From: Escherichia coli
Lineage (GTDB): Bacteria; Pseudomonadota; Gammaproteobacteria; Enterobacterales; Enterobacteriaceae
Assembly (NCBI RefSeq): GCF_030384885.1
Contig: NZ_CP128613.1
DNA: 64,000 nucleotides
Strand: one strand, 5' to 3'
In this document: piece by piece, positions 1 to 64,000 of the stretch
Layout: each line of letters begins with the position of its first letter
How positions within the stretch are numbered: position 1 is the stretch's first letter
The notes under the pieces: generated by a model
What the model saw: only the letters and a program-made list of their open reading frames with translations
The model's database searches: none
Told to the model about the DNA's origin: nothing
Program-made: the position numbers and the translations under genes

Positions 1-35
1 AATGATACTTAAATAAATTTCATCAGTAAATCATT

Positions 36-54
36 GCCATAGATAATCATTGGA
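36..54 (+). promoter_or_regulatory. Fur-box-like site upstream of yddA (core GATAATCATT at 42-51)
   Basis: Sequence ATAGATAATCATTGGATGG resembles the Fur consensus GATAATGATAATCATTATC; sits about 25-40 nt upstream of the yddA ATG; a further AATGATA half-site is at 1-7. Confidence 0.35.
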
Positions 55-75
55 TGGCACAATCAATTTCCGCTA

Positions 76-1761
76 ATGATAACCATTCCCATTACGTTTT
101 GTATGTTGATAGCAAAGTATCTCTGTCTGCTGAAGCCCTTTTGGCTGCGTAAGAATAATAAAACTTCAGTGTTGTTAATCATTATTATCCTCGCCATGAT
201 CCTTGGCGTGGTTAAAATTCAGGTCTGGTTAAACGACTGGAATAATGATTTTTTCAATGCGCTAAGCCAGAAAGAAACTGATAAGCTTTGGCAGCTTATC
301 CTTTGGTTCCCTGCCCTGCTGGGGATCTTTGTATTAATATCCGTAAACAAAACGTGGCTAATTAAACTACTGACTATTCGCTGGCGCGAATGGTTAACGG
401 ATTACTACCTTAATCGCTGGTTTGCAGATAAAAACTACTACTTCACGCAGATCTACGGCGAGCATAAAAATACAGATAACCCTGACCAACGTATCGCTGA
501 AGACATTCTCTTACTGATCAGCAAAACGCTCAGCCTTTCATTTGGTTTCATCCAGTCACTGAGCATGCTGATCACCTTTACCGTTATTCTTTGGCAAAGC
601 GCGGGTACGCTCTCATTCACTGTTGGTGAAACTGAATGGAGTATCCAGGGGTATATGGTCTATACCGTCGTGCTCATTGTGATCGGTGGAACTTTATTTA
701 CCCATAAGGTTGGTAAACGTATTCGTCCACTTAATGTGGAAAAACAACGTAGCGAAGCGACATTTCGAACTAATCTTGTGCAGCATAATAAGCAGGCAGA
801 ACTGATTGCGCTAAGCAATGCTGAGTCTCTACAACGCCAGGAGTTGAGCGAAAATTTTCATACCATTAAAGAGAACTGGCATCGTTTAATGAATCGTCAG
901 CGGTGGCTTGATTACTGGCAGAATATTTATTCGCGCTCGCTTAGCGTTCTTCCCTACTTTCTGTTATTGCCGCAGTTTATTAGCGGACAGATCAATCTGG
1001 GCGGACTGATGAAATCACGCCAGGCATTTATGCTGGTATCGAACAATTTAAGCTGGTTTATTTATAAATATGATGAACTTGCTGAACTGGCTGCGGTTAT
1101 CGATCGCTTGTATGAGTTCCATCAACTCACCGAACAGCGCCCTACGAATAAGCCTAAAAATTGCCAACATGCGGTACAAGTGGCTGACGCGAGTATTCGT
1201 ACTCCTGATAATAAGATCATATTAGAGAACCTGAACTTTCATGTTTCGCCAGGCAAATGGCTATTGCTGAAAGGTTACTCTGGTGCGGGAAAAACCACAC
1301 TGCTTAAAACATTATCCCACTGCTGGCCGTGGTTTAAAGGTGATATTTCTTCTCCTGCTGACAGTTGGTATGTGTCACAAACACCGTTAATCAAAACCGG
1401 CTTACTGAAAGAGATTATTTGTAAAGCACTTCCCCTGTCCGTAGACGATAAATCGTTGAGCGAAGTACTGCATCAGGTTGGTCTGGGGAAATTGGCTGCG
1501 CGTATTCATGATCACGATCGCTGGGGAGATATTCTTTCCAGCGGCGAAAAACAACGTATCGCCCTGGCTCGATTAATTTTACGACGTCCGAAATGGATAT
1601 TTCTTGACGAAACTACCTCTCATCTTGAGGAACAAGAGGCTATCCGCTTACTGCGTTTAGTGCGAGAACAACTCCCCTCAAGCGGCGTCATTATGGTCAC
1701 ACATCAACCTGGTGTCTGGAGCCTGGCTGATGATATTTGCGACATTAGCGCGGTTTTATAA
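76..1761 (+). CDS. yddA: ABC transporter, fused permease/ATPase (561 aa)
   Basis: Full-length ORF; Walker A GYSGAGKTT, ABC signature SSGEKQR and Walker B WIFLDE in the C-terminal half; hydrophobic N-terminal half; matches remembered E. coli YddA. Confidence 0.9.
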   Translation: MITIPITFCMLIAKYLCLLKPFWLRKNNKTSVLLIIIILAMILGVVKIQVWLNDWNNDFFNALSQKETDKLWQLILWFPALLGIFVLISVNKTWLIKLLTIRWREWLTDYYLNRWFADKNYYFTQIYGEHKNTDNPDQRIAEDILLLISKTLSLSFGFIQSLSMLITFTVILWQSAGTLSFTVGETEWSIQGYMVYTVVLIVIGGTLFTHKVGKRIRPLNVEKQRSEATFRTNLVQHNKQAELIALSNAESLQRQELSENFHTIKENWHRLMNRQRWLDYWQNIYSRSLSVLPYFLLLPQFISGQINLGGLMKSRQAFMLVSNNLSWFIYKYDELAELAAVIDRLYEFHQLTEQRPTNKPKNCQHAVQVADASIRTPDNKIILENLNFHVSPGKWLLLKGYSGAGKTTLLKTLSHCWPWFKGDISSPADSWYVSQTPLIKTGLLKEIICKALPLSVDDKSLSEVLHQVGLGKLAARIHDHDRWGDILSSGEKQRIALARLILRRPKWIFLDETTSHLEEQEAIRLLRLVREQLPSSGVIMVTHQPGVWSLADDICDISAVL

Positions 1762-1798
1762 AAACAATAAAAGCCCTGCTGTACGGAGATAAAAATAA

Positions 1799-4171
1799 AT
1801 GAAGCGAGTTCTTATTCCTGGCGTCATTTTATGTGGCGCTGATGTGGCGCAGGCTGTCGATGACAAAAATAAGTACATGCCTGTTTTTGAAGAGATGACG
1901 GTCCATGCGCCTGTCCCTGTGCCTGTAAACGGGAACACGCATTACACCAGTGAAAGTATAGAGCGCCTACCGACCGGGAATGGCAATATCAGCGATCTAC
2001 TGAAAACCAACCCCGCGGTGCGCATGGATACAACGCAAAGTACTTCGTTGAACCTGGGAGATATTCGCCCGGAGAAAATCTCTATTCACGGTGCATCGCC
2101 CTATCAGAATGCCTATCTGATTGACGGTATAAGTGCAACTAACAACTTGAACCCGGCGAATGAGTCCGATGCCAGTAGTGCAACCAATATTAGCGGGATG
2201 TCACAGGGGTATTATCTGGATGTCAGCTTACTGGACAATGTGACACTTTATGACAGTTTTGTGCCGGTTGAATTTGGCCGCTTCAATGGCGGGGTAATTG
2301 ACGCAAAGATCAAACGTTTCAATGCTGATGATAGTAGCGTGAAACTGGGTTATCGTACTACGCGGTCGGACTGGTTAACATCGCATCTCGATGAGAATAA
2401 CAAAAGCGCATTTAATCAAGGTTCTTCAGGAAGTACTTATTACTCTCCAGATTTTAAAAAGAACTTTTATACTTTGGCGTTTAATCAGGATCTCGCCGAT
2501 AACTTTGGCGTTACCGCCGGTTTATCCCGTCGCCAGTCTGATATTACCCGCGCGGATTATGTTTCGAATGACGGTATTGTCGCTGGTCGGGCACAGTATA
2601 AAAACGTTATCGATACTGCATTGAGCAAATTTACGTGGTTTGCCAGCGATCGTTTTACCCACGACTTAACCTTAAAATATACCGGCTCCAGTCGTGATTA
2701 TAATACCAGCACCTTCCCGGAGTCTGATCGCGAAATGGGTAATAAATCCTATGGTCTGGCATGGGATATGGATACGCAGTTCGCGTGGGCCAAACTGCGT
2801 ACCACGGTTGGTTGGGATCATATTAGTGATTATACCCGTCACGACCATGACATCTGGTTCACCGAACTTTCATGTACATATGGTGATATTTCAGGGCGTT
2901 GCACCCGTGGCGGATTAGGACACATTTCCCAGGCTGTAGATAATTACACCTTCAAAACACGCCTTGACTGGCAAAAATTCGCCGTGGGTAATGTTTCGCA
3001 TCAACCCTACTTCGGCGCGGAATACATCTATTCCGATGCATGGACTGAACGCCATAACCAGTCTGAATCCTATGTGATTAATGCTGCCGGAAAGAAAACT
3101 AACCATACCATTTACTATAAAGGTAAAGGCAGCCTGGGAATAGACAATTACACGCTGTATATGGCGGATCGCATTAACTGGCGTAATGTGTCGTTAATGC
3201 CCGGCGTGCGGTATGACTATGATAACTATCTGTCAAACCACAATATCTCCCCGCGCTTTATGACGGAATGGGATATTTTTGCTGATCAAACCTCAATGAT
3301 TACCGCAGGTTATAACCGTTACTATGGCGGGAATATTCTTGATATGGGATTACGTGATATCCGCAATAGCTGGACGGAATCGGTATCAGGCAATAAAACC
3401 CTGACGCGCTATCAGGATTTGAAAACGCCTTATAACGATGAACTGGCAATGGGATTGCAGCAAAAAATCGGTAAGAACGTTATTGCGCGCGCAAACTATG
3501 TTTACCGTGAAGCGCATGATCAAATCAGCAAAAGCAGTCGTACCGACAGCGCGACTAAAACCACCATTACTGAATATAACAACGACGGTAAAACCAAAAC
3601 GCATTCGTTCAACCTCAGTTTTGAACTGGCCGAACCCCTGCATATCAGCCAGGTAGATATTAACCCGCAAATTGTCTTTAGCTATATCAAGAGCAAGGGC
3701 AACTTGTCGTTAAACAATGGTTATGAGGAGAGCAATACCGGTGATAACCGGGTGGTTTATAACGGTAATCTGGTCTCTTACGATAGCGTTCCAGTGGCGG
3801 ATTTTAATAATCCACTAAAGATCTCCTTAAACATGGATTTCACGCATCAACCGAGCGGGTTGGTGTGGGCGAATACGCTGGCCTGGCAAGAAGCGCGTAA
3901 AGCTCGCATTATCCTGGGTAAGACGAATGCGCAATACATCAGCGAATATTCAGATTACAAGCAGTATGTTGACGAAAAACTGGATAGCAGCCTGACCTGG
4001 GACACCCGCTTGTCCTGGACGCCACAATTTCTGAAACAACAAAACCTGACGATCAGTGCCGATATTCTCAATGTACTGGATAGCAAAACCGCTGTTGATA
4101 CAACGAATACCGGCGTGGCGACCTACGCCAGTGGCCGTACTTTCTGGCTTGATGTCAGCATGAAATTTTAA
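1799..4171 (+). CDS. yddB: TonB-dependent receptor-like outer membrane protein (790 aa)
   Basis: N-terminal signal peptide ending AQA; C-terminal aromatic residue (F) typical of beta-barrels; position between yddA and pqqL. Confidence 0.88.
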   Translation: MKRVLIPGVILCGADVAQAVDDKNKYMPVFEEMTVHAPVPVPVNGNTHYTSESIERLPTGNGNISDLLKTNPAVRMDTTQSTSLNLGDIRPEKISIHGASPYQNAYLIDGISATNNLNPANESDASSATNISGMSQGYYLDVSLLDNVTLYDSFVPVEFGRFNGGVIDAKIKRFNADDSSVKLGYRTTRSDWLTSHLDENNKSAFNQGSSGSTYYSPDFKKNFYTLAFNQDLADNFGVTAGLSRRQSDITRADYVSNDGIVAGRAQYKNVIDTALSKFTWFASDRFTHDLTLKYTGSSRDYNTSTFPESDREMGNKSYGLAWDMDTQFAWAKLRTTVGWDHISDYTRHDHDIWFTELSCTYGDISGRCTRGGLGHISQAVDNYTFKTRLDWQKFAVGNVSHQPYFGAEYIYSDAWTERHNQSESYVINAAGKKTNHTIYYKGKGSLGIDNYTLYMADRINWRNVSLMPGVRYDYDNYLSNHNISPRFMTEWDIFADQTSMITAGYNRYYGGNILDMGLRDIRNSWTESVSGNKTLTRYQDLKTPYNDELAMGLQQKIGKNVIARANYVYREAHDQISKSSRTDSATKTTITEYNNDGKTKTHSFNLSFELAEPLHISQVDINPQIVFSYIKSKGNLSLNNGYEESNTGDNRVVYNGNLVSYDSVPVADFNNPLKISLNMDFTHQPSGLVWANTLAWQEARKARIILGKTNAQYISEYSDYKQYVDEKLDSSLTWDTRLSWTPQFLKQQNLTISADILNVLDSKTAVDTTNTGVATYASGRTFWLDVSMKF

Positions 4172-4215
4172 TAGTTCGGATTTTACTTAACCGGGTAAAT
4201 TCGCCCGGTTTTCGC

Positions 4216-7011
4216 ATGGAGATAATTATGAGAAACCTCTGTTTCTTACTGACGTTAATGGCAACTCTGTTGCTCCCCGGGCGACTGATTGCCGCCGCCT
4301 TACCGCAGGATGAAAAGTTAATTACCGGGCAACTGGACAATGGCTTGCGATATATGATTTATCCGCATGCTCAACCTAAGGATCAGGTAAATTTATGGCT
4401 GCAAATTCATACCGGTTCATTGCAGGAAGAAGACAATGAGCGCGGCGTGGCTCATTTTGTAGAACATATGATGTTTAACGGCACAAAAACATGGCCGGGT
4501 AATAAAGTCATCGAAACATTTGAGTCAATGGGCCTGCGTTTTGGTCGCGATGTTAATGCCTATACCAGCTATGACGAAACGGTGTATCAGGTGAGTTTGC
4601 CGACTACGCAGAAACAAAATCTGCAACAAGTGATGGCAATCTTCAGTGAATGGAGTAATGCCGCAACCTTTGAAAAACTCGAAGTAGACGCTGAACGTGG
4701 CGTAATTACTGAGGAATGGCGTGCCCATCAGGATGCGAAATGGCGCACCTCTCAGGCGCGCCGCCCTTTCCTGCTGGCAAATACCCGTAATTTAGAGCGT
4801 GAACCTATCGGCCTGATGGATACTGTCGCCACGGTCACACCGGCACAATTGCGCCAATTTTATCAACGCTGGTATCAACCAAATAATATGACCTTTATCG
4901 TGGTCGGCGATATTGACAGTAAAGAAGCGCTGGCGCTGATTAAGGATAATTTAAGTAAGCTTCCGGCTAACAAAGCAGCTGAAAATCGCGTCTGGCCGAC
5001 AAAAGCCGAAAACCACCTGCGCTTTAATATCATTAATGATAAAGAAAACCGGGTGAACGGCATCGCACTCTATTATCGCCTGCCAATGGTGCAAGTGAGC
5101 GATGAGCAAAGCTTTATCGAACAAGCTGAATGGAGCATGTTGGTTCAGCTGTTCAATCAGCGTCTGCAGGAACGCATACAGTCGGGCGAGTTGAAGACTA
5201 TTTCTGGCGGCACTGCGCGCAGCGTTAGAATTGCACCCGATTATCAGTCGCTGTTTTTCCGTGTAAATGCACGAGACGATAATATGCAGGATGCTGCGAA
5301 TGCATTAATGGCAGAGTTGGCAACTATTGATCAGCATGGTTTTTCTGCTGAAGAACTCGATGATGTCAAATCTACCCGTCTCACCTGGCTGAAAAATGCG
5401 GTTGATCAGCAAGCTGAACGTGATTTACGTATGCTGACCAGTCGCCTGGCATCCAGCTCATTAAATAATACGCCGTTCTTGTCGCCGGAAGAGACATATC
5501 AACTTTCGAAACGTCTGTGGCAGCAAATTACCGTGCAAAGTCTGGCGGAAAAATGGCAGCAGCTAAGAAAGAACCAGGACGCATTTTGGGAGCAAATGGT
5601 GAATAACGAGGTTGCAGCCAACAAAGCATTATCTCCTGCGGCTATCCTGGCGCTGGAAAAAGAGTACGCCAACAAAAAGCTGGCAGCTTACATCTTCCCT
5701 GGCAGAAATTTATCGTTAACAGTAGACGCTGACCCACAGGCGGAAATTAGCAGTAAAGAAACACTGGCTGAGAATCTGACATCATTAACACTTTCTAATG
5801 GTGCCAGGGTTATTCTGGCAAAATCAGCGGGTGAAGAGCAAAAGCTACAAATTATTGCCGTATCTAATAAAGGTGATTTAAGTTTCCCTGCGCAGCAAAA
5901 ATCACTTATCGCGCTGGCAAATAAAGCGGTGAGTGGCAGCGGCGTTGGTGATCTCTCCTCTTCCAGCCTGAAACGCTGGAGTGCGGAAAACTCGGTAACC
6001 ATGAGCAGCAAAGTCAGTGGGCTGAATACGTTGCTCTCCGTGAGCGCGCGGGCTAATAATCCTGAACCTGGTTTCCAGTTGATTAACCAGCGAATCACTC
6101 ACAGCACGATTAATGACAATATTTGGGCATCGCTACAAAATGCTCAAATTCAGGCGTTGAAAACGCTAGACCAACGTCCAGCAGAGAAATTCGCCCAGCA
6201 GATGTATGAGAAGCGCTATGCTGATGATCGTACGAAATTACTGCAAGAAAAACAGATTGCACAATTTACTGCCGCAGACGCGCTGGCAGCCGATCGCCAG
6301 TTATTTTCATCTCCAGCGGATATCACGTTTGTCGTTGTCGGTAATGTCGCAGAAGACAAACTTCTGCCGTTAATTACGCGTTACTTAGGATCAATAAAAC
6401 ACTCTGATTCGCCATTAGCCGCAGGTAAACCATTAACTCGCGCGACGGACAACGCATCGATTACTGTAGAAGAACAAAATGAACCTGTGGCACAGGTTTC
6501 ACTGTGGAATCGTTATGATTCCCGGACACCTATTAATCTGGCGACACGTATGGCGCTGGATGCCTTTAACGTTGCCCTGGCTAAAGATCTGCGCATTAAT
6601 ATTCGTGAACAGGCATCTGGGGCATACAGCGTTTCTTCTCGCCTCTCGGTTGATCCTCAGGCCAAAGATATCACCCATTTGCTGGCTTTTACTTGTCAAC
6701 CAGAACGGCATGAAGAACTGTTAGCGTTAGCGAATGAAGTGATGGTTAAGCGTCTGGCTAAAGGGATCAGTAAGCAAGAACTGAACGAATACCAGCAAAA
6801 CGTTCAGCGCAGCCTCGATATCCAACAGCGTAGCGTTCAACAATTAGCGAACACCATTGTAAATAGTCTTATTCAATATGACGATCCTGCCACATGGACT
6901 GCGCAGGAGCAATTATTGAAACAAATGACGGTAGATAATGTTAACACTACGGTTAAACAATATCTTTCTCATCCGGTGAATACCTTTACCGGAGTATTAC
7001 TACCAAAATAA
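4216..7011 (+). CDS. pqqL: Periplasmic M16-family zinc protease (931 aa)
   Basis: Signal peptide; inverted zinc motif HFVEH at the N-terminus; length and sequence match remembered PqqL. Confidence 0.9.
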   Translation: MEIIMRNLCFLLTLMATLLLPGRLIAAALPQDEKLITGQLDNGLRYMIYPHAQPKDQVNLWLQIHTGSLQEEDNERGVAHFVEHMMFNGTKTWPGNKVIETFESMGLRFGRDVNAYTSYDETVYQVSLPTTQKQNLQQVMAIFSEWSNAATFEKLEVDAERGVITEEWRAHQDAKWRTSQARRPFLLANTRNLEREPIGLMDTVATVTPAQLRQFYQRWYQPNNMTFIVVGDIDSKEALALIKDNLSKLPANKAAENRVWPTKAENHLRFNIINDKENRVNGIALYYRLPMVQVSDEQSFIEQAEWSMLVQLFNQRLQERIQSGELKTISGGTARSVRIAPDYQSLFFRVNARDDNMQDAANALMAELATIDQHGFSAEELDDVKSTRLTWLKNAVDQQAERDLRMLTSRLASSSLNNTPFLSPEETYQLSKRLWQQITVQSLAEKWQQLRKNQDAFWEQMVNNEVAANKALSPAAILALEKEYANKKLAAYIFPGRNLSLTVDADPQAEISSKETLAENLTSLTLSNGARVILAKSAGEEQKLQIIAVSNKGDLSFPAQQKSLIALANKAVSGSGVGDLSSSSLKRWSAENSVTMSSKVSGLNTLLSVSARANNPEPGFQLINQRITHSTINDNIWASLQNAQIQALKTLDQRPAEKFAQQMYEKRYADDRTKLLQEKQIAQFTAADALAADRQLFSSPADITFVVVGNVAEDKLLPLITRYLGSIKHSDSPLAAGKPLTRATDNASITVEEQNEPVAQVSLWNRYDSRTPINLATRMALDAFNVALAKDLRINIREQASGAYSVSSRLSVDPQAKDITHLLAFTCQPERHEELLALANEVMVKRLAKGISKQELNEYQQNVQRSLDIQQRSVQQLANTIVNSLIQYDDPATWTAQEQLLKQMTVDNVNTTVKQYLSHPVNTFTGVLLPK

Positions 7012-7015
7012 TGAC

Positions 7016-7049
7016 GTCCCCCGTCAACATATCGTTGGCGGGGGTTTTA
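7016..7049 (+). terminator. Rho-independent terminator after pqqL
   Basis: GC stem CCCCCGTCAAC / GTTGGCGGGGG with loop ATATC, followed by TTTT. Confidence 0.6.
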
Positions 7050-7272
7050 GCAACAGACGTTATTTTATATAATAATTTTATGAATGCGTTCAAAATAACA
7101 ACCGAGTACTAATAATGATATTTTAAGGGCTAATTTTTATGTGATAATTCACCAGAGTTAGAAAGCGCGTCAAAATAATGACATACAACACCACACTACA
7201 ACCCATTACACCCTACACTATTGTTTTTTAACGTAAATATATTTTTCCCATAATATCTCACGATAAATAACA

Positions 7273-7292
7273 TTAGGATTTTGTTATTTAAA
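7273..7292 (+). promoter_or_regulatory. GAD box (GadE/GadX-type activator site) in the gadB promoter
   Basis: Exact 20-mer TTAGGATTTTGTTATTTAAA about 80 nt upstream of the gadB ATG; matches the remembered gad box upstream of gadA/gadB. Confidence 0.6.
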
Positions 7293-7371
7293 CACAAGTC
7301 CTTTGCACTTGCTTACTTTATCGATAAATCCTACTTTTTTAATGCGATCCAATCATTTTAAGGAGTTTAAA

Positions 7372-8772
7372 ATGGATAAGAAGCAAGTAACGGATTTAAG
7401 GTCGGAATTACTCGATTCACGTTTTGGTGCGAAGTCTATTTCCACTATTGCAGAATCAAAACGATTTCCGCTGCACGAAATGCGCGATGATGTCGCATTC
7501 CAGATTATCAATGATGAGTTATATCTTGATGGCAACGCTCGTCAGAATCTGGCAACGTTCTGCCAGACCTGGGACGACGAAAATGTTCACAAGTTGATGG
7601 ATTTATCTATTAACAAAAACTGGATCGACAAAGAAGAATATCCGCAATCTGCAGCTATCGACCTGCGTTGCGTAAATATGGTTGCTGACTTGTGGCATGC
7701 GCCTGCGCCGAAAAATGGTCAGGCCGTTGGCACCAACACCATTGGCTCTTCCGAGGCCTGTATGCTCGGCGGGATGGCGATGAAATGGCGTTGGCGCAAG
7801 CGTATGGAAGCCGCAGGCAAGCCAACGGATAAACCTAATCTGGTGTGCGGCCCGGTACAAATCTGCTGGCATAAATTCGCCCGTTACTGGGATGTGGAGC
7901 TGCGTGAAATCCCTATGCGCCCCGGTCAGTTGTTTATGGACCCGAAACGCATGATTGAAGCCTGCGACGAAAACACTATCGGCGTGGTGCCGACTTTTGG
8001 CGTGACCTACACCGGTAACTATGAGTTCCCGCAACCGCTGCACGATGCGCTGGATAAATTCCAGGTCGACACCGGTATCGACATCGACATGCACATCGAC
8101 GCCGCCAGCGGTGGCTTCCTGGCACCGTTCGTCGCCCCGGATATCGTCTGGGACTTCCGCCTGCCGCGTGTGAAATCGATCAGTGCTTCAGGCCATAAAT
8201 TCGGTCTGGCTCCGCTGGGCTGCGGCTGGGTTATCTGGCGTGATGAAGAAGCGCTGCCGCAGGAACTGGTGTTCAACGTTGACTACCTCGGCGGTCAGAT
8301 TGGGACTTTCGCCATCAACTTTTCCCGCCCGGCGGGTCAGGTGATTGCACAATACTATGAATTCCTGCGCCTCGGTCGTGAAGGCTATACCAAAGTACAG
8401 AACGCTTCCTACCAGGTTGCCGCTTATCTGGCGGATGAAATCGCCAAACTGGGGCCGTATGAGTTCATCTGTACCGGTCGCCCGGACGAAGGCATCCCGG
8501 CGGTTTGCTTCAAACTGAAAGATGGTGAAGATCCGGGATACACCCTCTACGACCTCTCTGAACGTCTGCGCCTGCGCGGCTGGCAGGTTCCGGCCTTCAC
8601 TCTCGGCGGTGAAGCGACCGACATCGTGGTGATGCGCATTATGTGTCGTCGCGGCTTCGAAATGGACTTTGCTGAACTGTTGCTGGAAGACTACAAAGCC
8701 TCCCTGAAATATCTCAGCGATCACCCGAAACTGCAGGGTATTGCCCAGCAGAACAGCTTTAAACATACCTGA
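7372..8772 (+). CDS. gadB: Glutamate decarboxylase beta (466 aa)
   Basis: Protein begins [19 protein letters not shown]; the ORF-track entry 7303-8772 is over-extended at its N-terminus; ATG at 7372 is preceded by AGGAG. Confidence 0.93.
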
Positions 8773-8792
8773 TAACGTTTAACGGTAACGGT

Positions 8793-8818
8793 GTCCCGAA
8801 ACGAATCCGTTTCGGGAC
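8793..8818 (+). other. Stem-loop in the gadB-gadC intergenic region, no U-tract
   Basis: Perfect inverted repeat GTCCCGAAACG-AATC-CGTTTCGGGAC; the following sequence is not T-rich, so this is more likely an mRNA processing or stability element than a terminator. Confidence 0.45.
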
Positions 8819-8927
8819 AATTTCCAAAGTCTGTTCACTGGCATTAGCAACGGAAAATATTGTTCTGAATGTGCTTCAGAACAAAACAGGTGCGGTTCCG
8901 ACAGGAATACCGTTTTAGGGGGATAAT

Positions 8928-10463
8928 ATGGCTACATCAGTACAGACAGGTAAAGCTAAACAGCTCACATTACTCGGATTCTTTGCCATAACGGCGTCGA
9001 TGGTAATGGCTGTTTATGAATACCCTACCTTCGCAACATCGGGCTTTTCATTAGTCTTCTTCCTGCTTTTAGGCGGGATTTTATGGTTTATTCCCGTGGG
9101 GCTTTGTGCTGCGGAAATGGCCACCGTCGACGGCTGGGAAGAAGGTGGTGTCTTCGCCTGGGTATCAAATACTCTGGGGCCGAGATGGGGGTTTGCAGCG
9201 ATCTCATTTGGCTATCTGCAAATCGCCATCGGTTTTATTCCAATGCTCTATTTCGTGTTAGGGGCACTCTCCTACATTTTGAAATGGCCAGCGTTGAATG
9301 AAGACCCCATTACCAAAACTATTGCAGCACTCATCATTCTTTGGGCGCTGGCATTAACACAGTTTGGTGGCACGAAATACACGGCGCGAATTGCTAAAGT
9401 TGGCTTCTTCGCCGGTATCCTGTTACCTGCATTTATTTTGATCGCATTAGCGGCTATTTATCTGCACTCCGGTGCTCCCGTTGCTATCGAAATGGATGCG
9501 AAAACCTTCTTCCCTGATTTCTCTAAAGTCGGCACCCTGGTTGTGTTTGTTGCCTTCATTTTGAGTTATATGGGGGTAGAAGCTTCCGCAACCCACGTCA
9601 ATGAAATGCGCAACCCCGGTCGCGATTATCCGCTGGCGATGTTACTGCTGATGGTGGCGGCAATCTGCTTAAGCTCTGTTGGCGGCTTGTCTATTGCGAT
9701 GGTTATTCCGGGTAATGAAATCAACCTCTCAGCAGGGGTAATGCAAACCTTTACCGTTCTGATGTCACATGTGGCACCGGAAATTGAGTGGACGGTTCGC
9801 GTGATCTCCGCACTGCTGTTGCTGGGTGTTCTGGCGGAAATCGCTTCCTGGATTGTTGGCCCTTCTCGCGGGATGTATGTCACCGCGCAGAAAAACCTGC
9901 TGCCAGCGGCGTTCGCTAAAATGAACAAAAATGGCGTACCGGTAACGCTGGTTATTTCGCAGCTGGTGATTACTACTATCGCGTTGATCATCCTCACCAA
10001 TACTGGTGGCGGTAACAATATGTCCTTCCTGATCGCCCTGGCGCTGACGGTGGTGATTTATCTGTGTGCTTATTTCATGCTGTTTATTGGCTACATTGTG
10101 TTGGTTCTTAAACATCCTGACTTAAAACGCACATTTAATATCCCTGGTGGTAAAGGGGTGAAACTGGTCGTGGCAATTGTCGGTCTGCTGACTTCAATTA
10201 TGGCGTTTATTGTTTCCTTCCTGCCGCCGGATAACATCCAGGGTGACTCTACCGATATGTATGTTGAATTACTGGTCGTTAGTTTCCTGGTGGTACTTGC
10301 CCTGCCCTTTATTCTCTATGCTGTTCATGATCGTAAAGGCAAAGCGAATACCGGCGTATCTCTGGAACCAATCAACAGCCAGAACGCACCGAAAGGTCAC
10401 TTCTTCCTGCACCCGCGTGCACGTTCACCACACCATATTGTGATGAATGACAAGAAACACTAA
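8928..10463 (+). CDS. gadC: Glutamate:GABA antiporter (511 aa)
   Basis: Polytopic membrane protein; matches remembered GadC; directly downstream of gadB. Confidence 0.92.
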
Positions 10464-10489
10464 CCATGTCTGAATGGTAATAACACAAG

Positions 10490-10518
10490 GGAGCGATAAT
10501 TCATCGCTCCCTTTTTCA
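10490..10518 (+). terminator. Rho-independent terminator after gadC
   Basis: GGGAGCGAT-AATT-CATCGCTCCC followed by TTTTTC. Confidence 0.65.
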
Positions 10519-10593
10519 TGCCTGTTGTCGTATTGACTTAACCGGGATAAGTACGAGAATGAGCGCACATCTGTTTACCGGAAACCAGCATAT

Positions 10594-11913
10594 ATGGATA
10601 TCTGCTCCCGAAACGTGAAATTAGCGATTAGAAGACCAGCGGCACTGGTTGCACTGGCACTTTTACTGAGTAGTTGTAAAAGCACGCCTCCAGATTCAAT
10701 GGTGACACCACCAGCAGGCTCAAAGCCACCAGCCTCGGCGCAACAATCATCACAACCGATGCGCGGCATCTGGCTGGCCACGGTGTCTCGCCTCGACTGG
10801 CCACCGGTTTCCTCGGTTAACATTAGTAACCCCACCAGCCGGATCCGCGTACAACAACAGGCGATGATCGACAAGCTCGATCATCTGCAACGTCTCGGTA
10901 TAAACACGGTCTTTTTCCAGGTCAAGCCGGACGGTACCGCACTATGGCCATCGAAAATTTTGCCGTGGTCCGATCTTATGACCGGTAAGATTGGCGAAAA
11001 CCCGGGTTACGATCCGTTGCAATTTATGCTCGACGAAGCCCACAAGCGTGGGATGAAAGTACACGCCTGGTTTAACCCTTACCGCGTATCGGTTAATACA
11101 AAGCCTGGTACTATCAGGGAACTGAATAGCACCCTGTCTCAACAACCGGCCAGCGTCTATGTGCAACACCGCGACTGGATAAGAACGTCGGGTGATCGGT
11201 TTGTCCTCGACCCAGGCATCCCTGAGGTTCAGGACTGGATCACATCAATAGTCGCGGAAGTGGTTTCCCGCTATCCGGTAGATGGCGTGCAGTTTGACGA
11301 CTATTTTTATACTGAGTCGCCGGGCTCACGGTTAAATGATAACGAGACGTACCGCAAATACGGAGGCGCATTTGCGTCAAAAGCAGACTGGCGGCGCAAC
11401 AATACCCAGCAGTTAATTGCGAAGGTTTCGCACACCATTAAAAGCATTAAGCCGGAAGTCGAATTTGGCGTTAGCCCGGCAGGCGTGTGGCGTAACCGAT
11501 CACACGATCCGCTCGGTTCTGATACCCGAGGCGCGGCAGCCTATGACGAATCCTACGCTGACACGCGCCGATGGGTGGAACAAGGATTGCTGGATTACAT
11601 TGCCCCCCAAATTTACTGGCCATTCTCGCGGAGTGCCGCGCGTTATGACGTGTTGGCAAAATGGTGGGCGGATGTCGTAAAACCAACTAAGACCCGCCTG
11701 TATATCGGTATCGCCTTCTATAAAGTGGGTGAACCTTCAAAGATAGAACCAGACTGGATGATTAACGGTGGCGTACCGGAACTGAAAAAGCAGCTCGATC
11801 TTAACGATGCTGTACCAGAAATCAGCGGCACAATCTTGTTCCGTGAGGACTATCTGAACAAACCTCAGACTCAACAAGCGGTCAGCTATTTGCAAAGTCG
11901 TTGGGGCAGTTAA
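10594..11913 (+). CDS. yddW: Lipoprotein, putative glycosyl-hydrolase-like (439 aa)
   Basis: Signal peptide with lipobox LLSSC; matches remembered YddW. Confidence 0.85.
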   Translation: MDICSRNVKLAIRRPAALVALALLLSSCKSTPPDSMVTPPAGSKPPASAQQSSQPMRGIWLATVSRLDWPPVSSVNISNPTSRIRVQQQAMIDKLDHLQRLGINTVFFQVKPDGTALWPSKILPWSDLMTGKIGENPGYDPLQFMLDEAHKRGMKVHAWFNPYRVSVNTKPGTIRELNSTLSQQPASVYVQHRDWIRTSGDRFVLDPGIPEVQDWITSIVAEVVSRYPVDGVQFDDYFYTESPGSRLNDNETYRKYGGAFASKADWRRNNTQQLIAKVSHTIKSIKPEVEFGVSPAGVWRNRSHDPLGSDTRGAAAYDESYADTRRWVEQGLLDYIAPQIYWPFSRSAARYDVLAKWWADVVKPTKTRLYIGIAFYKVGEPSKIEPDWMINGGVPELKKQLDLNDAVPEISGTILFREDYLNKPQTQQAVSYLQSRWGS

Positions 11914-12276
11914 ACTTGTAACATGGCCGGTACTTTACCCACCGGCTTGCTACCCTCTTGAAATATCCCACTAGTAATCATGCTTACTTAAGTCAAATTA
12001 ACCACACAATTAAACACACTTAGTTAAATAGCCATAAAACCCCTAATAAAAATGTATGAATATGAAAACCCTACGGTATTCGCTGTTTCCGAAAAATAAT
12101 TACGATGGGCTATACTCTTCTGAAGAACAGTAGCGTAGATTGAAACTGTCCTAAGTCGCTTATTTGTTTTCAGTATATCTTCATATTTCAGGAGAATATG
12201 TGCAGTTAGTCGATCTCGCACGTTGCGTTTCGTTTTTGATTCCGTCTGCTTTCCCAGCCTTATAAGGGTGTGAATT

Positions 12277-13659
12277 ATGGAGATGTATTTTAAAAGAATG
12301 AAAGATGAGTGGACCGGGCTTGTCGAACAAGCAGATCCGCTCATTCGTGCTAAAGCCGCGGAAATTGCCGTTGCGCATGCCCATTATCTGAGTATTGAGT
12401 TTTACCGAATTGTCCGTATCGACCCGCATGCCGAAGAATTCTTGAGTAATGAACAAGTTGAGCGGCAGCTGAAAAGTGCGATGGAACGCTGGATTATTAA
12501 TGTGCTTTCTGCCCAGGTTGACGATGTTGAAAGGCTAATACAAATCCAGCATACCGTCGCAGAAGTGCATGCCCGCATCGGCATTCCAGTAGAAATTGTC
12601 GAGATGGGGTTTCGGGTGCTGAAAAAAATCCTCTATCCGGTCATCTTCTCTTCGGATTATTCTGCCGCAGAAAAACTTCAGGTCTACCATTTCTCGATTA
12701 ACAGTATTGATATCGCGATGGAAGTCATGACCCGCGCGTTTACCTTTAGTGACAGTAGTGCCTCAAAAGAAGATGAAAACTATCGTATCTTCTCGTTACT
12801 GGAAAACGCCGAAGAAGAAAAAGAACGGCAAATAGCCTCAATCCTTTCATGGGAAATTGACATTATCTATAAAGTTCTGCTGGATTCTGATTTAGGCAGT
12901 AGTTTGCCTTTAAGCCAGGCTGATTTTGGCCTGTGGTTTAACCATAAAGGTCGACATTATTTTAGCGGCATTGCCGAAGTGGGTCATATCTCCCGCCTGA
13001 TTCAGGATTTCGACGGTATTTTTAATCAAACCATACGTAATACAAAAAATTTGAGCAACAAAACTCTGCGGGTGAGATTTTTATTACAGATAAGAAATAC
13101 CGTATCGCAAATTATTACCTTGCTGCGTGAATTATTTGAAGAAGTATCTCGCCACGAAGTGGGTATGGATGTACTGACAAAATTACTTAACCGCCGCTTC
13201 CTGCCGACCATCTTTAAACGCGAAATTGCCCATGCCAACCGGACCGGAACCCCCCTGTCAGTGCTGATTATTGACGTTGATAAATTCAAAGAGATCAACG
13301 ATACGTGGGGCCATAACACCGGTGATGAAATTTTGCGTAAAGTTTCTCAGGCCTTTTATGACAACGTCCACAGTAGTGATTATGTTTTTCGTTACGGGGG
13401 AGATGAATTTATCATTGTTTTGACTGAAGCTTCTGAAAACGAAACGTTACGTACCGCAGAACGTATTCGCAGTCGGGTGGAGAAAACCAAACTGAAAGCC
13501 GCAAACGGCGAAGATATTGCCCTCTCACTTTCCATCGGTGCCGCCATGTTTAATGGTCATCCTGACTATGAGCGCCTCATTCAAATAGCCGATGAAGCTC
13601 TGTATATCGCCAAAAGACGAGGTAGAAACCGTGTTGAACTCTGGAAAGCCAGTCTTTAG
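12277..13659 (+). CDS. dosC: Diguanylate cyclase with globin-coupled sensor (460 aa)
   Basis: GGDEF motif (RYGGDEF) in the C-terminal domain; matches remembered DosC/YddV. Confidence 0.92.
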   Translation: MEMYFKRMKDEWTGLVEQADPLIRAKAAEIAVAHAHYLSIEFYRIVRIDPHAEEFLSNEQVERQLKSAMERWIINVLSAQVDDVERLIQIQHTVAEVHARIGIPVEIVEMGFRVLKKILYPVIFSSDYSAAEKLQVYHFSINSIDIAMEVMTRAFTFSDSSASKEDENYRIFSLLENAEEEKERQIASILSWEIDIIYKVLLDSDLGSSLPLSQADFGLWFNHKGRHYFSGIAEVGHISRLIQDFDGIFNQTIRNTKNLSNKTLRVRFLLQIRNTVSQIITLLRELFEEVSRHEVGMDVLTKLLNRRFLPTIFKREIAHANRTGTPLSVLIIDVDKFKEINDTWGHNTGDEILRKVSQAFYDNVHSSDYVFRYGGDEFIIVLTEASENETLRTAERIRSRVEKTKLKAANGEDIALSLSIGAAMFNGHPDYERLIQIADEALYIAKRRGRNRVELWKASL

Positions 13660-13683
13660 ATGCGCCAGGATGCAGAGGTAATC

Positions 13684-16083
13684 ATGAAGCTAACCGATGC
13701 GGATAATGCCGCCGATGGCATTTTTTTCCCCGCCCTTGAGCAAAATATGATGGGCGCGGTGTTAATTAACGAAAATGATGAAGTGATGTTTTTCAACCCC
13801 GCCGCAGAGAAGCTCTGGGGATACAAACGTGAAGAAGTCATTGGCAATAACATTGATATGCTGATTCCGCGGGATTTGCGTCCTGCGCATCCTGAATATA
13901 TCCGTCACAACCGTGAAGGCGGTAAAGCGCGCGTCGAGGGGATGAGTCGGGAGCTGCAGCTGGAGAAAAAAGACGGCAGTAAAATCTGGACCCGTTTTGC
14001 GCTATCGAAAGTGAGCGCCGAGGGTAAAATTTATTACCTGGCGCTGGTACGGGATGCCAGCGTAGAAATGGCGCAAAAAGAACAGATCCGACAATTGATT
14101 ATTGCTGTTGACCATCTCGACCGACCGGTGATTGTCCTCGATCCGGAACGCCATATTGTGCAGTGCAATCGCGCATTTACCGAAATGTTTGGTTACTGCA
14201 TTAGCGAAGCCAGCGGTATGCAGCCCGATACACTCCTGAACATTCCTGAATTCCCTGCCGATAACCGCATTCGTTTACAACAGTTGCTATGGAAAACCGC
14301 CCGCGATCAGGATGAATTTCTGCTGTTGACGCGCACCGGTGAAAAAATCTGGATTAAAGCCTCTATCAGCCCGGTCTATGACGTACTCGCACATCTTCAA
14401 AACCTGGTAATGACTTTCTCGGATATCACCGAAGAACGGCAAATCCGCCAGCTTGAAGGCAATATTCTCGCCGCCATGTGCAGCAGCCCGCCATTTCATG
14501 AAATGGGGGAAATCATTTGTCGTAACATCGAATCTGTTCTCAACGAATCGCATGTTTCGCTGTTCGCGCTGCGCAACGGGATGCCGATACACTGGGCGTC
14601 ATCTTCGCACGGTACAGAAGTTCAAAATGCGCAAAGCTGGTCAGCGACCATTCGTCAGCGTGATGGCGCACCGGCGGGGATCCTGCAAATTAAAACCTCG
14701 TCAGGAGCAGAAACCAGCGCCTTTATCGAACGCGTGGCAGATATCAGCCAGCATATGGCCGCGCTGGCGCTGGAACAGGAAAAAAGCCGTCAGCATATTG
14801 AACAACTCATCCAATTTGATCCGATGACCGGTCTGCCAAATCGCAATAACCTGCACAATTACCTCGATGACCTGGTCGACAAAGCCGTCTCTCCGGTGGT
14901 CTATCTCATCGGTGTTGACCATATTCAGGATGTGATTGATAGCCTTGGCTATGCGTGGGCCGATCAGGCATTGCTGGAAGTGGTCAATCGCTTTCGTGAA
15001 AAACTCAAACCGGATCAGTATCTCTGTCGTATCGAAGGTACGCAGTTTGTCCTCGTGAGCCTGGAAAACGACGTCAGTAACATTACCCAAATCGCCGATG
15101 AGCTACGGAATGTGGTCAGCAAGCCGATAATGATTGACGATAAACCATTCCCGCTCACCTTGAGCATTGGCATCAGCTACGACGTGGGTAAAAACCGCGA
15201 TTACCTGCTCTCCACTGCCCATAACGCGATGGATTATATTCGCAAGAATGGCGGTAACGGCTGGCAGTTCTTCAGCCCGGTGATGAACGAAATGGTGAAA
15301 GAACGATTGATATTAGGCGCAGCGCTGAAAGAAGCGATTAGCAATAACCAACTGAAACTGGTTTACCAGCCACAAATCTTCGCAGAAACGGGTGAACTGT
15401 ACGGCATCGAAGCCCTTGCTCGCTGGCACGATCCTCTGCATGGTCATGTGCCCCCTTCACGGTTTATTCCTCTCGCAGAAGAGATTGGCGAAATCGAAAA
15501 TATTGGGCGCTGGGTCATCGCGGAAGCTTGCCGTCAGTTAGCAGAATGGCGTAGCCAGAATATTCATATTCCAGCGTTATCCGTTAACTTGTCTGCGCTG
15601 CACTTCCGCAGTAATCAGCTGCCTAATCAGGTGTCTGATGCAATGCAAGTCTGGGGCATTGACGGCCACCAGCTAACGGTGGAAATCACCGAAAGCATGA
15701 TGATGGAACACGATACGGAAATTTTTAAGCGCATCCAGATCCTGCGCGATATGGGCGTGGGTTTATCGGTAGATGATTTTGGCACGGGTTTTTCCGGGTT
15801 ATCCCGCTTAGTCAGTCTTCCGGTAACGGAAATCAAAATTGACAAAAGTTTTGTTGATCGTTGTCTGACTGAAAAACGCATCCTTGCCTTACTTGAAGCT
15901 ATTACCAGCATTGGGCAAAGCCTGAATTTAACCGTCGTAGCGGAAGGCGTCGAAACCAAAGAGCAATTTGAGATGCTACGCAAGATTCACTGTCGCGTTA
16001 TTCAGGGATATTTCTTTTCCCGCCCCCTGCCCGCCGAAGAAATTCCAGGCTGGATGAGTAGCGTGTTACCGCTGAAAATCTGA
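13684..16083 (+). CDS. dosP: c-di-GMP phosphodiesterase, heme PAS sensor (799 aa)
   Basis: Protein begins MKLTDADNAADGIFFPALEQ; PAS domains followed by an EAL domain (EAL motif in GIEALARW); ORF-track start 13660 is over-extended by 8 codons. Confidence 0.9.
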   Translation: MKLTDADNAADGIFFPALEQNMMGAVLINENDEVMFFNPAAEKLWGYKREEVIGNNIDMLIPRDLRPAHPEYIRHNREGGKARVEGMSRELQLEKKDGSKIWTRFALSKVSAEGKIYYLALVRDASVEMAQKEQIRQLIIAVDHLDRPVIVLDPERHIVQCNRAFTEMFGYCISEASGMQPDTLLNIPEFPADNRIRLQQLLWKTARDQDEFLLLTRTGEKIWIKASISPVYDVLAHLQNLVMTFSDITEERQIRQLEGNILAAMCSSPPFHEMGEIICRNIESVLNESHVSLFALRNGMPIHWASSSHGTEVQNAQSWSATIRQRDGAPAGILQIKTSSGAETSAFIERVADISQHMAALALEQEKSRQHIEQLIQFDPMTGLPNRNNLHNYLDDLVDKAVSPVVYLIGVDHIQDVIDSLGYAWADQALLEVVNRFREKLKPDQYLCRIEGTQFVLVSLENDVSNITQIADELRNVVSKPIMIDDKPFPLTLSIGISYDVGKNRDYLLSTAHNAMDYIRKNGGNGWQFFSPVMNEMVKERLILGAALKEAISNNQLKLVYQPQIFAETGELYGIEALARWHDPLHGHVPPSRFIPLAEEIGEIENIGRWVIAEACRQLAEWRSQNIHIPALSVNLSALHFRSNQLPNQVSDAMQVWGIDGHQLTVEITESMMMEHDTEIFKRIQILRDMGVGLSVDDFGTGFSGLSRLVSLPVTEIKIDKSFVDRCLTEKRILALLEAITSIGQSLNLTVVAEGVETKEQFEMLRKIHCRVIQGYFFSRPLPAEEIPGWMSSVLPLKI

Positions 16084-16094
16084 CAAATCCCTCT

Positions 16095-16120
16095 CGCCCG
16101 CACTCGCGGGTTTTCTTTTA
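16095..16120 (+). terminator. Rho-independent terminator after dosP
   Basis: Stem CCCGC-ACTC-GCGGG followed by TTTTCTTTT. Confidence 0.65.
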
Positions 16121-16340
16121 ACGTGACACTGTCACTTAAATACTGTGATTTCAGCTACGATTCCGGGAGATTCCTTCCTTAACTTCCCCTCTTGCACCAA
16201 AACTGCACTACGCTGCACAAATGTTGATCAAAAGTTAAAAAATATAACTTTAAGCCAGCATTCTGGCGCTTATCCCGGCATGGCATGAGATCTGCATAAG
16301 CGGAAAGCGCAGCAATTTTTGTCTTATACAGGAACCGTTT

Positions 16341-16922
16341 ATGTCGGATACCACCGAACTGGTTGATTTAGCCGTGATCTTCCCTGATCTGGAGATCGAA
16401 TTGAAATACGCCTGCGCTGATAACATCACAGGTAAAGCTATTTATCAGCAAGCGCGTTGTCTGTTACACAAGGATGCGATTACCGCGCTGGCGAAAAGTA
16501 TCAGTATCGCCCAGCTGTCAGGCTTACAACTGGTGATTTACGATGCGTATCGCCCACAACAAGCACAGGCGATGTTGTGGCAAACCTGCCCAGACCCGCA
16601 ATATGTTGTTGATGTGACGGTCGGTTCTAATCACAGCCGTGGCACGGCGATCGACCTGACGCTTCGTGATGAGCACGGGAACATCCTCGATATGGGCGCA
16701 GAGTTCGATGAAATGCACGAACGTTCCCATGCTTACCATCCTTCCGTCCCGCCCGCCGCTCAGCGCAATCGCCTGTTGCTGAATGCGATTATGACTGGCG
16801 GTGGCTTTGTCGGTATCCCGAGCGAATGGTGGCACTTCGAATTACCCCAGGCAGCGAGTTACCCACTACTCGCTGATCAATTCACCTGTTTTATATCCCC
16901 TGGCACACAGCACGCCAGTTAA
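16341..16922 (+). CDS. ddpX: D-alanyl-D-alanine dipeptidase (193 aa)
   Basis: VanX-like zinc dipeptidase; matches remembered DdpX; first gene of the ddp operon. Confidence 0.9.
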   Translation: MSDTTELVDLAVIFPDLEIELKYACADNITGKAIYQQARCLLHKDAITALAKSISIAQLSGLQLVIYDAYRPQQAQAMLWQTCPDPQYVVDVTVGSNHSRGTAIDLTLRDEHGNILDMGAEFDEMHERSHAYHPSVPPAAQRNRLLLNAIMTGGGFVGIPSEWWHFELPQAASYPLLADQFTCFISPGTQHAS

Positions 16923-16935
16923 TCAGGAAACTGTC

Positions 16936-18486
16936 ATGAATAGATCGATTTCGTTTCGTCCTACATTGCTCGCGATCGTCCTTGCCACAACAATGCCGGT
17001 TGCGCACGCCGCCGTACCGAAAGATATGCTGGTGATCGGTAAAGCTGCCGACCCACAAACCCTCGACCCGGCGGTAACAATTGATAATAACGACTGGACA
17101 GTGACCTACCCGTCTTATCAGCGACTGGTTCAGTACAAAACGGACGGTGATAAAGGCTCAACAGACGTTGAAGGCGATCTGGCGAGTAGCTGGAAAGCGT
17201 CTGACGATCAAAAAGAGTGGACGTTCACCCTGAAGGACAATGCTAAATTTGCCGATGGCACACCCGTCACTGCCGAAGCAGTAAAACTCTCTTTTGAGCG
17301 GTTACTAAAAATCGGTCAGGGGCCAGCAGAAGCATTTCCCAAAGATTTAAAGATTGATGCTCCCGACGAACATACGGTGAGGTTTACCCTTAGCCAGCCA
17401 TTCGCACCGTTCCTCTACACGCTGGCGAATGACGGTGCATCCATTATCAATCCGGCGGTCTTAAAAGAACATGCGGCCGATGATGCCCGTGGTTTCCTCG
17501 CGCAAAATACCGCTGGCTCCGGACCGTTTATGCTGAAAAGCTGGCAAAAAGGTCAGCAATTAGTTCTGGTGCCAAATCCGCATTACCCCGGCAATAAACC
17601 GAACTTCAAACGGGTATCGGTAAAAATTATCGGTGAAAGTGCCTCCCGTCGCCTGCAGCTCTCCCGTGGCGACATTGACATTGCCGATGCGCTGCCGGTG
17701 GATCAACTCAACGCCCTGAAGCAGGAAAACAAAGTCAACGTGGCAGAGTATCCGTCACTGCGCGTCACCTATCTGTATCTCAATAACAGCAAAGCGCCAC
17801 TTAATCAGGCGGATCTGCGTCGGGCCATTTCCTGGTCTACCGATTATCAGGGTATGGTTAACGGCATTCTGAGCGGTAACGGAAAACAAATGCGCGGCCC
17901 GATTCCGGAAGGCATGTGGGGATACGATGCGACGGCAATGCAATACAACCATGACGAAACGAAAGCCAAAGCCGAATGGGATAAAGTGACGAGCAAACCC
18001 ACTAGCCTGACGTTTCTCTACTCCGATAACGATCCGAACTGGGAACCTATTGCTCTGGCAACACAATCCAGCCTCAACAAGCTGGGCATCAATGTGAAGC
18101 TGGAAAAGCTGGCGAACGCCACCATGCGCGACAGAGTGGGTAAAGGTGATTACGACATCGCGATTGGCAACTGGAGTCCGGATTTTGCCGACCCGTATAT
18201 GTTTATGAATTACTGGTTTGAGTCCGACAAAAAAGGTCTGCCGGGTAACCGCTCGTTCTATGAAAACAGTGAGGTCGATAAGTTACTGCGCAATGCGCTA
18301 GCGACCACCGACCAGACGCAGCGTACCCGGGACTACCAGCAGGCACAGAAAATCGTCATTGATGACGCTGCTTATGTGTATCTGTTCCAGAAAAACTACC
18401 AACTGGCGATGAACAAAGAGGTGAAAGGCTTTGTGTTCAATCCCATGCTGGAACAGGTCTTCAATATCAATACCATGAGTAAATAA
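16936..18486 (+). CDS. ddpA: D-Ala-D-Ala ABC transporter periplasmic binding protein (516 aa)
   Basis: Begins MNRSISFRPTLLAIVLATTMPVAHA (signal peptide); ORF-track start 16801 is over-extended into ddpX. Confidence 0.9.
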   Translation: MNRSISFRPTLLAIVLATTMPVAHAAVPKDMLVIGKAADPQTLDPAVTIDNNDWTVTYPSYQRLVQYKTDGDKGSTDVEGDLASSWKASDDQKEWTFTLKDNAKFADGTPVTAEAVKLSFERLLKIGQGPAEAFPKDLKIDAPDEHTVRFTLSQPFAPFLYTLANDGASIINPAVLKEHAADDARGFLAQNTAGSGPFMLKSWQKGQQLVLVPNPHYPGNKPNFKRVSVKIIGESASRRLQLSRGDIDIADALPVDQLNALKQENKVNVAEYPSLRVTYLYLNNSKAPLNQADLRRAISWSTDYQGMVNGILSGNGKQMRGPIPEGMWGYDATAMQYNHDETKAKAEWDKVTSKPTSLTFLYSDNDPNWEPIALATQSSLNKLGINVKLEKLANATMRDRVGKGDYDIAIGNWSPDFADPYMFMNYWFESDKKGLPGNRSFYENSEVDKLLRNALATTDQTQRTRDYQQAQKIVIDDAAYVYLFQKNYQLAMNKEVKGFVFNPMLEQVFNINTMSK

Positions 18487-18487
18487 C

Positions 18488-19510
18488 GTGACCTTCTGGA
18501 GTATTTTACGCCAACGCTGCTGGGGGCTGGTGCTCGTGGTGGCGGGCGTCTGTGTGATTACGTTTATTATCTCGCACCTGATCCCCGGCGACCCGGCGCG
18601 GTTACTGGCGGGTGACCGCGCCAGCGATGCTATCGTGGATAATATTCGCCAGCAACTGGGACTGGACCAGCCACTGTACGTACAGTTTTACCGCTACGTC
18701 AGCGACCTGTTTCAGGGTGACCTGGGAACATCCATTCGTACCGGGCGTCCGGTGCTGGAAGAGTTGCGCATATTTTTCCCGGCGACGCTGGAACTGGCAT
18801 TTTGCGCCCTGCTGCTGGCACTCCTGGTTGGTATCCCGCTGGGCATACTCTCTGCAGTCTGGCGAAATCGCTGGCTGGATCATCTGGTGCGAATAATGGC
18901 CATTACCGGAATCTCCACACCTGCGTTCTGGCTTGGGCTGGGCGTCATTGTGCTGTTTTATGGTCATCTGCAAATTCTTCCCGGCGGCGGAAGGCTTGAT
19001 GACTGGCTGGATCCACCAACGCACGTTACCGGCTTTTATCTGCTCGATGCGCTGCTTGAAGGCAACGGTGAAGTCTTCTTCAATGCGCTGCAACATCTCA
19101 TCTTACCGGCATTAACGCTGGCGTTCGTTCACCTGGGGATTGTCGCTCGCCAGATCCGCTCAGCTATGCTGGAACAATTGAGTGAAGACTACATTCGTAC
19201 CGCCCGGGCCAGCGGCTTGCCCGGCTGGTATATCGTTTTATGTTATGCGCTACCCAATGCGTTGATCCCCTCGATTACCGTATTGGGGCTGGCGCTGGGC
19301 GATTTGTTGTATGGCGCAGTGCTCACCGAAACCGTTTTTGCCTGGCCCGGAATGGGTGCATGGGTAGTAACATCAATACAGGCGCTCGACTTCCCGGCAG
19401 TGATGGGCTTTGCCGTCGTGGTTTCATTTGCTTATGTGCTGGTCAACCTGGTGGTGGATTTGCTCTATTTGTGGATTGATCCGCGTATCGGACGTGGAGG
19501 TGATGAATGA
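18488..19510 (+). CDS. ddpB: ABC transporter permease (340 aa), GTG start
   Basis: GTG at 18488, two nt after the ddpA stop; membrane protein of the DppB type. Confidence 0.85.
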   Translation: MTFWSILRQRCWGLVLVVAGVCVITFIISHLIPGDPARLLAGDRASDAIVDNIRQQLGLDQPLYVQFYRYVSDLFQGDLGTSIRTGRPVLEELRIFFPATLELAFCALLLALLVGIPLGILSAVWRNRWLDHLVRIMAITGISTPAFWLGLGVIVLFYGHLQILPGGGRLDDWLDPPTHVTGFYLLDALLEGNGEVFFNALQHLILPALTLAFVHLGIVARQIRSAMLEQLSEDYIRTARASGLPGWYIVLCYALPNALIPSITVLGLALGDLLYGAVLTETVFAWPGMGAWVVTSIQALDFPAVMGFAVVVSFAYVLVNLVVDLLYLWIDPRIGRGGDE

Positions 19511-20403
19511 TGCTAAGCGAGGAAACGTCCGTCGTACGCCCACCAAAACAAACGCGATTTAACGGTGCAAAACTGGTATGGATGCTGAAAGGCAGTCCGC
19601 TCACCGTGACCGGCGCAGTCATCATTGTATTAATGCTATTGATGATGATTTTTTCACCGTGGCTGGCGACGCATGATCCCAACGCCATTGATTTAACTGC
19701 CCGCCTTTTGCCGCCTTCTGCGGCGCACTGGTTTGGCACCGATGAAGTGGGACGCGATCTGTTTAGCCGCGTACTGGTCGGCAGTCAGCAATCAATTCTC
19801 GCCGGATTAGTGGTGGTCGCCATTGCGGGTATGATGGGTTCGCTACTCGGGTGTCTATCCGGTGTGCTTGGCGGACGCGCAGACGCGATCATCATGCGCA
19901 TCATGGACATTATGCTGTCGATTCCTTCGCTGGTGCTGACAATGGCGCTGGCTGCCGCACTTGGACCGAGTTTGTTTAACGCCATGCTGGCGATTGCTAT
20001 CGTGCGAATCCCGTTTTATGTGCGCCTGGCGCGGGGGCAAACATTAGTTGTCCGCCAGTACACTTTCGTTCAGGCGGCGAAAACCTTCGGTGCGTCACGC
20101 TGGCATCTGATCAACTGGCATATTTTACGTAACTCCCTGCCGCCGCTGATTGTGCAGGCATCGCTGGATATTGGTAGCGCGATTTTAATGGCCGCCACGT
20201 TGGGATTTATTGGCCTGGGTGCTCAACAACCGAGTGCTGAATGGGGGGCGATGGTGGCGAATGGTCGCAACTATGTGCTCGATCAATGGTGGTATTGCGC
20301 ATTTCCGGGGGCAGCGATTTTGCTTACCGCCGTCGGGTTCAATCTCTTTGGTGATGGTATTCGCGATCTGCTTGACCCGAAAGCAGGAGGAAAGCAGTCA
20401 TGA
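19507..20403 (+). CDS. ddpC: ABC transporter permease (298 aa)
   Basis: ATGA overlap with the ddpB stop; DppC-type permease. Confidence 0.88.
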   Translation: MMLSEETSVVRPPKQTRFNGAKLVWMLKGSPLTVTGAVIIVLMLLMMIFSPWLATHDPNAIDLTARLLPPSAAHWFGTDEVGRDLFSRVLVGSQQSILAGLVVVAIAGMMGSLLGCLSGVLGGRADAIIMRIMDIMLSIPSLVLTMALAAALGPSLFNAMLAIAIVRIPFYVRLARGQTLVVRQYTFVQAAKTFGASRWHLINWHILRNSLPPLIVQASLDIGSAILMAATLGFIGLGAQQPSAEWGAMVANGRNYVLDQWWYCAFPGAAILLTAVGFNLFGDGIRDLLDPKAGGKQS

Positions 20404-21386
20404 CCCAACCCGTTCTGGACATTCAACAACTGCATTTGAGTTTCTCCGGTTTTAACGGCGACGTTCACGCGCTCAACAATGTGTCATTGAAAATCAACCG
20501 CGGTGAAATTGTCGGTCTGGTGGGAGAATCCGGCTCGGGTAAATCAGTCACTGCAATGTTGATTATGCGTCTGTTACCGACGGGCAGTTATTGCGTACAT
20601 CGGGGACATATTTCACTGCTGGGAGAAGATGCTCTTAACGCTCGGGAAAAACAGCTTCGTCAGTGGCGCGGCGCACGAGTGGCGATGATCTTTCAGGAAC
20701 CGATGACCGCCCTAAATCCGACACGTCGAATAGGTCTTCAGATGATGGACGTGATCCGCCATCATCAACCAATAAGTCGTCGGGAAGCCAGAGCTAAAGC
20801 GATTGCCCTGCTGGAAGAGATGCAAATCCCGGATGCCGTGGAAGTTATGTCGCGCTATCCGTTTGAGCTTTCAGGTGGTATGCGCCAGCGGGTAATGATT
20901 GCGCTGGCATTCTCCTGCGAGCCGCAATTGATTATTGCCGACGAACCGACTACGGCGCTGGACGTCACGGTACAGTTGCAGGTACTGCGTCTGCTTAAAC
21001 ATAAAGCCCGCGCCAGTGGAACTGCGGTACTGTTCATCAGCCATGATATGGCCGTGGTGTCGCAACTGTGCGATAGCGTTTACGTGATGTATGCCGGAAG
21101 CGTGATCGAGAGCGGTATGACGGCAGACGTTATCCATCATCCCCGGCATCCGTATACCATTGGTTTGCTGCAATGCGCACCGGAACATGGAATACCACGC
21201 CAGCCATTACCCGCCATTCCAGGGACGGTACCAAACCTCACCCATTTGCCTGACGGCTGCGCTTTTCGCGATCGTTGCTATGCGGCAGGTACACAGTGTG
21301 AAAACGTCCCGGCGCTGACAGCGTGTGGTGACAACAACCACCGCTGCGCCTGTTGGTATCCTCAGCAGGAGGTCATTAGTGTCTGA
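20400..21386 (+). CDS. ddpD: ABC transporter ATP-binding protein (328 aa)
   Basis: Walker A GESGSGKS, signature LSGGMRQR, Walker B; ATGA overlap with ddpC. Confidence 0.9.
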   Translation: MTQPVLDIQQLHLSFSGFNGDVHALNNVSLKINRGEIVGLVGESGSGKSVTAMLIMRLLPTGSYCVHRGHISLLGEDALNAREKQLRQWRGARVAMIFQEPMTALNPTRRIGLQMMDVIRHHQPISRREARAKAIALLEEMQIPDAVEVMSRYPFELSGGMRQRVMIALAFSCEPQLIIADEPTTALDVTVQLQVLRLLKHKARASGTAVLFISHDMAVVSQLCDSVYVMYAGSVIESGMTADVIHHPRHPYTIGLLQCAPEHGIPRQPLPAIPGTVPNLTHLPDGCAFRDRCYAAGTQCENVPALTACGDNNHRCACWYPQQEVISV

Positions 21387-22305
21387 CACGTTATTAACGT
21401 TACGCGACGTCCATATCAATTTCCCGGCCCGAAAAAACTGGCTTGGTAAAACTACGGAACATGTTCATGCCATCAATGGTATTGATTTACAGATCCGTCG
21501 TGGTGAAACCTTAGGGATCGTCGGTGAGTCAGGCTGCGGCAAAAGCACCCTCGCGCAGCTTTTAATGGGTATGCTGCAACCGAGCCACGGGCAGTACATC
21601 CGTTCAGGATCACAACGCATTATGCAGATGGTGTTTCAGGACCCGCTCTCTTCGCTTAATCCGCGCTTACCGGTGTGGCGCATCATCACGGAACCGCTCT
21701 GGATTGCTAAGCGTAGTAGTGAACAACAGCGGCGAGCGTTGGCAGAGGAGCTGGCTGTGCAGGTGGGTATTCGTCCGGAGTATCTCGACCGCTTGCCTCA
21801 TGCGTTCTCAGGCGGGCAGCGGCAACGTATCGCCATTGCCAGAGCACTCTCTTCGCAGCCTGACGTGATTGTGCTTGATGAGCCCACCTCGGCGCTGGAT
21901 ATCTCCGTGCAGGCGCAGATCCTCAATTTACTGGTAACGCTACAGGAAAATCGCGGGCTGACTTATGTGCTGATTTCACACAATGTCTCGGTGATACGTC
22001 ATATGAGCGATCGGGTGGCGGTGATGTATCTCGGACAGATTGTTGAACTAGGAGACGCGCAACAGGTGCTGACAGCTCCGGCACATCCATACACCAGATT
22101 ATTGCTGGATTCCCTCCCCGCCATTGATAAACCGCTGGAGGAAGAATGGGCATTGCGTAAAACGGAACTACCAGGAAACCGCACGTTGCCGCCGGGCTGT
22201 TTTTTCCGTGAACGTTGCCCTCTGGCAACCCACGGATGTGAAGTCCGGCAATCATTAACAATAAGGGAGGACGGACGTGAGATCCGGTGCTGGCGGGCGC
22301 TGTAG
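21379..22305 (+). CDS. ddpF: ABC transporter ATP-binding protein (308 aa), GTG start
   Basis: Walker A GESGCGKST, signature FSGGQRQR; begins VSDTLLTLRD at GTG 21379, overlapping the ddpD end; ORF-track start 21325 is over-extended. Confidence 0.85.
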   Translation: MSDTLLTLRDVHINFPARKNWLGKTTEHVHAINGIDLQIRRGETLGIVGESGCGKSTLAQLLMGMLQPSHGQYIRSGSQRIMQMVFQDPLSSLNPRLPVWRIITEPLWIAKRSSEQQRRALAEELAVQVGIRPEYLDRLPHAFSGGQRQRIAIARALSSQPDVIVLDEPTSALDISVQAQILNLLVTLQENRGLTYVLISHNVSVIRHMSDRVAVMYLGQIVELGDAQQVLTAPAHPYTRLLLDSLPAIDKPLEEEWALRKTELPGNRTLPPGCFFRERCPLATHGCEVRQSLTIREDGREIRCWRAL

Positions 22306-22342
22306 AGACGCGGCATCCGGCTATTGCATGTCTGTGGAAACG

Positions 22343-23233
22343 TTATGCGTCATAGGTTTTTTTTAACGTTTCCATCAACGCTTGCGCCGCAGTAGAAAGC
22401 TTATGGTGTGACGAACGCAGAACGCCTACCCGTCGCTCAATCACCGGATTATCCAGTTCCAGACACACTGCGCCCAATTCGCTCATCTGCCTGCGGCACA
22501 GTGCAGGCACAGCGCTGCCCCCCAAACCGTTTGCCACCAGCCGCCCAACCGTAACCAGTTGATGGCTTTCCAGCGCCACTTCCAGTTGCGTTCCACTTTG
22601 TGCCAATTCCTCTTCCAGCATCAACCTGACGGCTGACGGTCGCTGGAGGGTGATAAAATCGAGCGTCAGCAAATCCCGCCAGCTCACGCGTTGCCGATTT
22701 GCCAGTCGGGAATCGGCTGGAACAATAGCAACAAACCGATCCACGCCCAGCGGGATAAAATGCAAATGGCCGCAATAGTCAGGTTCAAAGGCAATCCCCA
22801 TCTCCACGCGCCCTTCACTCACCATTTCGATTACCAGCTCATTCACCACATCGTGCACAGTGACGTTAATCCCTGAATAACAATCGCGGAAGGTTTTCAG
22901 CACCGGAGGCAAAACGTTGGCCGCAAATGACGGCATCGCTGCCACTGAGACTTTGCCCCGCCTGAGCGTGAATCGCTGACGCATGGCCTCTTCGGTGTTA
23001 TCCCAGTCAGCCAGCAAAGGCCGTGCCATCGACAATAGCGTTTCCCCCTCCTGGGTTAACGTCACTTTTCGCGTAGTACGCAGCAGTAAAGCGCCCCCTA
23101 AGGCATCTTCCAGTCCTTTAATGGCAAGACTTAGCGCAGGCTGCGACATATTCAGCCGTTCACTGGCATGGGCAAAGTTCAGAGTGTGAGCTACCGCTAA
23201 AAACGCGCGTAACTGTTTGATGCTCATTTTCAT
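22343..23233 (-). CDS. LysR-family transcriptional regulator (296 aa)
   Basis: N-terminal helix-turn-helix of LysR type (MKMSIKQLRAFLAVAHTLNFAHASERL...) plus a substrate-binding domain; transcribed divergently from the CoA-transferase operon. Confidence 0.85.
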   Translation of the reverse strand: MKMSIKQLRAFLAVAHTLNFAHASERLNMSQPALSLAIKGLEDALGGALLLRTTRKVTLTQEGETLLSMARPLLADWDNTEEAMRQRFTLRRGKVSVAAMPSFAANVLPPVLKTFRDCYSGINVTVHDVVNELVIEMVSEGRVEMGIAFEPDYCGHLHFIPLGVDRFVAIVPADSRLANRQRVSWRDLLTLDFITLQRPSAVRLMLEEELAQSGTQLEVALESHQLVTVGRLVANGLGGSAVPALCRRQMSELGAVCLELDNPVIERRVGVLRSSHHKLSTAAQALMETLKKTYDA

Positions 23234-23374
23234 CTGGTATTCCGTTAACTTGTTGAATACATTTAATTAACATTATATTTATAAATAATACAAATGAATG
23301 AGTCACAAATTTAAAATTAACAAATCATTTTTTGCCCTTAATGATGTTGGAAAGGACAACTGGAGGGCAACTGT

Positions 23375-24082
23375 ATGGCTGGGCTGGATAAACGGGTCGC
23401 TACGTATCACGAGGCGCTTGAAGGACTTACCAATGAGATGACGATTCTGGCGGGAGGTTTTGGCCTGTGCGGCATCCCGGAGAATCTGATTGCTGAAGTT
23501 CGCCACCGTGGAGTAACCGCATTGACGGTGGTTTCCAATAACTGTGGCGTAGACGGTTTTGGACTGGGTGTACTGCTGGAAACCCGACAGATCCGTAAAG
23601 TCATCGCTTCTTATGTTGGCGAAAATGCTTTGTTTGAAAAACAGGTGCTTAACGGCGAACTGGAGGCGATTCTCACACCACAAGGAACCCTGGCAGAACA
23701 ACTGCGCGCAGGCGGCGCGGGCATCCCGGCGTTCTTTACTGCCACCGGTTACGGTACACCCGTTGCCGAAGGGAAAGAAGTCCGCGAATTCAACGGTCGC
23801 CCGTACATAATGGAACAGGCTATCACCGGTGATTTTGCCCTGGTCAAAGGCTGGAAAGCCGACTGGTACGGCAACGTGATTTATCGTCATACCGCGCAAA
23901 ACTTCAACCCACTGATGGCGGCTGCCGGAAAAATCACCGTGGTGGAAGTGGAAGAGATTGTGCCGCCTGGTGAACTTGATCCTGCCGCAATCCATACCCC
24001 AGGGATTTTTGTTAATCGCGTCATTCAGGGGCAATTTGAAAAACGCATTGAACAACGCACCCTTAGCCGCAAAGGAGCCTGA
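23375..24082 (+). CDS. 3-oxoacid/acetoacetate CoA-transferase subunit A (235 aa)
   Basis: Family resemblance to AtoD/ScoA ([27 protein letters not shown]); GGAGGG ribosome-binding site. Confidence 0.85.
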
Positions 24083-24084
24083 CC

Positions 24085-24741
24085 ATGTTAACCCGTGAAC
24101 AAATGGCGATGCGAGTCGCCCGCGAATTGCGCGATGGCTATTACGTCAATCTCGGCATTGGTATCCCGACCCTGGTGGCAAACTACATTCCTGACGGGAT
24201 GGATGTGATGTTGCAGTCAGAAAACGGTTTGCTGGGAATGGGCGCATTTCCTACGGAAGATGAACTGGACGCCGACATGATTAACGCCGGTAAACAAACC
24301 GTTACCGCACGGAAAGGCGCGGCAATTTTCGATTCGGCGCAATCTTTCGCCATGATCCGTGGCGGCCATGTGGATCTGACTGTGCTTGGCGCATTTGAAG
24401 TGGATGTGAATGGCAACATTGCCTCATGGATGATCCCCGGCAAGATGGTTAAAGGCATGGGCGGTGCCATGGATCTGGTTGCCGGTGCCGAGAATATTAT
24501 TGTGGTAATGACCCACGCCTCCAAATCCGGCGAATCCAAACTGCTTCCCGACTGTACCCTGCCATTGACTGGCGTCGGCTGCATCAAACGCGTCTTAACC
24601 GACCTTGCTCTGCTGGAAATTGCTGACGGCGCTTTCATTCTGCGCGAGCGCGCGCCGGGAATCAGCGTTGCGGAAATCGTCGCCAAAACCGCCGGTAAGT
24701 TGTTTGTGCCGGAACATGTCCCGGAAATGCAATTCAACTGA
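24085..24741 (+). CDS. 3-oxoacid/acetoacetate CoA-transferase subunit B (218 aa)
   Basis: AtoA/ScoB-like; starts 3 nt after the subunit A stop. Confidence 0.85.
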   Translation: MLTREQMAMRVARELRDGYYVNLGIGIPTLVANYIPDGMDVMLQSENGLLGMGAFPTEDELDADMINAGKQTVTARKGAAIFDSAQSFAMIRGGHVDLTVLGAFEVDVNGNIASWMIPGKMVKGMGGAMDLVAGAENIIVVMTHASKSGESKLLPDCTLPLTGVGCIKRVLTDLALLEIADGAFILRERAPGISVAEIVAKTAGKLFVPEHVPEMQFN

Positions 24742-24750
24742 GGAATCACC

Positions 24751-25956
24751 ATGCAGGACGTTGTTATTGTTGCCGCTACGCGCACGCCGATTGGCTGTTT
24801 TCATGGCGCTCTCGCACCACTTTCTGCGGTTGATCTCGGCGCTGCCACCATCCGTTCATTGCTGGAGAAAACCGCACTTGCAGCAGAACAGATCGATGAA
24901 GTGATTTTTGGTCAGGTCCTGACTGCCGGAAGCGGACAAAACCCAGCACGGCAATCGGCGCTCAAAGCCGGGTTAAGCCACGATACACCCGCCGTTACCA
25001 TCAACCTGGTATGTGGTTCCGGTTTGAAAGCCGTACACCAGGCCGTGCAGGCGATCCGCTGTGGTGATGCACAGATCATTATCGCAGGTGGCCAGGAAAG
25101 CATGAGCAACGCGCCCTATTTTATTGATGGCGCGCGGGCAGGTTTACGCCTCGGGCATACCAGCATGAAAGACAGCGTGGTTCATGACGGACTATGGGAT
25201 GCTTTCAATGATTACCACATGGGCATTACTGCAGAAAACCTGGCGCAAAAATATGCCATCAGTCGCGAGCGCCAGGACACATTCGCGCTACGTTCTCAGC
25301 AAAAAGCCGCTGCCGCAATGGAAGCCTGGCGCTTTGCAGACGAAATTACTCCGGTCAGCGTACCACAAGGTAAAAAACCACCACGCTGGGTAAATACCGA
25401 CGAACAACCACGTTCCGGGACGCAACTGGAAAAACTGGCGCAACTGAAACCGGCCTTTCTTCCGGGGGCAGGAAGCGTCACCGCGGGAAATGCCTCTTCC
25501 ATCAATGATGGTGCCGCCGCAGTCATGTTAATGCGCGCCAGCAAAGCTGCCGAACTTGGCCTCTCTGTGCTGGCTCGGGTGGCCGGTTATGCCGTTTCTG
25601 GCGTCGATCCTGCCTTTATGGGCATCGGTCCGGTCGTCGCTACCCGCGAATGTCTTAAGCGTTGCGGATGGACGCTGGAAGATATTGATCTTATTGAAGC
25701 AAACGAAGCTTTCGCAGCGCAGGCGCTGGCCGTTGGCGACGAACTGAACTGGGATAACGACAAAGTGAATGTTAACGGCGGCGCAATCGCACTTGGGCAT
25801 CCTATTGGCGCTTCTGGTTGCCGCATTCTGGTCACTCTCATTTATGAAATGGCGCGACGTAATGCGCAAAAAGGGCTGGCGACGCTGTGCGTCGGTGGCG
25901 GTCAGGGCGTGGCGCTGACGCTGGAAAGAACCACAGGAGAACACCATGCAAACTGA
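24751..25956 (+). CDS. Acetyl-CoA acetyltransferase (thiolase II, 401 aa)
   Basis: Thiolase signatures, including [17 protein letters not shown] and a C-terminal GGGQG. Confidence 0.88.
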
Positions 25957-26869
25957 ACAATTTGCGGTACTGGGCGCCGGATTGATGGGCGTGGGGATTG
26001 CCACTCATTTCGCCCGCTTTGGTCATGATATCTGGCTGTACGATACCGAGCAGAGCCGGATTGCTGAAATCCCCGTAGTTGCAGCCGGGATTCTTGATGA
26101 ACTGATTAGCTGCGAACAGTTTACTGCCTCGGGAAAAGAGAATGTGCTTAAACGCCTTCACGGCACGACCTCTCTTGCTGACATCGCCGACTCGCAACTA
26201 CTGATTGAGGCGATCCCGGAGCGGCTTGAACTAAAACACGCATTATATGCCGAGCTTGAAACACTTATTTCTCCTGAGGCCATTGTCGCCAGCAATACCA
26301 GCGGTCTGCCGCCCGATGATCTGGCAGCGAAGATGCGCTACCCGCAACGACTGCTGATCGCCCATTTCTGGCATCCGCCGCACTTCATTCCACTTGTAGA
26401 GATTGTCCCCGGCAGCGTTACCGAGCCAAAGCATTTGCACTGGCTGCAACACTTGCTTGTGTCACTGCAACTGGAAGCTGTGTTGCTGGATCGCGCTGCG
26501 CCAGGATTTGTCGGCAACCGTCTGCAATTTGCACTGTTGCGTGAAGCCCTGCATATCGTAAAAAGCGGCATCGCCAGTGCCGAAGTAGTCGATCAGGTCA
26601 TGCGCGCCTCGCTTGGGCGACGTTATGCCATGGTCGGCCCGCTGGAGGCCGCCGACATGACCGGACTTTCGACGGTGCAGGATATTTGTCGCCATCTTCT
26701 CCCTGAACTGGCGACTGGCAGCGACATGATGTCGTTAGTTGCCGAAAAAGTGGAACGTGGAGACATCGGCGTACGTAGCGGTCAGGGATTTTACCGCTGG
26801 GATGAATCGCGGAAGCAGTACATCCAGCAGCGTCGGGAACATCAGCTTCGCTTCGCCCTGAAACCCTAA
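25946..26869 (+). CDS. 3-hydroxyacyl-CoA (3-hydroxybutyryl-CoA) dehydrogenase (307 aa)
   Basis: N-terminal NAD-binding Rossmann motif [12 protein letters not shown]; overlaps the thiolase gene by 11 nt; AGGAGA ribosome-binding site. Confidence 0.8.
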
Positions 26870-26914
26870 CTTCTCTCGCTGTACCCACTATAACAACGAT
26901 ATTGAGGAGTCCCG

Positions 26915-28306
26915 ATGAGTGTATTAATCGCCCTTGCCGCGCTTGGGCTGCTAATGCTGGCAGCCTATCGCGGATACAGCGTTATCCTTTTTGCCCCCAT
27001 CGCGGCATTAGGCGCTGTTCTTGTCACCGATCCGGGGGCTGTTGGCCCAGCATTTACCGGTCTGTTCATGGAAAAAATGGTCGGCTTCGTGAAATTGTAC
27101 TTCCCGGTGTTTCTGCTCGGGGCCGTGTTCGGAAAACTGATTGAGCTTTCAGGATTTTCTCGTTCGATTGTCGCTGCTGCAATCAACATTCTCGGGCGGC
27201 GGCATGCGATTCCGGTGATTGTGCTGGTATGCGCATTACTCACCTATGGCGGCGTGTCGCTGTTTGTGGTGGCATTTGCCGTTTATCCGTTCGCGGCTGA
27301 ATTGTTCCGACAGAGTAATATCCCCAAACGGCTTATACCGGCAACGGTGGCCCTCGGAGCATTCTCTTTTACTATGGACGCTCTGCCCGGCACACCTCAA
27401 ATCCAGAACATTATTCCCACCAGTTTCTTTGGCACCAACGCCTGGGCCGCGCCGTGGCTGGGGCTCATTGGTTCACTGTTTATCATTGCCGTCGGGCTTA
27501 TCTATCTGGAGCGACAGCGTCGTAAAGCGCATGCAAAAAATGAAGGTTACGGCACAGAGTTACTTAATGAACCTGAAACGCCAGACAACATCAATTTGCC
27601 GAATCCACTCATTGCGATTTCACCGTTGATTCTGGTGGGGCTGTTGAACTTGTTGTTTACCTGGTGGATCCCTGTTTGGTACGGTGCGAGTCACCAACTG
27701 GAGTTGCCAGGACTTGCCGCCCCGATCACTACAGATGTCGCCAAAATCACCGCTATCTGGGCCGTTGAAGCAGCGCTCATTGCCGGAATTTTGCTGGTGG
27801 TGATTTTCGGATATCGCAATATTCATGGAAGACTGGCAGAAGGAAGCCGTACTGCGGTGGGTGGCGCAATTCTGGCCGCGATGAACACCGCCTCAGAATA
27901 TGGCTTCGGTGCGGTTATCGCCGCTCTGCCCGGTTTTCTGGTGCTCTCAAAGGCGCTGGCTGCCATTCCAGATCCATTACTCAACGAAGCCATCAGCATC
28001 ACCACGCTTGCCGGCATTACCGGTTCAGCGTCCGGCGGGATGAGTATTGCTCTTGCGGCTATGTCCGACACTTTTATTGCCGCTGCGCACGCTGCCAATA
28101 TTCCACTGGAAGTTTTTCACCGCGTGGCATCTATGGCCAGTGGCGGCATGGATACATTGCCCCATAACGGCGCAGTGATCACTCTGCTGGCAATTACTGG
28201 GCTGAGTCACCGTCAGGCTTACGGCGGTATCTTCGCAATTACGATCATTAAAAGTCTGGCCGTGCTGTTTATCATCGGCGTGTACTACACCACCGGCATT
28301 GTCTAA
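26915..28306 (+). CDS. Polytopic permease, GntP-like (463 aa)
   Basis: About 12 predicted transmembrane segments; overall resemblance to the GntP/hydroxy-acid:H+ symporter family; substrate unknown. Confidence 0.6.
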   Translation: MSVLIALAALGLLMLAAYRGYSVILFAPIAALGAVLVTDPGAVGPAFTGLFMEKMVGFVKLYFPVFLLGAVFGKLIELSGFSRSIVAAAINILGRRHAIPVIVLVCALLTYGGVSLFVVAFAVYPFAAELFRQSNIPKRLIPATVALGAFSFTMDALPGTPQIQNIIPTSFFGTNAWAAPWLGLIGSLFIIAVGLIYLERQRRKAHAKNEGYGTELLNEPETPDNINLPNPLIAISPLILVGLLNLLFTWWIPVWYGASHQLELPGLAAPITTDVAKITAIWAVEAALIAGILLVVIFGYRNIHGRLAEGSRTAVGGAILAAMNTASEYGFGAVIAALPGFLVLSKALAAIPDPLLNEAISITTLAGITGSASGGMSIALAAMSDTFIAAAHAANIPLEVFHRVASMASGGMDTLPHNGAVITLLAITGLSHRQAYGGIFAITIIKSLAVLFIIGVYYTTGIV

Positions 28307-28317
28307 GGAGAATCATC

Positions 28318-28695
28318 ATGAATTTACAAGGTAAAACTGCGCTTGTGACGGGGTCCTCCAGCGGTATTGGACTCGGTATTGCTCAGACACTGGCAAAAGC
28401 CGGCGCGCAAGTGATCCTCAACGGCTTCGGTGATGTTGACGCGGCAATCAATGGAGTTTCTCGTGTGGGTAAAACGCCTGGCTATCATGAGGCAGACCTC
28501 AGCGATGAATCGCAAATTGTCAGCATGATGGCCTACGCACGGAGGGAATTTGGCGGTGTGGACATTCTGGTGAATAACGCCGGGATCCAATTGGAGCTGA
28601 CCAAATGGGTGGAAGCTTCTGATAACGACATCCTCAGTGATATCTACCAGCAAACGATCAATTATGTGGTCAGTGGCCAGCACCCTACGCTTTAA
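28318..28695 (+). pseudogene. Chimeric ORF: N-terminal 92 codons of a short-chain dehydrogenase fused in frame to the last 33 codons of bdm
   Basis: N-terminus has the SDR cofactor motif TGSSSGIGLG and NNAG; from about 28594 the protein reads ELTKWVEASDNDILSDIYQQTINYVVSGQHPTL, identical to the remembered Bdm C-terminus; total length 125 aa against about 250 aa for an SDR. Confidence 0.7.
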
Positions 28696-28796
28696 GGTGC
28701 TATGCTTGATCGGCAACCTAATTTAGGGGTTTAGCACGTGTTTCTTCGCTACGGCGATGTTGTCCTTAAAACTAGCAACAGGATTGAGGAGTTAAA

Positions 28797-28934
28797 ATGA
28801 AATCGAACCGTCAGGCACGTCATATTCTTGGACTGGACCATAAAATTTCTAACCAGCGCAAAATAGTTACCGAAGGTGACAAATCCAGCGTGGTAAATAA
28901 CCCAACCGGCAGAAAACGCCCCGCTGAAAAGTAA
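28797..28934 (+). CDS. sra: Stationary-phase ribosome-associated protein Sra (45 aa)
   Basis: [45 protein letters not shown]; below the 60-aa cutoff of the ORF track. Confidence 0.85.
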
Positions 28935-29090
28935 TCTTTAACAATCAGTCCTCAATGACGATTAAACACCATTGCCTGCGCAATGGTGTTTTTGTTTTTA
29001 ACTGCTTTATACTTGGAGCCGACGCCCTGGCGGTAAAGCAAAGACGATAAAAGCACCCCAGGGATGGATATTCAAAAAAGAGTGAGTGAC

Positions 29091-30788
29091 ATGGAACCAA
29101 AAACAAAAAAACAGCGTTCGCTTTATATTCCTTACGCTGGCCCTGTACTGCTGGAATTTCCGTTGTTGAATAAAGGCAGCGCCTTCAGCATGGAAGAACG
29201 CCGTAACTTCAACCTGCTGGGGTTACTGCCGGAAGTGGTCGAAACCATCGAAGAACAAGCGGAACGCGCATGGATCCAGTATCAGGGATTCAAAACCGAA
29301 ATCGACAAACACATCTACCTGCGTAACATCCAGGACACCAACGAAACCCTCTTCTACCGTCTGGTAAACAATCATCTTGATGAGATGATGCCTGTTATTT
29401 ATACCCCAACCGTCGGCGCAGCCTGTGAGCGTTTTTCTGAGATCTACCGCCGTTCACGCGGCGTGTTTATCTCTTACCAGAACCGCCACAATATGGACGA
29501 TATTCTGCAAAACGTGCCGAACCATAATATTAAAGTGATTGTGGTGACTGACGGCGAACGTATTCTGGGGCTTGGTGACCAGGGCATCGGTGGGATGGGT
29601 ATTCCGATCGGTAAACTGTCGCTCTATACCGCCTGCGGCGGCATCAGCCCGGCGTATACACTGCCGGTGGTGCTGGATGTCGGGACGAACAACCAGCAGT
29701 TGCTTAACGACCCGCTGTATATGGGCTGGCGTAATCCACGTATCACTGACGACGAATACTATGAATTCGTGGATGAATTTATCCAGGCTGTGAAGCAACG
29801 CTGGCCGGACGTGTTATTGCAGTTTGAAGATTTTGCACAGAAAAACGCGATGCCGTTGCTTAACCGCTATCGCAATGAAATTTGTTCTTTTAACGATGAT
29901 ATTCAGGGCACCGCGGCGGTAACAGTCGGCACACTGATCGCAGCCAGCCGTGCGGCGGGCGGTCAGTTAAGCGAGAAAAAAATCGTCTTCCTCGGCGCAG
30001 GTTCAGCAGGATGCGGCATTGCGGAGATGATCATCGCCCAGACTCAGCGTGAAGGATTAAGCGAAGAAGCGGCGCGGCAGAAAGTCTTTATGGTCGATCG
30101 CTTTGGTCTGCTGACCGACAAGATGCCGAACCTGCTGCCTTTCCAGACCAAACTGGTGCAGAAGCGCGAAAATCTCAGTGACTGGGATACTGACAGCGAT
30201 GTGCTGTCATTGCTTGATGTGGTGCGCAATGTCAAACCGGATATTCTGATTGGCGTCTCAGGACAGACCGGGCTGTTTACGGAAGAGATCATCCGTGAGA
30301 TGCACAAACACTGTCCGCGTCCGATCGTGATGCCGCTGTCTAACCCGACTTCACGTGTGGAAGCCACACCGCAGGACATTATCGCCTGGACCGAAGGTAA
30401 CGCGCTGGTCGCCACTGGCAGCCCGTTTAATCCAGTGGTATGGAAAGATAAAATCTACCCTATCGCCCAGTGTAATAACGCCTTTATTTTCCCGGGCATC
30501 GGGCTGGGTGTTATTGCTTCCGGCGCGTCACGTATCACCGATGAGATGCTGATGTCGGCAAGCGAAACGCTTGCTCAGTATTCGCCGCTGGTACTGAACG
30601 GCGAAGGTCTGGTACTGCCGGAACTGAAAGATATTCAGAAAGTGTCCCGCGCAATTGCGTTTGCGGTTGGCAAAATGGCGCAGCAGCAAGGCGTGGCGGT
30701 GAAAACGTCTGCCGAAGCTCTGCAACAGGCCATTGATGATAACTTCTGGCAAGCCGAATACCGCGACTACCGCCGTACATCCATCTAA
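29091..30788 (+). CDS. maeA: NAD-dependent malic enzyme (565 aa)
   Basis: Begins [19 protein letters not shown]; an alternative in-frame ATG lies 9 codons upstream at 29064 (ORF-track start). Confidence 0.9.
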
Positions 30789-30922
30789 GCCTGCGCCCGG
30801 TAGTGACTGCTACCGGGCAATTTTCCTCTTCCTTTTTCAGATCTCATCCATACTGGGTAGTGGCGAATAAATCTCATTTGCCTCACCTGCTATGCAGAAC
30901 ATCATCCGAAAAGGAGGAAACT

Positions 30923-31933
30923 ATGAAGGCTGCAGTTGTTACGAAGGATCATCATGTTGACGTTACGGATAAAACACTGCGCTCACTGAAACATGGCGAA
31001 GCCCTGCTGAAAATGGAGTGTTGTGGCGTATGTCATACCGATCTTCATGTTAAGAATGGCGATTTTGGTGATAAAACCGGCGTGATTCTGGGCCATGAAG
31101 GCATCGGTGTGGTGGCAGAAGTTGGCCCCGGCGTTACCTCATTAAAACCAGGCGATCGCGCCAGCGTGGCGTGGTTTTACGAAGGATGCGGTCATTGCGA
31201 ATACTGTAACAGCGGTAACGAAACGCTCTGCCGTTCAGTAAAAAATGCCGGATACAGCGTTGATGGCGGCATGGCGGAAGAGTGCATCGTGGTCGCCGAT
31301 TACGCGGTTAAAGTGCCGGATGGCCTGGACTCGGCGGCGGCCAGCAGCATCACCTGTGCGGGCGTCACCACCTACAAAGCAGTAAAACTGTCAAAAATTC
31401 GTCCAGGACAGTGGATTGCTATCTACGGTCTTGGCGGTCTGGGTAATCTCGCCCTGCAATACGCGAAGAATGTCTTTAACGCCAAAGTGATCGCCATTGA
31501 TGTCAATGATGAGCAGTTGAAACTGGCAACCGAAATGGGTGCAGATTTAGCGATTAACTCACGCACCGAAGACGCCGCCAAAATTGTGCAGGAAAAAACC
31601 GGTGGCGCTCACGCAGCGGTGGTGACCGCGGTAGCTAAAGCTGCGTTTAACTCAGCGGTCGATGCCGTTCGTGCAGGCGGTCGTGTTGTGGCTGTCGGTC
31701 TGCCGCCGGAGTCTATGAGCCTGGACATCCCACGGCTGGTGCTGGATGGTATTGAAGTGGTCGGTTCGCTAGTCGGCACGCGCCAGGATCTAACCGAAGC
31801 CTTCCAGTTTGCCGCCGAAGGCAAAGTGGTGCCGAAAGTCGCCCTGCGTCCGTTAGCGGACATCAACACCATCTTTACTGAGATGGAAGAAGGCAAAATC
31901 CGTGGCCGTATGGTGATTGATTTCCGCCGCTAA
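30923..31933 (+). CDS. adhP: Zinc-dependent alcohol dehydrogenase (336 aa)
   Basis: Begins [11 protein letters not shown]; zinc ligands GHEGIG and CxxCxxC; AGGAAA spacing to the ATG; ORF-track start 30803 is over-extended. Confidence 0.9.
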
Positions 31934-31941
31934 GAAGCCTT

Positions 31942-31977
31942 TGCTGCGACTGCCATGTTCGGGTCGCAGCCTGTTTT
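31942..31977 (+). terminator. Rho-independent terminator after adhP
   Basis: GCTGCGAC ... GTCGCAGC stem followed by CTGTTTT. Confidence 0.55.
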
Positions 31978-32118
31978 GCGAGACGCTTTCCGCAATTTCA
32001 CTCTTCTTCTTTTCCTCCCCCATCTTTCCCCTCACAATTCGCGAAAACGTAGCGAAATTTGTTGCGCTGCACGGAACAATAGTGATAGTGTTCCTTTCGA
32101 GGGAACAAGGATGAAGAG

Positions 32119-32397
32119 ATGATAATGAATTTCAGACACAAGGGATTGCGTGACTTGTTTCTTCTCGGCAAAACCTCCGGCGTTATACCGACGCAAATCA
32201 AACGATTACGCCACCGACTCGCTGTGATTGATGCAGCAAGCTGTCTTGCTGATATCGATATGCCCGGCTACCGACTACACCCGTTAAGCGGCGATCGTGA
32301 TGGAATTTGGGCGATATCTGTCTCGGGCAACTGGCGAATCACATTTGAATTCGTCAATGGCGATGCATACATACTGGATTACGAGGACTATCACTGA
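32119..32397 (+). CDS. HigB/RelE-family toxin (about 90 aa)
   Basis: Small basic protein; [13 protein letters not shown]-terminus is typical of HigB-like killer proteins; the true start may be ATG 32125; its stop overlaps the antitoxin start (ATGA). Confidence 0.65.
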
Positions 32398-42860: not shown

Positions 42861-44249
42861 ATGGCACTGCAAAATGAGAAAAATAGTCGTTATCTTTTGC
42901 GCGACTGGAAACCAGAAAACCCGGCCTTCTGGGAAAATAAAGGAAAGCATATTGCACGAAGAAACCTCTGGATATCAGTCAGTTGTCTACTTCTTGCCTT
43001 CTGTGTCTGGATGCTATTTAGCGCAGTTACTGTTAATCTCAATAAAATCGGTTTTAATTTCACTACCGATCAACTCTTTTTATTAACCGCATTACCCTCC
43101 GTTTCTGGCGCATTATTGCGTGTCCCCTACTCCTTTATGGTGCCTATATTTGGTGGACGCCGATGGACGGTTTTTAGTACTGCAATCCTGATTATTCCTT
43201 GCGTCTGGCTCGGAATTGCCGTGCAGAATACGAATACTCCTTTTGGGATATTTATCGTTATCGCTTTGCTATGCGGTTTTGCAGGTGCGAACTTTGCTTC
43301 GAGCATGGGCAATATCAGTTTCTTCTTCCCAAAAGCCAAACAAGGGAGCGCACTTGGGATTAATGGCGGATTAGGAAACTTAGGTGTAAGTGTGATGCAG
43401 CTGGTTGCGCCGCTGGTGATTTTTATCCCCGTATTTGCCTTTCTCGGCGTCAATGGCGTACCACAGGCCGACGGTTCGGTAATGTCGCTGGCGAATGCCG
43501 CATGGATTTGGGTGCCATTACTGGCGATTGCCACTATTGCCGCCTGGTTAGGGATGAATGATATCGCCAGTTCACGCGCGTCAATAGCCGATCAATTGCC
43601 TGTATTACAACGTCTGCATCTCTGGCTGCTCAGTCTTCTCTATCTCGCCACCTTCGGTTCGTTTATCGGTTTTTCTGCGGGTTTTGCCATGCTGGCGAAA
43701 ACCCAGTTCCCGGATGTGAATATTCTGCGTCTGGCGTTCTTTGGCCCATTTATCGGTGCCATCGCGCGGTCGGTTGGTGGTGCTATTTCCGATAAATTTG
43801 GCGGCGTGCGGGTGACGTTGATCAACTTCATTTTTATGGCGATTTTCAGCGCCCTGCTGTTCCTTACCTTACCGGGCACAGGCTCTGGTAATTTCATCGC
43901 ATTTTACGCCGTCTTTATGGGGCTGTTTCTGACCGCGGGTCTGGGAAGTGGTTCTACTTTCCAGATGATCGCCGTCATCTTTCGCCAGATAACGATTTAT
44001 CGCGTCAAGATGAAAGGCGGCAGCGATGAACAGGCTCAGCGGGAAGCGGTCACCGAAACGGCGGCAGCATTGGGCTTTATCTCAGCGATTGGCGCAGTTG
44101 GCGGCTTTTTTATTCCGCAGGCGTTTGGCATGTCGCTCAATATGACCGGCTCGCCGGTAGGTGCGATGAAAGTGTTTTTGATCTTCTACATCGTTTGTGT
44201 GCTGCTGACCTGGCTGGTTTATGGTCGGCGGAAGTTCAGCCAAAAATAA
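42861..44249 (+). CDS. narU: Nitrate/nitrite transporter, MFS (462 aa)
   Basis: Begins MALQNEKNSRYLLRDW; 12-transmembrane NarK family; ORF-track start 42819 is over-extended. Confidence 0.9.
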   Translation: MALQNEKNSRYLLRDWKPENPAFWENKGKHIARRNLWISVSCLLLAFCVWMLFSAVTVNLNKIGFNFTTDQLFLLTALPSVSGALLRVPYSFMVPIFGGRRWTVFSTAILIIPCVWLGIAVQNTNTPFGIFIVIALLCGFAGANFASSMGNISFFFPKAKQGSALGINGGLGNLGVSVMQLVAPLVIFIPVFAFLGVNGVPQADGSVMSLANAAWIWVPLLAIATIAAWLGMNDIASSRASIADQLPVLQRLHLWLLSLLYLATFGSFIGFSAGFAMLAKTQFPDVNILRLAFFGPFIGAIARSVGGAISDKFGGVRVTLINFIFMAIFSALLFLTLPGTGSGNFIAFYAVFMGLFLTAGLGSGSTFQMIAVIFRQITIYRVKMKGGSDEQAQREAVTETAAALGFISAIGAVGGFFIPQAFGMSLNMTGSPVGAMKVFLIFYIVCVLLTWLVYGRRKFSQK

Positions 44250-44344
44250 GAGATTGATGCCTGACGCGTCTTATCAGTCTTACAACCGTGTCGCATCCGA
44301 TAAGGCATCAGATCCCAAATCATTCCTGGAGCAGGAGTTATGTT

Positions 44345-47300
44345 ATGAGTAAACTTTTGGACCGCTTTCGCTACTTCAAACAAAAGGGCGAAACATTTGC
44401 CGATGGTCACGGCCAGGTGATGCATAGCAACCGCGACTGGGAGGACAGCTATCGCCAGCGTTGGCAGTTCGACAAAATCGTGCGTTCCACTCACGGCGTT
44501 AACTGTACAGGCTCCTGTAGCTGGAAAATCTACGTTAAAAATGGCCTGGTGACCTGGGAAATCCAACAGACCGACTACCCGCGCACTCGCCCTGACCTGC
44601 CCAATCATGAACCTCGCGGCTGCCCGCGTGGCGCAAGTTACTCCTGGTATCTTTACAGCGCTAACCGCCTGAAATACCCGCTCATTCGTAAACGACTGAT
44701 TGAACTGTGGCGCGAAGCCCTCAAGAAACACAGCGATCCGGTACTGGCGTGGGCATCGATTATGAACGATCCGCAAAAGTGCCTGAGCTACAAACAAGTG
44801 CGTGGGCGTGGCGGCTTTATCCGCTCCAACTGGCAGGAGCTAAACCAGTTGATTGCCGCCGCTAACGTCTGGACCATCAAAACTTACGGTCCTGATCGCG
44901 TTGCCGGTTTCTCGCCGATTCCGGCGATGTCGATGGTTTCTTACGCCGCCGGAACACGCTATCTGTCGCTGTTAGGTGGCACCTGTTTAAGTTTCTATGA
45001 CTGGTATTGCGACCTGCCGCCTGCCTCGCCGATGACCTGGGGCGAGCAAACCGACGTGCCAGAATCTGCCGACTGGTATAACTCCAGCTATATCATCGCC
45101 TGGGGTTCTAACGTACCGCAAACGCGCACACCAGACGCCCACTTCTTTACCGAAGTACGTTACAAAGGTACCAAAACTATCGCCATTACCCCGGACTACT
45201 CTGAAGTAGCCAAATTGTGCGACCAGTGGCTGGCACCGAAACAAGGCACTGATAGCGCCCTGGCGATGGCAATGGGCCATGTGATTTTAAAAGAGTTCCA
45301 TCTCGATAATTCCAGCGACTATTTTATCAACTACTGCCGCCGCTACAGCGACATGCCGATGCTGGTAATGCTGGAACCTCGCGACGATGGTAGCTACGTT
45401 CCCGGGCGCATGATCCGCGCGTCTGACCTGGTAGATGGGCTGGGCGAAAGCAACAATCCGCAGTGGAAAACCGTAGCAGTTAATACAGCAGGTGAACTGG
45501 TGGTGCCGAACGGTTCGATTGGTTTTCGCTGGGGAGAAAAAGGCAAATGGAATCTGGAATCCATTGCCGCCGGTACGGAAACCGAATTGTCGTTAACTCT
45601 GCTCGGTCAACATGATGCCGTTGCAGGCGTGGCCTTCCCCTACTTTGGCGGCATTGAAAATCCGCATTTTCGCAGCGTAAAACACAATCCGGTCCTGGTG
45701 CGCCAATTGCCCGTTAAAAACCTGACATTAGCCGATGGCAACACCTGTCCGGTCGTCAGCGTTTATGATCTGGTACTGGCAAATTACGGCCTCGATCGCG
45801 GGCTGGAAGATGAAAACAGCGCGAAAGATTACGCTGAAATCAAACCTTACACCCCAGCCTGGGGCGAGCAAATTACCGGCGTACCGCGCCAGTACATTGA
45901 AACCATCGCCCGCGAATTTGCCGATACCGCCCATAAAACGCATGGGCGCTCGATGATTATCCTCGGTGCTGGCGTCAACCATTGGTATCACATGGACATG
46001 AACTACCGTGGGATGATCAACATGCTGATCTTCTGCGGTTGTGTCGGGCAAAGCGGTGGCGGCTGGGCACACTATGTCGGTCAGGAAAAACTGCGCCCGC
46101 AAACCGGCTGGCTGCCTCTGGCCTTTGCACTCGACTGGAACCGACCACCGCGCCAGATGAACAGCACCTCGTTTTTCTACAATCACTCCAGTCAATGGCG
46201 CTATGAAAAAGTCTCTGCTCAGGAGTTACTTTCACCGCTCGCCGATGCCAGTAAGTACAGCGGTCATCTGATTGATTTCAACGTTCGCGCCGAACGTATG
46301 GGCTGGCTACCTTCTGCGCCGCAACTGGGGCGTAACCCGCTCGGGATTAAAGCTGAAGCCGACAAGGCCGGATTATCCCCCACAGAATTAACCGCCCAGG
46401 CGCTGAAATCGGGCGATTTACGCATGGCCTGCGAACAACCCGATAGCGGCAGCAATCATCCGCGTAATTTGTTTGTCTGGCGCTCTAACCTGCTTGGCTC
46501 CTCCGGCAAAGGCCACGAATATATGCAGAAGTATCTGCTGGGAACCGAAAGTGGGATTCAGGGTGAGGAACTCGGTGCCAGCGACGGGATCAAACCAGAA
46601 GAAGTCGAGTGGCAAACTGCGGCGATTGAAGGCAAGCTCGACCTGCTGGTGACGCTCGACTTCCGTATGTCCAGTACCTGCCTGTTCTCCGATATCGTTC
46701 TGCCCACCGCCACCTGGTACGAAAAAGACGATATGAATACCTCAGATATGCATCCGTTTATTCATCCACTTTCTGCGGCGGTCGATCCGGCGTGGGAATC
46801 ACGCAGCGACTGGGAAATCTACAAAGGTATTGCCAAAGCATTTTCGCAAGTGTGCGTAGGGCATCTTGGCAAAGAAACCGACGTGGTATTACAACCCCTA
46901 CTGCATGACTCTCCGGCAGAACTCTCCCAGCCGTGTGAAGTGCTCGACTGGCGCAAAGGCGAATGCGATCTGATCCCGGGTAAAACCGCGCCCAATATTG
47001 TAGCGGTGGAACGCGACTACCCTGCTACCTATGATCGCTTTACCTCGCTCGGGCCATTGATGGACAAACTTGGCAACGGCGGTAAAGGGATTTCGTGGAA
47101 TACCCAGGATGAAATCGATTTCCTCGGCAAACTCAATTACACCAAGCGTGATGGCCCGGCACAGGGGCGACCGCTGATTGACACCGCCATTGATGCATCA
47201 GAAGTGATACTGGCGCTGGCACCGGAAACCAACGGTCATGTTGCAGTCAAAGCGTGGCAGGCGCTGGGCGAGATCACCGGACGCGAACATACCCATCTGG

Positions 47301-48085
47301 CGCTGCACAAAGAGGACGAAAAGATCCGCTTTCGCGATATTCAGGCGCAGCCGCGTAAAATTATCTCCAGCCCCACATGGTCCGGTCTGGAAAGCGATCA
47401 CGTCTCCTACAACGCCGGATACACCAACGTTCATGAGTTAATTCCGTGGCGCACGCTGTCGGGGCGCCAGCAGGTCTATCAGGATCATCCGTGGATGCGT
47501 GCCTTTGGTGAAAGCCTGGTGGCTTATCGTCCGCCTATCGACACGCGCAGCGTCAGCGAAATGCGCCAGATACCACCAAACGGCTTCCCGGAAAGAGCAC
47601 TTAACTTCCTGACGCCGCATCAGAAATGGGGCATTCACTCAACCTACAGTGAAAACCTGCTAATGCTGACGCTCTCTCGCGGTGGACCGATTGTCTGGAT
47701 CAGCGAAACCGATGCCCGTGAATTGACCATTGTCGATAACGACTGGGTGGAAGTGTTTAACGCCAACGGCGCGCTGACTGCCCGCGCGGTGGTCAGCCAA
47801 CGTGTACCGCCGGGTATGACCATGATGTATCACGCTCAGGAACGCATTATGAATATTCCTGGTTCGGAAGTAACCGGCATGCGCGGCGGCATTCATAACT
47901 CGGTCACCCGCGTTTGTCCGAAACCAACGCATATGATTGGCGGTTACGCGCAGCTGGCCTGGGGCTTTAACTACTACGGCACCGTCGGCTCGAACCGCGA
48001 CGAATTCATCATGATCCGCAAGATGAAGAACGTTAACTGGTTGGATGATGAAGGTCGCGATCAGGTACAGGAGGCGAAAAAATGA
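44345..48085 (+). CDS. narZ: Respiratory nitrate reductase 2 alpha subunit (1246 aa)
   Basis: Begins MSKLLDRFRYFKQKGETF; molybdopterin oxidoreductase; ORF-track start 44288 is over-extended. Confidence 0.92.
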   Translation: MSKLLDRFRYFKQKGETFADGHGQVMHSNRDWEDSYRQRWQFDKIVRSTHGVNCTGSCSWKIYVKNGLVTWEIQQTDYPRTRPDLPNHEPRGCPRGASYSWYLYSANRLKYPLIRKRLIELWREALKKHSDPVLAWASIMNDPQKCLSYKQVRGRGGFIRSNWQELNQLIAAANVWTIKTYGPDRVAGFSPIPAMSMVSYAAGTRYLSLLGGTCLSFYDWYCDLPPASPMTWGEQTDVPESADWYNSSYIIAWGSNVPQTRTPDAHFFTEVRYKGTKTIAITPDYSEVAKLCDQWLAPKQGTDSALAMAMGHVILKEFHLDNSSDYFINYCRRYSDMPMLVMLEPRDDGSYVPGRMIRASDLVDGLGESNNPQWKTVAVNTAGELVVPNGSIGFRWGEKGKWNLESIAAGTETELSLTLLGQHDAVAGVAFPYFGGIENPHFRSVKHNPVLVRQLPVKNLTLADGNTCPVVSVYDLVLANYGLDRGLEDENSAKDYAEIKPYTPAWGEQITGVPRQYIETIAREFADTAHKTHGRSMIILGAGVNHWYHMDMNYRGMINMLIFCGCVGQSGGGWAHYVGQEKLRPQTGWLPLAFALDWNRPPRQMNSTSFFYNHSSQWRYEKVSAQELLSPLADASKYSGHLIDFNVRAERMGWLPSAPQLGRNPLGIKAEADKAGLSPTELTAQALKSGDLRMACEQPDSGSNHPRNLFVWRSNLLGSSGKGHEYMQKYLLGTESGIQGEELGASDGIKPEEVEWQTAAIEGKLDLLVTLDFRMSSTCLFSDIVLPTATWYEKDDMNTSDMHPFIHPLSAAVDPAWESRSDWEIYKGIAKAFSQVCVGHLGKETDVVLQPLLHDSPAELSQPCEVLDWRKGECDLIPGKTAPNIVAVERDYPATYDRFTSLGPLMDKLGNGGKGISWNTQDEIDFLGKLNYTKRDGPAQGRPLIDTAIDASEVILALAPETNGHVAVKAWQALGEITGREHTHLALHKEDEKIRFRDIQAQPRKIISSPTWSGLESDHVSYNAGYTNVHELIPWRTLSGRQQVYQDHPWMRAFGESLVAYRPPIDTRSVSEMRQIPPNGFPERALNFLTPHQKWGIHSTYSENLLMLTLSRGGPIVWISETDARELTIVDNDWVEVFNANGALTARAVVSQRVPPGMTMMYHAQERIMNIPGSEVTGMRGGIHNSVTRVCPKPTHMIGGYAQLAWGFNYYGTVGSNRDEFIMIRKMKNVNWLDDEGRDQVQEAKK

Positions 48086-49626
48086 AAATACGTTCGCAAG
48101 TCGGCATGGTGCTTAACCTCGATAAATGTATCGGCTGCCATACCTGTTCGGTGACCTGTAAAAACGTCTGGACCGGACGCGAAGGCATGGAGTACGCATG
48201 GTTTAACAACGTCGAAACCAAACCGGGCATTGGTTATCCGAAAAACTGGGAAGATCAGGAAGAGTGGCAAGGCGGCTGGGTGCGTGATGTGAATGGCAAG
48301 ATACGCCCGCGTCTGGGCAGCAAGATGGGGGTGATTACCAAAATCTTCGCCAACCCGGTGGTGCCGCAGATTGACGATTACTACGAACCTTTCACCTTCG
48401 ACTACGAACATTTGCATAGCGCGCCAGAAGGTAAACACATTCCTACTGCCCGCCCACGTTCGCTGATTGACGGCAAACGGATGGACAAAGTGATCTGGGG
48501 GCCAAACTGGGAAGAATTGTTGGGCGGCGAATTCGAAAAACGCGCCCGTGACCGCAACTTCGAGGCCATGCAAAAGGAGATGTACGGGCAGTTTGAAAAC
48601 ACCTTCATGATGTACCTGCCGCGCCTGTGCGAACACTGCCTCAATCCCAGTTGCGTGGCGACCTGCCCAAGCGGCGCTATCTACAAACGCGAAGAAGACG
48701 GCATTGTGCTGATCGATCAGGATAAATGCCGTGGCTGGCGTTTGTGCATTAGCGGTTGTCCGTACAAAAAAATCTACTTCAACTGGAAAAGCGGCAAGTC
48801 AGAAAAATGCATCTTCTGTTACCCACGAATTGAGTCAGGCCAACCCACCGTGTGCTCAGAAACCTGCGTGGGTCGCATCCGGTATCTGGGCGTGCTGCTT
48901 TACGACGCCGACAGCATCGAGGAAGCGGCGAGCACCGAGCGCGAAGTTGACCTCTATGAACGCCAGTGCGAAGTGTTCCTCGATCCGCACGATCCCTCAG
49001 TGATCGAAGAAGCCCTGAAACAAGGTATTCCACAAAACGTGATTGAAGCTGCCCAGCGTTCGCCAGTCTACAAAATGGCGATGGACTGGAAACTGGCGCT
49101 ACCGCTGCACCCTGAATATCGCACCCTGCCGATGGTCTGGTACGTACCGCCGCTGTCACCAATTCAGTCTTACGCCGATGCGGGCGGCCTGCCAAAAAGC
49201 GAAGGTGTGCTTCCCGCTATCGAAAGCCTACGTATACCGGTGCAATATCTCGCCAATATGTTGAGTGCGGGCGATACCGGTCCGGTGCTGCGGGCACTAA
49301 AACGGATGATGGCGATGCGCCACTATATGCGTTCACAAACCGTGGAAGGCGTTACCGATACCCGCGCCATTGACGAAGTAGGCCTGAGCGTCGCCCAGGT
49401 CGAAGAGATGTATCGCTACCTTGCCATCGCCAACTATGAAGATCGTTTTGTCATTCCAACCAGTCATCGGGAAATGGCGGGCGATGCCTTCGCAGAACGC
49501 AACGGCTGCGGCTTCAGCTTTGGCGACGGTTGCCACGGCTCGGACAGCAAATTCAACCTGTTCAACAGTAGCCGTATCGATGCCATCAACATCACCGAAG
49601 TGCGCGACAAAGCGGAGGGCGAATAA
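48082..49626 (+). CDS. narY: Nitrate reductase 2 beta subunit, Fe-S (514 aa)
   Basis: Cys-cluster ferredoxin motifs; ATGA overlap with narZ. Confidence 0.92.
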   Translation: MKIRSQVGMVLNLDKCIGCHTCSVTCKNVWTGREGMEYAWFNNVETKPGIGYPKNWEDQEEWQGGWVRDVNGKIRPRLGSKMGVITKIFANPVVPQIDDYYEPFTFDYEHLHSAPEGKHIPTARPRSLIDGKRMDKVIWGPNWEELLGGEFEKRARDRNFEAMQKEMYGQFENTFMMYLPRLCEHCLNPSCVATCPSGAIYKREEDGIVLIDQDKCRGWRLCISGCPYKKIYFNWKSGKSEKCIFCYPRIESGQPTVCSETCVGRIRYLGVLLYDADSIEEAASTEREVDLYERQCEVFLDPHDPSVIEEALKQGIPQNVIEAAQRSPVYKMAMDWKLALPLHPEYRTLPMVWYVPPLSPIQSYADAGGLPKSEGVLPAIESLRIPVQYLANMLSAGDTGPVLRALKRMMAMRHYMRSQTVEGVTDTRAIDEVGLSVAQVEEMYRYLAIANYEDRFVIPTSHREMAGDAFAERNGCGFSFGDGCHGSDSKFNLFNSSRIDAINITEVRDKAEGE

Positions 49627-50321
49627 TGCAGATCCTCAAAGTGATCGGCCTGTTGATGGAGTATCCGGACGAGCTGTTGTGGGAATGTAAGGAGGACGCG
49701 CTGGCGTTGATCCGCCGCGACGCGTCGATGCTCACCGATTTTGCACTCGACCTGCTCAACGCGCCGCTGCTGGATAAACAGGCCGAATGGTGTGAAGTGT
49801 TCGACCGCGGGCGCACCACGTCGCTGCTGCTGTTCGAACATGTTCATGCCGAATCCCGCGATCGAGGCCAGGCAATGGTGGACCTGCTGGCGGAGTATGA
49901 AAAGGTCGGTCTGCAACTGGATTGTCGGGAACTGCCTGATTATCTGCCGCTGTACCTGGAGTACTTAAGTGTGCTGCCGGACGATCAGGCAAAAGAAGGA
50001 TTACTCAACGTTGCGCCGATCCTCGCCCTGCTTGGCGGACGCTTAAAACAACGCGAGACACCGTGGTACGCGTTATTTGACGCCCTTTTGCAACTGGCAG
50101 GAAGTCCCCTGTCAAGTGACAGTGTCACAAAACAAATTCGTAGTGAAGAGCGTGACGACACCCGCCAGGCGCTGGATGCGGTGTGGGAAGAAGAACAGGT
50201 GAAGTTTATTGAAGATAACGCCACGGCGTGTGACAGCTCGCCGCTTAATCAATATCAGCGACGCTTTAGCCAGGATGTCGCGCCGCAGTACGTCGACATC
50301 AGTGCGGGAGGTGGGAAATGA
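49626..50321 (+). CDS. narW: Nitrate reductase 2 assembly chaperone (231 aa)
   Basis: NarJ-like; TAATG overlap with narY. Confidence 0.9.
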
Positions 50322-50998
50322 TTCAGTATCTGAACGTCTTTTTTTACGATATCTACCCGTACATTTGTGCGACCGTGTTTTTCCTTGGCAGCTGGCTGCG
50401 CTATGACTACGGGCAGTACACCTGGCGCGCCTCCTCGAGCCAGATGCTCGATAAACGCGGGATGGTGATATGGTCGAATCTGTTCCATATCGGCATTCTG
50501 GGGATCTTCTTCGGTCATCTGTTCGGCATGTTAACACCGCACTGGATGTACGCGTGGTTTTTACCAGTGGCAGCGAAACAACTGATGGCAATGGTGCTCG
50601 GCGGTATTTGCGGCGTGTTGACGTTGATTGGCGGTGCAGGACTGCTGTGGCGCAGGCTGACAAATCAGCGTGTGCGTGCTACTTCCACCACGCCGGATAT
50701 CATCATCATGAGCATATTGCTGATCCAATGTTTGTTGGGGCTAAGTACCATACCGTTTTCAGCACAGTATCCTGATGGTAGCGAAATGATGAAGCTGGTG
50801 GGTTGGGCGCAAAGCATTGTCACTTTCCGTGGAGGATCGTCAGAAATGCTTAACGGCGTAGCGTTCGTCTTCCGCCTGCATCTGGTATTGGGAATGACCA
50901 TCTTCCTGCTCTTTCCGTTCACCCGACTGGTGCATGTGTGGAGCGCGCCTTTTGAGTACTTTACTCGTCGGTACCAGATTGTGCGCTCGCGGCGATAA
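50318..50998 (+). CDS. narV: Nitrate reductase 2 gamma subunit, cytochrome b (226 aa)
   Basis: Five transmembrane helices; ATGA overlap with narW. Confidence 0.9.
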
Positions 50999-51077
50999 TT
51001 CTCCCCCTGGCCGGATAGTCCTTCGCTCTCCGGCCACTTGCAGGCTATGATAGTTCTCCAGCCACAGGAGAACGTTA

Positions 51078-51971
51078 ATGAAACCGCAGGTTTATCACGT
51101 CGATGCTTTTACCTCACAACCGTTTCGCGGCAATTCTGCCGGTGTTGTTTTCCCCGCCGATAATCTCAGTGAAGCGCAAATGCAGCTTATTGCCCGGGAG
51201 CTAGGCCATTCGGAAACTGCTTTTCTGCTGCACAGCGACGACAGCGATGTGCGCATCCGCTACTTTACGCCAACGGTTGAAGTACCGATTTGTGGTCACG
51301 CGACAGTAGCTGCGCACTATGTACGTGCAAAGGTGTTAGGTTTAGGAAATTGCACGGTCTGGCAAACGTCACTGGCAGGAAAACATCGCGTGACTATCGA
51401 AAAGCACAACGATGATTATCGTATTTCGCTGGAACAAGGTACGCCGGGCTTTGAGCCACCGCTGGAAGGTGAAACACGTGCGGCGATTATCAACGCGCTT
51501 CATCTCACTGAGGACGATATTCTGCCAGGCTTGCCAATTCAGGTGGCAACCACAGGACACTCAAAAGTGATGATCCCACTGAAATCTGAAGTGGATATCG
51601 ACGCCCTTTCGCCTGACCTTGCTGCGCTGACCGCAATCAGCAAGCAGAATGGCTGCAATGGTTTCTTCCCTTTCCAGATCCGCCCTGGCAAAAATGAAAC
51701 TGATGGTCGCATGTTCTCACCTGCGATTGGTATTGTGGAAGATCCGGTGACCGGGAATGCCAATGGACCGATGGGCGCATGGTTAGTACATCACAACTTA
51801 CTACCCCACGATGGCAGCGTGTTGCGTGTTAAAGGCCATCAGGGGCGCGCACTGGGGCGTGACGGCGTGATTGATGTGACGGTGACAATTCGAGATAACC
51901 AACCGGAGAAAGTCACCATTTCTGGCACAGCGGTGATTCTTTTCCATGCTGAATGGGCCATTGATTTTTGA
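51078..51971 (+). CDS. yddE: PhzF-family isomerase-like protein (297 aa)
   Basis: Matches remembered YddE; AGGAGA ribosome-binding site. Confidence 0.85.
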   Translation: MKPQVYHVDAFTSQPFRGNSAGVVFPADNLSEAQMQLIARELGHSETAFLLHSDDSDVRIRYFTPTVEVPICGHATVAAHYVRAKVLGLGNCTVWQTSLAGKHRVTIEKHNDDYRISLEQGTPGFEPPLEGETRAAIINALHLTEDDILPGLPIQVATTGHSKVMIPLKSEVDIDALSPDLAALTAISKQNGCNGFFPFQIRPGKNETDGRMFSPAIGIVEDPVTGNANGPMGAWLVHHNLLPHDGSVLRVKGHQGRALGRDGVIDVTVTIRDNQPEKVTISGTAVILFHAEWAIDF

Positions 51972-51978
51972 TACCGTT

Positions 51979-52058
51979 GCCTGATGCGCTTCGCTTATCA
52001 GGCCTACAACCGGGCTAATGTGGGCCGGTTGTAGGCGTTTACGCCGCATCCGGCCCCT
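51979..52058. repeat. REP/BIME-type extragenic palindromes between yddE and nhoA
   Basis: GCCTGATGCG...CTTATCAGGCCTACAA and ...GCCGCATCCGGC units typical of enterobacterial REP elements, with a nested palindrome CCTACAACCGGG/CCGGTTGTAGG. Confidence 0.7.
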
Positions 52059-52066
52059 GGCACAAA

Positions 52067-52912
52067 CTATTTCCCCGCCTCCGGATGCGTATCAAACGCC
52101 GCCATCACCAACGCCAGTTCATCCACAGTAAAGCCATGCTTTGCGTCATCTACGCCCAGACCAAACTGCTCCTGCATCACGGCATATAACGACGCCACAT
52201 CCGGTAGATTTCGCTGCTCCACTGCATGTCCATTTTCATAATGGGTGAAATGAAAATTGGTCAGTGTCAGTTTGCCACCGTCCGGCAAATGGCGGCACAT
52301 CAGCAAATGATGGCGAAAATGCGATTGCGGCCAGTGCGCCGACCAGAAATTCCCCATCACATAATCACTTTGTTGTTGTTCACAGAGATCAAAACGGTAC
52401 ATCGACTGCCAGTGCTGATGATGATTAAACTGCAACACCCAATCATCACCCTCCTGTAACAACCGATACTCTCCGTGTGGCGTGATCTGCACGAGATCGG
52501 GAACTAAACGAATCGGCGCGGTTAGCGTCTGTCCACCGAAACCGACATCAGCAATCCATTTTTCCCCTTCCAGTTCCACCAACAACAAACGATGGGTGCG
52601 CGGCGGTAATGCTGGCGGATTTGATAACACTACGCGCCCTAACAAGCTGCGAACGTTAAACCCCAGCTCGCGTAACACCCGCTCAAACACGCCATTCTGC
52701 TCAAAACAGTAACCGCCACGATGGGCTGTCACCAGTTTCTCTTCCAGCGATTGATCATCAAGCTGTATTTCCCTCGGCAGCAAAACGTCGAGGTTTTCAA
52801 ACGGAATGGTGCAATTGTGTTTCAGGTGTAATGCACGAAGCGTATCGATATTGACCGCAGCAGCTCCCGACCAGTTAATGCGGGCAAAATAATGATTCAG
52901 AATGGGCGTCAT
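52067..52912 (-). CDS. nhoA: Arylamine N-acetyltransferase (281 aa)
   Basis: Matches remembered NhoA; catalytic Cys in GGYCFEQN. Confidence 0.9.
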   Translation of the reverse strand: MTPILNHYFARINWSGAAAVNIDTLRALHLKHNCTIPFENLDVLLPREIQLDDQSLEEKLVTAHRGGYCFEQNGVFERVLRELGFNVRSLLGRVVLSNPPALPPRTHRLLLVELEGEKWIADVGFGGQTLTAPIRLVPDLVQITPHGEYRLLQEGDDWVLQFNHHQHWQSMYRFDLCEQQQSDYVMGNFWSAHWPQSHFRHHLLMCRHLPDGGKLTLTNFHFTHYENGHAVEQRNLPDVASLYAVMQEQFGLGVDDAKHGFTVDELALVMAAFDTHPEAGK

Positions 52913-53086
52913 CAGGCGTTTCCGTTTGTGGTTTTCTCAATTTATAACCTGGAATAGACGCCGCACCGGCTATTTTGTGCGATCGCGGACATGCATCACG
53001 TTCGCAAATCGCCAATCCCGTTAATTTCGTTACTTATTGCGTTACGAGCTACGCTTTTAAAACACCCTTCTTAGCGAGGCGATACC

Positions 53087-53656
53087 GTGAGCCGATTCAT
53101 CCCTGTCGAATTACACCATGCCAGCCGTCTGTTAAATCATGGCCCCACAGTTTTGATAACCAGTTTCGATGATAAATCTCAGCGACGTAATGTGATGGCT
53201 GCGGCCTGGTCGATGCCGGTAGAGTTTGAACCGCCACGTGTGGCGATAGTGGTAGATAAATCGACATGGACCAGGGAGTTGATTGAGCGTAACGGTAAAT
53301 TTGGCATCGTTATCCCGGGCGTTGCGGCGACTAACTGGACGTGGGCGGTGGGAAGTGTGTCGGGTCGTGAAGAAGATAAATTTAATTGCTATGGCATTCC
53401 GGTTGTGAAAGGTCCGGTGCTTGGATTGCCGCTGATTGAAGAAAAATGTCTGGCATGGATGGAGTGTCGATTGCTACCAGCGACTTCTGCGCAAGAAAAA
53501 TACGATACGCTATTTGGCGAAGTGGTATCGGCAGCGGCAGACGCACGAGTATTTGTCGAAGGCCGCTGGCAGTTTGATGATGACAAACTCAATACACTAC
53601 ATCATTTAGGTGCTGGCACGTTTGTTACCAGCGGCAAGCGAGTCACCGCGGGCTAA
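53087..53656 (+). CDS. yddH: Flavin-reductase-like protein (189 aa), GTG start
   Basis: Matches remembered YddH. Confidence 0.85.
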   Translation: MSRFIPVELHHASRLLNHGPTVLITSFDDKSQRRNVMAAAWSMPVEFEPPRVAIVVDKSTWTRELIERNGKFGIVIPGVAATNWTWAVGSVSGREEDKFNCYGIPVVKGPVLGLPLIEEKCLAWMECRLLPATSAQEKYDTLFGEVVSAAADARVFVEGRWQFDDDKLNTLHHLGAGTFVTSGKRVTAG

Positions 53657-54047
53657 AGAATCATATGCAGCAACCAAGTTGCTTAAGCAATTTTCCATAT
53701 GAGTTAAAAACATATTTTATCTCACGATTGCATATTTTTAGTGAAGATTAATTTATCCTCACCAACATCATAGTAATTGCGTATTATCGCCTCATTGATA
53801 AAGCCCTGTTTTGTATAAAATGCGCGGGCGGCACTAAAATCGACATGGCTGGAGGTCTCTACTAAAAGTAGTCTTGCGTGATTGGGACAAGTCAAGAAAA
53901 AGCAGTTTTGCAGTTTTTTATTTCAGGGCACAGTTGCGAAAATTGAATACCGTATGGACTAATGTGAGAAAATTCCGAGGTATGACTGTTTTGATATAGT
54001 GGACAATCAAGCGTCTCGAATTAACAATGAATTTCAGGTGCCAAGCC

Positions 54048-64000: not shown

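Follow-up and report, generated by a model that had tools for sequence, protein, structure and literature searches.

The ferredoxin-uptake (Fus) system of Pectobacterium and Dickeya is encoded by a cluster, FusB–FusA–FusC–FusD, that starts with a strong Fur box and combines a TonB homologue (FusB), an outer-membrane transporter, an adjacent protease and, in last position, an ABC transporter. Published structures of YddB and PqqL show homology to this system. Rv1819c, SbmA/BacA and ABCD4 are importers with an exporter-type fold, and the clustered Fur operators of fecI, fhuF and entC place a 19-bp inverted-repeat box and a second box offset by 6 bp at the promoter. Here we examined a 64-kb stretch of Escherichia coli DNA (the window), of which positions 1–7011 are the E. 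coli yddA–yddB–pqqL operon (b1496–b1494 in K-12). Repression of this operon by Fur, its co-transcription as a unit and its resemblance to Fus are already known, having been published between 2003 and 2019. Its genes are as follows.

76–1761, + strand: yddA, half-size ABC transporter whose membrane domain is of the SbmA/BacA type (open reading frame as in the K-12 annotation and PGAP)
1799–4171, + strand: yddB, FusA-like TonB-dependent outer-membrane transporter with a Plug domain (Pfam)
4216–7011, + strand: pqqL, FusC-like zinc protease of family M16 in the periplasm (also annotated with a start at 4228)

These open reading frames confirm the three-gene set that had been proposed from the sequence, with intergenic gaps of 37 nt (yddA–yddB) and 44 nt (yddB–pqqL); the PGAP start of pqqL at 4228 gives a second gap of 56 nt. 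The operon is flanked by ydeM upstream and gadB downstream. Across 4,6xx complete E. coli genomes, its coding DNA shows 95–99% identity. The operon shares the Fur box, promoter hexamers and gene order with that of K-12 and departs from it by strain-level substitutions only. Away from the promoter, the upstream intergenic region has diverged to an unusual degree, with at least 99% identity in just 5–6 genomes. The whole intergenic region measures 287 nt, of which the window takes in the 75 nt next to yddA, so the original prediction was based on one quarter of it.

Pfam searches recovered the Plug domain in YddB and Peptidase_M16 and M16_C in PqqL, in agreement with the TonB-dependent receptor-like protein and M16 protease of the original prediction. 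YddB is the same protein as in PDB entry 6OFR and matches FusA (4ZGV) at 1.2e-80. PqqL is the protein in 6OFS and 6OFT, with a mature chain from residue 27, and matches FusC (6B03, 6B05 and 6BRS) at ~1e-57. YddA combines an ABC_membrane_2/SbmA_BacA membrane domain (PF06472, PF05992) with one ABC_tran ATPase domain, as in the group of Rv1819c, SbmA/BacA and ABCD4 (E-values of 2e-34, 7e-44 and 1e-18 for the PF05992/PF06472 membrane domain and the ABC ATPase). Its best PDB match is Rv1819c (6TQE; 4e-68 over residues 36–552); unlike Rv1819c, YddA is encoded in one module together with a TonB-dependent transporter and a protease. Judged by its sequence relationship to a fusBACD-type locus (L035), YddA is the homologue of FusD. 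Because of its SbmA/BacA-type domain, an importer (Rv1819c) as its closest solved relative and its homology to FusD, we infer that YddA is probably an importer rather than an exporter. Of the 'ABC exporter' proposed earlier, the ABC transporter thus holds, and the direction is probably wrong.

With its FusA-like transporter, adjacent FusC-like protease, FusD-like ABC transporter and a strong Fur box heading the cluster, the E. coli module parallels Fus. It differs in that the ABC gene comes first in E. coli and last in Fus, in lacking a dedicated TonB homologue (FusB) and in its substrate, which is not plant ferredoxin (PMC6793856). A literature search found no substrate identified after 2019, and deletion of yddB or pqqL caused no growth defect in iron-limited LB (PMC6793856). 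We compared 8 homologous modules with YddA identities from 83 to 37% and mostly unrelated genomic contexts (L033 and L036 have the same upstream genes). In the fusBACD-type locus L035, the YddA homologue P0046 (37% identity) is fourth in the order TonB_C, transporter, M16, ABC; no TonB_C gene adjoins the E. coli module, and the seven homologous loci that begin with the ABC gene have none either. In 8/8 cases, the best Fur site anywhere in the 10–16 kb locus (18.6–25.1 bits) is found where the module begins.

To locate Fur sites we used a matrix of 23 known E. coli sites, with the yddA site left out, and scanned the whole 64-kb window (63,982 positions). The known sites had leave-one-out scores with a median of 18.1 bits and a minimum of 7.8 bits. 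We also scanned for promoter consensus hexamers. The following elements lie around the start of yddA.

34–39, + strand: −35-like hexamer TTGCCA of the predicted yddA promoter, from the consensus scan, unchanged across 7 diverse E. coli strains
36–54: weak Fur-like 19-mer GCCATAGATAATCATTGGA, in the −35/−10 spacer, 8.2 bits
55–63, + strand: extended −10 TGgCACAAT of the predicted yddA promoter, with an 18-nt spacer and TG ahead of the hexamer
72–96: main Fur operator, a pair of overlapping 19-mers (72–90 and 78–96) offset by 6 bp
168–192: Fur-like cluster within the coding sequence of yddA, made up of three 19-mers offset by 3 bp, the best at 174–192 with 13.5 bits

The predicted promoter matches the consensus at 9/12 positions. 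In the orthologous module with 83% YddA identity, the −35 hexamer reads TTGCAA with unchanged spacing and the extended −10 is identical, though the spacer between the hexamers has diverged. Transcription is predicted from the sequence to start near 70; a literature search found no experimentally mapped yddA transcription start. Chen et al. (PMC2189734) detected no overlap of the Fur cluster with a strong sigma-70 promoter and expected weak repression only.

The box at 72–90 (GCTAATGATAACCATTCCC) scored 19.1 bits, above the median of the known E. coli sites, and ranked first of the 63,982 positions in the window (simulation P = 0.0008). It agrees with the consensus at 15/19 positions, the sole match that good in the window, begins 8 nt past the conserved, predicted extended −10 and is overlapped by the 78–96 box (11.7 bits). 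The 83% orthologue conserves it at 18.8 bits. A two-site, 25-bp Fur cluster of 19.6 bits had been predicted at yddA (PMC2189734), and this matches 72–96. The operator shares the box arrangement of fecI, fhuF and entC, and its core, TAATGATAACCATT, is identical to that of the fecI site. Those operators cover the −35/−10 elements; at yddA the strong box instead follows shortly after the −10 and spans the predicted start and leader, and a further cluster sits within the coding sequence at about +100. Elsewhere in the window, hits at 58562–58580 (16.2 bits; an AT-rich Rhs tip/immunity region without promoter context, as seen from collinearity with NZ_CP027579) and 61287–61305 (14.5 bits; where the window departs from NZ_CP027579) were considered as further Fur targets and taken as chance.

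The K-12/PGAP start of yddA, the ATG at 76, falls inside this Fur box. The true start is probably the ATG at 103, with the K-12-style ATG 27 nt too far upstream; every Fur box contains an ATG, which would then have been mistaken for the start codon in K-12.

The Fur box had originally been placed further upstream, at the decamer GATAATCATT (42–51, + strand), which is enclosed by the 19-mer at 36–54, lies 25 nt upstream of the annotated yddA ATG at 76 and occurs once in the window. This decamer includes a perfect GATAAT hexamer and CATT, occupies the classic position for repression between the −35 and −10 elements and, with the whole 36–54 motif, does not vary among 7 diverse E. coli strains. 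That it is the functional primary operator of the operon is nevertheless very hard to sustain. The decamer turned up in 13/100 shuffles of the window. The 19-mer around it agrees with the Fur consensus at 12/19 positions and ranks 42 of 63,982 in the matrix scan, and a site of equal or better score arose in 38% of composition-matched simulations of the 314-nt AT-rich intergenic region, as expected by chance in promoter DNA so rich in AT. Published ChIP-exo peaks of three strains are centred 30–45 bp downstream of the decamer. The 83% lineage has lost the motif, with taactactcacaaagtgg in its place, and retains the promoter hexamers and the 72–90 box. On matrix score, simulations and non-conservation we rejected the decamer as a significant Fur site: the scan bore out a top-ranked box at the start of yddA and moved the real operator ~30 bases downstream of the flagged motif.

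At most, GATAATCATT in the promoter spacer is a low-affinity, in-phase auxiliary site. The starts of the 36–54 motif and of 72–90 are exactly 36 bp, or six hexamers, apart, and Fur nucleated at 72–96 might extend upstream in hexamer register over the promoter spacer and so strengthen repression. E. coli Fur footprints typically spread over clusters of sites spaced 3 or 6 bp (PMC2189734), and the MG1655 ChIP-exo peak starts at ~69, at a resolution that allows upstream extension. Set against this, the 18 bp between both sites (55–71) contain no Fur-like hexamers and the 36–54 motif is not conserved outside E. coli, and we regard such an auxiliary role as possible but rather unlikely.

We placed published Fur ChIP-exo peaks for MG1655, W3110 and CFT073 on this sequence; the Sakai peak was left out, as its coordinates did not fit NC_002695.2. 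The peaks map to ~69–96 in MG1655, 81–93 in W3110 and 82–94 in CFT073. A second MG1655 peak (P46) maps to ~176–210. The Fur-like cluster at 168–192 falls in the Ile/Leu-rich codons of the first transmembrane helix of YddA, and its counterpart in the 83% orthologue reaches 8.9 bits only. One could imagine a three-part operator in which the weak site at 36–54 and the intragenic cluster at 168–192 (~+100) each cooperate with the strong 72–96 site through polymerisation, looping or a roadblock, giving a very tight off state in some strains; we think this a shade less probable still than the auxiliary role of 36–54 by itself. In wild-type W3110, yddA stands at ~0.3 TPM and is derepressed 120-fold.

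The proposal of iron- and Fur-regulated expression is upheld by this Fur-site cluster and by the literature. Fur ChIP or ChIP-exo and delta-fur RNA-seq cover the operon (PMC4676285, PMC10164565, PMC7157518). Loss of fur in MG1655 raised yddA, yddB and pqqL by log2 fold changes of 3.1, 2.9 and 2.3, and over 8 strains the change for yddA was 1.9–6.9, with the highest value in W3110. Derepression was also seen by qPCR in a delta-fur strain (PMC3855560), and PqqL protein, which is periplasmic, is induced by the iron chelator bipyridine in BW25113 (PMC6793856). The single transcript suggested by the short gene junctions has been demonstrated by RT-PCR, which found yddA–yddB–pqqL co-transcribed, with >30-fold induction in urine (PMC3855560). 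Inputs other than Fur have been reported, namely RyhB, oxygen and urine cues, and raise the question of whether the operon is induced mainly by such non-iron, non-Fur signals (urine or serum cues, RyhB, oxygen), with Fur a minor input. The transcript in CFT073 grown in LB was unchanged with dipyridyl or FeCl3 (PMC3855560) and yet rose in urine, and RyhB- and oxygen-dependent differences point the same way. In the CFT073 study, loss of fur did derepress the operon. Against a minor role for Fur stand the 4- to 120-fold delta-fur derepression in 8/9 strains, the chelator induction of PqqL and the top-ranked Fur box in all 8 homologous modules examined, and we judge that reading improbable.

Two hairpins bear on how far transcription from the yddA promoter would extend.

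4189–4210, + strand: small hairpin in the yddB–pqqL gap, 8-bp stem followed by UUUUCG, directly before the pqqL ribosome-binding site
7018–7048, + strand: intrinsic-terminator-like hairpin (CCCCCGUCAAC...GUUGGCGGGGG, then UUUU), before gadB

The hairpin at 7018–7048 folds at −23.9 kcal/mol (z = −4.84), and 0/200 shuffles fold as well. For the one at 4189–4210, a 71-nt stretch folds at −15.9 kcal/mol (z = −1.65) and 14/200 shuffles fold as well, so its significance is doubtful. We rejected it as an internal terminator or attenuator, given this weak z score and the read-through in the published RT-PCR.

Taken together, yddA–yddB–pqqL is in all likelihood a Fus-like 'protease-associated import system' directly repressed by Fur, a reading based on Fur occupancy, delta-fur derepression, co-transcription, protein folds, periplasmic location and Fur-box conservation, each published or tested here. 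When iron is sufficient, Fe2+–Fur dimers would occupy 72–96, just downstream of the extended −10 of the predicted sigma-70 promoter. From the position of the box we infer that Fur there would mask the predicted start (~70) along with the leader's first 25 nt, and so block initiation by occlusion. When iron is scarce Fur would leave, and one mRNA would run over the short gene junctions and end at the 7018–7048 hairpin. YddB would then import a protein, probably an iron-containing one, across the outer membrane, PqqL would cleave it in the periplasm, and YddA, as the FusD homologue, would probably move the released cargo across the inner membrane.

Very little of this is new, and the question of which host or environmental protein is imported is not furthered by spotting a Fur box. 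Small by-products of the analysis are an operator pinned to 72–96, away from the flagged decamer, and the naming of YddA as the FusD counterpart. The yddA start would be a case of gene callers led astray by the ATG of a Fur box, and the strong Fur box emerges as an ancestral feature of the module across distant relatives.

Positions 1–7011 of the window hold the yddA–yddB–pqqL DNA of E. coli, which 4,633 of 5,426 complete genomes carry at 95–99% identity and which is flanked by ydeM and gadB. The window includes 75 nt of DNA upstream of the first open reading frame (ORF) of the set. The ydeM–yddA intergenic region (287 nt) is cut by the window edge, and we took the remainder from L001, the corresponding locus of a 99.9%-identical genome. 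The small annotated ORF yneP (~40 aa; L001 5751–5876, opposite strand) lies upstream of the window and overlaps the ydeM 3' end; its position is the most variable part of the intergenic region.

76–1761, + strand: yddA ORF (Pfam ABC_membrane_2/SbmA_BacA and ABC_tran)
1799–4171, + strand: yddB ORF (Pfam TonB-dependent Plug domain)
4216–7011, + strand: pqqL ORF (Pfam Peptidase_M16 and M16_C)

These ORFs confirm the stated gaps of 37 and 44 nt, and the single transcript proposed for them is borne out by published RT–PCR, which found yddA, yddB and pqqL to be co-transcribed (Subashchandrabose et al. 2013, PMC3855560). With the PGAP start of pqqL at 4228, the second gap becomes 56 nt. Public annotations use both pqqL starts (4216, K-12, 931 aa; 4228, PGAP, 927 aa); GGAG stands immediately 5' of the second ATG, and, numbered on the long form, the mature protein in PDB 6OFS begins with residue 27. 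A small hairpin rich in GC, with UUUUCG after it, lies in the yddB–pqqL gap (4189–4210; statistically weak, z = −1.65); it could contribute to the lower delta-fur RNA-seq fold change of pqqL relative to yddA.

We scored the DNA against a symmetric 19-bp matrix derived from 23 Fur sites of E. coli K-12 that have experimental support, with yddA excluded; these sites were found via the coordinates of Chen et al. 2007 (PMC2189734), followed by iterative refinement. The matrix recovered the consensus GATAATGATAATCATTATC, and known sites scored 7.8 to 21.7 bits on leave-one-out (median 18.1, n = 23). The highest-scoring site of the entire 64-kb window was 72–90, GCTAATGATAACCATTCCC, at 19.1 bits; it is the sole match at 15/19 consensus positions (simulation P = 0.0008). 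Three further Fur-like features surround it.

78–96: second Fur box, offset by 6 bp from 72–90 (11.7 bits)
168–192: Fur-like cluster within the yddA coding region (best 13.5 bits)
~120 nt upstream, outside the window: moderate Fur site (10.3 bits)

The original prediction had rested Fur control on a decamer, GATAATCATT, which occurs once in the window, at 42–51. The 19-mer containing it (36–54) scored 8.2 bits with 12/19 consensus positions, ranking 42 of 63,982. When the AT-rich intergenic region was simulated with a Markov-1 model, 38% of the simulations held a site scoring at least as high. This sequence is not the operator. The 36–54 site starts 36 bp upstream of the start of the main box, and the decamer could serve at most as an auxiliary site in phase with that box. 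The second- and third-ranked sites of the window, 58562–58583 (16.2 bits; AT-rich Rhs tip/immunity DNA) and 61287–61305 (14.5 bits; where the window diverges from the reference strain), are probably chance matches.

The idea of Fur control is right, but it is already known, having been established for two decades. The 72–96 element is the one reported by Chen et al. 2007, who gave two clustered Fur sites for yddA that together span 25 bp, score 19.6 bits and have their centre at +8 relative to the annotated start. The operon belongs to the direct Fur regulon in K-12 and CFT073 (Beauchene et al. 2015, PMC4676285; Banerjee et al. 2020, PMC7157518). Across nine strains studied by ChIP-exo and delta-fur RNA-seq, yddA was regulated in eight, with delta-fur log2 fold changes of 3.06 in MG1655 and 6.93 in W3110 (Gao et al. 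2023, PMC10164565). We placed the ChIP-exo peaks on the sequence at 82–94 (CFT073), 81–93 (W3110) and ~69–96 (MG1655 P47); none of the peaks placed from these three strains is centred on 42–51. A second MG1655 peak maps to ~176–210 and coincides with the 168–192 cluster, where the first transmembrane helix is encoded by Ile/Leu-rich codons; the cluster may have a function or may reflect codon composition. Urine induced the operon more than 30-fold, and it was derepressed in a delta-fur mutant (Subashchandrabose et al. 2013). PqqL, a periplasmic protein, was induced by an iron chelator (Grinter et al. 2019, PMC6793856), whereas dipyridyl in LB gave no response (Subashchandrabose et al. 2013).

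We identified a predicted sigma-70-like promoter consisting of TTGCCA (34–39), an 18-nt spacer and an extended −10, TGgCACAAT (55–63). It would start transcription at ~70, so that the main box would span about +2 to +26. Seven diverse E. coli strains show no variation in the promoter, the decamer or either Fur cluster; their substitutions lie mostly further upstream. More informative is an orthologue with 83% protein identity (L029 and L038), which retains the −35 as TTGCAA, the 18-nt spacing and TGgCACAAT. Its main box, GCTAATGATAATTGTTACC, scores 18.8 bits; its spacer reads taactactcacaaagtgg, and the decamer is thus lost there.

The Fur box has been described as 'overlapping the start codon' (Subashchandrabose et al. 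2013). The K-12/PGAP start of yddA, the ATG at 76, does fall within the box, and the Fur consensus itself includes ATGAT. In the 83% lineage, the equivalent ATG is followed six codons on by an in-frame TAG, and the gene starts at the ATG matching window position 103. Homologues have 2–12 residues, mostly 10–12, ahead of a conserved [KR]PF[WG] motif; E. coli YddA has 19 from M1 and 10 from M10. Three of the four substitutions in codons 2–9 among E. coli strains are non-synonymous, and the Sakai RefSeq record starts yddA at the downstream ATG (552 aa). The gene call of one homologue (L034) likewise starts at an ATG within its own Fur box. By these five lines of evidence, the true start is probably the ATG at 103 (M10), the one at 76 being spurious. 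With a start at 103, the main box is at −31 to −13 and most likely falls within a ~33-nt leader rather than over the start codon. Fe2+–Fur bound at 72–96 would most likely block initiation at the adjoining promoter, and loss of iron would release a single yddA–yddB–pqqL transcript ending at a strong hairpin (7018–7048).

Elsewhere in the window, we noted a group II intron on the − strand (56164–57981; Rfam Intron_gpII 56164–56239 and group-II-D1D4-2 57864–57981) with a 505-aa reverse-transcriptase/maturase ORF (56241–57758) between the two matches and an adjoining ISAs1-family transposase ORF. Within fdnG, an Rfam SECIS_3 match (84 bits; 36682–36740, − strand) corresponds to the signal for selenocysteine insertion that formate dehydrogenase-N is expected to have. 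Collinearity with NZ_CP027579, interrupted by indels of ~1.4 kb near 28,600 and ~2.5 kb near 60,000, pointed to a gene cluster between ddpF and osmC.

~22,300–28,600: LysR regulator, CoA-transferase A/B, thiolase, 3-hydroxyacyl-CoA dehydrogenase, GntP permease and 3-hydroxybutyrate dehydrogenase

This cluster is not known to occur in E. coli K-12.

YddA had been called an ABC exporter. Rv1819c and ABCD4 have an exporter-type fold, yet import hydrophilic cargo. The closest solved relative of YddA is Rv1819c (PDB 6TQE, 4e-68), followed by ABCD1 and ABCD4, so that the assigned direction is likely wrong; by analogy, YddA is probably not an exporter. The solved structures of YddB and PqqL are related to FusA and FusC, respectively, of the Pectobacterium/Dickeya ferredoxin-uptake system (Grinter et al. 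2019); we found no identification of the substrate in the literature after that study. YddB (same family as PDB 6OFR) matched FusA (PDB 4ZGV) at 1e-80, and PqqL (PDB 6OFS and 6OFT) matched FusC at ~1e-57. A 37%-identical YddA homologue is the final gene of a TonB_C–transporter–M16–ABC cluster, the fusBACD arrangement, which makes YddA the counterpart of FusD.

YddA homologues at 83, 57, 52, 52, 51, 50 and 46% identity all stand in modules ordered ABC, TonB-dependent transporter, M16 protease. The genomic contexts of these ABC-first modules are mostly unrelated, two (L033 and L036) having common upstream genes. The 57%-identical module (L030, contig ERR12378274_1129) has a 24-bit Fur box on a plasmid-like contig, and its neighbours (ParA/ParB, Rep3, an integrase and an IS21 helper gene) suggest that this module is mobile. 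In all eight homologous loci, the best Fur site of the whole 10–16-kb locus (18.6–25.1 bits) is found where the module starts, which argues against a chance match in E. coli; judged from these sites, Fur control is apparently ancestral in systems of this kind.

Follow-up and report, generated by a model that had tools for sequence, protein, structure and literature searches.

A conserved sense-strand hairpin in the gadB-gadC spacer of Escherichia coli lies at a mapped mRNA 3' end

The gadBC operon is the main system for survival of extreme acid in E. coli and Shigella, and studies of its regulation have centred on promoters and transcription factors. Its two genes are separated by a spacer of 155 nt, and the question raised by the locus is whether this spacer carries an element that acts on the mRNA itself. 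A reading made from the letters of the sequence alone (the sequence-only reading) had proposed that a stem-loop located there may be an mRNA stability or processing element that sets the GadB:GadC ratio. The window analyzed here is a stretch of 64,000 nucleotides from E. coli, in which the gene order is pqqL (4216-7011), gadB (7372..8772, + strand, 466 aa), gadC (8928..10463, + strand, 511 aa) and digH/yddW (10594-11913), with both gad coding sequences taken from open reading frames and annotation. The operon ends at an intrinsic terminator (10487..10518, + strand) that has an 11-bp stem, a U run and a dG of -18.1 kcal/mol. In one E. albertii strain (CP117606.1; 3733-4191 of the extracted locus) a gene for a Y1 transposase of the IS200/IS605 type is found between gadC and digH, beside this terminator hairpin. 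Positions 7000-9000 of the window are a 100% match to E. coli strain 2013C-4282, and identity with K-12 is 96.4% for gadB, 96.5% for gadC and 85.8% for the pqqL-gadB spacer; by these values the strain is fairly distant from K-12.

Upstream of gadB, the 20-bp GAD box, the GadE/RcsB activator site of the gadBC promoter, is present as the exact sequence TTAGGATTTTGTTATTTAAA at 7273..7292 (+ strand). It is the single exact site in the 64-kb window (0.01 expected by chance), with no second site at up to three mismatches in the same window. By homology with the K-12 start at 1572073 (SMRT-Cappable-seq, operon b1493 and b1492), which lies 28 nt 5' of the ATG, transcription of gadBC would begin at 7344 (+ strand). 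The box is then at about -71 to -52 from the transferred start, in agreement with an expected range of roughly -50 to -70. Relative to the ATG it occupies -99 to -80 at the K-12 gadA, K-12 gadB, E69 and E. albertii loci alike. It is exact in all promoter-containing Escherichia gadA and gadB loci examined except E. albertii gadB, which has one mismatch; the E. albertii gadA box is exact and has the offset seen in K-12. At Hafnia, Yersinia, Edwardsiella and the other GadB loci examined the box is missing. From about 7251 down to the ATG (aligned 7251-7374) the promoter differs from K-12 by a single base, and conservation in the pqqL-gadB spacer has a sharp boundary about 22 nt 5' of the box: the approximately 240 nt further upstream (7012-7250) have only about 80% identity with K-12, with indels. 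GadE-RcsB has been reported to bind the GAD box and to activate gadA and gadBC (PMC8989999). The exact 20-mer announced by the sequence-only reading is thus in place, and its view that acid regulation is probably conserved, although right, is textbook knowledge. Judged by sequence and offset, with no difference from the K-12 gadA and gadB boxes, this is the known GadE-RcsB site, expected to work as in the literature, and because it is already known it adds nothing new.

The gadB-gadC spacer contains a different kind of feature. An inverted-repeat search and RNA folding identified a perfect 12-bp stem with the loop AATC at 8792..8819 (+ strand), in the gadB 3' UTR and intercistronic region, referred to here as hairpin 1. 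Its arms (8792-8803 and 8808-8819) are 12 nt each and 100% complementary across the 4-nt loop, and the element begins 19 nt 3' of the gadB stop and ends 108 nt 5' of the gadC start. The RNA fold has a dG of -20.7 kcal/mol (z = -4.5), a value equalled by none of 200 shuffles. The earlier description of a perfect 11-bp stem ending at 8818 was accurate as to perfection, while the stem is 12 bp long and ends at 8819. Its statement that a U-tract is lacking also holds: the stem is followed by AUUUCCAAAG, with just three U residues, or three in the eight nucleotides AUUUCCAA, and a consensus terminator scan made no + strand call at hairpin 1. Scanning of 6900-10700 with the Rfam 15 covariance models gave no match in 8773-8927, even at E <= 10.

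Perfect hairpins of this size are rare by chance. For stems of at least 12 bp, two were observed in the 64-kb window against 0.03 expected from dinucleotide shuffles. For stems of at least 10 bp the whole window holds six distinct hairpins; the shuffle mean is 0.46, and by that same count the window scores 11, not six, because several loop lengths can be counted for one hairpin. Three of the six are hairpin 1, the gadC terminator and a second spacer hairpin described below. The other three are located at 28964-28991, 32683-32710 and 58009-58031 and include, for example, the 12-bp stem AAACACCATTGC-CTGC-GCAATGGTGTTT.

The sequence-only reading had named 3' end mapping as one way to check its proposal, and uniform read-through with no 3' end at the stem as the outcome that would speak against it. 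Such an end has been mapped. In the K-12 Term-seq data a 3' end is recorded at 1570594(-) with a mean of 33817 reads (Adams 2021, PMC7815308, supplementary file 1, M63 sheet), and the surrounding sequence reads ...GGTGTCCCGAAACGAACCCGTTTCGGGACAATTT up to the end and CCAAAGTCTG after it (Adams 2021, PMC7815308). The hairpin 1 region of the present strain is identical to that of K-12 save one loop base, and transfer by alignment places the end at 8823, the third U after the stem and 4 nt past it, at the close of the AUUU tail (8820..8823, + strand). The end was filed as 'orphan' (Adams 2021, PMC7815308), since the cut-off for 'primary' ends was 50 bp and this one lies 51 nt past the gadB stop. 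In the same data the gadC terminator end, 1568900(-), has a mean of 70553 reads (PMC7815308), so that the reads at hairpin 1 come to about half of those at the end of the operon. Counted from the start at 1572073, the corresponding RNAs would measure approximately 1480 nt (gadB only) and 3174 nt (gadBC). Both ends were called in M63 glucose only, and neither 1570594 nor 1568900 in LB at OD 0.4 or 2.0 (PMC7815308); for gadA, no 3' end was called in this study (PMC7815308). The bicyclomycin set of Adams (LB, OD 0.5), in which gadBC is poorly expressed, has no entry at hairpin 1. SMRT-Cappable-seq lists only the two-gene unit and no gadB-only unit, though gadBC was probably little expressed in the cultures used. 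The literature searched contains no description of hairpin 1 or of gadB-only versus gadBC transcripts, and no RIL-seq or half-life data.

A 3' end in this position might be produced by termination. The main rival to the interpretation favoured below is that hairpin 1 is a leaky intrinsic terminator or attenuator, at which partial release at the A-UUU tail yields a gadB-only transcript and reduces transcription of gadC. The GC-rich hairpin, the location of the end inside a short U run 7 nt past the GC core CGGG, and the presence of two abundant 3' ends, one at hairpin 1 and one at the operon terminator, all fit partial termination, and the ACAAUUU stretch would be expected to form a weak RNA-DNA hybrid. 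The small number of U residues after the stem, the silence of the consensus scan and the lack of a gadB-only primary transcript in SMRT-Cappable-seq argue in the opposite direction, as does the variation of the tail among species that is described next. Leaky termination is possible but doubtful; it and a barrier to exonucleases are not mutually exclusive.

Conservation of hairpin 1 was evaluated first within E. coli. The spacer of the present strain differs from K-12 at 3 of 155 nt, all in the loops of the two spacer hairpins, a divergence of 0.019 compared with 0.125-0.127 for the four-fold degenerate positions in gadB and gadC. With the K-12 hairpin as a 45-nt query, 5406 E. coli records were returned, 3595 of them identical and 1811 with one or two mismatches. 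Six of the mismatched variants were sampled, and all of their changes fell in the loop (AAGC, CACC) or in the pair that closes it (ACACCC); a metagenome scan added one further variant, shared with E. marmotae, that has a G-U closing pair. The loop at 8804-8807 is hypervariable (AATC, AACC, AAGC, CACC, CTCT, CTCC) and the stem is fixed. Neutral drift could account for this variability, or the hairpin loop could be a hot spot of mutation.

The most informative comparison is with E. albertii, in which a hairpin of much-changed sequence (GCCCCGGG...CCCGGGGC) is found at the same place. Ten of its 24 stem bases are not those of E. coli. They account for three compensatory pairs (U-A to C-G once, A-U to G-C twice), for one G-U pair, and for the loss of pairing at two places, the outermost pair of the stem and one close to the loop. 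The predicted stability is nevertheless kept, with a dG of -20.6 kcal/mol in E. albertii against -20.7 in E. coli. When 8 or 10 random changes were introduced into the E. coli stem in silico, only 1-3 of 5000 mutants were as stable as the E. albertii hairpin, which corresponds to a simulation p of about 0.0002-0.0006. In the aligned sequences, all of the compensatory changes are on a single branch, that of E. albertii. Beyond this genus, GadB proteins are 78-89% identical to that of E. coli, but the antiporter encoded next to them shares only about 32% of its residues with GadC; the spacers are therefore not homologous outside Escherichia, and the covariation test is confined to Escherichia. 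The closest GadB proteins from other genera are those of Hafnia (89%) and Yersinia (82-86%), and the antiporters that go with them match E. coli GadC at only about 32%; in the sample, Mesopusillimonas has the nearest GadC (71%), whereas its GadB is only 60% identical. From these identities the gadBC operon looks mosaic in make-up.

The variants also bear on the strand. On the sense strand, all 12 of 12 distinct variants fold with a dG between -18.1 and -20.7 kcal/mol. In the present strain the antisense fold is as stable as the sense fold (-20.6), but G-U substitutions weaken it to -15.9 in E69 and -14.5 in E. marmotae, a cost of 3.3-3.7 kcal/mol to the antisense strand. Because the G-U variants fit the sense strand only, hairpin 1 is best described as a sense-strand RNA element and not as a DNA palindrome or an antisense structure, and the pattern points to selection on the RNA structure of the gadBC mRNA. 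These observations weigh on a further alternative, namely that hairpin 1 is a DNA-level palindrome, either the site of a dimeric protein or a remnant of recombination or of a mobile element, or else the terminator of an antisense transcript. The perfection of the 12-bp repeat and the equal stability of the antisense fold in this strain would be compatible with it. However, an operator recognized by its sequence would be expected to keep its bases, and here the bases change while the pairing is kept; the G-U pairs are mismatches both on the other strand and in DNA, and the minus strand has no T-run after hairpin 1. Strandedness, covariation and the missing T-run led us to reject a DNA operator or an antisense terminator. 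Membership in a REP/BIME or mobile-element family was likewise rejected, because across 5405 genomes the median copy number of hairpin 1 is 1, and it is no REP-type remnant. Taken as a whole, this alternative is very improbable.

The nucleotides after the stem follow another course. In E. coli the tail is AAUUUCC; E69 and E. marmotae share AAAUUCC, and E. albertii has AAACUCC. Since these U residues vary while the stem persists, the conserved feature is the stem and not a terminator U-tract, which is a further argument against leaky termination as the source of the end.

The remainder of the spacer, which forms the gadC 5' leader (8824..8927, + strand, from the alignment), includes the sequence AAGTCTGTTCACTGGCATTAGCAA and the Shine-Dalgarno sequence AGGGGG. 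The former lies within 8824-8859, just 3' of hairpin 1, and is invariant from E. coli to five E. albertii strains, with a C>T change in three other E. albertii strains. Over the Escherichia comparisons the spacer diverges by 0.019-0.168 against 0.125-0.41 at gadB and gadC four-fold sites, that is, 2-7 times more slowly, and the whole-spacer fold (dG -50.8) is more stable than its shuffles (z = -4.0). The second hairpin, hairpin 2 (8860..8884, + strand), has a 10-bp AU-rich perfect stem, the loop TGTGC and a dG of -10.9; read on the minus strand, where TATTTTCC comes after it, it was called terminator-like. It was considered as a second conserved structure and rejected, its pairs being broken in E69 and E. 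albertii without compensation, and covariation in the spacer is restricted to hairpin 1. A long-range interaction between the AUUUCC tail and the gadC Shine-Dalgarno was also rejected, since one minimum-energy fold has it and the consensus fold does not.

These data allow an assessment of a reading in which the structured spacer as a unit, hairpin 1 included, serves mainly to protect the untranslated 155 nt against Rho or RNase E, or to adjust the translation of gadC, with the 3' end being no more than a by-product of decay. The stability of the whole spacer relative to shuffles, its slow evolution and the minimum-energy pairing between tail and Shine-Dalgarno speak for such a reading. Against it, covariation is seen in hairpin 1 alone, the hairpin 2 pairs are lost uncompensated, and the consensus fold is without the tail-Shine-Dalgarno pairing. 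We regard this reading as improbable.

Taking the evidence together, we lean slightly towards the interpretation that hairpin 1 is a selected sense-strand RNA structure which fixes the 3' end of a gadB-only mRNA, and protects that end, alongside the full-length gadBC mRNA. In the mechanism we propose, RNA polymerase would mostly continue through hairpin 1 into gadC. RNAs that have ended or been cut in the spacer or in gadC would then be trimmed in the 3'-to-5' direction, and the exonucleases would stall at the 12-bp stem. The primary ends might be made by an endonuclease, by transcription that stops prematurely further downstream, or by polymerases that now and then release the RNA at the weak AUUU tail. 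After trimming there would remain a stable gadB message of about 1.48 kb, with its end about 4 nt past the stem, alongside the gadBC mRNA of about 3.17 kb. The expected outcome would be more gadB message than gadC message, which would suit a soluble decarboxylase that is abundant and an antiporter in the membrane that is less so, and an effect on the GadB:GadC ratio may follow. The 3' end at so stable a hairpin could also be a passive decay intermediate. If the proposal is true, the supply of much decarboxylase and little transporter from one promoter would be explained by a gadB-only message, and a function would be assigned to an 'orphan' 3' end in public Term-seq data. The gadB hairpin would then represent ordinary operon fine-tuning, a modest refinement of a well-studied operon and not a new principle.

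Hairpins of similar design occur after other gad genes. Homology between gadA and gadB ends directly after the stop codon, at TGATAAC, and K-12 gadA has in the gadA-gadX spacer its own unrelated hairpin without a U-tract, with a 14-bp stem (ACCGAATGCCCAGC...GCTGGGCATTCGGT). Yet another is found after gadA of Escherichia sp. E1V33, with the same architecture and a non-homologous sequence. Very strong U-tract-less hairpins are also present between the decarboxylase and antiporter genes of Hafnia paralvei, Yersinia ruckeri and Mesopusillimonas (dG -27 to -37; z -3.4 to -6.6). At most loci of Yersinia and Edwardsiella the spacer is short and has no such hairpin. One could speculate that hairpin 1 is a selected and possibly condition-dependent switch, acting as a partial terminator or as a dock for an RNA-binding protein, which uncouples decarboxylase from antiporter and belongs to a convergent stoichiometry rule shared with the unrelated hairpins of E. 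coli gadA, Hafnia, Y. ruckeri and Mesopusillimonas; we consider this broader proposal unlikely.

How does hairpin 1 compare with known elements? Steady-state RNA 3' ends that directly follow a stable stem-loop with no U-tract form a recognized class, in which the stem-loop protects against PNPase and RNase II (PMC6061677). Hairpin 1 shares with these protective stem-loops (Dar & Sorek 2018, PMC6061677) a stable stem without a U-rich tail and a precise 3' end a few nucleotides on. It differs from them in being inside an operon, upstream of a co-transcribed gene, and in having no excess of C over G downstream: positions 8820-8927 contain 18% C and 24% G, and an excess of C over G begins only within gadC, at about 8960. 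The stretch is thus neither rich in C nor poor in G, and the Rho loading site typical of the Dar-Sorek class is not evident directly behind hairpin 1. Hairpin 1 resembles the terminator at the end of its own operon in that its GC-containing stem is about as long and as stable and is likewise followed by a mapped 3' end; what sets it apart is the tail, where three U residues stand against five in the gadC terminator and vary in the sister species. The stable GC-containing stem of an intrinsic terminator is therefore present, but the U-rich tract immediately 3' of it is not. The remaining comparison is with intercistronic hairpins that stabilize mRNA and give differential expression within an operon, such as the malE-malF REP, papB-papA and the Rhodobacter puf operon. 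As in these, hairpin 1 lies 3' of the cistron expected to be more abundant, an RNA comprising only the upstream cistron ends at it, and the structure is conserved between the cistrons, as the compensatory pairs and the restriction of E. coli polymorphism to the loop indicate. Unlike the malE-malF element, it is single-copy and not a REP, and for gadBC differential stability is a prediction. Hairpin 1 is accordingly an uncharacterized example of a familiar kind of element, whose 3' end has been public yet unannotated.

What the first reader, a model, noticed from the sequence alone, without database searches (positions are those of the whole stretch)
16936..22305. Non-ATG starts and four-base overlaps indicate translational coupling in the ddp and narZYWV operons
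ddpB and ddpF appear to start at GTG, and ddpB/ddpC, ddpC/ddpD, narZ/narY and narW/narV share ATGA overlaps. Several ORF-track starts are over-extended as a result. This matters for anyone re-annotating the region.
Basis: seen in the sequence. Interest (0 to 1): 0.15.

Follow-up and report, generated by a model that had tools for sequence, protein, structure and literature searches.

The report
Overlapping gene starts in two operons
The GTG starts and four-base stop/start overlaps in the E. coli ddp and narZYWV operons are real, but they match the reference annotation and published lists of overlapping genes, so the finding is correct and ordinary.

Summary
The window is E. coli chromosome, the K-12 b1463-b1488 region in reverse orientation.

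- **Starts:** ddpB starts at GTG 18488 and ddpF at GTG 21379.
- **ATGA overlaps:** ddpB/ddpC 19507-19510, ddpC/ddpD 20400-20403, narZ/narY 48082-48085 and narW/narV 50318-50321.
- **Other junctions:** ddpD/ddpF overlap by 8 nt (GTGTCTGA), narY/narW by 1 nt (TAATG), and ddpA/ddpB are 1 nt apart.
- **Over-long mechanical ORFs:** ddpA (16801), ddpF (21325), narZ (44288) and narU (42819).

The K-12 reference and the PGAP annotations of two close strains give the same gene models. In 37 ddp operons from other genera, the window's two GTGs sit where the orthologs have ATG, or within a codon or two of it in the most distant ones. The upstream extensions are unconserved and often closed by stop codons.

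Six of the seven internal starts have strong Shine-Dalgarno sites inside the upstream gene. ddpB has none.

Translational coupling, mainly by termination-reinitiation, is the likely mechanism. This is inferred by analogy and has not been shown for these operons.

A published table already lists all these K-12 distances, so nothing here is new.

One small aside: Escherichia alone has lost the hairpin-plus-SD spacer between ddpA and ddpB.

The parts
16341..16922 (+). ddpX (D-Ala-D-Ala dipeptidase), first gene of the ddpXABCDF operon
   Evidence: PGAP annotation of a 99.6% identical strain, K-12 b1488, ATG start with TAA stop.
16936..18486 (+). ddpA, substrate-binding protein. True start is ATG 16936, 13 nt after the ddpX stop. 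The mechanical ORF start GTG 16801 is over-extended.
   Evidence: Pfam SBP_bac_5. The N-terminus MNRSISFRPTLLAIVLATTMPVAHA reads as a signal peptide (sequence reading). In orthologs the upstream frame is often open for only 12-36 nt.
18484..18490 (+). ddpA/ddpB junction TAA-c-GTG. The spacer is 1 nt and there is no Shine-Dalgarno site (-2.2 kcal/mol).
   Evidence: Identical in K-12 and in 6 E. coli genomes sampled across the identity ranking. All 37 non-Escherichia orthologs have a 22-191 nt spacer, most with a hairpin, then an SD and a start codon (ATG in 36, TTG in 1).
18488..19510 (+). ddpB, permease, GTG start
   Evidence: The frame opens only 9 nt upstream. Orthologs have ATG at the same codon and a conserved N-terminus, M-T/S-F-W-S-I-L-R-Q-R-C-W-G-L. 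Pfam BPD_transp_1_N aligns residues 7-78 to profile positions 5-76.
19507..19510 (+). ATGA overlap of the ddpB stop and ddpC start. The SD GGAGGTGAT lies at 19496-19504. A second in-frame ATG at 19510 would give a 1-nt overlap instead.
   Evidence: The distance is -4 in 17 of 21 close orthologs.
19507..20403 (+). ddpC, permease
   Evidence: Pfam OppC_N and BPD_transp_1.
20400..20403 (+). ATGA overlap of the ddpC stop and ddpD start. The SD AGGAGG lies at 20385-20390.
   Evidence: The distance is -4 in 11 and -1 in 9 of 21 close orthologs.
20400..21386 (+). ddpD, ATPase
   Evidence: Pfam ABC_tran and oligo_HPY.
21379..21386 (+). GTGTCTGA: ddpF start GTG 8 nt inside ddpD (stop TGA 21384-21386). 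The SD AGGAGG lies at 21367-21372 (-11.0 kcal/mol).
   Evidence: The same -8 geometry with ATG is present in 21 of 21 close orthologs. GTG is present in all 9 E. coli sequences checked.
21379..22305 (+). ddpF, ATPase, GTG start. The mechanical ORF start 21325 is over-extended.
42861..44249 (+). narU, nitrate/nitrite transporter, upstream of narZ. The mechanical ORF start TTG 42819 is over-extended.
44345..48085 (+). narZ, nitrate reductase Z alpha subunit, ATG start with SD AGGAG at 44333-44337. The mechanical ORF start GTG 44288 is over-extended.
   Evidence: The N-terminus MSKLLDRFRYFKQKGETF matches NarG MSKFLDRFRYFKQKGETF, and the upstream frames of narZ and narG are not similar.
48082..48085 (+). 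ATGA overlap of the narZ stop and narY start. The SD AGGAGG lies at 48069-48074.
   Evidence: The same -4 distance is found at narG/narH in K-12.
48082..49626 (+). narY, beta subunit
   Evidence: 78% identical to NarH, with an identical N-terminus.
49624..49628 (+). TAATG, a 1-nt overlap of the narY stop and narW start. The SD GGAGGG lies at 49614-49619.
49626..50321 (+). narW, NarJ-type assembly chaperone
50318..50321 (+). ATGA overlap of the narW stop and narV start. The SD GGGAGGTG lies at 50306-50313 (-11.6 kcal/mol).
50318..50998 (+). narV, gamma subunit

Best explanation
These are the ordinary, correctly annotated ddpXABCDF and narZYWV operons of E. coli. The true starts are ddpA ATG 16936, ddpB GTG 18488, ddpC ATG 19507, ddpD ATG 20400, ddpF GTG 21379, narZ ATG 44345, narY ATG 48082, narW ATG 49626 and narV ATG 50318. 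Every cistron from ddpB to ddpF and from narY to narV starts within -8 to +1 nt of the preceding stop codon.

The likely mechanism is inferred, not shown. A ribosome terminating on the upstream cistron, or its 30S subunit, stays on the mRNA and reinitiates at the adjacent start. At six junctions a strong Shine-Dalgarno site inside the 3' end of the upstream gene would help this. Subunit synthesis of the ABC transporter and of nitrate reductase Z would then be tied together.

ddpB is the case most dependent on coupling, because it has GTG, no SD, and sits 1 nt after the ddpA stop. The strong SDs at the other junctions also allow some independent initiation, so coupling need not be absolute.
For: **Geometry.** Read directly from the sequence.

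**Annotation.** The gene models are identical in K-12 NC_000913.3 and in the PGAP annotations of two close strains. K-12 also has GTG for ddpB and ddpF.

**Orthologs.**
- In 21 close ddp loci, ddpD/ddpF is -8 in 21 of 21, ddpB/ddpC is -4 in 17 of 21, and ddpC/ddpD is -4 or -1 in 20 of 21.
- In the distant loci, 16-17 of 16-17 have an in-frame start within -8..+6 at each of those three junctions.
- N-terminal peptides are conserved from the window's GTG positions onward and not before them.

**Protein families.** The Pfam N-terminal permease domain reaches to within about 2 residues of the ddpB GTG.

**Shine-Dalgarno strength.** Energies of -10.0 to -11.6 kcal/mol at six starts fall in the top 0.1-0.5% of start-like triplets. 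The over-extended starts score +0.9 to -1.7.

**Paralog.** narGHJI keeps -4/-4/-1 junctions and the same N-termini at 56-79% identity.

**Literature.**
- -4, -1 and -8 are the commonest distances in E. coli. Coupling falls off steeply beyond about 20 nt (PMC10666635).
- 4 of 5 native E. coli ATGA pairs tested were coupled (PMC6728339).
- ddpXABCDF is treated as one operon (PMC8743547).
Against: - I found no experiment on coupling in these operons.
- Strong and partly accessible SDs at ddpC, narY and narW would allow de novo initiation. The predicted mean unpaired probability over -15..+3 is 0.48-0.77 there.
- One of the five tested E. coli ATGA pairs, bioBF, initiated de novo (PMC6728339).
- Predicted local RNA structure does not consistently mask the start regions, so the RNA-unfolding form of coupling gets no clear support.
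- ddpF mRNA rose only 2.2-fold when ddpX rose 104.5-fold. Transcript-level polarity therefore also shapes expression along the operon (PMC8743547).
Confidence: 0.8

Rival explanations
1. The overlaps are only a by-product of genome compaction or of start/stop codon turnover. Each downstream cistron is translated independently from its own strong Shine-Dalgarno site, with no functional coupling.
For: - Six junction starts have SDs of -10.0 to -11.6 kcal/mol.
- Several of these start regions are predicted to be accessible.
- The exact overlap type flips between -4, -1, +1 and +2 among orthologs, and between narZYWV and narGHJI. The precise overlap itself is therefore not conserved.
- bioBF initiates de novo despite its ATGA overlap (PMC6728339).
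Against: - ddpB has no usable SD, a GTG start, and lies 1 nt after a stop codon.
- Tight spacing within -8..+6 is kept at three ddp junctions in nearly all 38 operons, while the ddpA/ddpB and ddpX/ddpA distances vary freely. This argues for selection on proximity.
- A ribosome terminating at the stop codon physically occupies the adjacent start, so independent loading cannot be fully independent (PMC12548453).
- 4 of 5 tested E. coli pairs were coupled.
Confidence: 0.15
2. The longer mechanical ORFs are the real genes: ddpA from 16801, ddpF from 21325, narZ from 44288. The proteins would then carry N-terminal extensions.
For: The frames are open, and a GTG is present at each of those positions.
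Against: - These starts have no SD (+0.9 to -1.7 kcal/mol).
- In orthologs the same frames are closed by stop codons or are unconserved. The ddpA frame is open for only 12-36 nt in many. For ddpF, stop codons lie within 18 codons upstream in Citrobacter, Pantoea and Erwinia.
- The narG upstream frame has a stop codon 17 codons up and shows no similarity to the narZ extension.
- A 45-residue extension would bury the ddpA signal peptide.
- The reference annotations use the short forms.
Confidence: 0.02
3. ddpB really starts downstream, at GTG 18530, 18536 or 18539, behind the G-rich run GGGGG. The GTG at 18488 would not be used.
For: The duplex energy for GGGGG with the anti-SD is -8.4 kcal/mol, against -2.2 for the site upstream of 18488.
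Against: - The 14 residues before 18530 (TFWSILRQRCWGL) are conserved at the protein level across Enterobacterales, and all those orthologs have ATG at the 18488 position.
- The Pfam BPD_transp_1_N domain starts at residue 7.
- A start at 18530 would remove part of the first transmembrane segment (inference from the sequence).
Confidence: 0.03

Closest known systems
E. coli K-12 ddpXABCDF (b1488-b1483), reference annotation NC_000913.3
   Same: Gene order, gene lengths, GTG starts of ddpB and ddpF, and junction distances +13, +1, -4, -4 and -8 are all identical. The region is 95-99% identical in DNA to most E. coli genomes that carry it.
   Different: There are only point differences, such as the last codons of ddpD just upstream of the ddpF start. 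In the window a LysR/CoA-transferase/hydroxybutyrate cluster follows ddpF, where K-12 has osmC directly.
E. coli K-12 narZYWV (b1468-b1465) and its paralog narGHJI (b1224-b1227)
   Same: narZYWV has the same distances, -4, -1 and -4. narGHJI has the same N-termini and tight junctions at 56-79% protein identity.
   Different: narGHJI has -4, -4, -1, so the second and third junction types are swapped.
Overlapping unidirectional gene pairs coupled by termination-reinitiation (Huber et al. 2019 PMC6728339; 2023 PMC10666635). [quoted passage not shown]
   Same: - The stop/start distances are ATGA (-4), -1 and -8.
- An SD lies inside the upstream gene.
- The genes encode subunits of heteromeric complexes.
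- The supplementary table of the 2023 paper lists exactly these K-12 ddp and nar pairs with these distances.
   Different: The ddp and nar pairs were catalogued but not tested experimentally. ddpB lacks an SD and uses GTG.
Opp/Dpp-type peptide ABC transporter operons (SBP, two permeases, two ATPases)
   Same: The domain content and gene order match: SBP_bac_5, then BPD_transp_1 twice, then ABC_tran plus oligo_HPY twice. In all non-Escherichia ddp orthologs a hairpin-bearing spacer follows the binding-protein gene.
   Different: In Escherichia that spacer is deleted down to 1 nt.

Membership tests
Stop/start-overlapping gene pair able to couple by termination-reinitiation | Co-directional neighbours with a stop-to-start distance of about -8 to +6 nt | tested here: met
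   The distances are +1, -4, -4, -8 in ddp and -4, -1, -4 in nar. The range criterion comes from PMC10666635.
Stop/start-overlapping gene pair able to couple by termination-reinitiation | Both genes lie on one transcript | not testable with these tools
   The literature treats ddpXABCDF as one operon under the ddpX promoter (PMC8743547). There is no transcript data for this strain. Overlapping genes leave no room for a promoter or terminator between them (inference).
Stop/start-overlapping gene pair able to couple by termination-reinitiation | A Shine-Dalgarno motif in the 3' end of the upstream gene (usual in E. coli but not obligatory) | tested here: met
   The feature is met at 6 of 7 junctions, with energies of -10.0 to -11.6 kcal/mol. 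It is not met at ddpB (-2.2).
Stop/start-overlapping gene pair able to couple by termination-reinitiation | Downstream translation depends on upstream translation reaching the junction | not testable with these tools
   This needs reporter or ribosome-profiling experiments. I found none in the literature searches.
ddpXABCDF D,D-dipeptide operon | A VanX-type dipeptidase gene followed by an SBP, two permeases and two ATPases of the Opp/Dpp type, syntenic with K-12 | tested here: met
   Annotation of near-identical genomes, K-12 synteny, Pfam domains.
NarGHJI-type respiratory nitrate reductase operon (narZYWV) | Alpha, beta, chaperone and gamma genes in that order, homologous to NarG/H/J/I | tested here: met
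   Global identities to K-12 NarGHJI are 79%, 78%, 56% and 72%. Annotation.

The most novel reading that the evidence does not exclude
The only mildly new point concerns the ddpA/ddpB junction. The Escherichia lineage deleted the whole intercistronic spacer (hairpin, Shine-Dalgarno site and ATG) that all 37 other ddp operons examined retain between ddpA and ddpB. What remains is TAA-c-GTG with no SD. E. coli ddpB would then be a natural case of obligate, SD-independent reinitiation at a GTG. Alternatively, it could be an early step in functional decay of the transporter, which is absent from about a fifth of complete E. coli genomes.
Probability: 0.35. Interest if true: 0.2.

Novelty: already known. 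Interest (0 to 1): 0.06.

Why it matters
It matters very little. The starts and overlaps are already in the K-12 reference and in the PGAP annotations examined here. The pair distances are tabulated in a published genome-wide study of translational coupling.

The check does confirm that the mechanical ORF list over-calls four or more N-termini in this window, and that the short forms are right.

The Escherichia-specific loss of the ddpA-ddpB spacer could serve as a natural test case for SD-less reinitiation at a GTG. It is a footnote rather than a discovery.

Tried and rejected
1. **Longer N-termini for ddpA, ddpF, narZ and narU.** Rejected on SD scores and on ortholog and paralog comparison.
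2. **Downstream ddpB starts at 18530-18539.** Rejected on N-terminal conservation and Pfam coverage.
3. **RNA-unfolding form of coupling.** I computed the MFE and the unpaired probability of the -15..+3 region for 110-nt windows at every junction, against random windows from the same operons. There was no consistent masking. ddpB, ddpC and narY are open, while ddpF, ddpD and narV are somewhat paired. The result is inconclusive and was not used.
4. **Literature searches for direct experiments** on ddp or narZYWV translation, starts or coupling. I found none.
5. **Population check of the two GTG codons.** Six E. coli genomes spread across the identity ranking, plus K-12 and one close strain, all have GTG. 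This is a sample, not a census.
6. **Searches not run.** I did not run the large protein-database, metagenome or structure searches. The single genome-contig scan already gave 38 orthologous operons with DNA. The published table covers NarG-NarH and NarH-NarJ distances in about 350 genomes.
Full report
**What the region is.** The window is E. coli chromosome. Positions 16000-23000 match 5,410 of 5,426 complete E. coli genomes, the best at 99.6%. PGAP annotation of that strain gives ddpX, ddpA, ddpB, ddpC, ddpD and ddpF in the + orientation. The K-12 reference has the same genes, b1488 to b1483, on the opposite strand. narU and narZYWV lie at 42861-50998 on the + strand. The finding's coordinates, 16936-22305, run from the ddpA start to the ddpF stop. 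Its nar claims refer to 44345-50998.

**Checking the observation.** I read every junction base by base and recomputed them by script.

| Junction | Sequence and coordinates | Distance |
|---|---|---|
| ddpX/ddpA | TAA 16920-16922, ATG 16936 | +13 |
| ddpA/ddpB | TAA 18484-18486, c, GTG 18488 | +1 |
| ddpB/ddpC | ATGA 19507-19510 | -4 |
| ddpC/ddpD | ATGA 20400-20403 | -4 |
| ddpD/ddpF | GTGTCTGA 21379-21386 | -8 |
| narZ/narY | ATGA 48082-48085 | -4 |
| narY/narW | TAATG 49624-49628 | -1 |
| narW/narV | ATGA 50318-50321 | -4 |

There are two refinements:
- ddpF overlaps ddpD by 8 nt rather than 4.
- ddpC opens with a tandem ATGATG. The second ATG at 19510 would give a 1-nt overlap. This tandem is conserved in most Enterobacterales.

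The mechanical ORF list does over-extend ddpA (16801), ddpF (21325), narZ (44288) and narU (42819). It also over-extends gadB and dosP.

**Are the short starts right?** Four lines of evidence agree.
1. *Annotation.* The K-12 reference and the PGAP annotations of two close strains use exactly these starts. K-12 also has GTG for ddpB and ddpF.
2. *Shine-Dalgarno scores.* The energies are:
   - -10.6 at ddpC, -10.3 at ddpD, -11.0 at ddpF, -10.3 at narY, -10.0 at narW and -11.6 kcal/mol at narV;
   - -6.9 at narZ and -4.3 at ddpA;
   - +0.9 to -1.7 at the over-extended starts.

   Only 0.5% of the 3,120 start-like triplets on the window's + strand reach -10.
3. *Orthologs.* A scan of one genome per species with DdpC returned 38 loci that carry an orthologous ddp operon.
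   - In the 21 close loci, the ddpF start position is ATG with the same 8-nt overlap in 21 of 21.
   - The ddpB start position is ATG in all 20 loci from other genera.
   - Peptides are conserved from those positions onward: MTFWSILRQRCWGL for DdpB and MSDxLLxLxDVHVNFPARKNWLGK for DdpF.
   - The upstream frames are unconserved and contain stop codons in many species.
   - The Pfam N-terminal permease domain aligns DdpB residues 7-78 to profile positions 5-76. This excludes the downstream GTGs at 18530-18539, even though a G-run there mimics an SD.
4. *Paralog.* NarZ, NarY, NarW and NarV start at the same residues as K-12 NarG, NarH, NarJ and NarI, at 56-79% identity. The frames upstream of narZ and narG share nothing.

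It is not met.

**Is the arrangement more than chance?** All seven internal junctions lie within -8..+1 nt. Genome-wide, 707 of 2,987 unidirectional E. coli pairs (24%) lie within -8..+6, and -4, -1 and -8 are the three commonest distances (PMC10666635).

The tightness is conserved across orthologs. At ddpB/C, C/D and D/F, every close locus and 16-17 of the 16-17 distant loci have an in-frame start within -8..+6 of the upstream stop. The ddpX/A and ddpA/B distances, by contrast, range from -4 to +224 and from +22 to +191.

The exact overlap type does change: -4, -1, +1 or +2 among ddp orthologs, and -4/-1/-4 in narZYWV against -4/-4/-1 in narGHJI. What appears to be conserved is proximity, not the ATGA tetranucleotide itself.

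**Mechanism.** The following is inferred rather than shown.
- By analogy with tested E. coli pairs, the geometry supports translational coupling. Four of five native ATGA pairs were coupled. Coupling collapses once stop and start are about 20 nt apart (PMC6728339; PMC10666635).
- The two current models are RNA unfolding and reinitiation by the same 30S or 70S ribosome (PMC12548453).
- My folding of 110-nt junction windows found no consistent masking of the start regions. I therefore favour termination-reinitiation assisted by the intragenic SDs.
- Some independent initiation is likely at the strong, accessible SDs.
- ddpB is the clearest candidate for obligate coupling, with GTG, no SD, and 1 nt after the ddpA stop.
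- I found no experiment on these operons.

**Comparison with what is known.** Everything matches the reference annotation. The supplementary table of Huber et al. 2023 lists the K-12 pairs explicitly:
- narW/narV -4, narY/narW -1, narZ/narY -4;
- ddpD/ddpF -8, ddpC/ddpD -4, ddpB/ddpC -4, ddpA/ddpB +1.

That paper's COG-pair tables also list the NarG-NarH and NarH-NarJ pairs, with what appear to be short typical distances in about 350 genomes. The finding is therefore already known. It is a correct reading of the sequence with no new content.

**One small aside.** In every non-Escherichia ortholog, ddpA is followed by a spacer of 22-191 nt. This spacer usually holds a GC-rich hairpin, about -20 kcal/mol in Citrobacter and Pantoea. 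A Shine-Dalgarno site and the ATG of ddpB follow. In Escherichia the whole spacer is gone and the start is GTG.

ddpF is GTG in all nine E. coli sequences I looked at. It is ATG in a divergent genome labelled E. coli (L005, 91-97% protein identity) and in all other Enterobacterales.

**Verdict.** Novelty: already known. Interest is very low.

Noticed in passing
window 18484-18490; loci L006-L041 at the ddpA/ddpB junction: Escherichia has lost the ddpA-ddpB intercistronic spacer. All 37 other orthologous operons keep 22-191 nt there, usually with a GC-rich hairpin followed by an SD and ATG. Escherichia has TAA-c-GTG with no SD.
   Followed up: partly
window 21379-21381; L005 6873: The ddpF start codon is GTG in all 9 E. 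coli sequences examined. It is ATG in a divergent genome labelled E. coli (L005) and in every other Enterobacterales ortholog. The ATG-to-GTG change therefore looks recent.
   Followed up: partly
window 28591/28592: The window lacks 1,418 bp that are present in its closest relatives, whose flanks are otherwise 99-100% identical. The missing stretch covers the 3' part of the 3-hydroxybutyrate dehydrogenase gene, all of osmC and the 5' part of bdm. There is no obvious repeat at the breakpoints.
   Followed up: partly
window 59980 and 60984: Two more stretches are missing compared with strain 2013C-4282, which is 99.7-100% identical across the aligned segments of 40000-64000. About 2.5 kb is missing inside the Rhs core protein gene and about 1.9 kb across vgrG. 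This could be real deletion or collapse of repeats in assembly.
   Followed up: no
window 22343-28591: A LysR regulator plus a cluster of CoA-transferase A and B, thiolase, 3-hydroxyacyl-CoA dehydrogenase, GntP permease and 3-hydroxybutyrate dehydrogenase lies between ddpF and osmC/maeA. This cluster is absent from K-12 at that position.
   Followed up: no
window 18400-21460, across the E. coli genome collection; L091: The ddpB-ddpD core is missing from 1,134 of 5,426 complete E. coli genomes. In strain EC596 an IS1 element replaces the stretch from mid-dosC to the end of ddpD. In strain EC974 ddpA is frameshifted. The operon looks dispensable and is eroding in places.
   Followed up: partly
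By K-12 homology, fdnH/fdnI overlap by 8 nt. The thiolase and hydroxyacyl-CoA dehydrogenase genes overlap by 11 nt. The dosC stop TAG is followed directly by an in-frame-open ATG at 13660, although the accepted dosP start is 13684 (SD -7.1 against -3.3).
   Followed up: partly
window 36735-36737 (- strand): fdnG appears as two mechanical ORFs of 195 aa and 803 aa, split by an in-frame TGA. From my own knowledge, this fits the known selenocysteine codon 196 of formate dehydrogenase-N.
   Followed up: no
window 54898-57758 (- strand): By homology to strain 2013C-4282, an ISAs1-family transposase gene and a group II intron reverse transcriptase/maturase (ltrA) lie next to the Rhs/VgrG region.
   Followed up: no

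Follow-up and report, generated by a model that had tools for sequence, protein, structure and literature searches.

What has become of osmC in a stretch of Escherichia coli chromosome where ddpF is followed straight away by a catabolic gene cluster? The window analysed here is 64,000 nucleotides long (E. coli GCF_030384885.1 NZ_CP128613.1). An OsmC-like open reading frame is not found anywhere in it (best tblastn E-value, 5), and the ddpF-maeA interval of E. coli K-12 consists of osmC, bdm and sra only. The sequence-only reading had noted both points and proposed that an operon for acetoacetate and 3-hydroxybutyrate occupies the position of osmC. The cluster it described, a LysR regulator, CoA-transferase subunits A and B, a thiolase, a 3-hydroxyacyl-CoA dehydrogenase (HADH), a permease and a truncated short-chain dehydrogenase (SDR), was recovered in full by an open reading frame call on the window, with seven frames at 22343-28695. 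Intergenic gaps within the operon are 2, 9, -11, 45 and 11 nt, which is compatible with a single operon. Very probably, the region is an accessory operon of the chromosome that serves ketone-body catabolism under a divergent LysR-type regulator. Its genes are ordinary E. coli accessory genes that have been annotated before, and the system is of a known kind, although a search of the searchable literature found no experiments on the E. coli cluster.

The operon begins with a 235-amino-acid 3-oxoacid CoA-transferase subunit A of the ScoA/PcaI type (23375-24082, + strand), which passes NCBIfam model TIGR02429 (245.2, cut-off 128.5) but fails the AtoD equivalog NF007394 (199.6, cut-off 315). Its nearest relatives in the PDB are the succinyl-CoA:3-ketoacid CoA-transferase A subunits of Helicobacter pylori and Bacillus subtilis, the latter being ScoA (PDB 3cdk), at ∼309 bits; AtoD scores ∼175 bits. 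Subunit B, of the ScoB/PcaJ type (218 amino acids, 24085-24741, + strand), passes TIGR02428 (326.6, cut-off 243.55) and carries the catalytic-glutamate motif SENG at residues 45-48. By these curated models and the catalytic motif, the pair is a family I 3-oxoacid CoA-transferase (ScoAB/PcaIJ). The CoA donor is most likely succinyl-CoA and the acceptor acetoacetate, as the closest solved relatives are SCOT enzymes. The next gene encodes an acetyl-CoA C-acetyltransferase (thiolase II) of 401 amino acids (24751-25956, + strand). It passes TIGR01930 (498.9, cut-off 240.55), scores below the cut-off of NF004206 (669.7 against 688) and displays the Cys/His/Cys catalytic motifs VCGSG at 87, GHPIGASG at 349 and CVGGG at 380.

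[quoted passage not shown] The domain entries of a protein with 97% identity, PF02737 and PF00725, place it in the wider 3HCDH family only. It reaches no NCBIfam equivalog (FHMPC-DH, 219.6 against 500; PRK06129, 202.3 against 347), and the Hbd models are likewise out of reach (PRK05808, 179.2 against 408; PRK07530, 149.6 against 420). In the PDB, 4om8 scores 164 bits, Hbd 141 and lambda-crystallin 121. The top scores fall on family members that do not act on CoA substrates, with which the protein shares a PPHxIP motif; a GNRLQ motif is also present. The corresponding clusters of Citrobacter, Klebsiella and two species of Pseudomonas contain an orthologue (60% identical in the Pseudomonas species), and a homologue of the gene is translationally coupled to a homologue of the permease gene. 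The substrate could be (S)-3-hydroxybutyryl-CoA or free (S)-3-hydroxybutyrate. If it is the free acid, one operon would handle both enantiomers by way of acetoacetate.

The permease (463 amino acids, 26915-28306, + strand) is a putative 3-hydroxybutyrate importer, so termed on neighbourhood and homology. It has no Pfam match at E < 0.03, no NCBIfam match at E up to 10 and no sequence match in the PDB. PGAP and source annotations are the sole origin of the name 'GntP family permease'; neither GntP_permease PF02447 nor the NCBIfam GntP model matches the protein. The protein is 75-82% identical to permeases of Pseudomonas and Stutzerimonas loci, and a permease gene followed by bdhA was found at 80 of 80 species loci, among them the Pseudomonas PA2005-PA2004-bdhA arrangement. 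The permease is a counterpart of the PA2004-type transporter. PA2004 of Pseudomonas aeruginosa has been named a putative transporter, alongside BdhA and the HbcR regulator (bioRxiv 10.1101/2024.12.18.629020). This 'putative' assignment and the conserved neighbourhood suggest 3-hydroxybutyrate, possibly also acetoacetate, as the imported compound. The gene that follows the permease in the intact cluster encodes a 3-hydroxybutyrate dehydrogenase, as the 256-amino-acid BdhA of strain 2013C-4282, the closest complete genome, passes both NF009093 (368.8, cut-off 258) and TIGR01963 (341, cut-off 307).

A pathway can be proposed for the intact form of the cluster, which is seen in E24377A, 2013C-4282, Citrobacter and Klebsiella. 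From homology and the conserved neighbourhood, the permease would import 3-hydroxybutyrate, and BdhA would oxidize the (R)-form with NAD+ to acetoacetate. The ScoAB-type transferase would then convert acetoacetate to acetoacetyl-CoA, with CoA taken most likely from succinyl-CoA, and the thiolase would yield two acetyl-CoA. The (S)-enantiomer most likely joins this route through the HADH-family enzyme, which would act either on the free acid or on (S)-3-hydroxybutyryl-CoA. The LysR-controlled catabolism of 3-hydroxybutyrate and acetoacetate put forward in the sequence-only reading is supported by the NCBIfam and PDB comparisons and by the way the genes are grouped in Citrobacter, Klebsiella and Pseudomonas.

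Two other functions have to be weighed against ketone-body catabolism. The arrangement of a LysR gene, CoA-transferase A and B and a thiolase resembles dhcR/dhcAB-atoB of P. aeruginosa (PMC6235884), where dhcAB is annotated as a 'dehydrocarnitine CoA transferase', and carnitine dehydrogenases, themselves HADH-family members, do give weak matches; the cluster might then serve carnitine or dehydrocarnitine catabolism, with the HADH-family protein as carnitine dehydrogenase. This is very unlikely, as the carnitine dehydrogenase models score far under their cut-offs (143.5 against 592 and 114.6 against 414), the seven genes of the island include no other gene related to carnitine or betaine, and the permease is consistently paired with bdhA. 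It is highly improbable that the thiolase and HADH-family enzyme run in the synthetic direction and supply 3-hydroxybutyryl-CoA for a butyrate-type fermentation or for polyhydroxybutyrate, even though a thiolase and an Hbd-like dehydrogenase make up the first two steps of such routes and the best PDB matches include Hbd structures. A crotonase, an acyl-CoA dehydrogenase and a PHA synthase or reductase are all missing from the island, which has instead an importer, the catabolic BdhA and a 3-oxoacid CoA-transferase. The HADH gene is also absent or broken in the otherwise complete clusters of Enterobacter sp. MGH 24, P. gergoviae and Edwardsiella.

The closest known systems each differ from the cluster in some respect. 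B. subtilis has a permease, ScoA, ScoB and 3-hydroxybutyrate dehydrogenase encoded in one operon, yxjC-scoA-scoB-yxjF (bdh). Unlike the cluster described here, that operon is not known to include a thiolase, an HADH-family gene or a LysR gene, and its gene order is different. The atoSC/atoDAEB system of K-12 ends in the same reactions: a two-subunit family I CoA-transferase forms acetoacetyl-CoA from acetoacetate, and thiolysis then gives acetyl-CoA. The sequence-only reading was right that the present cluster is not the ato operon: subunit A fails the AtoD model and is closer to the succinyl-CoA:3-ketoacid transferases, there is a dedicated permease with two dehydrogenases, and the chromosomal locus is another one. 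Neither atoE nor atoS/atoC lies beside the cluster in the open reading frame list of the window or the RefSeq annotation of intact carriers, where only the LysR and permease genes are found in these roles. DhcR is a LysR-type protein. It regulates dhcAB-atoB (PMC6235884), and the P. aeruginosa dhcR/dhcAB-atoB(-atoE) genes, PA1998-PA2002, are comparable in gene content, with a local regulator, two CoA-transferase subunits, a thiolase and a transporter (PMC6235884). However, the transporter there is AtoE-like, an HADH gene and bdhA are lacking, and the operon is annotated for dehydrocarnitine.

A further related system is the P. aeruginosa group PA2005 (HbcR)-PA2004-PA2003 (bdhA). In Pseudomonas loci of that arrangement, bdhA (69-75% identical) comes directly after a gene for a permease that belongs to the family of the one described here (76-82% identical). 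Both bdhA and its enhancer-binding protein are needed for growth of P. aeruginosa on (R)-3-hydroxybutyrate, according to PMC13390443, which cites Harris et al. 2015. The regulator of the Pseudomonas module is a sigma-54 enhancer-binding protein, and the same enzymes occur there with such an activator, whereas the regulator here is LysR-type; at the enterobacterial loci examined, no homologue of the enhancer-binding protein was found and the LysR gene stands in its place. In addition, at most Pseudomonas permease-bdhA loci the CoA-transferase and thiolase genes are not within 10 kb, whereas here all steps are brought together in one operon. The bdhA gene of the window is truncated, unlike that of the HbcR-PA2004-bdhA system.

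The LysR-type transcriptional regulator (296 amino acids, 22343-23233, - strand) is read divergently from the operon. In the NCBIfam profile search it aligns at full length to many LysR models and passes no equivalog. Its N-terminal HTH_1 domain, its substrate-binding domain and its divergent orientation, with 141 nt between it and the operon, are typical of the class. Orthologues with 76-87% identity (HTH_1, PF00126; LysR_substrate, PF03466) are found at the same position in Klebsiella pneumoniae and Citrobacter sedlakii. Within the 141-nt divergent control region (23234-23374, no strand), alignment of two E. coli alleles with C. sedlakii and K. pneumoniae reveals a conserved block, CAAATGAATGAGTCACAAATTTAAAATTAACAAATCA, at 23291-23327. 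A consensus scan gives candidate promoter-like elements, -35 TTAACA at 23317-23322 and -10 AATGAT at 23340-23345, and a ribosome-binding site, GGAGGG, is predicted at 23362-23367. The region is AT-rich, and a search in it for a T-N11-A LysR box gave no convincing candidate.

The cluster is not confined to this strain. The island is present in 231 of 5,426 complete E. coli genomes, always on the chromosome, with E24377A and O145:H28 among the carriers. All seven genes recur with their order unchanged in K. pneumoniae and, beside osmC-bdm-sra-maeA, in C. sedlakii. Alignment of K-12, E24377A, 2013C-4282 and the window places the left border of the island at 22307-22327 (no strand), where GACGCGGCATCCGGCTATTGC forms an imperfect direct repeat of GACGCGTCATCCGGCAATGC, the right-border sequence adjacent to osmC. 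K-12 has one copy only, and the right-border copy is deleted in the window. This direct repeat was counted toward the reading of the island's history. In three comparisons the divergence of the island tracks that of its flanks, so the island has probably long resided between ddpF and osmC and has been lost from some 96% of the complete E. coli genomes.

The absence of osmC from the window, with the cluster directly behind ddpF, might suggest that osmC was replaced by the island in a single event of insertion and replacement. The chance of this is close to negligible. In 2013C-4282, E24377A, L017 and 26 contigs with an identical permease, the island has ddpF on one side and an intact osmC on the other. 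In every intact carrier inspected, and also in four species of Citrobacter, intact osmC-bdm-sra is directly downstream; one divergent Escherichia lineage likewise keeps osmC there. The break in the window, moreover, lies inside bdhA and inside bdm, away from the island border. The claim that the cluster occupies the position of osmC is thus not upheld: osmC is missing because of a separate deletion of 1,418 nt, which also cuts the last gene of the cluster.

Three genes are hit by this deletion: bdhA loses its catalytic two-thirds, bdm loses its 5′ half, and osmC is lost entirely. Relative to 2013C-4282 and L017, the deletion junction is at 28591-28592 (no strand), and the lost segment comprises bdhA codons 92-256, the terminator hairpin shared by bdhA and osmC, osmC itself, the osmC-bdm intergenic region and bdm codons 1-37. 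Upstream is a 5′ remnant of bdhA (28318-28591, + strand), 100% identical to residues 1-91 of the 2013C-4282 BdhA; it retains TGSSSGIG and NNAG but not the catalytic Ser139, Tyr152 and Lys156. Downstream are bdm codons 38-71 and the stop codon (28592-28695, + strand), identified by tblastn and translation. The two remnants are fused in frame and form an open reading frame of 125 amino acids at 28318-28695. The frame that had been described as a truncated SDR therefore exists, although it is not a naturally short gene. Its identity as BdhA, the defining enzyme of the pathway, and the bdm origin of its 3′ part had been overlooked.

Whether the deletion is natural is a separate matter. The gap might be an artefact of assembly, consensus or sequence handling, or a deliberate edit, with a true locus that consists of the intact island followed by osmC-bdm-sra; we regard this as a serious possibility, though one that falls short of even. 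The junction is contiguous in none of the 5,426 complete E. coli genomes, and the fused frame is absent from an index of 153 billion genes, although a frame of this kind is likely to be classed as a pseudogene and hence left unindexed. A public near-clonal genome, L017, with one SNP over 19.6 kb, carries the intact locus, and its copy of the missing segment is identical to that of 2013C-4282. All 26 contigs read with the identical permease are intact as well. The junction is clean, with neither microhomology nor scar, and is not flanked by repeats in register. On the other hand, deletions lacking microhomology do arise spontaneously, and private deletions of single isolates are common. The ends carry no repeats that would let an assembler collapse the region, and the remainder of the window is normal, closely related E. 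coli sequence.

If the deletion is taken as it stands, oxidation of (R)-3-hydroxybutyrate (the D-form) by BdhA is probably lost in the strain of the window, and the OsmC peroxiredoxin and Bdm should be lost as well. The branch from acetoacetate to acetyl-CoA should be kept. It is unlikely that the HADH-family protein is a free (S)-3-hydroxybutyrate dehydrogenase and the deletion is natural, both together. Were both true, the strain would be without OsmC and the (R)-branch, would keep the (S)- and acetoacetate branches, and would have sra under ketone-body control. The sra gene (45 amino acids, 28797-28934, + strand), intact in the window and assigned also from the annotation of relatives, is the next gene 3′ of the operon. 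With the terminator hairpin common to bdhA and osmC deleted, transcription of the operon probably continues into sra, and the first + strand hairpin that resembles a terminator is at 28964-28991.

The genes named in the sequence-only reading are all present at the coordinates it claimed, as seen in an ORF listing of the window. A LysR-type regulator is encoded on the minus strand (22343-23233). [quoted passage not shown] Gaps between the six ORFs are 2, 9, -11, 45 and 11 nt, a packing indicative of a single operon. The G+C content of the island (0.50-0.56) is the same as that of the flanking ddp and maeA genes, and no Rfam family has a match in window 21000-30000.

In K-12 the interval from ddpF to maeA holds osmC, bdm and sra only, and a tblastn search with OsmC gave no match in the 64 kb. 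The proposal that the cluster takes the place of osmC is nevertheless wrong. The best match, in the complete genome 2013C-4282, has 100% identity, yet its 8,519 bases compare with 7,101 in the query. Its annotated gene order is ddpF, the LysR regulator, CoA-transferase A and B, acetyl-CoA C-acetyltransferase, the HADH-family gene, a GntP family permease, a 3-hydroxybutyrate dehydrogenase of 256 amino acids (bdhA), and then osmC, bdm, sra and maeA; strain E24377A displays the same order. Compared base by base with 2013C-4282, the locus shows one difference: 1,418 nt are missing at the junction 28591|28592. The lost segment comprises bdhA codons 92-256, osmC, the osmC-bdm intergenic region and bdm codons 1-37, and it includes a palindrome, GCCGGATGACGCGTCATCCGGC, between the convergent bdhA and osmC genes. 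The 125-amino-acid ORF thus represents an in-frame fusion of BdhA(1-91) with Bdm(38-71). It is indeed short, as first described, but had not been recognized as a broken bdhA joined to bdm. Absence of osmC and the short SDR both result from one private deletion and not from the island, and this deletion is the sole unusual feature of the locus.

The gap may have arisen by a genuine, recent deletion in a single isolate, or it may be an artefact of assembly or sequence handling, to which we assign about one chance in three. The junction shows neither microhomology nor scar sequence, and no repeats are in register with it; the closest candidate, a pair of 11-mers 1,424 nt apart, is out of register. 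None of 5,426 complete E. coli genomes gives an uninterrupted match to a 300-nt probe that has the junction at its centre. The fused protein has no exact match in an index of 153 billion genes, although such an ORF might be annotated as a pseudogene and hence never have been indexed. Nor was the deletion found in the neighbourhoods of identical DdpD and permease proteins, bdhA-osmC-bdm being intact in all 26 contigs with the identical permease. The exact DdpD protein also led to a near-clonal public assembly, GCA_035824635.1 (L017), which differs from the window by one SNP in 18,192 nt upstream of the junction, is identical to it over 1,377 nt downstream, and retains the 1,418-nt segment intact and identical to that of 2013C-4282. 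The SNP is at window position 14869, in dosP codon 396; the window and 2013C-4282 both have G (Asp) where L017 has A (Asn), so the change is private to L017.

Megablast against the 5,426 complete E. coli genomes detects the complete region in about 230 (229 with query 22000-29100, 231 with the island alone), i.e., in about 4%, and all 233 island matches in complete genomes are chromosomal. Carriers include ETEC E24377A and STEC O145:H28. Annotation of the island already exists in reference genomes, E24377A being one. Nothing usable describing the E. coli or Klebsiella cluster was found in the literature searched; the pathway is of a well-known kind, and this member of it is experimentally unstudied.

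Island divergence from other carriers parallels that of the flanking core genes. Identity to E24377A is 96.0-97.7% in the island and 96.0-98.0% in the flanks; to a divergent Escherichia lineage (L019) it is 91-94% and 88-92%, respectively; and to Citrobacter sedlakii 72-80% in the island and 86% in maeA. An imperfect direct repeat of 20 nt marks the borders; K-12 has a single copy of it. In C. sedlakii the seven genes recur in unchanged order, with osmC-bdm-sra-maeA-fdn behind them, and osmC lies downstream in convergent orientation in each of the five Escherichia and Citrobacter loci among the 80 best permease matches. The matched divergence, the border repeat and the osmC synteny common to Citrobacter favour an old resident over a recent acquisition. 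On these comparisons, the island is probably ancestral at the locus and was lost from most E. coli lineages.

With respect to function, family models and conserved gene neighbourhoods bear out the original call of 3-hydroxybutyrate/acetoacetate catabolism. Subunit A scores 245 with the ScoA/PcaI model, above the cut-off of 128.5, and falls below the AtoD equivalog (199.6 against 315), in agreement with the earlier view that this is not the ato operon. Its nearest solved structures are the succinyl-CoA:3-ketoacid CoA-transferases of Helicobacter pylori and Bacillus subtilis (∼309 bits), with AtoD at ∼175 bits. Subunit B, which contains the SENG motif, scores 326.6 with the ScoB/PcaJ model (cut-off 243.55). 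The thiolase passes TIGR01930 and has the Cys/His/Cys motifs. Full-length BdhA of relatives scores above the cut-offs of two curated 3-hydroxybutyrate dehydrogenase models; in the window, the remnant has lost the Ser-Tyr-Lys triad, and of the motifs only TGSSSGIG and NNAG, for nucleotide binding, are left.

The permease has no match in Pfam, NCBIfam or PDB sequence searches, and its GntP family name comes only from PGAP and other source annotation. The family is very widespread, with at least 8,000 database proteins and at least 590 species representatives in a scan of one genome per species. Homologues obtained are all at least 67% identical: 93-94% in C. sedlakii, 89% in Klebsiella pneumoniae, where the protein belongs to a 90% cluster of 4,763 members, and 81-82% in Pseudomonas. 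Neighbourhoods were drawn from the best 80 of these at least 590 loci. The permease gene is followed by bdhA in all 80. In 60 of the best 80, a sigma-54 activator is just upstream of the permease, which is the PA2005-PA2004-PA2003 arrangement; in the Enterobacterales among them, a LysR-scoAB-thiolase module is found upstream. The Pseudomonas luteola/oryzihabitans type consists of HADH, sigma-54 activator, permease, bdhA, scoA, scoB and thiolase. In K. pneumoniae the same seven genes adjoin budRABC-type acetoin genes (a LysR regulator, acetolactate decarboxylase, acetolactate synthase and an SDR; L005/L006, 4434-15450), which places two C4 pathways side by side there.

The HADH gene is more variable. 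It is absent from Enterobacter sp. MGH 24 and from Edwardsiella hoshinae, which has LysR, permease, bdhA, two CoA-transferase-sized ORFs and thiolase. In Pluralibacter gergoviae ATCC 33028 (L032, 9031-9940) it is split into ORFs of 200 and 144 amino acids, apparently by a frameshift or sequencing error. The invariant core is therefore the importer plus BdhA, usually with CoA-transferase and thiolase, and the HADH gene is an optional extra. The 307-amino-acid protein displays the family Ser, His-Glu and Asn motifs and meets no equivalog model. Its best scores, above those of the Hbd models, are to 5-formyl-3-hydroxy-2-methylpyridine-4-carboxylate dehydrogenase and PRK06129. With the former it has in common the motif HxxxPPHxIP(L/M)(V/I)E, where clostridial Hbd has HFFNPAPVMKLVE. 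Context was informative for one of three remote homologues examined, on a metagenomic contig (L100, SRR15182417; 592-2930), where the end of a 49%-identical HADH gene and the start of a 67%-identical permease gene share 4 nt and no bdhA follows the permease homologue. The score ranking, the common motif and this overlap hint weakly that the enzyme might handle the imported free (S)-acid; the literature searched held nothing usable on an HADH-family (S)-3-hydroxybutyrate dehydrogenase.

The biochemistry of 3-hydroxybutyrate breakdown is textbook knowledge. Which genes are present and in what order, the families of the transferase, thiolase and BdhA, and the loss of the bdhA 3' part are read directly from the sequence; the pathway itself is inferred. 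In the intact form, the permease would import 3-hydroxybutyrate, BdhA would oxidize (R)-3-hydroxybutyrate to acetoacetate, ScoAB would transfer CoA, probably from succinyl-CoA, and the thiolase would yield two acetyl-CoA. The (S)-form would fall to the HADH-family enzyme, which would act on it either once CoA has been attached or directly on the free acid. Carriers are predicted to grow on the host ketone body 3-hydroxybutyrate, a trait that K-12 would lack and that could matter in the gut, urine or ketotic hosts. The island resembles two neighbouring Pseudomonas modules, PA2005-PA2004-bdhA and dhcAB-atoB, merged under one LysR regulator. PMC13390443, citing Harris et al. (2015), states that P. 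aeruginosa bdhA and the sigma-54 regulator are needed for growth on (R)-3-hydroxybutyrate, and PA2004 is mentioned as the putative importer in bioRxiv 10.1101/2024.12.18.629020. The dhcAB-atoB genes are under DhcR control, with atoE (PA2002) alongside (PMC6235884).

The control region shows promoter-like -35 TTAACA and -10 AATGAT sequences. One candidate regulator site is the 37-nt block at 23291-23327, whose sequence is nearly invariant across E. coli, C. sedlakii and K. pneumoniae. Scanning the control region for T-N11-A-type dyads, as in a LysR box, gave only AT-rich dyads of low information, and hence no operator is named. In the window the BdhA step is expected to be lost and the acetoacetate branch to be intact. 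Loss of the hairpin between bdhA and osmC leaves the one at 28964-28991, beyond sra, as the first terminator-like structure of the plus strand, and sra probably shares the operon transcript. What is predicted of the phenotype of this strain needs adjusting for a lack of BdhA, OsmC and Bdm.

Elsewhere, the window is distinct from 2013C-4282, at 99.7-99.8% identity. SNPs are densely clustered at 12000-21600, 30350-30510, 33700-33970, 41000-42000 and 55000-57000 (e.g., 16 in kb 20-21 and 37 in kb 55-56), with long identical stretches between, a pattern expected of recombination tracts. A pair consisting of a HigB-like toxin and a HigA (yddM) antitoxin is found at 32119-32681, between adhP and fdnI; two E. 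coli contigs that share this DdpD allele (L014 and L015) have no call for the toxin gene, so the presence of the pair varies. At 59980-61226 the window is without ∼2.5 kb of the Rhs core-protein gene of 2013C-4282, and past this point, in the vicinity of vgrG, the alignment fragments; the Rhs/type VI secretion content appears to be variable here.

What the first reader, a model, noticed from the sequence alone, without database searches (positions are those of the whole stretch)
28318..28695. In-frame chimera of a truncated short-chain dehydrogenase and the bdm 3' end marks a deletion junction
The ORF changes near 28594 from an SDR N-terminus (TGSSSGIGLG ... NNAG) to the exact C-terminal 33 residues of Bdm. 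The SDR lacks its catalytic half, so 3-hydroxybutyrate oxidation is probably lost. The sra upstream region is rearranged, which may alter sra and bdm expression. The junction suggests a deletion that removed the SDR 3' end, osmC and the bdm 5' end in one event.
Basis: partly seen in the sequence, partly recalled or inferred. Interest (0 to 1): 0.55.

Follow-up and report, generated by a model that had tools for sequence, protein, structure and literature searches.

The report
Private 1.4-kb deletion fusing two genes
This E. coli strain has lost 1,418 bases that relatives keep, removing the osmC stress gene and joining the front of a 3-hydroxybutyrate dehydrogenase gene in frame to the tail of bdm; it is an ordinary strain-specific gene-loss scar, not a new kind of gene.

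Summary

**The ORF.** ORF 28318..28695 (+, 125 aa) has three parts:
- residues 1-91 of a 256-aa 3-hydroxybutyrate dehydrogenase (an SDR);
- one new Leu codon (TTG);
- residues 39-71 of Bdm.

**The deletion.** The closest complete genome is E. coli 2013C-4282. It is collinear with the window and has no SNP for about 7 kb to the left and 1.8 kb to the right of the junction. It carries 1,418 extra bases between window 28591 and 28592. Those bases hold the SDR 3' end with the catalytic Asn-Ser-Tyr-Lys, a strong hairpin, all of osmC, the osmC/bdm promoter region and bdm codons 1-37. The junction is blunt, with 0 nt of microhomology and no IS sequence.

**How common it is.**
- The junction was found in 0 of 5,426 complete E. 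coli genomes and in neither large contig collection.
- The chimeric protein is absent from 15 billion proteins.
- The osmC-bdm segment is present in 99.5% of complete genomes.

**Likely consequences (inferred).** BDH, OsmC and Bdm are lost. The Rcs/osmotic bdm promoter that co-transcribes sra is gone, so sra now sits at the 3' end of the upstream catabolic operon.

**Verdict.** A private allele of a familiar kind, of low general interest.

The parts
28318..28591 (+). 5' remnant of the 3-hydroxybutyrate dehydrogenase (classical SDR) gene: codons 1-91 plus the first base of codon 92. It keeps the AAGGAG ribosome-binding site upstream, TGSSSGIG and NNAG.
   Evidence: 100% identical to L001 21019-21292; Pfam adh_short model positions 1-100 of 195 only.
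28591..28592 (.). Deletion junction, CCAAT|TGGAG. It is blunt, with 0 nt of microhomology and no inserted or IS-derived bases. It creates a new in-frame TTG (Leu92) codon.
   Evidence: The left match cannot be extended by one base. The right match ends exactly at 28592. 1,418 bp (L001 21293-22710) are missing.
28592..28695 (+). 3' remnant of bdm: the last two bases of codon 38, codons 39-71 and the stop codon.
   Evidence: Identical to L001 22711-22814; Pfam BDM model positions 30-71 of 71.
28318..28695 (+). Chimeric 125-aa ORF (SDR 1-91, Leu, Bdm 39-71). Best regarded as a fusion pseudogene.
   Evidence: The exact protein is absent from a 15-billion-protein collection.
28797..28934 (+). sra (stationary-phase ribosome-associated protein), intact. 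Its proximal upstream 204 bp are unchanged, but the distal bdm promoter is deleted.
   Evidence: protein identical to the relative. Co-transcription of sra from the bdm promoter is stated in PMC2634741.
28964..28991 (+). First terminator-like hairpin downstream of the chimeric ORF (after sra). It is the probable new 3' end of the upstream operon's transcript.
   Evidence: No other + strand terminator-like site was found between 28000 and 28964.
23375..28306 (+). Upstream genes of the accessory 3-hydroxybutyrate/acetoacetate operon: CoA transferase A (23375-24082), CoA transferase B (24085-24741), thiolase (24751-25956), 3-hydroxyacyl-CoA dehydrogenase (25946-26869) and GntP-family permease (26915-28306). 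All are intact. The SDR was the last gene.
22343..23233 (-). Divergent LysR-family regulator of the island.

Best explanation
A single, recent, lineage-private 1,418-bp chromosomal deletion joined codon 92 of a 3-hydroxybutyrate dehydrogenase gene to codon 38 of bdm. It arose by illegitimate recombination with a blunt junction. The SDR was the last gene of an accessory operon (LysR regulator, CoA transferase, thiolase, HADH, GntP permease, BDH) that lies between ddpF and osmC.

Shown: the deletion removes the SDR's catalytic half (Asn111, Ser139, Tyr152, Lys156), a stable hairpin between the convergent SDR and osmC genes, the whole osmC gene, the 343-bp divergent osmC/bdm promoter region, and the first 37 codons of bdm. 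The join happens to be in frame, a 1-in-3 chance. It leaves a 125-aa chimeric ORF behind an intact ribosome-binding site.

Inferred:
- The strain cannot oxidise D-3-hydroxybutyrate through this pathway.
- It lacks the OsmC organic-hydroperoxide peroxiredoxin and Bdm.
- sra has lost the Rcs/osmotic-shock-driven transcription that comes from the bdm promoter.
- sra is instead exposed to read-through from the upstream catabolic operon, because no terminator-like element remains between that operon and sra.
- The chimeric product, half a Rossmann fold plus a Bdm tail, is most likely a non-functional and probably unstable polypeptide.
For: - The intact gene order in the closest complete genome is ... 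GntP, BDH, osmC(-), bdm, sra, maeA.
- Window 7296-28591 equals L001 1-21292, and window 28592-47179 equals L001 22711-41292. There is no SNP between window 21556 and 30355.
- Exact breakpoints and 0 nt of microhomology.
- Parental protein sequences. Domain halves.
- Full-length BDH aligns end to end with the solved 3-hydroxybutyrate dehydrogenases 5yss, 2q2q and 1wmb. On that basis the S139/Y152/K156 region lies downstream of residue 91.
- The junction is absent from all 5,426 complete E. coli genomes, from genome contigs and metagenome contigs and from 15 billion proteins.
- All 26 contigs read that carry the identical permease have the intact SDR-osmC-bdm-sra arrangement.
- The osmC-bdm 5' segment is present at >=80% coverage in 5,399 of 5,426 genomes.
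- The deleted hairpin has dG -20.8 kcal/mol, z = -3.9.
- No + strand terminator-like site lies between the operon and sra in the window.
- sra is co-transcribed from the osmotically induced bdm promoter (PMC2634741).
Against: - Only one assembled sequence is available. No reads were seen, so an assembly or sequencing chimera cannot be formally excluded.
- A blunt junction without microhomology is less typical of spontaneous bacterial deletions than a 3-10 nt microhomology.
- All functional consequences (loss of growth on 3-hydroxybutyrate, peroxide sensitivity, altered sra transcription, instability of the chimera) are inferred, not measured.
- The position of any sra-proximal promoter could not be checked, because the primary papers were not held.
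Confidence: 0.9

Rival explanations
1. Two-step, IS-associated origin. An ancestor carried an IS10 (or another IS) inside the SDR gene. A later deletion removed the IS together with flanking DNA on both sides, leaving a clean junction.
For: - The closest relative found on the left flank is Logan SRR1922553, with 5 SNPs in 10,274 nt. Its SDR gene is cut after L001 21377 by an IS10 end, CTGAGAGATCCCCTCATAATTTCCCCA. I identified that IS end from memory.
- That insertion site lies only 85 nt to the right of the window's left breakpoint, inside the segment deleted in the window.
- Other strains carry an IS1 end in the same gene (L012).
- Other losses at this locus in complete genomes are IS1-adjacent.
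Against: - No IS-derived base remains at the junction, and no IS10 end occurs anywhere in the 64-kb window.
- Transposase-promoted adjacent deletions normally keep the IS and start exactly at its end.
- The IS10 allele and the deletion may be independent hits in sister lineages.
- The other flank of the IS10 in SRR1922553 could not be recovered.
Confidence: 0.12
2. Assembly or sequencing artefact: a chimeric join of two true loci that are really 1.4 kb apart in the strain.
For: - The junction is unique. It was found in no other public sequence.
- A comparable SDR-maeA join in a 601-nt metagenome contig of 1.3x coverage (L002) shows that such joins can appear in low-quality data.
Against: - No repeat lies at the breakpoints that could collapse an assembly. 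There is 0 nt of microhomology, and the only shared 8-mer, GACATTCT, is out of register with the junction.
- Both flanks are collinear and error-free for kilobases.
Confidence: 0.05
3. Natural, ancestral gene: an SDR family whose genuine C-terminus resembles Bdm.
For: None found.
Against: - The same SDR is 256 aa in relatives, and that exact sequence is on 583 contigs.
- It aligns over its full length with solved BDH structures.
- Among the 120 best hits of a 5.8-billion-protein search, none carries PF10684 or, in the eight read in full, a Bdm-like tail.
- The DNA on each side of 28591|28592 is 100% identical to two separate genes that lie 1.4 kb apart in the sister genome.
Confidence: 0.01
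4. Functional neo-gene or regulatory rewiring under selection. The in-frame fusion would be expressed from the LysR-controlled operon and retain some Bdm-tail or NAD-binding activity. Alternatively, the deletion was selected because it places sra under ketone-body-responsive control or removes osmC/bdm.
For: - The join is in frame, with an intact ribosome-binding site and operon context.
- No terminator-like site lies before sra.
Against: - An in-frame join has a 1-in-3 prior.
- The allele is private to one sequence, so there is no sign of spread or conservation.
- The SDR part lacks the catalytic tetrad and the oligomer interfaces.
- The Bdm part lacks 38 of 71 residues.
- The SDR gene is also inactivated in other ways in other strains, which fits decay rather than innovation.
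Confidence: 0.03

Closest known systems
D-3-hydroxybutyrate dehydrogenase (classical SDR, EC 1.1.1.30; solved structures 5yss, 2q2q, 1wmb)
   Same: Residues 1-91 are the authentic N-terminus of the E. coli accessory BDH. They cover the Rossmann strands up to and including NNAG, with TGSSSGIG. The parental 256-aa protein is 87% identical to 5yss over 256 residues.
   Different: Everything after residue 91 is gone. That includes the catalytic Asn-Ser-Tyr-Lys, the substrate-binding residues and the oligomerisation helices. It cannot be an active BDH.
Bdm (biofilm-dependent modulation protein, Pfam PF10684)
   Same: The last 33 residues and the stop codon are those of Bdm. The downstream spacer and sra are unchanged.
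   Different: It lacks Bdm residues 1-38, the bdm start codon and the Rcs-dependent bdm promoter.
Spontaneous deletion-generated fusion pseudogenes in enterobacterial genomes (illegitimate recombination)
   Same: One contiguous segment is missing relative to collinear sister genomes, leaving two truncated genes joined.
   Different: The junction has no microhomology at all, and the join is in frame by chance.
IS1-adjacent deletions at the same locus (E. coli EC17CM6 and NR341)
   Same: They also remove osmC or bdm-sra from this neighbourhood.
   Different: Those retain an IS1 at the junction. The window's junction contains no IS sequence.

Membership tests
Classical SDR / 3-hydroxybutyrate dehydrogenase | N-terminal TGxxxGxG dinucleotide-binding motif | tested here: met
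   TGSSSGIG at residues 11-18.
Classical SDR / 3-hydroxybutyrate dehydrogenase | NNAG motif after strand beta4 | tested here: met
   NNAG at residues 86-89, directly before the junction.
Classical SDR / 3-hydroxybutyrate dehydrogenase | Catalytic tetrad Asn-Ser-Tyr-Lys (YxxxK) | tested here: not met
   In the parental protein these are N111, S139 and Y152-x3-K156 (alignment to 5yss). All lie in the deleted part. Pfam adh_short matches only model positions 1-100 of 195.
Classical SDR / 3-hydroxybutyrate dehydrogenase | Full-length domain of about 250 residues | tested here: not met
   Only 91 SDR residues remain, against 256 in relatives.
Bdm (PF10684) | Full 71-residue BDM domain with its own start codon and promoter | tested here: not met
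   Only model positions 30-71 match. Codons 1-37 and the upstream 343-bp promoter region are deleted.
Deletion-derived fusion pseudogene | Both flanks collinear with an intact locus in close relatives, with the intervening segment absent | tested here: met
Deletion-derived fusion pseudogene | The junction is supported by reads from the strain, so it is not an assembly artefact | not testable with these tools
   No read data are available. Indirectly, no repeat lies at the breakpoints.
IS-mediated adjacent deletion | An IS end sits exactly at the deletion junction | tested here: not met
   The junction CCAAT|TGGAG consists only of SDR and bdm bases. No IS10 ends occur in the window.

The most novel reading that the evidence does not exclude
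The in-frame fusion is not just a scar. As the new last gene of the LysR-controlled ketone-body operon, it would be translated into a half-Rossmann/Bdm-tail protein with residual activity. Together with the loss of the intervening hairpin and of the bdm promoter, it would place sra under 3-hydroxybutyrate/acetoacetate-responsive transcription. That would be a one-step regulatory rewiring of a ribosome-associated stationary-phase protein.
Probability: 0.04. Interest if true: 0.35.

Novelty: new member of a known kind. Interest (0 to 1): 0.12.

Why it matters
For this strain, the deletion predicts three gene losses. BDH loss should block D-3-hydroxybutyrate use through the accessory operon. OsmC loss removes organic-hydroperoxide detoxification. 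Bdm is also lost. The strain should also have lost Rcs/osmotic control of sra.

osmC-bdm is near-core, present in 99.5% of complete E. coli genomes, so its loss is a useful strain marker and a natural knockout.

Beyond that, it illustrates routine gene decay. The same BDH gene is independently hit by IS10, IS1 and frameshifts in other strains. It does not open a new biological question.

Tried and rejected
- **Junction in public data.** I searched for a 26-mer across 28591|28592 in genome contigs and metagenome contigs and found 0 hits. An exact look-up of the chimeric protein found nothing. No complete E. coli genome carries the junction.
- **Natural full-length SDR with a Bdm-like tail.** Searched for and not found.
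- **Primary papers on the bdm and sra promoters** (Francez-Charlot 2005; Izutsu 2001). Neither is held. I used only a secondary statement. A reporter-assay preprint added nothing. No paper was found on this island or deletion.
- **Other flank of the IS10 in SRR1922553.** I tried to recover it by guessing five possible partial products. None is in the collection. The sixth guess, starting at M126, instead led to frameshift and IS1 alleles in other strains.
- **Lost RNA genes.** An Rfam scan of the deleted segment gave no match at E <= 0.1.
- **Engineered deletion.** Considered because the junction creates CAATTG (MfeI) next to the native GGATCC. Rejected: GGATCC is parental SDR sequence, neither parent has AATT at its breakpoint, there is no FRT, lox or vector scar, and the design (SDR codon 92 to bdm codon 38 across an opposite-strand gene) makes no experimental sense.
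- **Slippage between the 8-mer GACATTCT** present near both breakpoints (L001 21262-21269 and 22701-22708). Rejected because it would give a different junction. The shared ATG at both breakpoints would likewise give CCAATATGGAG, which is one base longer and out of frame.
- **Structure prediction of the chimera.** Not run, because it would not measure stability.

Full report
**1. The observation**

The window contains an ATG-initiated ORF at 28318..28695 on the + strand. It encodes 125 residues and is preceded by a good Shine-Dalgarno sequence (AAGGAG).

Its first 91 residues (MNLQGKTALVTGSSSGIG ... DILVNNAGIQ) are those of a classical short-chain dehydrogenase. Its last 33 residues (ELTKWVEASDNDILSDIYQQTINYVVSGQHPTL) are those of Bdm.

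Pfam confirms two partial domains:
- adh_short, model positions 1-100 of 195;
- BDM PF10684, model positions 30-71 of 71.

**2. What the intact locus looks like**

A megablast of 27300-29100 against 5,426 complete E. coli genomes split the query cleanly. Bases up to window 28591 hit 'GntP family permease | 3-hydroxybutyrate dehydrogenase'. Bases from 28592 onward hit 'bdm | sra | maeA'. No genome covered both parts in one place.

The best genome is E. coli 2013C-4282 (NZ_CP027579.1, locus L001). Its gene order is ddpXABCDF, a LysR regulator (minus strand), CoA transferase A and B, thiolase, 3-hydroxyacyl-CoA dehydrogenase, GntP permease, 3-hydroxybutyrate dehydrogenase (771 bp), osmC (minus strand), bdm, sra, maeA, adhP.

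**3. The breakpoints**

- Window 7296-28591 aligns to L001 1-21292 at 99.58% identity.
- Window 28592-47179 aligns to L001 22711-41292 at 99.88% identity.
- All differences from L001 lie outside window 21556-30355. The junction therefore sits in about 8.8 kb that is otherwise identical to the relative.

The missing segment is L001 21293-22710, which is 1,418 bp:

| Part | Length (bp) |
|---|---|
| SDR 3' end | 497 |
| Spacer containing a perfect 22-nt palindrome | 34 |
| osmC | 432 |
| Divergent osmC/bdm intergenic region | 343 |
| First part of bdm | 112 |

- The left parent reads GGGATCCAAT|ATGTCTCC.
- The right parent reads ATTCTCA|TGGAGCTG.
- The window reads GGGATCCAAT|TGGAGCTG.

Neither match can be extended by a single base, so there is zero microhomology and no filler or IS sequence.

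The first base of SDR codon 92 (TAT) plus the last two bases of bdm codon 38 (ATG) make a new TTG Leu codon. The fusion is therefore in frame, which has a 1-in-3 prior.

**4. What the parents are**

The parental SDR is 256 aa. It aligns end to end with solved 3-hydroxybutyrate dehydrogenases: 5yss at E 1e-145, also 2q2q, 2yz7 and 1wmb. From the sequence, the SDR catalytic residues are N111, S139, Y152 and K156. All lie beyond residue 91 and are deleted.

Parental Bdm is 71 aa. The chimera keeps residues 39-71.

**5. Is it an ancestral gene?**

No.
- The exact full-length 256-aa SDR is on 583 contigs.
- The identical upstream permease occurs in 982 index blocks. All 26 contigs read carry the intact SDR-OsmC-BDM-SRA arrangement.
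- A search of 5.8 billion proteins with the chimera returned only SDR hits among the 120 best. These covered about 73% of the query (the SDR part), or a little more through chance extension. None carries PF10684, and none of the eight read in full has a Bdm tail.

**6. How widespread is the allele?**

It was found nowhere else.
- 0 of 5,426 complete genomes.
- 0 hits for a 26-nt junction probe in one-genome-per-species contigs and in 241 million metagenome records.
- The exact protein is absent from 15 billion sequences.

By contrast, the osmC-bdm 5' segment is present at >=80% coverage in 5,399 of 5,426 complete genomes. The accessory SDR island is present in 229 of 5,426.

The two exceptional complete genomes I inspected lost parts of this neighbourhood through IS1-adjacent deletions, with the IS1 still at the junction (EC17CM6 and NR341). 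The window's deletion differs from these in being IS-free.

**7. How it probably arose**

The evidence fits one illegitimate-recombination event.

There is one lead for a two-step route. The closest relative found on the left flank is Logan assembly SRR1922553, with 5 SNPs in 10,274 nt. Its SDR gene is interrupted after L001 21377 by a sequence I recognise from memory as an IS10 end, CTGAGAGATCCCCTCATAATTTCCCCA. That site is 85 nt inside the segment deleted in the window.

An ancestor with that IS10, followed by a deletion spanning the IS and both flanks, would give the observed product. However, nothing in the window requires this. There is no IS base at the junction and no IS10 end in 64 kb. 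I could not recover the other IS flank. I give this sub-hypothesis about 0.12.

**8. Consequences**

Shown:
- The BDH catalytic half, osmC, the osmC/bdm promoter region and the bdm 5' end are lost.
- A stable hairpin between the convergent SDR and osmC genes is lost (dG -20.8 kcal/mol, z -3.9).
- sra and the 204 bp upstream of it are unchanged.

Inferred, using knowledge of the families:
- The operon's predicted route runs from 3-hydroxybutyrate through BDH to acetoacetate, then through CoA transferase to acetoacetyl-CoA, then through thiolase to acetyl-CoA. It is blocked at the first step.
- OsmC peroxiredoxin activity and Bdm are absent.
- sra is reported to be co-transcribed with bdm from an osmotically induced promoter upstream of bdm (PMC2634741, citing Francez-Charlot 2005). 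That input is gone.
- No terminator-like element lies on the + strand between the permease gene and the hairpin after sra at 28964-28991. sra is therefore now the 3' end of the catabolic operon's transcription unit.
- The chimeric product lacks strands beta5 to beta7 of the sheet and the SDR oligomer interfaces. I expect it to be unstable.

**9. Comparison with what is known, and novelty**

This is a deletion-generated fusion pseudogene, a familiar kind of event. As a gene it fails the membership tests for an active SDR (no catalytic tetrad, 91 of 256 residues) and for Bdm (33 of 71 residues, no own start codon).

The particular allele is undescribed in the data searched. It is a new member of a known kind.

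The BDH gene is independently damaged in other E. coli assemblies by IS10, IS1, a 10-bp deletion and several single-base deletions. That fits relaxed selection on this accessory gene rather than innovation.

**10. Verdict**

- Observation: confirmed.
- Interpretation: supported, with minor corrections. The junction is at 28591|28592. There is a new Leu codon and no microhomology. The proximal sra upstream region is intact, and bdm is destroyed rather than merely re-regulated.
- Interest: low (0.12).

The main residual uncertainty is whether the junction is supported by reads. I cannot test that here.

Noticed in passing
L003 10359-10386 (Logan SRR1922553_114), corresponding to L001 21377/21378: The closest relative on the left flank has 5 SNPs in 10,274 nt. 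Its SDR gene is interrupted by what I recognise from memory as an IS10 end, CTGAGAGATCCCCTCATAATTTCCCCA, and the contig stops there. The site lies 85 nt inside the segment deleted in the window.
   Followed up: partly
L012 1-27 (Logan SRR31599553_383), joining L001 21348: The contig begins with what I recognise from memory as an IS1 terminal repeat (CTAAATCAGTAAGTTGGCAGCATCACC), followed by the SDR gene from codon ~110. This is an independent IS1 hit in the same gene in a different lineage (about 96.8% identity).
   Followed up: partly
L005-L011 (SDR gene, L001 21283-21388): Several assemblies split the SDR into two ORFs. The causes are 1-nt deletions at L001 21283, 21288, 21318, 21323 and 21388, or a 10-nt deletion at 21344-21353. 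Some are probably real pseudogenes (L005 has 4 similar places). Others may be read errors (L006 has many split genes). The sampling is biased towards codons 89-125 by the way they were found.
   Followed up: partly
L002 373-379 (ENA ERZ1024453 NODE_32512, 601 nt, coverage 1.3): A tiny metagenome contig joins the SDR at L001 21333 to the maeA start at L001 23210 through a 7-nt microhomology, ATGGAAC. That would delete the SDR 3' end, osmC, bdm and sra. At this coverage it may be a chimeric read rather than a real allele.
   Followed up: partly
L013 4288-4985 (E. coli EC17CM6) and L014 4288-4985 (E. coli NR341): Two complete genomes lost parts of the same neighbourhood by IS1-adjacent deletions. 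EC17CM6 lost dosC' through osmC. NR341 lost bdm-sra. In both, the IS1 is retained at the junction.
   Followed up: yes
window 22343-28306: An accessory island lies between ddpF and osmC. It holds a LysR regulator, CoA transferase A and B, thiolase, 3-hydroxyacyl-CoA dehydrogenase, GntP permease and BDH. It is present in only 229 of 5,426 complete E. coli genomes. It is a predicted 3-hydroxybutyrate/acetoacetate utilisation operon that K-12-type genomes lack, and I found no paper on it.
   Followed up: partly
window 12200-21555, 30356-30509, 33700-33969: Differences from strain 2013C-4282 are strongly clustered. There are about 90 in dosC-dosP-ddp, 12 within 154 nt of maeA that change no residue, and 5 in fdnH. 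Long stretches between them are identical. This looks like recombination tracts rather than clock-like divergence.
   Followed up: no
window 41077-41082 and 12200-12225: A 6-nt in-frame insertion (ATCCTC), relative to 2013C-4282, lies in the hypothetical protein gene next to the leucine-rich-repeat gene. Small indels (1 nt and 5 nt) lie in the digH-dosC intergenic region.
   Followed up: no
window 28583-28596: The junction creates CAATTG (an MfeI site) directly after the native GGATCC (BamHI) of the SDR gene. I judge this a coincidence. Neither parent has AATT at its breakpoint, and there is no scar or vector sequence.
   Followed up: yes
L001 21262-21269 and 22701-22708 (left copy at window 28561-28568): The 8-mer GACATTCT occurs 23 nt before the left breakpoint and 2 nt before the right breakpoint. 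It is out of register with the actual junction, so it was not the recombination substrate.
   Followed up: yes
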